A stretch of DNA of 40,199 bases from Promethearchaeia archaeon (GTDB lineage Archaea; Asgardarchaeota; Lokiarchaeia; Sigyniarchaeales; SOKP01). Under the pieces are notes generated by a model. The model had not been told where the DNA came from. It saw only the letters and a program-made list of their open reading frames with translations, and made no database searches. This document shows, piece after piece, positions 1 through 40,199 of the stretch. The DNA lies in assembly GCA_029856105.1 (NCBI GenBank), contig JAHQWH010000074.1, positions 1 to 40,199 on the forward strand, given 5' to 3'. Both the position numbers and the translations under genes were made by a program. Numbering within the stretch: position 1 is the first letter of the stretch; each line of letters begins with the position of its first letter.

Positions 1-96
1 ACAAAAAGTAATTTTTGTTATCAATTAATTCCTATGAAAATTAGGAAAATGAAAAAAAAAAAGTTTTTTACATAGTTTGGAAAGAGGTATGTTAAA

Positions 97-990
97 ATGG
101 TCGTAGAAATAGATGTGTTATCAAATTTATGCCCCGAATGCGGGGGAAGTACAATTAATGTTCTAGAAAGAGGAGAAACTGTTTGCCAACAATGTGGTTT
201 GGTTGTAGGTGAGAGAAATTTAGACATTAACCATAGCGGAATTAGAGCCTATTCTAAACACGAAAAAGATAGAAAGGAGCGTACTGGATCCCCTATGTCG
301 ATCTTGATGCCAGATATTGGTCTAAGTACTGTTATTGATAGAACAAAGATCAAAAATCCAGATTTAAGACGGGCCGCTAAGTGGAATACGCACTTATCTT
401 GGGAGAAACGCAATATGTTAATGGCTATAACCGAATTAAAAAGAATTGGTGGCAACTTAAATTTTCCTGAAAGAGTAAAAAAATCAGCAGTACGATTGTA
501 TAAAGAAGTTTTTAAGAGACAATTATTGAGAGGCAGGTCAATTAATGGTATGGTTGCGGCGTGTGCTTATTTCGCGTGTAAAGACGAAAAAGTACCTATT
601 ACGCTTCAAGAGATTTTAGAGGAAGCTTCTATTAACGATAATATCGTAAAAAAGTGTTATAAAATATTGGTTCGGGAGTTAAATTTAAAAATATCGCATA
701 TCGATCCAATTACACTCATTCCACGTTATTGTGCAGATTTGAATTTAGGGATTGAGGTCGAAAAAGAGGCGATGCGCGTACTTCAAAATTTTATTAAAAC
801 TACGTCTATATCTGGCAAGGATCCTAAAGGATTGTGTGCGGGCGCCATATATCTTGTTGCGAAGTTGAGAAACGTTAAAGTGAGTCAGAAAGATATTTCG
901 CGCGTAATTTCCGTTACTGAAGTCACATTACGCTCAAGGTATAAAGAACTCCTTAAAAATATCAGTTTTAATTTTGCTACATTAAATTAA
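97..990 (+). CDS. tfb: Transcription initiation factor IIB (TFB)
   Basis: N-terminal Zn ribbon CPECG...CQQCG, B-reader RTGSP, two cyclin repeats (LLRGRSING, GKDPKGLCAGAIY), C-terminal VTEVTLRSRYKEL. Confidence 0.96.
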   Translation: MVVEIDVLSNLCPECGGSTINVLERGETVCQQCGLVVGERNLDINHSGIRAYSKHEKDRKERTGSPMSILMPDIGLSTVIDRTKIKNPDLRRAAKWNTHLSWEKRNMLMAITELKRIGGNLNFPERVKKSAVRLYKEVFKRQLLRGRSINGMVAACAYFACKDEKVPITLQEILEEASINDNIVKKCYKILVRELNLKISHIDPITLIPRYCADLNLGIEVEKEAMRVLQNFIKTTSISGKDPKGLCAGAIYLVAKLRNVKVSQKDISRVISVTEVTLRSRYKELLKNISFNFATLN

Positions 991-1119
991 TTAATTTTTT
1001 GAAAGATTTTTTTACTATTTTTCTTTATTTTTTAAAAGAATTAGCAATTGATTTTTTAATTTTAAAATCTAATTTCTATAAATTGATGTAGATTTCGTTC
1101 TTATGCTAATTATTATGAC

Positions 1120-1812
1120 TTAAAGAACGCTCGTACTTGTAAGAAGAACCATAATATAATCGGCAACGCCTTCAATAGAATCGGAAATAGCTTCTAAAAT
1201 GTCGAATATGTTTCCGATAGTAAAAATTGTAAAGAAATTTACGTTATAGTCTGTTTCTTGAAGGCTTTTTCTTAATTTAATATTTAATAGGTCTACTTCG
1301 TGTTCGTATTGATTTATTAGTTTAGCGTACTCTTTCACATTTTTCCTTTTTTCCACTAAATCAATCACGATCTTATCTAAATATTCAACTGCTTCTACGG
1401 TTGTTTCTATTATTTTCAAGATAATATTTACGGTCTCTTCGCTACTTTGTTCCCAAAAACTTATTGGTATCGTAACAATTCTTCGAGCAACGCCAGTACT
1501 ACAATTTGCTACATCATCCAATCTTTTTACTAAATGTGATAAGTTTAGTCTTATGCTGGGATTTAATTCTCCTTTAGAGACTTCTCTTTGGATTTTCCTT
1601 CTTAATTTATCCGCATCGTCTTCTAGAAGATCAACTTTATGAAAATTTTTATTAGATTTTTCGACATTTTTCTCTTTTAATAATAATTTTAGTCCAACTT
1701 CTAATTCTTTCACGCATTCTTGAACTATTTGTGCGTGCTTGATCGTTTTTTCCAAGACATTTAAAGCCGTTTCTCTTTTTAAAAATTCTATTAATGAACC
1801 CATTTTTATCAC
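1120..1812 (-). CDS. DUF47/PhoU-like phosphate transport regulator
   Basis: All-helical protein with LEDDADKLRR and YEHEVD motifs; lies directly downstream of the PiT transporter. Confidence 0.85.
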   Translation of the reverse strand: MIKMGSLIEFLKRETALNVLEKTIKHAQIVQECVKELEVGLKLLLKEKNVEKSNKNFHKVDLLEDDADKLRRKIQREVSKGELNPSIRLNLSHLVKRLDDVANCSTGVARRIVTIPISFWEQSSEETVNIILKIIETTVEAVEYLDKIVIDLVEKRKNVKEYAKLINQYEHEVDLLNIKLRKSLQETDYNVNFFTIFTIGNIFDILEAISDSIEGVADYIMVLLTSTSVL

Positions 1813-1866
1813 ATTTTTTTATTTTTTTTGTAATGCTTTATATTACGATATATTATATATATTTTA

Positions 1867-2898
1867 TTAGGTTAATCCAAATAAGTTAAATCCAAAATAA
1901 ATAAACCCGGCAAGAACAGCTGCAATTGGAAAAGTTAGAACCCAATATATCCCCATTTTCCCTATTTCTTTATATTTTACTTCTTTTTTTTGAGATAGAC
2001 TCATTCCGATTATACAAAATACAATGACATGACTATGAGATATGGGTAAACTTAATAATGTAGCTAACATAAGAATTAAGGCAGAACTTAATTGAATAAT
2101 AAGACCTTCGCTAGGACGAGAATCAATCATCTGAGAAGCTAAGTTTCTAATAACATACCGTGCAGCAATATAAATTCCAAGAGAAGAGAAAACCCCGCAA
2201 ATAAACGCAAACAATAGATACTGTTCTATATTCAATGATCCCTTATCGAATAATCCATAAAGAATACCTAATGCCTCACCTGAATTTGCCCCCACCCATA
2301 TCTCAGCAAAGATAACAGCAATTAACAATAACCATTTGAAATATTTCTCAGATTTCTCGATCTGATTTAAACCTCTTAGGCGTGTTAGATAAGTTTTAGA
2401 AATTATTTTAAAAAGCACAAAAGTAACAATTAAACCAAATAAAGGAGATAAGAACCAACTAAGAATAACATTATTTAATTTCACCCAATTAAACGCTGTT
2501 TCGGGATTAACACCTCCTTGTGAAAAGGAATACACGATTACAACTCCAACTATGCTTCCTATTAGCGAGTGAGTGCTGCTTAAAGGAATTCCCGCGAAAC
2601 TCCCAATTACTAACCAAACTATACTACTTATTAAAACAGTTAGCAACATAAAATCTGTATAAGTTAGACCCTCCCCTAATAAATCAGCACCTACAGTTTT
2701 TGCAACAAACGCAAAGCTAAAGGAGAACATCCCAGCACCAATGGCTATACCTCCAATTAATAACGCAACCTTAAACTTCAAAACGCCTGCTCCTACTAAC
2801 GAAGATAAAGTTTCGTCATTAGCGCCTATTGCGAATGCAAGGGAGATTGCCAAAATAATTAAAACGATAACTAAAATTGAAGTTAGGTCGCCAGCCAT
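1867..2898 (-). CDS. pit: Inorganic phosphate transporter, PiT family
   Basis: GAND signature (AIGANDE), PLSSTHS, second repeat GANS and PISHSH; multiple TM helices. Confidence 0.92.
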   Translation of the reverse strand: MAGDLTSILVIVLIILAISLAFAIGANDETLSSLVGAGVLKFKVALLIGGIAIGAGMFSFSFAFVAKTVGADLLGEGLTYTDFMLLTVLISSIVWLVIGSFAGIPLSSTHSLIGSIVGVVIVYSFSQGGVNPETAFNWVKLNNVILSWFLSPLFGLIVTFVLFKIISKTYLTRLRGLNQIEKSEKYFKWLLLIAVIFAEIWVGANSGEALGILYGLFDKGSLNIEQYLLFAFICGVFSSLGIYIAARYVIRNLASQMIDSRPSEGLIIQLSSALILMLATLLSLPISHSHVIVFCIIGMSLSQKKEVKYKEIGKMGIYWVLTFPIAAVLAGFIYFGFNLFGLT

Positions 2899-2920
2899 AT
2901 CAAATCATAGTTTTACATTT

Positions 2921-3592
2921 TTAATCGAAAATTAAATATTTAATCGCTAAAAATTGAATGTACTCTGAAAAACTCTTGATATGATCAGCTATCATCATTA
3001 CGCCTTCAATTAATTCTTTCAAGTAAAGGAATGTCCTTGATAAATAATCCATATCATAATTATACAGCCTGTTAAGAAGTTGCCACTCTTCTATTCTCAT
3101 CTTACGCCTTTTGTCTTTGATATTTTCGCAGATATCGTGCGCTTTGGTTAAATCAGAACCAATAAATTTGATTGCGTTTGTTAATTGATTTGAAATTGCT
3201 TTTAATGATTTAAGTATATTCAGTATTTGGAGTTTAAACTCTTCATCAGGAAATACAACTCTATAAAGGAGCATTTTATTAGCAGAAAATTCTCCAATAT
3301 TTTTGATTTCGTTAATTTTATTAAATAGTTTTAGCCTATCCGCCTTTGAAAACATTAACTTAGATTTAAATATCTTAGATTCAAAAGCTTTTTTGATTCG
3401 AACTTCGGTATTAGTCTCAATAACGTAATTTAGGTTTTGTGTGAAATTGTCAAAATCTTCCTCAACAAGAAATTTAATACCTTCAATTAATTTCAAATTT
3501 TGTTCGTTTATGTTATCAACAAATAAGTGTGTTAATTCATCAATACTTAATTTTTTTAACTCTTTCTCACTTATCTCCTTCATACTGAACAT
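2921..3592 (-). CDS. Divergent DUF47/PhoU-like protein
   Basis: Similar size and helical pattern to DUF47 (KADRLKL, IADHIK); first gene of the pit cluster. Confidence 0.6.
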   Translation of the reverse strand: MFSMKEISEKELKKLSIDELTHLFVDNINEQNLKLIEGIKFLVEEDFDNFTQNLNYVIETNTEVRIKKAFESKIFKSKLMFSKADRLKLFNKINEIKNIGEFSANKMLLYRVVFPDEEFKLQILNILKSLKAISNQLTNAIKFIGSDLTKAHDICENIKDKRRKMRIEEWQLLNRLYNYDMDYLSRTFLYLKELIEGVMMIADHIKSFSEYIQFLAIKYLIFD

Positions 3593-3787
3593 AACCCATG
3601 AAAATTCTTAAATTTTTGATATATACAATTTATATATACGATTTATAAAATTATATAGAATAAATAATTTCTATTTAAAATTTAATTTAACTCTTTTTTT
3701 ATTAATATCAAAACATACTATATTGTATGTTAGAAAACTAGTAGCCTTACTTGAAATTTAAATTGATATTTTTATTATCACCTTAAG

Positions 3788-4033
3788 ATGCGCAATGTTC
3801 AAAAGTTCTACTTTTTTCGGTGTTATCACTGTGGTGAATGGTTTTATAGCAGTAAGATATTAAAATCAAAAAAATGTTGGAAATGTAGTCGGTCGTTTCA
3901 GTTTAAAAATTCTTTTAAAATTTCAAAGATGGTAACGCTCCAAGAAGCCATTAAAACTATTAAGAAACTAAAGATGAGTGGAGAAAAAGAATCTCTTTTA
4001 TATTATCTTAACCCAAAAGATAATTTTAAATGA
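3788..4033 (+). CDS. Small zinc-ribbon protein (DUF1922-like)
   Basis: FRCYHCG...KKCWKC double CxxC in 81 aa. Confidence 0.65.
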   Translation: MRNVQKFYFFRCYHCGEWFYSSKILKSKKCWKCSRSFQFKNSFKISKMVTLQEAIKTIKKLKMSGEKESLLYYLNPKDNFK

Positions 4034-4137
4034 AAATTATTTAAAAAATAAAATTATTTAAACCTCTCCTCTTCAATCTTTTTAAGATTCTAAATATAAT
4101 ATTATTAAATTTTTATTAATAATTCATATACGGTGAT

Positions 4138-5601
4138 TTGGTGAATACTATAGAAATTAAGGACGAATTAAAGCTATTTGATAACGATTTTATAAATCAT
4201 TTAACTCAAGAAGCGGGAAACCAAATCGATTATTGGGATATAAGAGCAACGATAAGCAATGGAACAACTATAGATTTTACGGATCAAAAAAGTACAGAAA
4301 TCTCTTCCTATGAAATTACCAATTGTGGAATAAGAACTTTTGTGAATGGAGGTTGGGGGTTTTATGTATTGAAAGATCTTAACAAAGATTTAATTAAAAC
4401 AAACTTTTTAAAATCGATTAAGCTAGCGAAATTAACAGAGTCTTTATCAAAACACAAGTTCCAAATCAAAGAAGTTGACCCTATTAATAAGAATTTTAAA
4501 ATTAAGAGTAAGAGAAAGCTGGCAGATGTAGACATTGAAGAAAAAATTCTTCTCGTAAAACATCACGAAAAGCTTGCATCTAACTATTCTAAAAAGGTAA
4601 AAAATACGCATACGATTTACATGGATGGCGTTAAAAGCTATGTTTTTATAAACTCGTTTGGTAGTAATATTTATCAAGATCTTTCATATTTACGCTTGTT
4701 GAACATAGTTTACTCCCAAAAAGGGGGTGTAATCCAAAGATCGATTAATTCTGTTGGAGGTTTAGGGGGATTCGAAATATTATCTACAGAGAAAGCAGAA
4801 AGTTTAAGCGTTAAAACAGCACAAGAATCGATTAAATTATTAGAAGCAAAATCTCCGGTTGGAGGAAAATTTACGATTATAGCCGATCCTAAACTTGCCG
4901 GAACCTTAATTCACGAAGCACTTGGACACGCGTGTGAAGCAGATTTGGTTTTGAGCAAGGAGAGCATATTGGAAGGAAAAATTGGTCAAGAAGTGGCTAT
5001 AGACGACATTAATGTAGTGGATGATCCCTCAATGGGACAAGGTTCTAAATTTGGGTTACCTTATGAGTTATTTGGGAGCTATTTTGTAGACGATGAAGGG
5101 ATTACTTCCCAAAAAACAGTGCTAATTGAAAATGGAGTGTTTAAAAATTATTTACATAACTTAGAAACCTCTTCTAGAATGAATGTATCTCCAAATGGCC
5201 ATGGAAGAGCTGCATCTAGCTCTTTTAAGCCTCAAGTTCGAATGGGATTTACTTATATCGAACCAAAAGACTGGGATGTCGATGAAATGATTCAAGACAC
5301 AAAAAACGGAATTCTTTGTGAAGACTTTTTATACGGTTATACGAATCCGACTACAGGAAACTTCCAATTTAAATGTAAATTTTCCTATAAAATTAAAAAC
5401 GGAGAAAAACAGGAATTGATGAGAGATGTTGCGTTGTCAGGTATGATTTTAGAAGTTTTAAAAAAAATCTCCGCTATTGGTGATAAAAATACATTAGGCT
5501 TTTCATCTGGAATATGTGGTAAGGGTGGTCAAAGAGTAAGAGTCTGTGATGGTGGCCCATACATTAAGATCGACAATATAACCATAGGGGGATTGAATTA
5601 A
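4138..5601 (+). CDS. tldD: TldD family metalloprotease
   Basis: HEALGHACEAD zinc motif, NGHGRA, C-terminal CGKGGQ. Confidence 0.95.
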   Translation: MVNTIEIKDELKLFDNDFINHLTQEAGNQIDYWDIRATISNGTTIDFTDQKSTEISSYEITNCGIRTFVNGGWGFYVLKDLNKDLIKTNFLKSIKLAKLTESLSKHKFQIKEVDPINKNFKIKSKRKLADVDIEEKILLVKHHEKLASNYSKKVKNTHTIYMDGVKSYVFINSFGSNIYQDLSYLRLLNIVYSQKGGVIQRSINSVGGLGGFEILSTEKAESLSVKTAQESIKLLEAKSPVGGKFTIIADPKLAGTLIHEALGHACEADLVLSKESILEGKIGQEVAIDDINVVDDPSMGQGSKFGLPYELFGSYFVDDEGITSQKTVLIENGVFKNYLHNLETSSRMNVSPNGHGRAASSSFKPQVRMGFTYIEPKDWDVDEMIQDTKNGILCEDFLYGYTNPTTGNFQFKCKFSYKIKNGEKQELMRDVALSGMILEVLKKISAIGDKNTLGFSSGICGKGGQRVRVCDGGPYIKIDNITIGGLN

Positions 5602-6978
5602 ATGGATAATACGATTGATATTTTTGACCTTGCCAATTATGGGATAAAATTCGCCGAAAAAAAGGCTCCAAATTTTAAATCCGCAGAAATTTTCGTTGGC
5701 AAGAGCGAATATTCAAACATCGAACTCGAAGAAAATTCAATAAAATACAGTGAAATTGGAAGTGACCATGGAGTTTCGATTAGAATTTACGATAAAAGAG
5801 GTTCTTTAGGGTTTGCGTTCACAAATAAATTAAATAAAAAAATTATTGAAAAAATTATTATAAACGCTATAAAGATGATGAATGTAGGCACTGCAGATCC
5901 TAACTTTCAAAATTTGCCATTAAAATACAAAACTTATCCTAATGTTAAACAATTATACGATACCAATATAAAAACATTAACCATCGAAGACTCAATTGAA
6001 TACGTTAAAGAATTGATTAATGTATGTAAAGACGATGACTTAGCGATCTCTCAATCTGGTGATTTCACCTCTAATTGCAATACATCCTATGTAATCAATT
6101 CAAATGATATTGAAGTGTTTGAAAAAGAAACCGTATTTTCAATTTCCTCAAACATTATTGTAAAAAATAAAAGTACTGGAGAGACTTCAAATGGGTACGA
6201 ATCCCAAATGAAAAGAAAACTAAAGGATATTAACGGAACAAACACTGCCATTGAAGCTTTAAAAAACGCGAAAAGAAATCTTAATAGAATTAAAATTAAG
6301 ACCAAAAAGATGCCCGTAATTTTATCTCCTAAAGGAACTATAAATCTTATTTTGAACCCAATTGCTTCTGCCATAAACGCAGAACTATTTCAATATAAAC
6401 GAAGTTTTCTGATTGATAAGAGAGAAAAAGTTATTGGTTCTGAATATTTAACTCTCGAAGATAACGCATTGATAGATGGTGCTGTAGGATCTAGTAATTT
6501 CGATGGAGAGGGCGTCCCTTGCAAGAATAAAAAAATAATAGATAAAGGATTTTTTTTGAAATCGGGCTTATTACACAACAGTTATACAGCAGGGAAGGAA
6601 GGCGTTGAAAGCACTGGAAACGCTTCAAGAAGGGCATTTAGTTCTGTTCCTTCTATAGGTATATCAAACTTCGTTATGCAAACTGGAACTTCTTCTGTAG
6701 AAGAAATGATACAAGATGTTCAAGAGGGTATATTCTTAAATTCTACCGGAGATTCGGCAAATATGGCTACAGGGGACTTTAGTGGATTAATCTCTCAAGG
6801 AAATTTAATTATAGATGGAGAAATAAAACAAGCTCTAAACGAAACTATGTTTGGAATAAATTTATTGGATTTATTTAAAAATATTGATGCTGTATCAAAA
6901 GATTATAAAATATATGGACCATTTAAAGCCCCGTATGTAAGGGTCAAAGATGTTCAAATTATTGGATCTAAAAATTAA
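5602..6978 (+). CDS. pmbA: PmbA/TldE family protein
   Basis: FDGEG, STGNA and TGDFS motifs, no HExxH; ATG immediately follows the tldD stop. Confidence 0.93.
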   Translation: MDNTIDIFDLANYGIKFAEKKAPNFKSAEIFVGKSEYSNIELEENSIKYSEIGSDHGVSIRIYDKRGSLGFAFTNKLNKKIIEKIIINAIKMMNVGTADPNFQNLPLKYKTYPNVKQLYDTNIKTLTIEDSIEYVKELINVCKDDDLAISQSGDFTSNCNTSYVINSNDIEVFEKETVFSISSNIIVKNKSTGETSNGYESQMKRKLKDINGTNTAIEALKNAKRNLNRIKIKTKKMPVILSPKGTINLILNPIASAINAELFQYKRSFLIDKREKVIGSEYLTLEDNALIDGAVGSSNFDGEGVPCKNKKIIDKGFFLKSGLLHNSYTAGKEGVESTGNASRRAFSSVPSIGISNFVMQTGTSSVEEMIQDVQEGIFLNSTGDSANMATGDFSGLISQGNLIIDGEIKQALNETMFGINLLDLFKNIDAVSKDYKIYGPFKAPYVRVKDVQIIGSKN

Positions 6979-7033
6979 ATCATCACGATTGAATTCATTA
7001 CTAAAATTAAGATTTATTTCATTTTCACGATTG

Positions 7034-7558
7034 TTAAGAAGTAATATTTAATCTTACATATACAACATCATAAAATCTTCTAATACCTGCAGAAGGGATT
7101 TCCCATAATTCCGCAATTATAGTTTGATTCGTTCCGGCTTGTGAAAAGGAAATGTTAAATGCACTTGAAATCCAAACCTCTCTATGCGGTAAAGTAATCG
7201 TAGATGAATTTACAAATGAGATTGCGTTTAACGAGGGGAATGGGCCTAGTACAGTATCGTTATTTCCCTTCAAAATTTCTATATGGAATGAAAAATCCCG
7301 ATTTAAATAATTTCCAACAGAAATATAAAAAGTAATATTTTCATCAATTGCAGCATTTGTAGGGTAATTTTCTGCTTTTTTGTCAGAATTTAAAATACCA
7401 AGATACCAATAACCCGGTTTAGGAGTTATTACGGCATAAATTATAAAGCCAGACACAATAAATATACCGGTTATTAAGAGAATTTTGAGAATTTTGTCAA
7501 ATTCTTCAAAACTATTAAGTACTTTTTTTTTTCCTTCTTTACTTTTCATTTTGAACAT
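7034..7558 (-). CDS. DUF1616-like membrane-anchored protein
   Basis: One N-terminal TM helix followed by LGILNSDKKAENYPTN and a beta-rich domain; start overlaps the end of the upstream gene. Confidence 0.7.
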   Translation of the reverse strand: MFKMKSKEGKKKVLNSFEEFDKILKILLITGIFIVSGFIIYAVITPKPGYWYLGILNSDKKAENYPTNAAIDENITFYISVGNYLNRDFSFHIEILKGNNDTVLGPFPSLNAISFVNSSTITLPHREVWISSAFNISFSQAGTNQTIIAELWEIPSAGIRRFYDVVYVRLNITS

Positions 7559-8649
7559 TATTTTTAAACCAAGCTATTGTTTTCAATAACCCATCTTTTA
7601 AAGAAGTTGTAGGTTGCCAATTTAGAATTCTTTTTGCCTTTCTTAAATCAGCAGATCTTCTAACAGGATCGTCGATAGGCAAAGGTTTGAATACAATTTC
7701 TGAATTAGAATTAGTCAATTCTATTATTATTTTAGCTAATTGTAAAATAGTGTATTCTTTATCGTTACCCAAATTAATAACTTCTCCAATTGCTTCGTCT
7801 TTATAAACTACCTTTAAAATTCCTTCAATCTCATCTACAACATAAATGAAAGAACGAGTTTGAGAACCATCGCCAAAAATTGTAATATCTTCGTCGCTTA
7901 ACGCTTGACGAATAAAATTTGGAACAACTCTTCCAAACTCCGGTCCAGATCTGATTCTTGGTCCAGAAGTGTTAAAAATTCTTATTACTTTCGTTCTGAT
8001 TCCGTGTTGTAATTCATACGCCTTGACAAAAGCCTCTCCAGCCCTTTTAGACTCGTCGTAACAACTTCTGGGACCTACGGGGTATGCGCTCTTATAGGAA
8101 ATCCTAATTAAGATTTACGTGCCCAAAATAGGTCTCAGGTGTCGGAATTGCTTCATCGGGAGGATTACCATACACTTCCGAAGTACTTGTATAGAAAAAT
8201 AACGCATTATGGGCTTTTGCAATACCTAAAGCGTTCATCGTTCCAAGAGTATTACTTTTTAGTATTGGAATTGGAAATCTTTTAAATTCAAATGGAGACG
8301 CCCTGCTAGCCATATGCATAACAATATCAATTCTCTTAATATCGCCCACGCAAATCCCGTTTGGATGATGAGTCATTCCAAAATAAATAGGTTTAGAAAT
8401 ATCGTGATTAATAAAACGGAAATTTTCTTTTTCCATCAAATGAGAGATGTTATCGAACCTCCCTGAAGATAAATTATCTAAACATATGCAATATGCCCCT
8501 TGATTTACTAAAACATCGCAGACCCAAGAACCCAGGAATCCTGCGCCTCCAGTTACTAAAATAGTTTTATCTTGAAATGTAATGTTATCTTTTCTAAGAC
8601 GATTAATTATTTCAATAACATCATCTTGTACATTATAAATCATTATCAC
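7539..8649 (-). CDS. UDP-glucuronate decarboxylase (UXS)-like extended SDR, interrupted by a 31-nt putative intron (exon 1 8649-8115, exon 2 8083-7539; 359 aa spliced)
   Basis: Exon 1 has TGGAGFLG, HMASRASP and TSTSEVYG. Exon 2 is open and reads PVGPRSCYDESKR (YxxxK)...RIFNTSGPR...GDGSQTRSF...DDPVRR. Removing 31 nt gives 1080 nt in one frame. Confidence 0.88.
8084..8114 (-). other. Putative BHB-type (tRNA-like) intron within a protein-coding gene
   Basis: Pre-mRNA reads ACGU AA^A UCUUA AU UAGG AUUU CCUA UAAGA GCGC AU^A, with flanking exon-exon stem GACCUAU/GUAGGUC plus GGG/CCC. Cuts at the ^ positions restore the reading frame. Confidence 0.75.
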
Positions 8650-8740
8650 TCTCTCTTGTTTTTAAAGTTATAAATCTAATCAATATTAATAAATTTATTA
8701 CTCTATTAAAGTAATCTCAGTTTTTAAAATTCGTCGTATT

Positions 8741-9331
8741 TTAAACCCTTAATTTTATACCTGTTTTATCTTCAAATTCATTGTAAAAGTTCGAAAATCG
8801 TGGGAATAAAGCAGTTTTCACTTCACAAGATATACAAGAAATCTTGATTGCATTCTTCAATAAAGATTGATTATTATAAAGCCCAAGTTCTGATAAAATA
8901 TGAAGAATTTCCCAAATTTTTTTACAATATTTGTTAATTTCTTGTAGTTTTTCAATATCAGCTCTTTCTGGATTTAAACTTAACTTTTTCATGTGATTTT
9001 TAAGTTTTTCAGCGATATCTCCATCTTCCACTTCAAGATTCTTTAATAAGACAATTAATCGTGAAGTATGGGTAATTAGATCTTTCTCATACCTAGAGAT
9101 TAATTCACTATGAGAATTCTTAGTATAATTCCTTGGTTTTGCAAATTTTAAACGAACAATAGACTGCTTGTAATTAAAGAAGGTTCTTAATTGTCTTGAG
9201 AGTTCGTTTATTCGCTCTTCACCCTCTATCAAATACCATTCATGAAATATGTTTTCTTCATCATATTCCAAATATGGTTCATCACAAAAGTCATCATCAA
9301 TAATAGTTAGTTTATCATTATTATGTTCCAT
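8741..9331 (-). CDS. Hypothetical protein (acidic N-terminus, helical)
   Basis: 196-aa ORF; no recognisable motif. Confidence 0.6.
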   Translation of the reverse strand: MEHNNDKLTIIDDDFCDEPYLEYDEENIFHEWYLIEGEERINELSRQLRTFFNYKQSIVRLKFAKPRNYTKNSHSELISRYEKDLITHTSRLIVLLKNLEVEDGDIAEKLKNHMKKLSLNPERADIEKLQEINKYCKKIWEILHILSELGLYNNQSLLKNAIKISCISCEVKTALFPRFSNFYNEFEDKTGIKLRV

Positions 9332-9476
9332 AACAGCATTATCTTACCTTTCTATATAAATAAAAAAAAAAGAAATAGAACAAATCAAAGATTTTTTTTT
9401 TAATATCAGATTTTTGAATTTAAAAAATCTTATTATATTAGACCTAAATTTAATCTTTGGATTACTACAAATAGAA

Positions 9477-10082
9477 TTAGCGAGTTTTTTGTCCACAATA
9501 TTGGCAGTATTTAAGCTCTAATGGATAATATTTATTACAACTAGAACATTTTTTTAAAGAATTCTTGAGAATCTCTCGTCCAAGCATTTCAAAGACATTT
9601 TCTACATTTTCTCCCGTCTTTGAAGAAACTCCAATTATTTCTCCCTGAAATTTGTATTTATCAAATGCATCTTTAGCGTCTTCATGTTTGACTTCCCTTT
9701 GATTTTCTAAATCAATCTTAGCTTCAATCATTAATTTTGTTTTTGGAGAATTTGGAACTGAAGTAATAACCTTAACCCAATCGTGAAGATCTATTAAGGA
9801 ATCTCTATTTGTAATGTCATAAAGAACAAGAGCTCCAGAAGCGCCCGAAACGTAAGAAGGTAATAAAAGACGGAACTTTTTTTCTCCTGCAAAATCCCAA
9901 ATGTTGAGAAGAATCTCTGTATCGTCCACTACAACCTTTTTTGTTTCGAAATCAACTCCTATTGTCGATAAAGTTGATTTATCAAACTTTCCAGTAGCGT
10001 AGCGCCTAATGAGAGATGTTTTTCCTACATTTTTAGCCCCTGCTACTATTACTTTAAATTTGATAATTGTTTTTACACCAAG
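9477..10082 (-). CDS. Rab/Ras-like small GTPase with C-terminal zinc ribbon; true start lies upstream of the ORF-track start at 9929
   Basis: Frame is open up to 10091 and encodes FKVIVAGAKNVGKTS (G1), STIGVDF (G2), WDFAG (G3), AKID (G4), SSK (G5) and CSSC...CQYC. No ATG/GTG/TTG lies in frame upstream of the P-loop, so the start is approximate. Confidence 0.85.
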   Translation of the reverse strand, partial: LGVKTIIKFKVIVAGAKNVGKTSLIRRYATGKFDKSTLSTIGVDFETKKVVVDDTEILLNIWDFAGEKKFRLLLPSYVSGASGALVLYDITNRDSLIDLHDWVKVITSVPNSPKTKLMIEAKIDLENQREVKHEDAKDAFDKYKFQGEIIGVSSKTGENVENVFEMLGREILKNSLKKCSSCNKYYPLELKYCQYCGQKTR

Positions 10083-10381
10083 TTTTTTTGATTATAATCT
10101 TATTATTGTAAATATTAGAATATAAGTATTAATCTTTAATCATAAAAATTTTATTATTAATTTTAATTGTTTGTTTTTTCAATCTTTAAAAAATTTCTTA
10201 TGTAATTATGAAATTTTATTACAACCTTTTTAGTATTATTTGCCATAAAAAGTATCCTTTTATTTATAGAATTCAATATTGAATAAAAAAAAGCTAAATT
10301 TACTTCTATGTGTGTGTTCTTTCGCTTTTACATTAAAAACTATAAGCAATATTTTAATAGAAAAAAAAATATTGTCAAATC

Positions 10382-11689
10382 ATGGAAAATCGTTCAAATA
10401 AAAAATATATAGGGACTTTATCACAGAAAGAGTTAATGAAATTATACGCAAAGCATGTGAACGCACCAAAAGTTCGCACTTTTAAAGGATTTGGGTTAGG
10501 TGTCGTACTGGGAGAGCGAAAAGGAGTCAAATTTAGGACGCTTGCGGGACCAAAACCCTCTGATCCGCCAATGGAACTGTTTAATTGCCACACGTGTGGA
10601 GGCGTTTATAATTTAGGTCATCAAAATCCAAGAATTATTCAAGTTCTTAAGGATGCTATAGATGGGGGGCTAGATATAGGTGATCATCTGCTATTATCAG
10701 AATGGAGAGCTATTTTGGGGAAAAAATTAGCGGAATTAATGCCTCCAGGAATAACAAAAACTACTTTTGGAGTTAGCGGTGGTGAAGCAGTTGATACTGC
10801 CATTAAATTTTCAAGGGCATATACAAAAAGGAAAGGATGTATCTCTGCAATTGGAGGATTTCACGGGCATACCGGATTTGCCTTGGCAACTGGAGACTCT
10901 GGCTTTAAGGAAAATTTTTTATGGAATCTTCCTGGTTTTGAGCAAGTTCCTTTTGGCGATGGAGACGCCTTGAAAAAAACTATTTCGGATGATGTTGCGT
11001 GCGTTATTTTAGAAACTATTCCTGCTACAGCCGGAGTATTAATCGCTCCAGAAGGGTACTTTTCAGAGGTTCGGGAACTCTGCGACAAACATGGGGTTAT
11101 GATGATCATTGACGAAGTTCAAGCCGGACTTGGACGAACGAGTCATTTCTGGGCGATTTATGGTGGTTTATATGAGAATGAAAAAGTTGTTCCTGACTTT
11201 ATGGTTTTAGGGAAAGGTATGAGCTCAGGGATATATCCAATCTCTACTTGTAGTTACAAACCATTTATAGAGAAGTCAGTTTTTAAAGACGATCCGTTCA
11301 TTCACATTTCTACAACTGGTGGCTCAGATTTAGGTTGTGCGATTGCGTGCGAGATGTTAGACATACAATCCGATCCCGAATTTTTAAAACACGTAAAAGA
11401 AATGGGTAAGTTGTTTGGCAAAGGTTTAGAAGAAATAGCGGACGATAATTCTGAATTAATAAAAGAAGTGAGGGGAAGAGGGCTTATATGGGGGATGGAA
11501 TTTAATAGCGAAACATTTGGGCAATTAGCTATGCTCTCCATAATAAAAGAAGGCGTTTTACAAAATTACTGTGGTAATAGAAAAAATACTCTTATTATGA
11601 TGCCACCATTAATCGTGAAAGAAGAAGAAATTGAAGAGATAATAGAGAGAATAGGTAAAGGCGTCCATAATCTTAAAAAATTAAGTTAA
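10382..11689 (+). CDS. Class III PLP aminotransferase (putrescine/acetylornithine aminotransferase-like)
   Basis: SGGEAV, GFHG, DEVQAGLGRT, LGKGMSSG (PLP lysine), VRGRGL. Confidence 0.92.
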   Translation: MENRSNKKYIGTLSQKELMKLYAKHVNAPKVRTFKGFGLGVVLGERKGVKFRTLAGPKPSDPPMELFNCHTCGGVYNLGHQNPRIIQVLKDAIDGGLDIGDHLLLSEWRAILGKKLAELMPPGITKTTFGVSGGEAVDTAIKFSRAYTKRKGCISAIGGFHGHTGFALATGDSGFKENFLWNLPGFEQVPFGDGDALKKTISDDVACVILETIPATAGVLIAPEGYFSEVRELCDKHGVMMIIDEVQAGLGRTSHFWAIYGGLYENEKVVPDFMVLGKGMSSGIYPISTCSYKPFIEKSVFKDDPFIHISTTGGSDLGCAIACEMLDIQSDPEFLKHVKEMGKLFGKGLEEIADDNSELIKEVRGRGLIWGMEFNSETFGQLAMLSIIKEGVLQNYCGNRKNTLIMMPPLIVKEEEIEEIIERIGKGVHNLKKLS

Positions 11690-11707
11690 AAATATTTTTT
11701 TCTCAAT

Positions 11708-14056
11708 TTAGGAGTCACTATGATATTTAAATCTACTTAATTTATAGATTTCTTGAGCGATTTTCTTTCCAATACTCTCAACTTTCAATAAATCACCAAT
11801 TTCAGCGTTGAAAATCTCTTGGAGGGTTTTCAATTCTCGGAGAAGGTTTCTTGCTCTACGCGCATTTACGCCAGGAACGCCTGCAACAATGTATTCTAAT
11901 AAACGAGAAATTTCGATGGGTTTCTTCTCAAATCTTAGTTTTAACTCACCTTTAACACTAGATTGTTCTTTTTTCGCTAATTGAAAAAGGAAAGTAGCAG
12001 TTTCATGGGAATCTTTTGTTTTGTATATAGAAATTCCTAAATTCAAAATAATGGAAGTTAATGCACCATAGAGCGCGTTTTGATTAATATTCGAATTAAT
12101 AAAAACATCTCCTTCTAAAATTAAGATGGGTCTAATAAAGTTATTTTTTAAATCATTCAGTTCGTTAAATAATCTTCCATCTTTAATAGAATCGTTAAAA
12201 TCTTGGGCAGATTTTCGTTCAATTCCAACTCTTTCCGACACTATGTAATCAGCCACAGCTAGTTGTTTTAACTTTAAATCAACCCCCATTAAGGATAGTG
12301 TTCTAACAACCGCAGAGGCGGTTTCTCTATTGTCACAAATAATTGTAAATTCTTCGGCACCTTCAATTTTTTGGATCAACTGAATTTCGTTTTGATTTTT
12401 TAAATTAGCCTTATCTCTACTTTCTTTTTCTTTTTTAACGAAATTTAAGAGACTAGATTGCCCAACGACCTTAGAGTTGGAATCAGTTTCTTTTATTTTT
12501 TTTAAACTCTGTTTCATAGTACGCTCCTTAGCTTTTTCTGCCCAATAGTATCCTTCATCACGAGTACCCTCAGCCATTAAAATAATGACTTTTCCTTCTT
12601 TTTTTCTACCAGTCCTCCCGCGACGTTGAATTGAACGTATAGCACTCGGAACGACATCGTAAAAAATCACTAAATCACATTCTGCGATATCTAATCCTTC
12701 TTCGCCAACGCTCGTTGCTATTAATGTATTGTAAACCCCCTCTTTAAAGTCGTCAAGAAGGCTGATTTGTTTCTTTTGAGTTAAACCTTTGTCAGATGTT
12801 TTACTCTGTTGTCCAACGAATTTATGTGCCGTTATACTAAGATCTTTTTTAAGAAACTTAACTATATTGTTAACAGAATCCCTAAAATGACAAAATACCA
12901 AAACTCTTGAATTAATATTTCCAATTATCTGATTATGTAGAATTTCCGCTAATTTTTCTAATTTAGGATGTACGACTCCCTTTATTTTGTTAGTCTCAAT
13001 TAATTCAATAACGCGTTTAATGTCAGGATCTCTTAGGAGTTCTTTTAACGATTTATTTGCTGTATTTTGTTTTATTTTTTCTACATTTTTTTTCATGTAA
13101 TCATCTAAAGCGCTCAATCCCTGAGTTTCTATAAGTTCATCCATATGAGAAAGCCTTATAGCATTTGCAGTATATTTTTTAGCCGTAAATAATTGGAACT
13201 TCTCGTCATCAGTTCTAGATGTCGAAATCCTCCCATTGATTACTTTATCTAAAGCTAATAAATTCTTTCTTGTAACTTTAGAGATATCTGATGTATTCAA
13301 TAATTCTTTTTGCTTTAACCACTTATAGATTGTTCTTAATTTTTCTGAAATAATTTTTTTAATATCTAAAAACTCGCTTGGAAGCTTAACCTTAATCCAC
13401 TCGTTATCGACTTTGTAAATGTAAGGTTTAACGTCTGAATCAAGATCTGTTCTAATTTCAAGGTGATCGATAAATAAATTATTTTTTATTTCATTAATCT
13501 TCCCTTCCGTTGATCCTGGACTTGCCGTAAGCCCTAATATTTGAGGATTTTTCGAGGTTTCCATGTACTTTTTAGCAATAAAACAATATGCGTAATCCCC
13601 AACGGCTCGATGGCATTCATCAAAAATAATTAAACTAACATTATTTGTAGAATAAAGATTTGAAATTATGTCATTTTGGAGCACTTGTGGCGTCATAAAA
13701 GCGACCTTTAAATCATCCCATAATTCTTTCCTATTTTCTGGTGAGGTCGTTCCTGTAATTGCTTTCAAGCTTTGAGAAGGAATAACAGTCAATCCTAAGA
13801 ACGATTTATAATGTTGATTGACTAATGGTTTGGTTGGAGCTAAAAATATTACTTTCGAATTGGGTTTTTCTGTTAATCTCTGTACCGCTAACATCAAACC
13901 TATAATAGTTTTTCCTAGCCCCGTAGGAATAACCACTAAACAGTTGGTGTTTAGGCAATTAATAAATATACTTTCTTGATAAGCTCGCCTTAAGACTGCA
14001 TTTTCTTTAATTAATGGGTGAGATATATACTGCTCTTTTTTTATAGAGATCACCAA
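11708..14056 (-). CDS. hef: Hef helicase-associated endonuclease (FANCM/XPF-like)
   Basis: PTGLGKT, DECH, TAS and QRRGRTGR helicase motifs; ERK nuclease domain; C-terminal HhH. Confidence 0.95.
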   Translation of the reverse strand: MVISIKKEQYISHPLIKENAVLRRAYQESIFINCLNTNCLVVIPTGLGKTIIGLMLAVQRLTEKPNSKVIFLAPTKPLVNQHYKSFLGLTVIPSQSLKAITGTTSPENRKELWDDLKVAFMTPQVLQNDIISNLYSTNNVSLIIFDECHRAVGDYAYCFIAKKYMETSKNPQILGLTASPGSTEGKINEIKNNLFIDHLEIRTDLDSDVKPYIYKVDNEWIKVKLPSEFLDIKKIISEKLRTIYKWLKQKELLNTSDISKVTRKNLLALDKVINGRISTSRTDDEKFQLFTAKKYTANAIRLSHMDELIETQGLSALDDYMKKNVEKIKQNTANKSLKELLRDPDIKRVIELIETNKIKGVVHPKLEKLAEILHNQIIGNINSRVLVFCHFRDSVNNIVKFLKKDLSITAHKFVGQQSKTSDKGLTQKKQISLLDDFKEGVYNTLIATSVGEEGLDIAECDLVIFYDVVPSAIRSIQRRGRTGRKKEGKVIILMAEGTRDEGYYWAEKAKERTMKQSLKKIKETDSNSKVVGQSSLLNFVKKEKESRDKANLKNQNEIQLIQKIEGAEEFTIICDNRETASAVVRTLSLMGVDLKLKQLAVADYIVSERVGIERKSAQDFNDSIKDGRLFNELNDLKNNFIRPILILEGDVFINSNINQNALYGALTSIILNLGISIYKTKDSHETATFLFQLAKKEQSSVKGELKLRFEKKPIEISRLLEYIVAGVPGVNARRARNLLRELKTLQEIFNAEIGDLLKVESIGKKIAQEIYKLSRFKYHSDS

Positions 14057-14243
14057 AAAATATCGTTCTAAAAGTCTTTTTACAGTTATGTTTTTAATAT
14101 AAATTTTAAAGTTACAGAGTCTATAGAATCTCTTAAATTATATTAATACCTTTTATTATTAAATTTATTATTAATAAATTTAAATTTCTCAATAAAATTA
14201 GCGCGAGTGGTTTAGCCGTATAACGACACGCTCACACCGTGTA

Positions 14244-14275
14244 AATCTTCGCTGATTTACAGCGTAAATCTCGAC
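14244..14275 (+). other. tRNA variable-loop intron (32 nt, relaxed BHB)
   Basis: CGUG UA^A ... CGCUG-AUUUA-CAGCG ... CUCG AC^G; central helix has 3 of 4 pairs. Confidence 0.7.
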
Positions 14276-14289
14276 GGTCGGGGGTTCAA

Positions 14290-14319
14290 AAAATTGAAAA
14301 TCTCTTTCAAATTGAATTA
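14290..14319 (+). other. tRNA T-loop intron (30 nt, BHB)
   Basis: GUUC AA^A AAAUUGAAA-AUCUC-UUUCAAAUU GAAU UA^U; 4-bp helix with two 3-nt bulges. Confidence 0.78.
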
Positions 14320-14434
14320 TTCCCCCCTTGCGCACCATACTTAAGCAAGGGAAAAATTTAAACTTACTTAATTTACGATAAAAACCAAAAAAGTTTTATT
14401 TTATATTACATTTCAAAATTTAATTACTATTTCT

Positions 14435-14749
14435 ATGGTTTATGTTATGTCTTCTTTTTTAGAGTCTCGTGAATTGAGAAAGTTGTATAAAGAAGTTCGA
14501 AAAGATATTAAGGTCGGTTTTATTTTTCTTTCCAGATATGAAAAAGCACGCATCACAGGTGCAAGAGCACTACAAATTTCATTCGGCGCTCCTATATTAG
14601 TAGATAAGCCAAAGAATTTAATAGACCCAATTAAGATAGCCTTGCTTGAATTAAAATCTAAAATTTTACCCTTAACAATTCGAAGGGAGTATCCTTCAGG
14701 AGAATATCAAGATATTCCTATTAATAAATTGATTCTTAAAAAAGATTAA
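14435..14749 (+). CDS. rpoK: DNA-directed RNA polymerase subunit Rpo6 (RpoK)
   Basis: [22 protein letters not shown] and IALLEL...LPLTIRR. Confidence 0.95.
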
Positions 14750-14755
14750 TGCATT

Positions 14756-15382
14756 TTAGATATTCGTAGGAATCAATTTGCTTAAATGAATAATTAGATC
14801 ATTGTGTTCTTTAATATTTAAATTTAAAAAGATTTTTTGATTAAAATCCTTATTATTTGGATTATTAATACAGAAGAAAATTGTGTATTGTGATCTTCTT
14901 TTTTGAATAGATGCTATTTTGAAATTGTTTAAATCTATAAACATCACATCTTTTATTCGATATAATATGTCGGGGGAAAATTTAGAGTCGTCAATCAAAA
15001 AACTATAATTTAATTCTTTTTGAATCCATCTTTTATTAGTTAATATATATATTTCATCATAGTTCTTTAGGTCAATTAATTTCAAATCCAATTTCTTGGT
15101 ACTTTTTTTAAACTCTCGAAAGAAATCACCAAGTACTATTATTATAGCAGTATAAAAGATAGATAAAATGCTTAAATAAAAAATAATAGGATTAAATTCG
15201 ATTTTAAACACATAAAAAGTTCCTTCCCAAATAGGGATATACCAAAAGAATAGAGCGATACTAATTATTATAATTCCTAAAAGAGATATTACTAACGGAA
15301 ATCTTATCAAATAGTTTTTTACTTGACATTTTTTCCATAAAATGTATTCGTCGTCATGTAAAAATTGTTTTATTATCTCCAA
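14756..15382 (-). CDS. Hypothetical membrane protein (2 TM plus possible PH-like domain)
   Basis: DEYILW at the N-terminus, two hydrophobic helices, YILTNKRWI. Confidence 0.6.
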   Translation of the reverse strand: MEIIKQFLHDDEYILWKKCQVKNYLIRFPLVISLLGIIIISIALFFWYIPIWEGTFYVFKIEFNPIIFYLSILSIFYTAIIIVLGDFFREFKKSTKKLDLKLIDLKNYDEIYILTNKRWIQKELNYSFLIDDSKFSPDILYRIKDVMFIDLNNFKIASIQKRRSQYTIFFCINNPNNKDFNQKIFLNLNIKEHNDLIIHLSKLIPTNI

Positions 15383-15394
15383 TATCCTTTAATT

Positions 15395-15856
15395 TTATTG
15401 AATTCTGTATTTACCTCTTTCTGTAAGAATGTATACGGTATTTCCTTCGACTTGCTCTGTTTCTAAATAACCCTTAGAAATTAAAACATCTAGAATTTTT
15501 TCTAAATCTGCTTTTTTAAATGGTTCAATACCCAACTGTATTCTACTTTGATTAACAACAATCGCGATGCGTGTAAGAAACATTCTTTTACTCATAAACG
15601 ATTCAAGAACTGTAAGCTCGTCGTTAGAAAGCCGTTCAAATTGATCGTATTCTAAAATTTGGTCTTTAAGAGTTTTGGCAAGCTCTATTGTTTCTTGACT
15701 TATTTCTTGTTTCTTTACTTCGACGTGTTTTAATTGCACTAAATCTTTTGCAACTGGTGATTTTTTATTTTGAGCCATTTGCTCTAAGTAATTGCGAATT
15801 TTTTCTTTATCCCCTACTTCTCTTTTCGAATTCTTATCTTCATTTTTATTCTCCAT
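15395..15856 (-). CDS. Hypothetical protein with C-terminal winged helix
   Basis: LEKILDVLISKGYL...VYILTERG wHTH pattern. Confidence 0.65.
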   Translation of the reverse strand: MENKNEDKNSKREVGDKEKIRNYLEQMAQNKKSPVAKDLVQLKHVEVKKQEISQETIELAKTLKDQILEYDQFERLSNDELTVLESFMSKRMFLTRIAIVVNQSRIQLGIEPFKKADLEKILDVLISKGYLETEQVEGNTVYILTERGKYRIQ

Positions 15857-15901
15857 AATAATACGATAAGGAATTTAATTATAAAAACTTATATTCAATT
15901 A

Positions 15902-16468
15902 ATGAAAAAAGTTTTAAAGTTAAAAACCGGAGAAACTATTACTATTAGACATGTTAAAGAATCAGATATTGACGGAATTTGGAATAATTTCAATAATGTT
16001 GTTGATGAAGGGATATATCTTCCAGTTTTTTTCCCGGTAAGATCTGAATTCGAAAAACAATCTTGGTATAATACTATTAAAAAAGAAAGAGAAATATGTA
16101 TTGTAGCTACTCACCCAAAATTAAAAAATCCATACAATATCCTTGGTCAATGTGAAATCTCAAATCTTGAATGGGATGCTGCCACTCATGTAAGTAAATT
16201 AGGTATAATTGTACAAACAAAATTTAGAGATTTAGGTATTGGTTTTCATTTAATTGACGAAGCGATTCGAGAATCTAAAAAGCTAAATAATAAAGAAAAA
16301 ATTATCTTAAGTTGTTTTTCTAATAACAAAAGAGCTCTATACCTATATAAAAAAATGGGTTTTCAAATAATAGGTATAAGAAAGAAACAATTTTACATGG
16401 ATTCTAAGTATTACGACGAAATTCTATTGGATTTGTGGATAGATGATTATTTAACCAACAACCCTTAA
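15902..16468 (+). CDS. GNAT family N-acetyltransferase
   Basis: FRDLGIG acetyl-CoA motif; NKRALYLYKKMGF. Confidence 0.9.
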   Translation: MKKVLKLKTGETITIRHVKESDIDGIWNNFNNVVDEGIYLPVFFPVRSEFEKQSWYNTIKKEREICIVATHPKLKNPYNILGQCEISNLEWDAATHVSKLGIIVQTKFRDLGIGFHLIDEAIRESKKLNNKEKIILSCFSNNKRALYLYKKMGFQIIGIRKKQFYMDSKYYDEILLDLWIDDYLTNNP

Positions 16469-16495
16469 ATTTTTTCGAATTTAAAAGGGATTTCT

Positions 16496-17935
16496 TTACG
16501 GAAATCGAGTTCTCATTTGATAAATCTCCCAACTCTCGGTAGTTAACGGATTTTCGTTTAAAAAAATAAAGTTCAAATTTTTTAAATTATCAATATCACT
16601 TAGTTTAAAATCTTTAATATCGTTGTTTTCTAAAAAAAGAATAATTAAGCTCTCTAAATTATTTATTCCTTCCATCTGCTTGATATGATTTTTATCAATA
16701 AATAGCTCTTGAAGATTTTTAAGATTTTCCAATCCATCAAATGTTTCAATTTTATTGTTAGAAATCTCTAATTTGTTTAATTCTGTTAGATTATCTAAAT
16801 TATCAATATTCTCAATAATATTGTTGGATAAACTTAAAACTTTTAAGCTTAGCAACCGCTTTAACCCCTGAATATGATTAATCCGATTATCATTTATATG
16901 TAATGTAACTAAATTCTCGAGTTTTTCTAAACCAGAAATTGTTTCTATTTGATTAAAAGACAAAAAAAGGGTTCTTAAATTACCTAAATTATCGAGATTT
17001 TTTAGTTTTAAAATAGCGTTATAGCTAAGATTTAATAGTGTTAAATCGCGCAAATTATCTAAATTTTCAATTTCTGTAATTAAGTTCCGATCCAACGATA
17101 ATTTTTTTAAATTACCTAAATCCAGATTTTCAATCTTCTTTATTTTATTTGAAGATAAAGAGATTTCCTGGAGATTATTCAGACAGTCTAAATTTTCAAT
17201 CTTTTTAATTTGATTCTGCGATAAATTTAAAGTTTTTAATTGTGTTAAATGGCTAAGGCCATGAATATTTTGAATGTTATTTCTTTGGAGTTGTAAATGT
17301 TCTAATTTGACAAGCTTATTAAGAGCCTGAATTTCAGAAATATCATCCAACTTACCACCCTCACAATTTAACAAGATAATTAATCCTTTCCTTAAAGTTA
17401 CATTATATCCACAAGAATTTACGTAATAGTCGTAAAGAATTAAATTAAAGCAAACTTCTAAGATTGAACTCGGAATGGGTATATCGTAATTAGAATTAAA
17501 TATCTCTTCTGGAAACTCATAAATCTTTTTCTTAAAACTTAATTTTATAGCTTTCTTCAAATAATCTTTAATGATCTTACGAGCTTTTTTTGTATCAATC
17601 GAGTTTAATGTTTCTACAGCAAAGGATTTTTGATCCATATTATTTACATCATTTAGTGTAAACTCTAGAAGAGATACGAACTTTTTATGATAAAAATAGT
17701 TATCTCGTAAGATGTTCCCTGATAAACCTCTAATTTTAAAACTCTCATCTGAAAGAAATAATTGTTCAAAAAATTTAAACTCCTTTCCCTCATCCATAGA
17801 AGAATAGAGGTTTAACGCGGTTTCCCTTAAACTAATATTATCTGAATTTACAATCCACTCTTTTAATATATCTCTTGCCGCTCTTTTACCGATTTGGTCC
17901 AAATTTTTTTTAATATAATCAGGATTTAAATCCAT
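16496..17935 (-). CDS. Leucine-rich repeat protein (SDS22-like) with helical N-terminal region
   Basis: About 12 repeats of LxxLxLxxNxIxxIENL; N-terminus resembles HEAT-like helices. Confidence 0.92.
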   Translation of the reverse strand: MDLNPDYIKKNLDQIGKRAARDILKEWIVNSDNISLRETALNLYSSMDEGKEFKFFEQLFLSDESFKIRGLSGNILRDNYFYHKKFVSLLEFTLNDVNNMDQKSFAVETLNSIDTKKARKIIKDYLKKAIKLSFKKKIYEFPEEIFNSNYDIPIPSSILEVCFNLILYDYYVNSCGYNVTLRKGLIILLNCEGGKLDDISEIQALNKLVKLEHLQLQRNNIQNIHGLSHLTQLKTLNLSQNQIKKIENLDCLNNLQEISLSSNKIKKIENLDLGNLKKLSLDRNLITEIENLDNLRDLTLLNLSYNAILKLKNLDNLGNLRTLFLSFNQIETISGLEKLENLVTLHINDNRINHIQGLKRLLSLKVLSLSNNIIENIDNLDNLTELNKLEISNNKIETFDGLENLKNLQELFIDKNHIKQMEGINNLESLIILFLENNDIKDFKLSDIDNLKNLNFIFLNENPLTTESWEIYQMRTRFP

Positions 17936-18382
17936 CTTTAAATAATTAAAATATATGTTTGAAATCTTCTATTAAAGAATCGTATTGCTTATTTAAAATA
18001 TATTCTTCAATTTCAAATATATACAAATTTTTCTTTTTTAATTAATTAAATACATTTGTATACACAAATTCATTTTATTGGGCTTTCAAAAGTTAAGATT
18101 TGTTATACTAAATGAAAAAAGAAAAGATTAAATAAAAAAAATATTTTGTGATTTTTCCGTATTAAAAGGAATATAAACTTATTTTTTTTAAAGAAATACC
18201 CCCCAAGTATCTCAATTTTTTTGTAATAAAAAAAATTTATATACATCTAATTTATTATTATGATAATTTGAATTTGTTATAATTTGTCGATATTATTATA
18301 CTCTAAAAAAAAAATATTGATAAGTGTATAAAAAATTTTGAATAAAATTAACAAGTAAATAAAAATTAAAAAGCTGAATATT

Positions 18383-19528
18383 ATGGCAGAAGAAGAAAGT
18401 TTTTTAAACGCGAAAGCCTTAGTCGTTGATAATGGTACCGGGATTTCAAAAAATGGTTTCGCTGGTGAAGACCAACCTCGTTCTGTATTTCCAACTCTTA
18501 TTGGCTATCCTAAATATGAATCGATAATGACCGATGTCGAACATTACACTCGAGAATATTACATTGGAGAGGAAGCTATGCAACTTAAAGGTGTTTTAAA
18601 GTTGATGTTTCCTGTAGAACACGGTATTATCGAAGATTGGACTGCTATGGAAAAGATTTGGCATTACACGTTTTATACCGACTTACGAATCGATCCTAGC
18701 GAACATCCAGTTCTTTTAACTGAAGCTCCATTAAACCCAAGACCAAACAGAGAAAAAATGGCTGAAATAATGTTTGAAACATTCAACGTTCCAGCCCTTT
18801 ATGTTGCGATGCAAGCTGTCCTATCTCTTTACGCCTCTGGTCGTACTACGGGATGTGTAATAGATATTGGAGATGGAGTCTCTCACGTCGTACCTATTTT
18901 CGAAGGTTTCGCTTTAAGTCATGCTATCCAAAGAATCGATCTTGCTGGCCGTGATATCACAACCTACCTACAAAGATTACTCCGTCAAAAAGGGTATTCC
19001 TTTACAACTTCTGCAGAGAAAGAAATCGTCAGAGATATCAAGGAAAAACTCTGCTATGTAGCAATCGATCCAGAGAAAGAAATGATGCTTTCAAAGAAAG
19101 TTGCTGGAATGGAAAAAAGCTACATGCTTCCTGACGGAGAAACTATAAATGTAGGTGTCGAAAGATTTTTAGCACCTGAATGCTTCTTCAATCCATCAGT
19201 AATCGGGAAAGAATTAGAACCTCTCGATGATGTAATTGTTGGTGCTATTTCTGAATGTGATGTCGACCTTCGTAGAGACCTTTATGGTAATATTGTACTT
19301 TCTGGTGGCTCAACAATGTTCCCTGGAATTAAAGAACGTTTAACTAAAGAAATTAAGGAACAAATTCCAGAGTCCGTTGATGTTAAAATCATTGCTCCTC
19401 CAGAGCGTATGTATTCCGTATGGATTGGCGGTTCAATCTTAAGCTCCTTGAAGACATTCCACCGAATGTGGGTTACACGTCGGGAGTATAAAGAGATGGG
19501 GCCCCAAGTGATTCACCGTTGCTTTTAA
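18383..19528 (+). CDS. Actin (lokiactin)
   Basis: [53 protein letters not shown]-terminal HRCF. Confidence 0.97.
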
Positions 19529-19590
19529 GCCCATCTGGGCAAATACCTAATTTTTTTTGAATTTTTTATTTTTCTTTTTTATTATTTTTT
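19529..19590 (+). terminator. Probable terminator after the actin gene
   Basis: GCCCA-TC-TGGGC inverted repeat right after the stop, followed by several oligo-T tracts. Confidence 0.45.
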
Positions 19591-19837
19591 CAATTCCTTA
19601 AATAAAATTTAGTGTTTTATTTAGAACTTCTTCTAAAGGTGTTTTTACTGAATAAGATCCCGTATTCGTATCCAATATTTTTTAACCAAAATCTATTATT
19701 AATTGGATATTTTAGATTCAAAAAAATATAAGTAGATAATAAATTTAATGTTGATTTAAATTAAAATGTATAAAGAAAAAAACGAAATCTAAAAACAATT
19801 TAAATGTAATATTATTGTCTATTGGAGCGTAAATGTC

Positions 19838-20812
19838 ATGCCTGAAAGTAGCGTTATTTTAAACGATCTTAACAAGGTCTTTATACCTTGTCGAACGGTT
19901 TTAGAGATGGAAGCATTAACATCTTTGTTTTTAGAATATTATAACTACGATCTGATCAAAGAGGTTCCCAAAAGTCAACCATCAAGCCAAAAAATTATAG
20001 AAATCTTTCAAATCTTAGAATGCCAGCCTCTTGAGAGGATTATTGAATATTTTATCGATGTAGTTGTGCATAAACTCAAACCGATCGTGATGTACGCAAG
20101 GGACCATCAAGATCGATTTAGAATGGGAAATGTAGTGGCTTACACTAAAACGCGTATGTGTCTCTATCTAGCGCTGCATAGATTAAAGTTAAAATTTTTG
20201 ATCATAAATCATTTTATGCAGGTATTTAAAGAAAATAAATTTAAAATAAATTTACCAGATGAACAAGAAGGTTTAGGAGCTCATGTGTTTATGGCTTCTT
20301 TCTATAAGAATTACACTCATAAGAATAAAATGAATCTAAGATTAATGCTTTCAACGAAAAGAGTTTCAGAGAGAGTCAGCAAATTAATAGATCTTAAAGA
20401 CATTGTAACTAACGAGGATATTATTTACGCAATAACTTTTAAAAAGTTTTTAGATGACAAGAATCGAATTAAATTTATTATGAGAGAAATTAAGGCCTCG
20501 TTATTCGTATGCAAAGTCATGTTCGCACAAATGGATGTTCTTAACCCTTTTACCATTGGTAAAGAAACTATGATCGATGCTGAAGAAATTATGTTAAGCC
20601 AAGATTTCATACCGGTACTAATACCCGCTATTTCAAATAGTTATTTAGGGAATAATCCGGCTCAACTTGAAGATTTATTTCGGGCTTATGAATTTTTGAT
20701 GAAAAGAGTATTGGAAGGACTTAATTATGCCGTAGAAATAGCTTCAGGAGGCCAAATAATTCTCGATTTAGACGATACAATATACAATTCAGGAAATATC
20801 TTCGATATTTAA
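19838..20812 (+). CDS. Hypothetical protein
   Basis: 324-aa ORF with upstream GGAG; no motif recognised. Confidence 0.75.
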   Translation: MPESSVILNDLNKVFIPCRTVLEMEALTSLFLEYYNYDLIKEVPKSQPSSQKIIEIFQILECQPLERIIEYFIDVVVHKLKPIVMYARDHQDRFRMGNVVAYTKTRMCLYLALHRLKLKFLIINHFMQVFKENKFKINLPDEQEGLGAHVFMASFYKNYTHKNKMNLRLMLSTKRVSERVSKLIDLKDIVTNEDIIYAITFKKFLDDKNRIKFIMREIKASLFVCKVMFAQMDVLNPFTIGKETMIDAEEIMLSQDFIPVLIPAISNSYLGNNPAQLEDLFRAYEFLMKRVLEGLNYAVEIASGGQIILDLDDTIYNSGNIFDI

Positions 20813-20882
20813 GTAACATGCTGAAATTTACGCGATAAAAGAAGAAAGTAAAAAGTAAAAAATTGAAATTAATTCATATAAA

Positions 20883-21995
20883 TTATTGTCGCTCTTTTAA
20901 AGCCTTTGTATATCTCTCGTATTTCCTTTTGCCAAAACCTATTACTTTAGCTAACATCTCTGACTTTTTGACGGATGTGTTAAATTCGTTTGGTTCTTTA
21001 ATATAACCTTCTTTTAAAGCATTGTTGTAAATTTCTTCGCCTATTTTAGTTCTTATCACCGATGTAGTGAATCCATCTTGCGACCCTAAACCCCCAAATG
21101 ATATGTCTGCATAAACATTGGAAAAGTCTCGGCAAGCGTAACAAGCTGCTCTAGTAATTCCTCCCAATTCATTAAAACCGATGTGGATAGATTTCTGATT
21201 TTGAAGCGTTAATATAAGGTCTTCTTTGATATTCATTTTTTCAACTTCGTTAAACGAGAAGTTAAATTTTTCTTCCAATTCCTTGCGTCCTTCAGTACTG
21301 AAAGAAAAATTAAAATTGCAAAATAGCCCTATAGTATATTTTATTATGTGTGCTGGTAAAATACTCAATTCTTGCATTTTCCTAATAGACATAATTTGAC
21401 AAGGAGTGCCAACGACTGCTATGTTCATCATATCCGAGCTAACGACTTTTTTTAGTTTAGTTATTGTAGGAATGAAAGTATTATAGTTTTCTAAACCAAC
21501 AACGCCTTGAGATAAATCAAAATGAGATCCTGCGGCTTCAATTAACTCTTCTTTAGTTGTAGCAAAGAAAGGTACTCGGTTAAAGGGTCCTTCCTTTTTA
21601 GAAACTATTGCTCCGTTTATTAAATTATGATCTAATAAATAGCTAAGGATAGCAGTTACTACACCTCCATCAGTTGCATTCTTTAGAATTTCTTCCGAAT
21701 TAGCCTGACTTGAAGTTATTTTAGCCCAATTACCTATTGATACTTTGTAATTGAATCTATCATTTAACTCATTATCCAATACATGAGTTTGAGGGCAAAT
21801 TAAATAACAAATACCACATTTTAAGCAATTGTCTTTATTATAATATCTAGGAGGTCCGGATTCAGACATCTCAATTGCTTTTAGTTCGTGTGCTGAGCAA
21901 AAGCTTACGCATCCACCACATTCTCCACAAATTCCCGGTTCATGAACCTCTCTTATCAAATCCTCAAAGGATTTAGGTAAAATCTCTTCAACCAT
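20883..21995 (-). CDS. frhB: FrhB/FdhB family F420-binding subunit with N-terminal ferredoxin
   Basis: CGECGGC and CLKCGIC; DGGVVTA, VGTPCQ, IGLFC, CYACRDF, ADISFG. Confidence 0.9.
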   Translation of the reverse strand: MVEEILPKSFEDLIREVHEPGICGECGGCVSFCSAHELKAIEMSESGPPRYYNKDNCLKCGICYLICPQTHVLDNELNDRFNYKVSIGNWAKITSSQANSEEILKNATDGGVVTAILSYLLDHNLINGAIVSKKEGPFNRVPFFATTKEELIEAAGSHFDLSQGVVGLENYNTFIPTITKLKKVVSSDMMNIAVVGTPCQIMSIRKMQELSILPAHIIKYTIGLFCNFNFSFSTEGRKELEEKFNFSFNEVEKMNIKEDLILTLQNQKSIHIGFNELGGITRAACYACRDFSNVYADISFGGLGSQDGFTTSVIRTKIGEEIYNNALKEGYIKEPNEFNTSVKKSEMLAKVIGFGKRKYERYTKALKERQ

Positions 21996-22044
21996 TTTTT
22001 AATCTACCTTTTTTATTATTTTAATTTAAAATTAATTTTTGTTT

Positions 22045-22884
22045 TTAATATTCGTTCGGTAATTTTTTAAGCTCTGCCAAAGAAAAAACGGGACCATCGA
22101 TACAGACAAATTTATTGCCAATATTGCATCTCCCACATTTTCCAATTCCGCACTTCATCCTCATTTCTAATGAATTTAGTACCTGTTCGTCATTAAATTT
22201 CAATTCTTCTAGAACTGCTATTGTCGTCTTAATCATGATTGGGGGGCCACACACTACAGCTATAGCGTTATCCGAAGAAGGTGCTACTTCTTTTACAATA
22301 GGGGCTACGAAACCAACTTTTTCTTTCCACCCTTCCTCTTCGCGATCAATAGTTAAAACCACTTCGATATCGTCGTGTTTTTTCCAATCTTCTAAAACAT
22401 CGCGGTATAAAACTTCGCCGGAGTCGCGATTTCCATAAATTACTGTGATCTTCTTGTAATCCTTTCTGTGCTTCTCGTTTAACAAGTAAATAACGAGGGA
22501 CCTTAAAGTTGAAAACGCAAACCCCCCACCAATAACCACAATATCCTTACCCTTCATTTCGTCAATAGGCCATCCGTTTCCAAAAGGACCTCTTACGCCT
22601 ACAACATCTCCAATATTGCAGTTATGAAATTCCGATGTTACGGTCCCCATCTTTTTTATAGTAAATTTAATCGAGCTTTCTTCAGTAGGAGATGAAGCAA
22701 TTCCTATAGGTGCTTCACCCTTTCCTATTAAACTTATTTCAGCGAATTGTCCAGGAATATAATTGAATTTGTTATAATCTTCTTCTTTCTTAAATTCTAA
22801 TTCAAGAGTTTTAATGTCATTAAATTTGTTTTCAGAAACAATATTTTTTACGGTGGTAAGCATTGGGATATAAAGATTAGGCAC
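22045..22884 (-). CDS. FAD/NAD(P)-binding 2Fe-2S subunit (FlxA/AsrB/HydG-like)
   Basis: PGQF, RGPFGNG, CGPPIM, MKCGIGKCGRC...CIDGPVF. Confidence 0.9.
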   Translation of the reverse strand: MPNLYIPMLTTVKNIVSENKFNDIKTLELEFKKEEDYNKFNYIPGQFAEISLIGKGEAPIGIASSPTEESSIKFTIKKMGTVTSEFHNCNIGDVVGVRGPFGNGWPIDEMKGKDIVVIGGGFAFSTLRSLVIYLLNEKHRKDYKKITVIYGNRDSGEVLYRDVLEDWKKHDDIEVVLTIDREEEGWKEKVGFVAPIVKEVAPSSDNAIAVVCGPPIMIKTTIAVLEELKFNDEQVLNSLEMRMKCGIGKCGRCNIGNKFVCIDGPVFSLAELKKLPNEY

Positions 22885-23938
22885 TCACATTCTCCTCCTC
22901 TTTTGGTTTTATATTATTTATTTTATTAATTATTGTTCTGAGATCGTTATTAACTGGGCATACTTGGATACATCGTCCACACCCCACACATCCAATTAGG
23001 TCGTAATTCAAGGGGTAATAACTAAATTTGTGTAATATACGATTTCGGCATCGCTCAATATTACTATCGCGTGGATTGTGACCGCTCGTATGAAGTGTAT
23101 AAAGGCAGAATTGGCAAGTGTCCCAGATTCTTATTCGTCTGCCACGATTCTCGTATTGAGCATTCTCATCGATAACATCAAAACAAGTGCATGTAGGGCA
23201 TAAAAATGTACACGATCCACACCCTAAACAATTTTCACTAACCTCTTTCCAAATTTCGTTGGCAAAATTACTATTTAAAATCTCACTCGTGTTAGTTAGA
23301 TCTAATTTTGTGGTTATTAAATTTTCTGCCTTCTTTGCTAATTCTTGTGCTTTTTTTACGTCTGCTTTAGAAGCTTTTGAAAGCCATGACAATTGTTGAA
23401 TTAAGTTATTTCCTTTCTCGCTTACACCTTCTACTAAATATTTGTCGCCTAAATCTACTAAAAAAATATCCATATCATCTTTTTGGAAGGGATGTCCTTC
23501 AACCGATATACAAAAACACGTGCTTTTTGGAGAATTACAACCAATTCCTATTATTAAGCTATTTTTTCTTTTTTTTAAAAATATTTCATCTTGGAAATCT
23601 CCAAAAGCGAAGAATTTTTCTAACAGATCAAAACTATGAGCGTCGCACGGTCTTATGCCGAAAAGAATATTTTTTTCGTCTAAATCTTTTCTATCTTCAA
23701 TTTCTGTAACATTTTTACCATCTGTTTTAAACTCAAAAAGAACTTCCATTTGTGGAAACAAAATTTCTTTTGGCGGAATTTTAGAATTGAAATAATTTAA
23801 TTCAATTTCTTCTGGGTTCGAAATATTTCTATAAGCAATATAACCTTTTTCTTTGACGGGAGCAAAGAAATTATATTCTCCTGATAACTCATTATACAAC
23901 TTTGCGATTTGGTCTTTCATTAAAATCATTACTTCCAT
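22877..23938 (-). CDS. 4Fe-4S dicluster protein (FlxB/AsrA/HydB-like)
   Basis: FGIRPCD, CLGCGSCTFLCPTC, HKF, CVGCGRCIQVCP. Confidence 0.88.
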   Translation of the reverse strand: MEVMILMKDQIAKLYNELSGEYNFFAPVKEKGYIAYRNISNPEEIELNYFNSKIPPKEILFPQMEVLFEFKTDGKNVTEIEDRKDLDEKNILFGIRPCDAHSFDLLEKFFAFGDFQDEIFLKKRKNSLIIGIGCNSPKSTCFCISVEGHPFQKDDMDIFLVDLGDKYLVEGVSEKGNNLIQQLSWLSKASKADVKKAQELAKKAENLITTKLDLTNTSEILNSNFANEIWKEVSENCLGCGSCTFLCPTCTCFDVIDENAQYENRGRRIRIWDTCQFCLYTLHTSGHNPRDSNIERCRNRILHKFSYYPLNYDLIGCVGCGRCIQVCPVNNDLRTIINKINNIKPKEEENVSA

Positions 23939-23954
23939 TTTCTCACCACTTATA

Positions 23955-24968
23955 TTAATCCTCTTCCATCATAAATTCTTCTTTATCATCCATCTTAAAC
24001 GACATCATTGGAGATACCGTTTCTTTATCCATACCTGAAGTGAAATTATATCTTTCTTTTACAATTTTCTCTAATTTTCTCGTTATTAAATTCAAATCTA
24101 TACCCATAGGGCAAACGCTGCTACAAGCGCCGCAAGCAACACATCTACCCGCTAAGTGCATAGCTCGATTAAAATGAAAAGCAAAAATGTCTGTAAAATC
24201 AGTTGTTTTTCCAAACCAAATAGGTTTATTTTGGTCCACGAAACACAGATTGCAATAACACATCGGACACACTTCTCTACACGCATAACATCTCGTGCAT
24301 GCGCTTAAAGTATCTTTAATATACGCCCATTTTTCTTCAGAAGTTTTGGATTCAAAATCAGAAATGTCGTTAAAATCATCTTCAATAACGGGATTCTCTA
24401 AGCATTCTCCTACGCATGAGTCGTTCACATTAGGAGGGGATTTAACCTTACAAACCTTGCATAATTCATTCATATATTCGTCGAAAGGAAATGTTTCTTC
24501 AAAATCTCTTCCCTTTACGATAATATTATTACCCAAAATAGAAGCTTCTAATATTTCTTTTTCTCCAATTTCCTTCTCAATTCTTTTCCTATTTATTATT
24601 CCATTACAGGAAATTCCTATCATTTTAATATTATCAAAATTAATTTGATTCTCGACGGCTAAGTGAATTAACGCTCTTCCAACGCAACCTTTTGCGACAA
24701 TACCAACTTTCAGTTTTTTACCCTCATCATCGTATAGCGTAGGAATTCTAGGAGCTAAATAATTAGCCAAATTTACGTAACATAAATTATCCCACATCAA
24801 TTTATCCACATCTTCTTCATTTGTAATGAAAACTGGAGAAGAGCTTAAGGGTACTGTTCCGTTTGTATAGCCGATAATAACGTCAACTTCCTTTTCTCTA
24901 AGCAAATTCCTTGCTAATTCTTTAATCTTATTTCCGATGTCTTGGTTTTCTGATTCAATATCTCCCAC
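23955..24968 (-). CDS. 4Fe-4S protein (FlxC/FdhB-like)
   Basis: CTRCYACREVCPMCYC, HLAGRCVACGACSSVCP. Confidence 0.85.
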   Translation of the reverse strand: MGDIESENQDIGNKIKELARNLLREKEVDVIIGYTNGTVPLSSSPVFITNEEDVDKLMWDNLCYVNLANYLAPRIPTLYDDEGKKLKVGIVAKGCVGRALIHLAVENQINFDNIKMIGISCNGIINRKRIEKEIGEKEILEASILGNNIIVKGRDFEETFPFDEYMNELCKVCKVKSPPNVNDSCVGECLENPVIEDDFNDISDFESKTSEEKWAYIKDTLSACTRCYACREVCPMCYCNLCFVDQNKPIWFGKTTDFTDIFAFHFNRAMHLAGRCVACGACSSVCPMGIDLNLITRKLEKIVKERYNFTSGMDKETVSPMMSFKMDDKEEFMMEED

Positions 24969-24974
24969 TTTTTA

Positions 24975-25436
24975 TCACCATTTTTTCTCAAATTTTTTAT
25001 TTGGTCCCAATTTTCTAACCAACTTGGTGGTTTTTCTTATCAAAACAGCAAATCGTTCGCCTTCAGCAGCAGAAGCCCACATAAAATTAACTCTATCTGG
25101 TTCAATTCCAAAGAATTCTAATAAATCCTTTAAAATTCCAAACCTTCTTCTAGCTACTAAATTTCCTGTTAAATAATGGCAATCTCCGGGATGGCATCCA
25201 GAAACCAGTACTCCATCCCATCCATCTAATAATGCTTTTACTATAAAATAAGGATTTATTCTACCTGAACATGGAACTCTAACTACTCTAATATTTGGAG
25301 GGTATTGAATTCTACTCACTCCTGCTAGATCTGCTCCCGCATAGGAACACCAATTACATAAAAATGCTAATATCTTAGGTTCCCAATCATCATTATTTTT
25401 TTTCATTTGTTCTGTTTCACTTGTAATTTCGTTCAT
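24975..25436 (-). CDS. mvhD: MvhD/FlxD 2Fe-2S subunit
   Basis: CNWCSYAGADLAG, CSGR, GCHPGDCHY. Confidence 0.93.
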   Translation of the reverse strand: MNEITSETEQMKKNNDDWEPKILAFLCNWCSYAGADLAGVSRIQYPPNIRVVRVPCSGRINPYFIVKALLDGWDGVLVSGCHPGDCHYLTGNLVARRRFGILKDLLEFFGIEPDRVNFMWASAAEGERFAVLIRKTTKLVRKLGPNKKFEKKW

Positions 25437-25440
25437 TTTA

Positions 25441-28400
25441 TTAATTCCTCCCAGTTATCATTGCAAATATCTGTTCACCTGTAAAACCGCGAATGTCAAT
25501 GGCAGCACACCTGCAGTTCCCAGCGCACGCTCCACATCCTTTACAGAGTACTGAATTAATATATGCAACTCTACCGAATCGCCTATCATCGATTAATTCA
25601 ATAGCATTATATGCGCAATTATCAATGCACATCCCACATCCAGTGCAACGAGCCATGTCAACCTCTCCAATTTTACCTTCGACCTCGATCTCGTCTTTAG
25701 AGAGAATTGTACAAGCCCTTGCTACAGCTGCGTTAGCTTGAGAAATAGAATCCTCAATTGGTTTTGGACAATGTGCTAATCCTGCCACGAATACGCCTTC
25801 TGTAGCGAAATCTACTGGACGTAATTTAACATGGGCTTCTAAAAAGAAATTATCGTCGTTTAAAGGAACTTTTAGCATCATTGCTAACTCCTCGTTATCC
25901 TCACGTTTTGCTATAATACCCGCACTTAAAACTAAAAGATCGGATTCAATTGTAATTTCTCCCATCTTCGCAGTCTTTAATTTAACTTTTAATACTGAGC
26001 CTTCTGAAATTATTTCAGGAGGTTCATTTTCTTCGTATTTAATGAATATTACTCCTTTTTCTCGCGCCTCACGATAATACTTTTCTTTAAACCCATATGT
26101 TCTTATATCCCTAAATAAAACTACAACTTCAACGTTTGGATTTTTTTGTTTTGCCAAAAGAGCGTTCTTTATAGCTTCAGCACAACACATTTTACTGCAA
26201 TAAGGATGCTCGTCGTTTCTAGAACCAACACACTGGATCATAACTACTGATTTTTTATCGTTAATATCATTAGAAGTGTTTAATAGTTTTTCAAATTCTG
26301 ATTGTAGAATTACTTTGTTATTTTGACCGTATAAAAACTCTGTAGGTTGATATTCTTTGGCTCCCGTAGCTACAAGCACCACTCCGTGCTCAAATTCTGT
26401 TTTCTCTTTCTTTGGACCGTGGATAACTGTAGTTTTAAAATTTCCAATATAACCATCAATAATTTCGATTTCTGCTTGAGTAAAAACACGGATTAATTTG
26501 TTTGAATTGATCTTTTCAATTAGATCTGATACAAATTCTTGAACGTTGCCACCTTCAAGCGTGTTATATATATGTCGAGCAAACCCCCCCAATTCTTTTT
26601 GTTTTTCAACCAAAAACGTCTCATATCCTTGCGTTGCAAAATTAAGTGCAGCAACCATTCCACTAATTCCGCCGCCTACAATTAAAGTTTTTTGCGTTAC
26701 TGGTAATTTTATCCTTTCGATCGCTTCAATATTTCTTGCTTTATTTACAGCCATCCTCACGAGGTCCTTAGCTTTTTCGGTTGCTTTGTCCCACTCGTTC
26801 ATGTGAACCCAGGAACATTGATCTCTGATATTTGCCATTTGAAATAAATACCTATTTAAACCCGCTTCTCTAATTGTTTCTTGAAACAATGGTTCGTGAG
26901 TTCTTGGCGTACAAGAAGCAACAACAACGCGGTTAAGGTGATATTCCTTTATTGTATCTTTTATTATTGTCTGAGTATCTGCCGAACATGTATATAAATT
27001 ATTATCAGCTAAAACTACATTTGGAAGATTATTTGCATATTTGGTAACTTCTGGTACATCTAAAAAGCCCCCTATGTTAATTCCACAGTGACAGATAAAC
27101 ACACCAATTCTGGGCGGTTGCCCTCTTACAAATATCTCCGGAGGAAGCGATTTTTCTTTTATTAATGTACCTTTCTTTTCGTATAAAAGTTGATTAACGC
27201 AACCAGCAGCAGCGCTAGCTTGCGTAACTGTATCTGGAATGTCTTTAGGCGAAGAGAAAGCTCCACATGCAAATATTCCAGGTTTTGATGTTTGTACGGG
27301 GTTAAAAATGTCTGTTATAGCAAAATCATATTCATTTAATTCTACACCGAACTTCTCCGCAAGAAATTTAGCGTCGTTAGGAGGATTTAAGCCAACTGCA
27401 AGGACTACCATGTGATAATATTCTTCTACTACTGTACCATCTTCCGTTTCATATTTAATTCTTAAGTCTTTCGTTTCTGGTACTTCGGTTATTGAAGATA
27501 CACGGCTTCTAATATAGCGAACGCTATATTCTTCTTGTGCCCGAATAATGTATTTATCAAAATCTTTACCATATGCCCTTACATCCATGCTGAAAATCGT
27601 TGGTTGTATTTGATGCATGTGTTCATGGGCAATTACTGCTTCTTTCGCAGTATACATACAACATACTGACGAACAATAGGGCTTTCCTTTACCTGTGTAA
27701 TCACGAGAGCCTACACATTGGAGGAATGCAACTTTTTCGGGGATATCTCCGTCCGAGGGCCGTAATACTCTCCCCGCGTAAGGACCACTAGCACTTAAAA
27801 TTCTTTCAAACTCTATGCTCGTAACTACATTCTTATACTTTCCATACCCATAAAGATTACCTTCTGGTGGGATGTATTCGTCAAACCCAGGAGCCAATAT
27901 TATTGCACCAACATTAATTTCGACTTCTTCGTCTTTTCTATCGTATTCTATAGCTTTTGCTTTGCAAACTCCTTGACAAATTCCACACCCAATACAATAA
28001 TTTTTATCAATAGCAAATACGAGAGGTACTGCTTGAGGATATTTAACTGATGTTGCTGCGTATTTCGCTAAACCTTCATTAAAGACATCAATCGCTTCAA
28101 CAGGACACTCGCGACCACATACTCCACAGCCAGTGCATTTTTCAGGGTTTATATATAACGATTTTTTTAGTACTTTTATCGTAAAATTTCCCGCTTCTCC
28201 TATAACATCTTGAATTTCACAATTAATACTTAAATCTATGTTCTGGTGTCGCCCAGTTTCAACTAACTTAGGACTTACTATACACATCGCACAATCGTTC
28301 GTAGGAAAAGTTTTATCCAACTGTGCCATTACGCCACCAATACTCGTCGTGGATTCAATCAAATAAACTTTATATCCCGAATCAGCTAAGTCTAACGCCG

Positions 28401-28455
28401 CTTGTGAACCCCCAATTCCCGCGCCTACAACCATTACTGCCCCAATCTTTTCCAT
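25441..28455 (-). CDS. hdrA: Large HdrA-family flavoprotein (1004 aa, two FAD-binding modules)
   Basis: GAGIGG, QLDKTFPTNDC, CVGSR, CSSVCC, CHCG, ASCTPRTHE, second GGGISG, C-terminal ferredoxin. Confidence 0.93.
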   Translation of the reverse strand: MEKIGAVMVVGAGIGGSQAALDLADSGYKVYLIESTTSIGGVMAQLDKTFPTNDCAMCIVSPKLVETGRHQNIDLSINCEIQDVIGEAGNFTIKVLKKSLYINPEKCTGCGVCGRECPVEAIDVFNEGLAKYAATSVKYPQAVPLVFAIDKNYCIGCGICQGVCKAKAIEYDRKDEEVEINVGAIILAPGFDEYIPPEGNLYGYGKYKNVVTSIEFERILSASGPYAGRVLRPSDGDIPEKVAFLQCVGSRDYTGKGKPYCSSVCCMYTAKEAVIAHEHMHQIQPTIFSMDVRAYGKDFDKYIIRAQEEYSVRYIRSRVSSITEVPETKDLRIKYETEDGTVVEEYYHMVVLAVGLNPPNDAKFLAEKFGVELNEYDFAITDIFNPVQTSKPGIFACGAFSSPKDIPDTVTQASAAAGCVNQLLYEKKGTLIKEKSLPPEIFVRGQPPRIGVFICHCGINIGGFLDVPEVTKYANNLPNVVLADNNLYTCSADTQTIIKDTIKEYHLNRVVVASCTPRTHEPLFQETIREAGLNRYLFQMANIRDQCSWVHMNEWDKATEKAKDLVRMAVNKARNIEAIERIKLPVTQKTLIVGGGISGMVAALNFATQGYETFLVEKQKELGGFARHIYNTLEGGNVQEFVSDLIEKINSNKLIRVFTQAEIEIIDGYIGNFKTTVIHGPKKEKTEFEHGVVLVATGAKEYQPTEFLYGQNNKVILQSEFEKLLNTSNDINDKKSVVMIQCVGSRNDEHPYCSKMCCAEAIKNALLAKQKNPNVEVVVLFRDIRTYGFKEKYYREAREKGVIFIKYEENEPPEIISEGSVLKVKLKTAKMGEITIESDLLVLSAGIIAKREDNEELAMMLKVPLNDDNFFLEAHVKLRPVDFATEGVFVAGLAHCPKPIEDSISQANAAVARACTILSKDEIEVEGKIGEVDMARCTGCGMCIDNCAYNAIELIDDRRFGRVAYINSVLCKGCGACAGNCRCAAIDIRGFTGEQIFAMITGRN

Positions 28456-28459
28456 AGTC

Positions 28460-29230
28460 TTATTTCACCCATAACCTCATAAATATTGGTGTATTTCCTT
28501 TAATTTCTTGAAAGTCAACTAAACCGCGAGTTTTTAAAGTTATTACATGCTCTAAAACTATACTCGGATCAATACTTAACTCGACAGCTAAATCTTTTAC
28601 AGAATTCGAATCTTTTTCTAAAGCAACTAAAACTCGGTGCCGTTCAAATTCATCTTTTATCGCTTTATCCATTAAAATGTTAAACCTTTGTTCAATGATT
28701 TGTTCCCCATAGACATTTTCACTTTCAAGTAGGGTTTTTTCTCTTCCTACTAATGCTCGCATCCTGTTACTACCCGCGGCCAATTTTATTGCTTTAAGTT
28801 TATCGAGTATATCTTCGTCGGGTTTTCCTCCACTTAGGGGTGAAGGACCCAATTCTTTAATATGTTTAATGAATTCGGTTACAACCTCACCAAATCTAGT
28901 ACCTTCCGAAGCAGAAACCCAATCTAATCTCACTCTTTTATCAAAGTTAATAGATTTAAGAAATTTTTGGGTCATATCAAATTTGGTTATTGCTTCGTAA
29001 TTTCCTTCAAGATAATGGCAATCTCCGGGGTGACATCCCATTACAAATACTCCATCGATTCCTAATTCAAAAGCGTGAAAAATAAATTTAGGGTCAACTC
29101 GACCGCTACACATAACTCTAATTACTCGCATATTCGTAGGGTATTGAATTCTACTAACACCTGCTAAATCGGCACCAGCATAGGAGCACCAATTACATAA
29201 AAAACCTAAAATTCTGGGTTCAAAACTCAT
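28460..29230 (-). CDS. mvhD: MvhD fused to a C-terminal helical/wHTH-like domain
   Basis: MvhD motifs in the first ~130 aa; tail SVKDLAVELSIDPSIVLEHVITLKTRGLV. Confidence 0.85.
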   Translation of the reverse strand: MSFEPRILGFLCNWCSYAGADLAGVSRIQYPTNMRVIRVMCSGRVDPKFIFHAFELGIDGVFVMGCHPGDCHYLEGNYEAITKFDMTQKFLKSINFDKRVRLDWVSASEGTRFGEVVTEFIKHIKELGPSPLSGGKPDEDILDKLKAIKLAAGSNRMRALVGREKTLLESENVYGEQIIEQRFNILMDKAIKDEFERHRVLVALEKDSNSVKDLAVELSIDPSIVLEHVITLKTRGLVDFQEIKGNTPIFMRLWVK

Positions 29231-29232
29231 CT

Positions 29233-30924
29233 TTATTGACCTCCAAAAGCTTCAATTTCAGAAAATATTTGCTCATCTGTAAAATGTCTTATCACAATTG
29301 CTTGATTCGTACATGTTGCAGCACACACTCCGCATCCCTTACATAACGCTTCTATAATTTCAATCTCATCCTCTTCATTTTTGATAATTGCATTAAAAGG
29401 ACAAACTTTGATACATATTTCGCAACCAGTACACAGACTTTTATTATGTTCGGGTAAGTATGATGTTGCTCCATCTACTTCGAGCGACTCATGAGACAAA
29501 ACTCTGCTTGCCCTAGCCGCAGCAGCATATCCTTGAGAGATGGCTTCTGTAATATCTACGGGCCATTTAGCCGATCCACCAATATAGATCCCATCTGTGG
29601 CAAAGTCGTTAGGACGTAGTTTTACATGTGCCTCCAAAAAGAATTTGTTAGCTTCTAAAGGGACCTTTAACATTTGAGCAAGTTCTTTGTTATCGTTATT
29701 TGCAACTAACGGTGTTGATAATACAAGTAAATCATATGGAAGGATCAATTCTTCCCCCATATATTCGTTAAATACTTTTACTTGGTTTTCTTCTACAGTT
29801 GGTACTTTATCAAGACTGTATTTAATAAAGAGAACGCCTTGTTCCCTTGCGTCTCTATAATATTTCTCGTAATCTGTTCCAGGAGTATATAAATCTCTAA
29901 ATAAGATCGTAATATTTGCTTCAGGATTTTTTTCTTTAATAATTAAAGCATTTTTTAAAGCGGTCATGCAACAAACGCTTGAACAGTATGGGCGTTCGTC
30001 AATTCGAGAACCTACGCACTGTATCATTACAAAATTATTTGCTTTTACATCGTTATCTATAAATTTATGTTCCAATTCAAATTGCGTGATTCTTTTTTTA
30101 CCGTCGTACCCATATAAATCGGTAGGCACAAAAAGTGAAGAACCTACAGCAACTATTATAGCCCCTACGGACAATTCAATATTCTTTCCATTTTGTTCTA
30201 CTTCTACCTCAAAATTACCCACAAATCCATCAATATTTTTAACTATGGAAGATGTTAAAACTTGCAAATTTTGAGCTTTTTGAACGTTATTTTTAATTTT
30301 ATCTAAAAGATCTGAAGCGTCTAATTGATGAGGAAAGAGTTTATGAAGCGAATTTAATCTTCCTCCTAATTTATCTTCTTTTTCAATTAAATAAGTTTGA
30401 AATCCTTGCCTGCTTAAATTAAGCGCCGCACTCATTCCAGCGACGCCTCCACCAATTATTAAAGCGGACGGATTAACATTTACCATGATTATATCGAGTG
30501 CTTCAAGTTTTACAGCTTTAGCAGTTCCCATCCTAATTAAATCTTGAGCTTTCTTATAAGCTTCCTCGGGCTGCTTTTGATGTACCCAAGTACATTGATC
30601 GCGAATATTAACAAAGTTAAAGAGATATTTGTTTAAACCCGCTTCGGAAACGCAATCTCGGAATAAGGGTTCGTGAGTTCTTGGCGTACAAGATGCTACA
30701 ACGACGCGATTTAAATCGTGTTCCCCGATTGCCGCCTTAATACTCGCTAAACCGTTCTCTGAACAAGTATATAGGTTATCCTCTGCATAGGCAACATTCG
30801 GAAGACTTTTAGCTTCTTCAGCTAAAGCCTTGCAATCTATCAAACCACCTATATTAGAACCACAGTGGCATACAAATACTCCCACTCTTACATCTTCAAT
30901 ATCTTTCTTTTCTTCTTCTGACAT
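29233..30924 (-). CDS. hdrA: HdrA-family flavoprotein (corresponds to the C-terminal part of the 1004-aa HdrA)
   Basis: VGVFVCHCG, ASCTPRTHE, GGGVAG, CVGSR, FLEAHVKLRP, ferredoxin. Confidence 0.9.
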   Translation of the reverse strand: MSEEEKKDIEDVRVGVFVCHCGSNIGGLIDCKALAEEAKSLPNVAYAEDNLYTCSENGLASIKAAIGEHDLNRVVVASCTPRTHEPLFRDCVSEAGLNKYLFNFVNIRDQCTWVHQKQPEEAYKKAQDLIRMGTAKAVKLEALDIIMVNVNPSALIIGGGVAGMSAALNLSRQGFQTYLIEKEDKLGGRLNSLHKLFPHQLDASDLLDKIKNNVQKAQNLQVLTSSIVKNIDGFVGNFEVEVEQNGKNIELSVGAIIVAVGSSLFVPTDLYGYDGKKRITQFELEHKFIDNDVKANNFVMIQCVGSRIDERPYCSSVCCMTALKNALIIKEKNPEANITILFRDLYTPGTDYEKYYRDAREQGVLFIKYSLDKVPTVEENQVKVFNEYMGEELILPYDLLVLSTPLVANNDNKELAQMLKVPLEANKFFLEAHVKLRPNDFATDGIYIGGSAKWPVDITEAISQGYAAAARASRVLSHESLEVDGATSYLPEHNKSLCTGCEICIKVCPFNAIIKNEEDEIEIIEALCKGCGVCAATCTNQAIVIRHFTDEQIFSEIEAFGGQ

Positions 30925-30929
30925 TTTTT

Positions 30930-32252
30930 TTAACCTCCTCTAATTACTTCTGCTGCCTTCGCTGCCGCACCGCTCGCCTCAGAAACAGAGCGCGGTATAT
31001 CCATTGGTTCATGTACGCACCCACAAGTGAAGATACCTTCCTTGCTGGTTTCTGTTGAGTCAAAAGGAGGAGTTTTAATAAAGCTATACTCGTTTAATTC
31101 AATACCTAAAACTTCTGACATTTTCTCAATTCCTTCTGGTGGGATAATACACGTGGCTAAAACTGCTAAGTCTACTTTTAATTCTTTTATTTCTCCATTG
31201 TCCAAATCTTCATACACTATAATCGGATTTTCTTTATTATCGATAGTAATTTGAGCAATTTTACTCTTAATATATTTAATATTATAATCATTTTCGCCCC
31301 TTTGAATAAAAGATTGAAAGCCTTTACCACCTGCTCTTATATCTATATAAAAGACGTACGATTCCAATTCATTATTATGCTCGTAAGCTATCATAGCTTC
31401 TTTAGTTGTATACATACAACAAATTGACGAGCAATACTGTCTACTTCTATCGTTTCGTGAACCGATACATTGCAAATAAGCTATTTTTTTTGGTTTTTCC
31501 CCGTCAGATAGTCTTTTTACATGCCCCTCTTGAGGTCCAGAAGCGCTTAACAATCTTTCGAACTCTAAGGCGGTAACGACATTTCTGTACTTTTGATAAC
31601 CGTAATTTCTTAAAACCTCATTATCAATATCTTCGATCAAATTATACCCCGTAGCAACGATAATAGAACCAACATTAGTCAGTTTAATTTGTTGATCTTG
31701 TTGCTCAAAATCAATTGCTTCCCTTTCACAAACTTTCTCGCAAATTCTACACGCGTTCTTTGTAAACCATAAACAATTATCCTTATCAATCGTCATTATA
31801 GCAGGGACTCCTTGCAAGTAGTACATATAAATAGCTCTCCTTTTTCTTAGCTGACGATCGAATTCATCTATTACTCTCATTGGGCATTTTTCAGTACAAA
31901 CACCGCAATTTATACACTCATCTTCTTTAACGTAGCGTGCACGCTTTAAAATATCGACCGAAAAATTACCGTTCTCCCCCTCCACTTTCTGAACTTCTGA
32001 ATACGAATAGAGCGTAATATTTGGATGTCTATAACATTCTGATAATTTAGGGGCTAATATACAAATCGAACAATCGTTAGTAGGAAATGTTTTATCTAAT
32101 TGGGCCATTCTGCCCCCGATATTTGGTTTCTTTTCTACCATATCTACATGTATTCCCATATCCGCTAAATCTAATGCTGCTTGAATTCCTGCGATCCCGC
32201 CACCGATAACTAAAGCACTCTTTGAGTTTTTTTCCAAATTTCCTTCACTCAT
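30930..32252 (-). CDS. hdrA: HdrA-family flavoprotein (corresponds to the N-terminal part of the 1004-aa HdrA)
   Basis: GGGIAG, QLDKTFPTNDC, inserted ferredoxin, CIGSR, CSSICC. Confidence 0.9.
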   Translation of the reverse strand: MSEGNLEKNSKSALVIGGGIAGIQAALDLADMGIHVDMVEKKPNIGGRMAQLDKTFPTNDCSICILAPKLSECYRHPNITLYSYSEVQKVEGENGNFSVDILKRARYVKEDECINCGVCTEKCPMRVIDEFDRQLRKRRAIYMYYLQGVPAIMTIDKDNCLWFTKNACRICEKVCEREAIDFEQQDQQIKLTNVGSIIVATGYNLIEDIDNEVLRNYGYQKYRNVVTALEFERLLSASGPQEGHVKRLSDGEKPKKIAYLQCIGSRNDRSRQYCSSICCMYTTKEAMIAYEHNNELESYVFYIDIRAGGKGFQSFIQRGENDYNIKYIKSKIAQITIDNKENPIIVYEDLDNGEIKELKVDLAVLATCIIPPEGIEKMSEVLGIELNEYSFIKTPPFDSTETSKEGIFTCGCVHEPMDIPRSVSEASGAAAKAAEVIRGG

Positions 32253-32282
32253 TATTATTTTTAATTTTTATTTTAATTAAGT

Positions 32283-33158
32283 TTAAACATTAAACCCTAT
32301 ACTTTCGAACAATTCCTTTGGTTTAATTCGATGAAAGTTAAATCCTAATTCTTCCGGTTTAAACCCAAATGATAAAGCCATCAACTCAGACAAATAAAAA
32401 ATAGGTATGTTGTATTCTGAATTATTTTTCTTGTTAAGTTCTCTCTGATTAAACTCAAATTGTTGATAACAAGCAGGACATACTACAACAACGCAGTTAG
32501 CGCCTGCTTCATTAATTGCTTTTAATTTGTTATCTATCATTTGCAGAGATAAATCCCTATCCGATTTATCAAGAGGATTTCCACAACACTCCATTTTTAG
32601 TTCATATTCTACTGATTCCGCACCTAATGTCTTAACGATTTCATCTAAAGTTACTGGTTCAAATGGGTCGTCCCATTGAATAACCTCTGAAGGTCTTAAA
32701 TAGTGACATCCGTAATGAATGGCGACCTTAAAACCTTCCAAGGGTATTTCTATATTTTCTTTAACTTTTTCTAGATTTTCATAAAGAACTTGAGCAAAGT
32801 GTTTTACCTCTGTTTTGCCCTCATATGTCTTTCCAATCTTTTTTAAATATTTGTTAACTTTTTGCTTAGCGTCTACATCCTTATTTATAAAATAATTTAC
32901 ACCTTTTAATGTTTCAACGCATCCTGAGCAGAAAGATACGACGCCTCCGTTGTTGTTGCACAAACTTAAATTCCTTGCGCCCAAAGCTAACCAGGTTTCG
33001 TGGTCAATCAGCTCAATCCCAGTAGGATCAGGACAACAACTAAAACCGTCAACATCCCGTAACTCAATACCAAGCTTTTCAAAAACTTTTCTTGAAGATA
33101 CCTCTAAATAGGGTAATCTTGCCGGTATAACGCAACCCAAAAATAAATCGTACGACAT
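32283..33158 (-). CDS. hdrB: Heterodisulfide reductase subunit B
   Basis: FLGC, SCCP, CSGC, HYGCH, ECCG, CPACYQQFE. Confidence 0.94.
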   Translation of the reverse strand: MSYDLFLGCVIPARLPYLEVSSRKVFEKLGIELRDVDGFSCCPDPTGIELIDHETWLALGARNLSLCNNNGGVVSFCSGCVETLKGVNYFINKDVDAKQKVNKYLKKIGKTYEGKTEVKHFAQVLYENLEKVKENIEIPLEGFKVAIHYGCHYLRPSEVIQWDDPFEPVTLDEIVKTLGAESVEYELKMECCGNPLDKSDRDLSLQMIDNKLKAINEAGANCVVVVCPACYQQFEFNQRELNKKNNSEYNIPIFYLSELMALSFGFKPEELGFNFHRIKPKELFESIGFNV

Positions 33159-33159
33159 T

Positions 33160-33657
33160 TTATTCGCCCCCCTTCAAGATATTTTTTTCAAAATTAGTCT
33201 CTTTCATTAGAGTTTTAATCTCTTCTACTGACGCAATTTTGATCTCTGGAAGACCTAATTTCTTGCGCCTCGCAACGATCGAATTTGAATAAGGAATGGC
33301 CACTCCAGTATCAAATACTGCTTTACCCTGGGAGTAAAACGCTTCGGGATATTTCTGCTCTTCAAAACATAAGTTTTTTATCAAAGTAAATATCTCCGTT
33401 AATTCTACCTTTTGAGGGCACAACTCAACGCATTTTTGACAAGTCGAACACAACCAAGGGTTAGGATCTTGACTCTCAACTAACTTATCCTTTAACCCTA
33501 ATATTGCCTCTTCAATTATTTTTCTAGGATTGTACTTCCCATTTGTAAGTAAAGCTACAGGACAACCCCCAGAACACGTTGAACATTGATAACAATAACT
33601 TAACGACGCGTTGTGCTTGAGCACTTCGTTTCTAAAATCATAATTTACGACACTCAT
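33160..33657 (-). CDS. hdrC: Heterodisulfide reductase subunit C
   Basis: CYQCSTCSGGCP and WLCSTCQKCVELCP. Confidence 0.94.
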   Translation of the reverse strand: MSVVNYDFRNEVLKHNASLSYCYQCSTCSGGCPVALLTNGKYNPRKIIEEAILGLKDKLVESQDPNPWLCSTCQKCVELCPQKVELTEIFTLIKNLCFEEQKYPEAFYSQGKAVFDTGVAIPYSNSIVARRKKLGLPEIKIASVEEIKTLMKETNFEKNILKGGE

Positions 33658-33839
33658 GTCAAAACCTCTTTTTCTAACCTTTTGTGTTTTTTAATGGTCT
33701 AACTAATTTAAGTTTTATAAAAAAGAAATATAAGTTAAATTAATTTATTACAATTCAGCACAATTAGATAAATTATAATGGAAAATCGACATTTCCATTC
33801 TAATTTGTTTATAATAATTAAATTGGATTTAATTTTTAA

Positions 33840-34118
33840 TTACTCGAGATGCTTTTGAAGATCTATGTAAATTGGTATCTCTTCGCCCTTCTTCTTAATT
33901 ACAACTCTTAAAAGCCCATCCTCTATAGACGTATTAATTGGTCTTAACTCTTCTTCGGGCGCTTTTGGAGTGGCATCCCCTCCAGGACGTTTCGTTTTTG
34001 TTTTTAAACACGTGTGGTGCTCGTTATAGAGATAACAGTGCGAACAACAAAAGCCTTCAGGCATATATCCCACTATTGAACACTTATCGTAGTTGTCGCA
34101 ATTACAGTTGTTACACAT
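33840..34118 (-). CDS. Small Cys-rich protein (paralog A)
   Basis: MCNNCNC...CSIVGY.P..FCC..C...C; GAGG upstream; shares this motif with the neighbouring ORF. Confidence 0.75.
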   Translation of the reverse strand: MCNNCNCDNYDKCSIVGYMPEGFCCSHCYLYNEHHTCLKTKTKRPGGDATPKAPEEELRPINTSIEDGLLRVVIKKKGEEIPIYIDLQKHLE

Positions 34119-34130
34119 AAGCGTTTACCT

Positions 34131-34361
34131 CTATTTGCCTATGATAGGGGTTATCTTTTCCTTTTTTGCTTCTACCTGAGTTTCAACTCGAATATGTTGA
34201 GAACTTGAGCCAAAAACTTTCGCTTTCATTCTAATATAATTTTCGCACGAATGTCTATTTTCGTACCCTACACAAAGTTCGCAACAAAACGCAATCGGTT
34301 GGTACCCAACAATCGAACATCGATCGTAAGCATCTTGACTACAATTACAGCTATTACACAT
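34131..34361 (-). CDS. Small Cys-rich protein (paralog B)
   Basis: MCNSCNC...CSIVGY.P..FCC..C...C. Confidence 0.75.
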   Translation of the reverse strand: MCNSCNCSQDAYDRCSIVGYQPIAFCCELCVGYENRHSCENYIRMKAKVFGSSSQHIRVETQVEAKKEKITPIIGK

Positions 34362-34416
34362 TTTTTATTCACTTTTATTTTTTTTCTATTGTGAATTAAT
34401 TCCCACAATTTTTTTT

Positions 34417-34460
34417 ACTATGATCATAGTTAGATAAATTAGTATTTAAACATGATCATT
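34417..34460 (-). promoter_or_regulatory. TATA box flanked by TGATCA-core palindromic operators
   Basis: Perfect 14-bp palindrome ACTATGATCATAGT (34417-34430); TTTAAATA on the minus strand (34450-34443); ATGATCAT (34452-34459). Confidence 0.55.
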
Positions 34461-35029
34461 TTTCGTATTCTCGACTAGATATTTTATCAGATATCATGAT
34501 TTTGTTTGAAATCCATATTGATTATGATCAAAATTCATGCATTCGGTAACAAACTAAATTTGATTGATCCAAAACACTGATTAATATAAAATATTATTAT
34601 TATAAGTCTCAAAATGTTCTTTTTTTTCAAAAAAAGCCAAACATATGATGCTTTTCGAAAAATAATAGCTATAAAATGGTAAAAATCATGAATTCCCTTA
34701 GACACGAATGTAACCAATGAATCTAATAATAGTGAATATAACGAGTAGAAAGCGTGTTTTGATAGTTTTTGAAAGTTAAAATAATTTGAACCTAAAAAAT
34801 AACAAGTTCAAGTTTCGGAAGGTATTATTTTTATCACATCAATGATCAATAAAAGCAAGGACTTCAAGTGGTTTATTCAAGGATTCAACATTTTATGAAC
34901 TTTTTTAAGATATGGTTTCTGAAAAAATTTCGAAAAACGATAAAAATTAATAACAATTTTATGTTCTTGATCATTAGACCTTAATAATTTTGTAAAGATA
35001 TTAATTATAATACAAGTGAGTTAATTGAA

Positions 35030-35449
35030 ATGGATGTTATAGATATAAAGATTCTGGAAGAATTGAAGTTAAATAGTCGTATGTCCTATAGCGATATTAG
35101 CGAGAGAATAGGTAAAACGGAGGCAACTGTAAGGAGAAGGGTAAAGAAACTCCTCGAAGATAAGGTTATTAAACAGTTTACCATTGAATATGAGATTGAT
35201 ACAAAACCTAAAACTTCCGCAACCATAAAAATAGAGCCTGATTTCAAAGATATTAAGCGAATTTTGAGCGAATTAAAGAAAATTGACGAAATAACGGCTA
35301 TTTGGAGGTTATCAGGAGATTGTGGCCTTCTCATGAAAGTAGATATCGCAACTATAGAGCAATTTAATCCTCTTATAGAAGACAAGATCTCTCAGGTTTC
35401 GGGAATAAAAATAGTAGAAACTTGTTTCATAACAGATATTATCAAATAA
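35030..35449 (+). CDS. Lrp/AsnC family transcriptional regulator
   Basis: MDVIDIKILEELKLNSRMSYSDIS...EATVRRRVKKL HTH plus RAM domain (RLSGD). Confidence 0.93.
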   Translation: MDVIDIKILEELKLNSRMSYSDISERIGKTEATVRRRVKKLLEDKVIKQFTIEYEIDTKPKTSATIKIEPDFKDIKRILSELKKIDEITAIWRLSGDCGLLMKVDIATIEQFNPLIEDKISQVSGIKIVETCFITDIIK

Positions 35450-35677
35450 CAAAAAATTTCTTTTTACTAATTACTAATCTTTTTTTAATCTAAATCTGAA
35501 TTAAAAAATTAACTTAGTTTTTTATGTGAAAAATGGGGAAAAAGGCAAAAGGCATTAAAATTCTAAAACCTTAAGCCAAACAAATTAATAATTTTCCACA
35601 GTCACCTTTTTTTAATTATTTTGGGACGATATAACGGACATAAGGAAATAATATTTTCATTTAAAAATAATTAAAAG

Positions 35678-35863
35678 TTGATAAATATAATGATAAGCGA
35701 TGTAAATTTTAACCCGAAAAGCTGTATTTTATCGTGTCCATTTTCACACGTTTGCAGTCTTCCCAAAGTTGAAAGTTTATGTAATTTTCCAGATTATAAA
35801 CTTTGCCCTGATTACGATTCCAAACTAAAAAGATTAAAATCATCAACCAAAATCTTGCACTAA
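35678..35863 (+). CDS. Small Cys-rich hypothetical protein
   Basis: C-x3-CPF-x3-C-x8-C-x7-CPDY pattern. Confidence 0.55.
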   Translation: MINIMISDVNFNPKSCILSCPFSHVCSLPKVESLCNFPDYKLCPDYDSKLKRLKSSTKILH

Positions 35864-36017
35864 TTAAAATCTAAACCCCTGAAACTGAGAATTTTGTAAT
35901 ATATTTAAAATCTCAGGCAAAGTTAAGTATTATTTTAAGCATTCATGATCCAGATTGCACTTTTGGAAGTAACTGAATGCAATTATTAAGTAGCTAAAAA
36001 CTAAGAAAAGAGAAATA

Positions 36018-36320
36018 TTATAACTCTTTCTCTACTAAAATCTCGTTCAAAACGATATCGAGCTCAATGTCGGAATCCTTTATCTTTTTAACGACTTTCC
36101 TTAAACCATAATCGTTTAACATTAGTTCAATAATGTTTTTATATAACCCGACTATGTTTTCCTTGCCCGCTTCGTAATAAATTTGATCATCTTTTTCAGC
36201 AAGGCCAATGCTTAGGATATCATACAATCCCTTAATGGACTCCTTAATATCGTGGAAATTCTTCTCGGCTTTTTCTACACTACCATTCGTAAAATTTGTT
36301 TGAGGCATTTTTTTAATCAC
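36018..36320 (-). CDS. Hypothetical helical protein
   Basis: 100-aa ORF; TTTAAATA box upstream. Confidence 0.65.
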   Translation of the reverse strand: MIKKMPQTNFTNGSVEKAEKNFHDIKESIKGLYDILSIGLAEKDDQIYYEAGKENIVGLYKNIIELMLNDYGLRKVVKKIKDSDIELDIVLNEILVEKEL

Positions 36321-36823
36321 TATGTTACAATAATAAATCTGAATATTTAAATGATTACTATTTTCGACTATTATGTGTCAATTCACGATCAGCAAATGTA
36401 AGCAAATCTAATGGTGCTAACGAATAACATAAATGTAAATATTAAATAAATGAAAAGAAAAATATCGAATATCGAAATAAAAAAAACTTTAGGTATTACG
36501 ATAATCGAAAATATATTAAATCGATCGAGGAATCTTGTCTTTTTTAACTCTTTTGATCATAAAAAAAAGAAAAATGAAGAAAAAGTAAATTTTTAGAGCA
36601 TCATTTTTTAAAAAAACTATATAAAAATAATACTTTTATTTTATATTAGATGTGAATCTCGCTGATCTTAAATTTTGAAAATTGAGGGATAAGCCTAATT
36701 TTCGAGCTAAAATGGTATAAAGACGTTAAATAATAATTCAACGCGTAGAAGAAGCATGCCCTTCATATATTTAATAGGAATTCAAACAGTATTAGTTTTT
36801 TTTTTATCTAAATATTAATAGAA

Positions 36824-37858
36824 TTATAAAAAATTCTTTTTTTCCCTTTTTTTGCTATATTCTCTCAATTGTTTTTCTGTCCAAACATCTAATTCTCCCA
36901 AATTAGTTGGATCATCTTGTTTTAGCTTAACTTTAAGAATTTTTCGAGTTTTATTGAAATAGTCAATAATTTTTTGTCCATCTTTAGTAGGAAAATATTT
37001 ACCATTATTTATTCTAATTAAAGGATTTTTATCTTGTTCCATCTCACGAATCAATTTAGAGAGATTTCTTAGAACGTACATCTTAACTCGATTTGGCAAA
37101 TTTTCTTGTTTGTTTATAAATCTTCTCATCTTAGCCTTGTTAGATGGTCCATTAAATTCTTTTACTATTCTTAAAACAAAGAACTTTAATAATGCGGACT
37201 TTATAATAATCAATACTGGGATGATGATTAAAAACCAGTAGAGCTTAGAAATATTAATTCTTATAAAATATTGACCATAATTGAAATATACATCAAATAT
37301 AGGTGAAATAAGAATAATTTGTATAATGTAAACAACTTCTGACGCAACTGAAAAAATTAATCGACAATACATATAGGGTTCAAAAAAGTATATCAAAACG
37401 CTAAGACTTATAATAATGAAACCAAAAACCAGTAGAGCTTAGAAGTTCTTTATAATAATCAATACTGGGATGATGATTAAAAACCAGTAGAGCTTAGAAA
37501 TATTAATTCTTATAAAATATTGACCATAATTGAAATATACATCAAATATAGGTGAAGTAAGAATAATTTGTATAATGTAAACAACTTCTGACGCAACTGA
37601 AAAAATTAATCGACAATACATATAGGGTTCAAAAAAGTATATCAAAACGCTAAGACTTATAATAATGAAACCAACTAAAACAATTGGAAGAATCAAGAAA
37701 TCTAATTTTAGAAGATACGCTTTAAATTCAACAAGTTCTTTTAACACATCTCCGATCTGGAAATACAAAATAAGAGGAATAACGACGGAAGTAAATATTA
37801 CAGAAATAACCAAAAAAACTATCCAATAATGTTTACGGTCTAATTTCCAAGGAAGCAT
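36824..37858 (-). pseudogene. Membrane protein gene disrupted by an internal tandem duplication (seen as ORFs of 139 and 190 aa)
   Basis: Both ORFs are in the same frame, share a near-identical segment, and are separated by a TAA in the duplication junction. Confidence 0.65.
37199..37674. repeat. 227-bp direct repeat (37199-37425 and 37448-37674; one mismatch seen) with a 22-nt junction
   Basis: Direct sequence comparison; offset 249 bp. Confidence 0.92.
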
Positions 37859-37885
37859 GATTTATCCAAAATTTATAAATTTAAT

Positions 37886-38419
37886 TCAGAATTCATAATC
37901 AGAAATATTTAGTTTAGTTAATTCCACTTGGAAGCTAATCAATTCATTTAAATACCTCCCATCGAAGTTCACACTTATCACAAACGAATAACCTCTCGAT
38001 TCGTTCACGTTATTCCAAAAATCATACAATCTTTCTAAGTTAAAATTGTTATGTGAGGCGTTAAGAGCAACAGAAAACGATTCTTTATATAGTATTGGGA
38101 AATACCTCGTATAATTACTAAATATTTCTTGTTCTGATGTATTTAGCTCGCTTGAATTATAGTATATTACATCAATACTAGTGTGAACTCTTAAATCTAA
38201 ATCGTACCTGTTAAAATTTTTAATAAAGAAAGAATATTTAACCCAAGGTTTAGAACTATTAAAGTCTTTCTCAATAAACGCATTAGGAAATTGTATGGTC
38301 CCAATAGTATCCTCAACACCGAAATATACTGAAAATAAAGAAAAAGGAATAATAATACCTACAAGAATCGGCAAAAAGACTAAAATTAGACCAATTATCC
38401 TAATAAAGTTTGATCTCAT
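37886..38419 (-). CDS. Hypothetical membrane-anchored/secreted protein
   Basis: N-terminal hydrophobic helix, beta-rich body, several N-x-S/T sequons. Confidence 0.7.
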   Translation of the reverse strand: MRSNFIRIIGLILVFLPILVGIIIPFSLFSVYFGVEDTIGTIQFPNAFIEKDFNSSKPWVKYSFFIKNFNRYDLDLRVHTSIDVIYYNSSELNTSEQEIFSNYTRYFPILYKESFSVALNASHNNFNLERLYDFWNNVNESRGYSFVISVNFDGRYLNELISFQVELTKLNISDYEF

Positions 38420-39165
38420 GAGATCTCCTCGTCGTAATAAAATCTAGATCGAATTTTTTCTCGAATTGAATCTGGAAGCGATTTATAACTCATAAGTAAA
38501 GTTTTCAATCTTTCAAGTGGTTCAATGTTATCAATTCTCTCAATCGGATTAAAGTTGAGATGTAATTCCCTTAATTTCTTGAGTTCTTCGAGTCCCTTAA
38601 CAACCTTAATCTCGTTCTTACCCAAATCTAAACGTTCTAGCATGGAGTTACATTCCAAACCTTGAATTTCTTGAATTTGATTATAGCAGAAATTCAACCA
38701 CGTTAAAAGCGTGTTATTTTGAAGGTTTTTAATTTCCTTTATTTCGTTGTAAGATAAATCTAATTCGTCAAGCTTCCATAGCGAATCTAATCCTTCAATT
38801 TCCTTTATGTGGTTATGATTTAACCTTAAAAGCTTAATATTCTCTAAATTCTCAAGCCCTTCGATTTTTTCAATTTTGTTTTCGCTTAACATTAGATATG
38901 CTAGATTAACGAGGTTTTCCAAACCCTCAATTTTACTAATTTCATTTCCTCTCAAATCTAAAATCTTTAAATTCTTTAAATTTTCTAACCCGCTAATCTT
39001 TTTTATTTTATTAAAAGACAAATTCAGTTCTTCTATATGAACCAGTTTATCAATGTTAATAATGTCTAAAATGTTCTCAATCCCCATCATAGGTAATTCT
39101 AAACTTAAATCTTTACGAACTTCATATTTCTTTCCCTTCCATTCTACAAAATCGATATCTGGCAT
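38416..39165 (-). CDS. Leucine-rich repeat protein (SDS22-like)
   Basis: About 8 repeats of LxLxxNxIxxIEGL. Confidence 0.92.
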   Translation of the reverse strand: MPDIDFVEWKGKKYEVRKDLSLELPMMGIENILDIINIDKLVHIEELNLSFNKIKKISGLENLKNLKILDLRGNEISKIEGLENLVNLAYLMLSENKIEKIEGLENLENIKLLRLNHNHIKEIEGLDSLWKLDELDLSYNEIKEIKNLQNNTLLTWLNFCYNQIQEIQGLECNSMLERLDLGKNEIKVVKGLEELKKLRELHLNFNPIERIDNIEPLERLKTLLMSYKSLPDSIREKIRSRFYYDEEIS

Positions 39166-39256
39166 TTTATCTCATAAAAATGATTTATTATTCTCCAATA
39201 CTATTATACCATTTATATTTTTAAATATTCTGACACAATCAATTTTCTAAATTACG

Positions 39257-39925
39257 CTAGTCAATAATTTTGTTAGGAAGCCTATTCTCTTCCGTAGTTT
39301 GCGCCCGTTTAAGAAATCTTTCGACGATTAAGAACGCGATTAAAACAATACCTATAACAATAACAAATAGGAAGTCGAGAAACCCTACAAACATCATGGA
39401 AACGGTCGATATTAGCGAAATGACCAGTATTGCTAACAAATAATGAATTATCTCGATAAATGAGCCCAAATCAATAGCGCTTCTAGTTAACGCTCCTTTT
39501 AAGATTTCTGTGAGCTCGCAAGCTTTAAAGCTATTATTATAAGACATGTAATTGCGTAAATTTTTAAAAGTACACCTTTCAAAGTTACAATTATTAACAC
39601 CAGTTAGCTCTAGGATTTTTATCGAGCAGGAATCCAAGCTTAGATGCGAAGAACCGTGCAATTCAAACAAGATAAACGAACAGTTCTTAAAAACTATGTT
39701 TTGACATCGACTAAATGTGATGTAATCAAATTTCTGGTTTTCGAACACAATATACAAATCTGATTTGAATATTCTTAATCTCTCAGGAAGAGCAAGCCCA
39801 TCCTTAACGGTGTAGGGATTTTCTTCCGTTCCATCCCCATTAATCTTAGAATTTTCAAATACTTCCCTTAAATCTTTCTCATAAAAATCAATAACACCCT
39901 TTATTTTTTTCATGTTTATTATCAC
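39257..39925 (-). CDS. Beta-helix-like repeat protein with two C-terminal TM helices
   Basis: GDGTEENPY motif, repeated CxNxxFxxCxF, two hydrophobic segments. Confidence 0.7.
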   Translation of the reverse strand: MIINMKKIKGVIDFYEKDLREVFENSKINGDGTEENPYTVKDGLALPERLRIFKSDLYIVFENQKFDYITFSRCQNIVFKNCSFILFELHGSSHLSLDSCSIKILELTGVNNCNFERCTFKNLRNYMSYNNSFKACELTEILKGALTRSAIDLGSFIEIIHYLLAILVISLISTVSMMFVGFLDFLFVIVIGIVLIAFLIVERFLKRAQTTEENRLPNKIID

Positions 39926-40199
39926 CCATCATAATTTTGTACATTTTATAGGATAGTAAATCATTTTAGATTTTCAATCTCAATAACACTATGATTTGGT
40001 TCTATTTATTCTTGTCTTTAGATTCAAATTAAAATAAAAAAAAGTAATTGAGATTTTTCTTTAAAGGCGATATTTAGGTTGATAACCAACTTATTATTTC
40101 GATAATTAGTAAAAATGTTAAAAAAGAAAACTTACACGTATTCGATTGTTGCCGGGGGTTTGGGAGTGATGTCAAAATAGATATTTTTTGTATCGGGGA

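What the first reader, a model, noticed from the sequence alone, without database searches (positions are those of the whole stretch)
8084..14319. Three 30-32 nt hairpin introns with shared architecture: possible spread of tRNA-type introns into mRNAs
The mRNA insert (31 nt) and the two tRNA introns (32 and 30 nt) match in length. All start with A inside an A-rich 5' bulge (AA^A, UA^A, AA^A), contain one AT-rich hairpin, and end with the helix strand plus 2 nt. Their primary sequences differ. Inference: the lineage may carry a population of small BHB introns inserting into structured RNAs. Other apparently frameshifted genes in such genomes could then be spliced genes, which bears on intron origins near the root of eukaryotes.
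Basis: inference. Interest (0 to 1): 0.75.

Follow-up and report, generated by a model that had tools for sequence, protein, structure and literature searches.

The report
tRNA-type mini-introns in Lokiarchaeal genes
A sugar-metabolism gene and a valine tRNA gene of a Lokiarchaeon (Asgard archaeon) are interrupted by 30-32-base hairpin inserts shaped like the cutting site of the tRNA-splicing enzyme. Comparison with relatives indicates that this enzyme also splices messenger RNAs here, which in print is confirmed for only one archaeal gene.

Summary
A UDP-glucuronate decarboxylase (UXS) gene on the minus strand is split by a 31-nt insert at 8084-8114. A tRNA-Val(CAC) gene at 14201-14337 carries two non-canonical introns (14244-14275, 32 nt; 14290-14319, 30 nt). 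All three have the same layout: 4-bp helix, NA^A bulge, hairpin, helix strand plus 2 nt.

The UXS insert is not an error or a dead gene:
- It sits at the same site in 14 of about 126 genomes, in four genera.
- Its removal matches intron-less orthologues to the nucleotide.
- Its helices show compensatory changes.
- Both gene halves stay under strong purifying selection (dN/dS 0.03-0.08) inside a clade where every member carries it.

The genome encodes two EndA subunits and RtcB. I also checked further cases. A radA-like gene has a 31-nt insert with a covarying stem. The single-copy uL11 gene has two inserts, and congeners show every presence/absence combination.

The best reading is EndA/RtcB splicing of BHB introns in mRNAs. 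RNA evidence could not be obtained. Structure-only genome scans gave no enrichment over a control. The scan had already found this kind of intron on other DNA (DPANN, other Asgard). The nearest case in print is the cbf5 intron.

The parts
8115..8643 (-). UXS (UDP-glucuronate decarboxylase, SDR/Epimerase family) exon 1. It starts at ATG 8643-8641 (or GTG 8649) and ends ...GGGCACGTAA.
   Evidence: Pfam Epimerase positions 1-126. It is 74-95% identical to full-length orthologues named UDP-glucuronate decarboxylase.
8084..8114 (-). 31-nt BHB-type intron in the UXS pre-mRNA. It starts with the third bulge base (A), then stem TCTTA/TAAGA with an inner TAGG/CCTA hairpin, then helix strand GCGC, then AT. 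It contains an in-frame TAG (8104-8106) and shifts the frame by +1.
   Evidence: My own scan places a BHB at exactly these borders. 14 carrier genomes show compensatory changes.
7539..8083 (-). UXS exon 2 (ACCCCGTAGG...; holds the catalytic YDESK motif), with the stop codon at its low end.
   Evidence: Pfam Epimerase positions 135-240. The frame is intact in all carriers. dN/dS is 0.03-0.06.
8066..8132 (-). The whole folded splice-site structure: exon-exon helices (GAGACCTAT with GTAGGTC, GGG with CCC), central helix ACGT/GCGC, two bulges and the intron hairpin.
   Evidence: Minimum-energy fold. Pair counts on alignment A1: 90.6% of cells paired against 32-50% for slid partners. Carriers keep 8-10 of the 10 exon-exon pairs; intron-less alleles keep 5-10.
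14201..14337 (+). tRNA-Val(CAC) gene with an encoded CCA, in three exons (14201-14243, 14276-14289, 14320-14337).
   Evidence: ARAGORN on the spliced sequence. Syntenic orthologues in 20 relatives.
14244..14275 (+). tRNA intron 1, 32 nt, between positions 44 and 45 (variable loop). The central helix is CGTG (3' strand of the anticodon stem) paired with CTCG; the bulges are TA^A and AC^G.
   Evidence: It is absent in G023 and G016, which read CGTGT-AGGTC. The inner stem covaries and the helix partner is CACG in four species.
14290..14319 (+). tRNA intron 2, 30 nt, in the T loop between A58 and T59. The central helix is GTTC paired with GAAT; the bulges are AA^A and TA^T.
   Evidence: It is absent in G010, G017 and G005, which have a 7-nt T loop. 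The 9-bp inner stem has compensatory changes.

Best explanation
The 31-nt insert in the UXS gene is an archaeal bulge-helix-bulge (BHB) intron. In the transcript, the last bases of exon 1 (ACGT) pair with the GCGC near the intron's 3' end to form the central helix. The intron's own hairpin stacks on one side of this helix, and exon 1 pairs with exon 2 on the other. This presents two 3-nt bulges. The splicing endonuclease EndA (here two about-200-aa subunits, so the broad-specificity alpha-beta type) would cut after the second base of each bulge (AA^A and AT^A). RtcB would then join the exons, restoring ...GTA AAC CCC... (V-N-P) and releasing the intron. The two tRNA-Val introns are handled in the same way.

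Shown: the structure, its conservation and covariation, exact restoration of the gene, selection on both halves, and the presence of both enzymes. Inferred: cleavage and ligation in the cell.
For: 1. Precise insert. Exactly 31 nt (30 in one genome) at one site in 14 independent assemblies from four genera. About 110 other orthologues read straight through, some with identical flanks GGGCACGTAA|ACCCCGTAGG.
2. Structure. 90.6% of cells paired against 32-50% for slid partners; 5 pairs with changes on both sides against 0-2. Examples are stem A-U to G-C, central helix C-G to U-A, and outer helix G-C to A-U. In four alleles A-U closes the fourth pair of the central helix.
3. Bulge bases. The synonymous third base of the Val codon is always A in the 14 carriers and varies (A, G, T, C) in intron-less alleles.
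4. The gene is alive. Frames are intact after removal. dN/dS is 0.03-0.08 for both halves in a clade where all members carry the insert. The split falls inside one Pfam domain, ahead of the catalytic YxxxK. No close paralogue turned up in G000.
5. Borders set by homology coincide with the cleavage rule 'between second and third bulge residue' (PMC2738675). The chance frequency of such a motif is 1.6e-4.
6. Machinery. Two tRNA_int_endo proteins and RtcB. Asgard EndA is reported as (alpha-beta)2 with the L1 loop that allows relaxed motifs (PMC5829648).
7. The same architecture occurs in tRNA-Val introns with covariation, in a radA-like gene, and twice in the only uL11 gene found.
Against: The G000 motif is relaxed. 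The central helix has an A-C mismatch, and the 3' bulge faces one unpaired C.

A structure-only search for more cases gave no enrichment over a mirror-image control. In 118 kb aligned between G000 and G017, no further coding insert appeared.

The intron is more conserved (29 of 31 between G000 and G004) than synonymous sites in the exons (dS above 2). Simple vertical descent of a neutral spacer does not predict that.
Confidence: 0.85

Rival explanations
1. The insert is a DNA insertion that killed the gene. The UXS copies that carry it are pseudogenes.
For: The insert shifts the frame and brings a stop codon. Most relatives lack it.
Against: Both halves stay open in all 14 carriers. dN/dS is 0.03-0.08 within an all-carrier clade. 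The insert keeps its length and its pairing, with compensatory changes. The same kind of insert splits the single uL11 gene, which cannot be dispensable.
Confidence: 0.03
2. The ribosome bypasses the 31 nt (translational hopping, as in phage T4 gene 60 or mitochondrial byp elements). The mRNA is not spliced.
For: This is a short coding gap with a hairpin and a stop codon inside. Hopping also needs a structured gap.
Against: There are no matching take-off and landing codons that would restore V-N-P. The Asn codon AAT is followed 31 nt later by TAC before CCC. The GTA...GTA pair would delete two invariant residues. These are direct readings of the sequence. The same architecture is found in tRNA genes, which are not translated.
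Confidence: 0.03
3. The insert is removed from the RNA, but by something other than EndA/RtcB (another endonuclease, or self-cleavage).
For: No enzyme assay exists for this lineage. The 3' site departs from a strict 3-nt bulge.
Against: The layout and the cut positions follow the BHB rule in the mRNA and tRNA cases examined here. EndA and RtcB are encoded. No ribozyme or other RNA family is detected in the window.
Confidence: 0.05
4. The two halves are made as separate polypeptides that assemble into an active enzyme (a split gene).
For: Both halves are conserved.
Against: The break lies inside one Rossmann/Epimerase domain. The second half has no start codon at its beginning. The 14 carriers keep an RNA structure rather than translation signals.
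Confidence: 0.02

Closest known systems
BHB intron of the cbf5 pre-mRNA in Crenarchaeota (Watanabe 2002; Yoshinari 2006; Yokobori 2009, PMC2738675)
   Same: A short intron inside a protein-coding sequence with a relaxed BHB at the exon borders, cut between the second and third bulge residues by a hetero-oligomeric EndA. It also shows gain and loss among related species.
   Different: The host genes differ (UXS, a radA-like gene, uL11 and others) and so does the phylum (Lokiarchaeia/Promethearchaeota). Several genes are affected per genome. Size is uniform at 28-38 nt. Presence/absence changes even between near-identical strains. Splicing is not yet shown by cDNA.
Non-canonical and multiple tRNA introns of Thermoproteales and of Asgard archaea (Sugahara 2008; Fujishima 2010; PMC11291895; bioRxiv 10.64898/2026.10.13.758758)
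   Same: The two tRNA-Val introns (44/45 and 58/59) are of this kind: BHB at non-anticodon positions, several per gene, repeated gains and losses.
   Different: Those studies treat tRNA genes only, and the two Asgard papers do not mention protein genes. Here the same architecture is seen in mRNAs of the same genome. There are no shared intron sequence families, unlike Thermoproteales.
Translational bypassing elements (T4 gene 60; byp elements of Magnusiomyces mitochondria)
   Same: Short non-coding gaps of 27-55 nt inside coding sequence, with local structure.
   Different: There are no matched take-off and landing codons here. The same elements occur in tRNA genes. The structure follows the BHB rule.

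Membership tests
Archaeal BHB intron (EndA/RtcB-spliced) | Two 3-nt bulges on opposite strands, separated by a 4-bp helix and flanked by helices | tested here: met
   Met in relaxed form for the UXS intron. The 5' bulge AAA is strict. The central helix has 3 pairs plus A-C in G000 and 4 pairs in four orthologues. The 3' bulge ATA faces one unpaired C. The motif is close to strict for tRNA intron 2, uL11 intron 1 and Elf1.
Archaeal BHB intron (EndA/RtcB-spliced) | Cutting between the 2nd and 3rd bulge residues yields the functional product | tested here: met
   The predicted cuts give the exact sequence of intron-less orthologues for UXS. For the tRNA they give a 75-nt tRNA-Val recognised by ARAGORN. 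The rule is taken from PMC2738675.
Archaeal BHB intron (EndA/RtcB-spliced) | Helices maintained in evolution (covariation) | tested here: met
   A1: 5 pairs with compensatory change, 0-1 of 500 shuffles as high. A2: 7 pairs and 29 cells. The radA-like stem reads GCGAC/GTCGC, GTGAC/GTCAC and ATGAT/ATCAT.
Archaeal BHB intron (EndA/RtcB-spliced) | The organism encodes the splicing endonuclease and the RNA ligase | tested here: met
   Two PF01974 proteins of about 200 aa (C107, C12). One PF01139 RtcB (C191).
Archaeal BHB intron (EndA/RtcB-spliced) | Excision and exon ligation observed in RNA (spliced junction, circular intron) | not testable with these tools
cbf5-type pre-mRNA intron | The host gene is cbf5, and the intron position is the one conserved in Desulfurococcales and Sulfolobales | tested here: not met
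   The host is a UXS/Epimerase gene. The mechanism appears the same, but the intron is not homologous.
Translational bypass element | Identical take-off and landing codons flanking the gap | tested here: not met
   Read from the sequence: AAT before the gap and TAC before CCC after it. The GTA...GTA pair would drop the conserved N-P.
Repeated mobile element (MITE-like) with target-site duplication | Multiple copies in the genome, and a direct repeat at both ends | tested here: not met
   There is no second copy of the 31-mer in G000. The apparent repeat ACGTAAA / ACGTATA in some alleles follows from the central helix being a palindrome. The radA-like, uL11 and Elf1 introns show no such repeat.

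The most novel reading that the evidence does not exclude
Lokiarchaeia of this family carry a turning-over population of about 30-nt BHB mini-introns in many protein genes, including essential ones (uL11, a RadA-like recombinase, Elf1, a histone). Splicing of mRNAs by EndA and RtcB would then be a routine step of gene expression in close archaeal relatives of eukaryotes. The introns would move in and out of alleles by very short recombination tracts. This is suggested by the near-identical UXS intron and its roughly 10-nt flanks in lineages whose synonymous sites are saturated.
Probability: 0.5. Interest if true: 0.85.

Novelty: new member of a known kind. Interest (0 to 1): 0.7.

Why it matters
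In the papers I could search, splicing of an archaeal protein-coding mRNA by the tRNA-splicing enzyme is confirmed for one gene only, cbf5. Recent work on Asgard introns covers tRNA genes alone. Here the same small introns sit in tRNAs and in several protein genes of one Lokiarchaeon, among them the only uL11 gene found. Four consequences follow.

1. Genes annotated as frameshifted or truncated in Asgard genomes may be intact. Gene catalogues and completeness estimates are affected.
2. The tRNA-splicing machinery has a wider role in these organisms.
3. Closely related strains that differ by single introns offer a way to study how such introns are gained and lost.
4. These are not spliceosomal introns, but they show that interrupted protein genes are tolerated in the lineage nearest to eukaryotes.

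Tried and rejected
1. ARAGORN (with and without intron mode) and Rfam on the unspliced window found no tRNA. The tRNA had to be rebuilt by hand and from orthologues.
2. Structure-only genome scans (BHB score plus fusion of two open frames) recover the UXS intron at its exact borders. They give thousands of hits and no excess over a mirror-image BHB control: 2706 against 2846, 312 against 308, 376 against 400.
3. I aligned 293 kb of G017 to G000 to look for insert polymorphisms. 118 kb aligned, and the 18-70-nt indels were intergenic, with no further coding intron.
4. I looked for copies of the three introns elsewhere in G000 and found only chance short matches. There is thus no evidence for copy-and-paste from tRNA to mRNA.
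5. It fits the UXS ends only because ACGT is a palindrome, and it does not fit the other introns.
I did not try to reach the same data by another route.
7. Translational bypass, split-protein, pseudogene and assembly-error readings were considered and set aside. Reasons are given under the rival explanations.
8. The search for longer homologues gave the gene's name, but nothing that bears on splicing.
Full report
**What is in the window**

The window is contig C74 of a 3.66-Mb, 238-contig assembly. Its nearest named relatives are Promethearchaeota (Lokiarchaeia) MAGs.

On the minus strand, a UDP-glucuronate decarboxylase (UXS) gene of the SDR/Epimerase family is in two frames. ORF 8104-8661 ends ...PETYFGHVNLN*. 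ORF 7539-8114 continues ...YPVGPRSCYDESKR.... Pfam places Epimerase positions 1-126 in the first piece and 135-240 in the second, so one domain is cut just ahead of its catalytic YxxxK. Removing 8084-8114 (31 nt) restores ...GHVN-PVGPR... and a 363-aa frame.

At 14201-14337 on the plus strand lies a tRNA gene that ARAGORN and Rfam miss. After removing 14244-14275 (32 nt) and 14290-14319 (30 nt), ARAGORN calls a 75-nt tRNA-Val(cac).

**The layout used**

The BHB layout, 5' to 3', is:
- outer helix;
- 4-nt helix strand H;
- bulge b1 b2 ^ b3;
- inner stem and loop;
- H' (the partner strand of H);
- bulge b1 b2 ^ b3;
- outer helix.

Cuts fall between the second and third bulge residues, the rule stated for cbf5 (PMC2738675).

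For UXS, H is ACGT, paired with GCGC (three pairs plus A-C). The bulges are AA^A and AT^A. The inner stem is TCTTA/TAAGA, capped by TAGG/CCTA. The outer helix is GGG/CCC, followed by a 7-bp exon-exon helix.

For tRNA intron 1, H is CGTG, borrowed from the 3' strand of the anticodon stem, and pairs with CTCG. For intron 2, H is G53-C56 of the T arm and pairs with GAAT.

**Is the mRNA insert real, and is the gene alive?**

Among 20 congeneric orthologues, 17 read straight through. Three (G000, G017, G004) carry exactly 31 extra bases at one site.

A family-wide search of 135 genomes found 126 orthologues. Fourteen carry the insert, in genera g1, g17, g21 and g22. The length is 31 nt, with 30 nt in one genome. 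They come from unrelated studies and sites (Loki_b32, WORC5, ABR15, Meg22, CSMAG and others). Assembly error is therefore excluded.

On the 14-sequence alignment A1, the proposed structure pairs 90.6% of cells, against 32-50% when partners are slid by 1-3 columns. Five pairs changed on both sides, against 0-2 in the slid controls, and at most 1 of 500 shuffles reached the observed values. Notable changes are:
- the inner stem switches A-U to G-C in eight alleles;
- the central helix switches C-G to U-A in G058;
- the outer helix switches G-C to A-U in G059;
- four alleles have U opposite A23, closing a full 4-bp central helix.

The bulge base that is also the third position of the Val codon is A in all carriers, but A, G, T or C in intron-less alleles. 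Carriers keep 8-10 of 10 exon-exon pairs, while intron-less alleles keep 5-10. This comparison is not corrected for phylogeny.

Both halves evolve under strong purifying selection. dN/dS is 0.03-0.05 between G000 and G004. It is 0.03-0.08 within the clade L152/L153/L160, where every member carries the insert. No close paralogue turned up in G000.

**Distribution**

On an 81-tip gene tree the 12 carriers need at least 9 gains or losses. Within the shallow clade of G000 (93-94% protein identity), four genomes have the insert and three lack it, with identical flanks.

The intron of G004 is 29/31 identical to that of G000, and the 10-11 bases on each side are identical. Yet synonymous sites of the two genes are saturated (dS above 2). 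Either the element and its flanks are tightly constrained, or the intron moves between alleles on very short recombination tracts. I cannot tell which.

**The tRNA introns**

Twenty syntenic tRNA-Val(CAC) orthologues carry one, two or three introns.
- Intron 1 is absent in G023 and G016.
- Intron 2 is absent in G010, G017 and G005.
- A third intron, of about 31-33 nt and in the 5' strand of the anticodon stem, is present in 10 species and absent in G000.

On alignment A2 (14 species, no gaps) the two BHB structures pair 87% of cells, against 37-51% when slid. Seven pairs and 29 cells changed on both sides.

ARAGORN finds only 23 tRNAs in this 92%-complete genome. That fits many hidden interrupted genes. 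Heavy interruption of Asgard tRNA genes is already published (PMC11291895; bioRxiv 10.64898/2026.10.13.758758), so this half of the finding is a known kind.

**Further mRNA cases**

Notes from the first stage of this scan pointed to other genes in the genome. I tested three of them.
1. A radA-like gene on C45 is cut after ...GGAAAT by 31 nt. The insert is present in G000, G017, G015 and two of three copies in G008, and absent in 12 relatives. H' (TTCT) plus AA is invariant, and the inner stem covaries: GCGAC/GTCGC, GTGAC/GTCAC, ATGAT/ATCAT.
2. The only uL11 gene found is cut by inserts of 32 and 29 nt, and removing them gives a canonical uL11. Congeners show all four combinations: both, first only, second only, neither. 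Other families have neither. An essential single-copy gene cannot be a pseudogene in so many species.
3. Elf1 (C191) and a histone gene (C136) show the same pattern in the raw sequence. I did not compare them with relatives.

At random positions, motifs of these classes occur at 2e-5 to 2.5e-4.

**Machinery**

G000 encodes two tRNA_int_endo proteins of about 200 aa and RtcB. Asgard EndA has been classed as (alpha-beta)2 with the L1 loop that permits relaxed BHB motifs (PMC5829648).

**What failed, and what is missing**

Structure-only scans recover the UXS intron. Otherwise they show no excess over a mirror-image control. The number of mRNA introns in this genome is therefore unknown.

A 118-kb alignment with G017 showed no further polymorphic coding insert.

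The introns share no sequence with each other, so copying from tRNA to mRNA is not supported.

**Comparison and novelty**

The closest known case is the cbf5 pre-mRNA intron of Crenarchaeota. According to PMC2738675 it is the only confirmed case, with others merely predicted. Six full-text searches found nothing on mRNA BHB introns in Asgard archaea. Subscription journals are not covered by these searches.

The mechanism and architecture are the known ones. The host genes, the lineage, the number of genes per genome, the narrow size range (28-38 nt) and the strain-level turnover are new. Earlier follow-ups in this scan reached similar conclusions on other DNA: DPANN EF-2 and rtcB, a Jordarchaeum gene, and another Asgard genome. 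I did not test those reports.

**Verdict**

The best explanation is EndA/RtcB splicing of a BHB intron in the UXS mRNA, with confidence 0.85. It is a new member of a known kind, with interest 0.7.

Noticed in passing
window 9477-10065 (-): A small Ras/Rab-like GTPase gene (P-loop GAKNVGKTS) has no ATG, GTG or TTG at its start. Where some congeners have ATG-ATA-AAG, G000 and at least 11 relatives read ATT/ATA-ATC-AAA. This suggests initiation at a near-cognate AUU, AUA or AUC codon. I saw no intron upstream.
   Followed up: partly
L023-L030, L034, L035 (tRNA-Val orthologues; corresponds to window about 14229): Ten congeners carry a third intron of about 31-33 nt in the 5' strand of the anticodon stem of the same tRNA-Val. 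It is absent in G000.
   Followed up: partly
window 14214-14221: The D loop of tRNA-Val reads AGCCGTA (AGACGTA in several relatives, AGTGGTA in others). The usually invariant G18 is replaced while G19 is kept.
   Followed up: no
window 14241-14248 and 14264-14271: An 8-nt direct repeat GTAAATCT spans the 5' border of tRNA intron 1 and recurs inside it. Its meaning is unknown, and it does not behave like a target-site duplication of the whole intron.
   Followed up: no
G000 whole genome: ARAGORN finds only 23 tRNA genes. Several calls look implausible (a tRNA-Phe with a 1171-nt intron, a tRNA-Pyl). Most tRNA genes are probably hidden by non-canonical introns.
   Followed up: no
L152, L153, L160 (UXS orthologues with the intron): The two halves of the gene give discordant distances. 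L152-L153 has dS 0.23 in the first half and 1.17 in the second. L152-L160 has 1.31 and 0.63. This suggests recombination with a breakpoint near the intron.
   Followed up: no
G008 (L083, L098, L101): This genome holds three copies of the radA-like gene, one without the intron and two with different intron sequences. It is rated 9% contaminated, so the copies may come from mixed strains.
   Followed up: no
G000:C16:9697-10255; G010 and G018 orthologues (L205, L209): uL11 intron 1 is 32 nt in G000, G005 and G015, but 38 and 37 nt with a different sequence in G010 and G018 at the same site. This is either independent gain or fast divergence.
   Followed up: partly
window 22045-33657 (-): A run of ten tightly packed minus-strand genes shows marked negative GC skew and higher GC (about 0.36 against 0.30 elsewhere). 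The gene junctions give BHB-like hits in my scan that look like chance.
   Followed up: no
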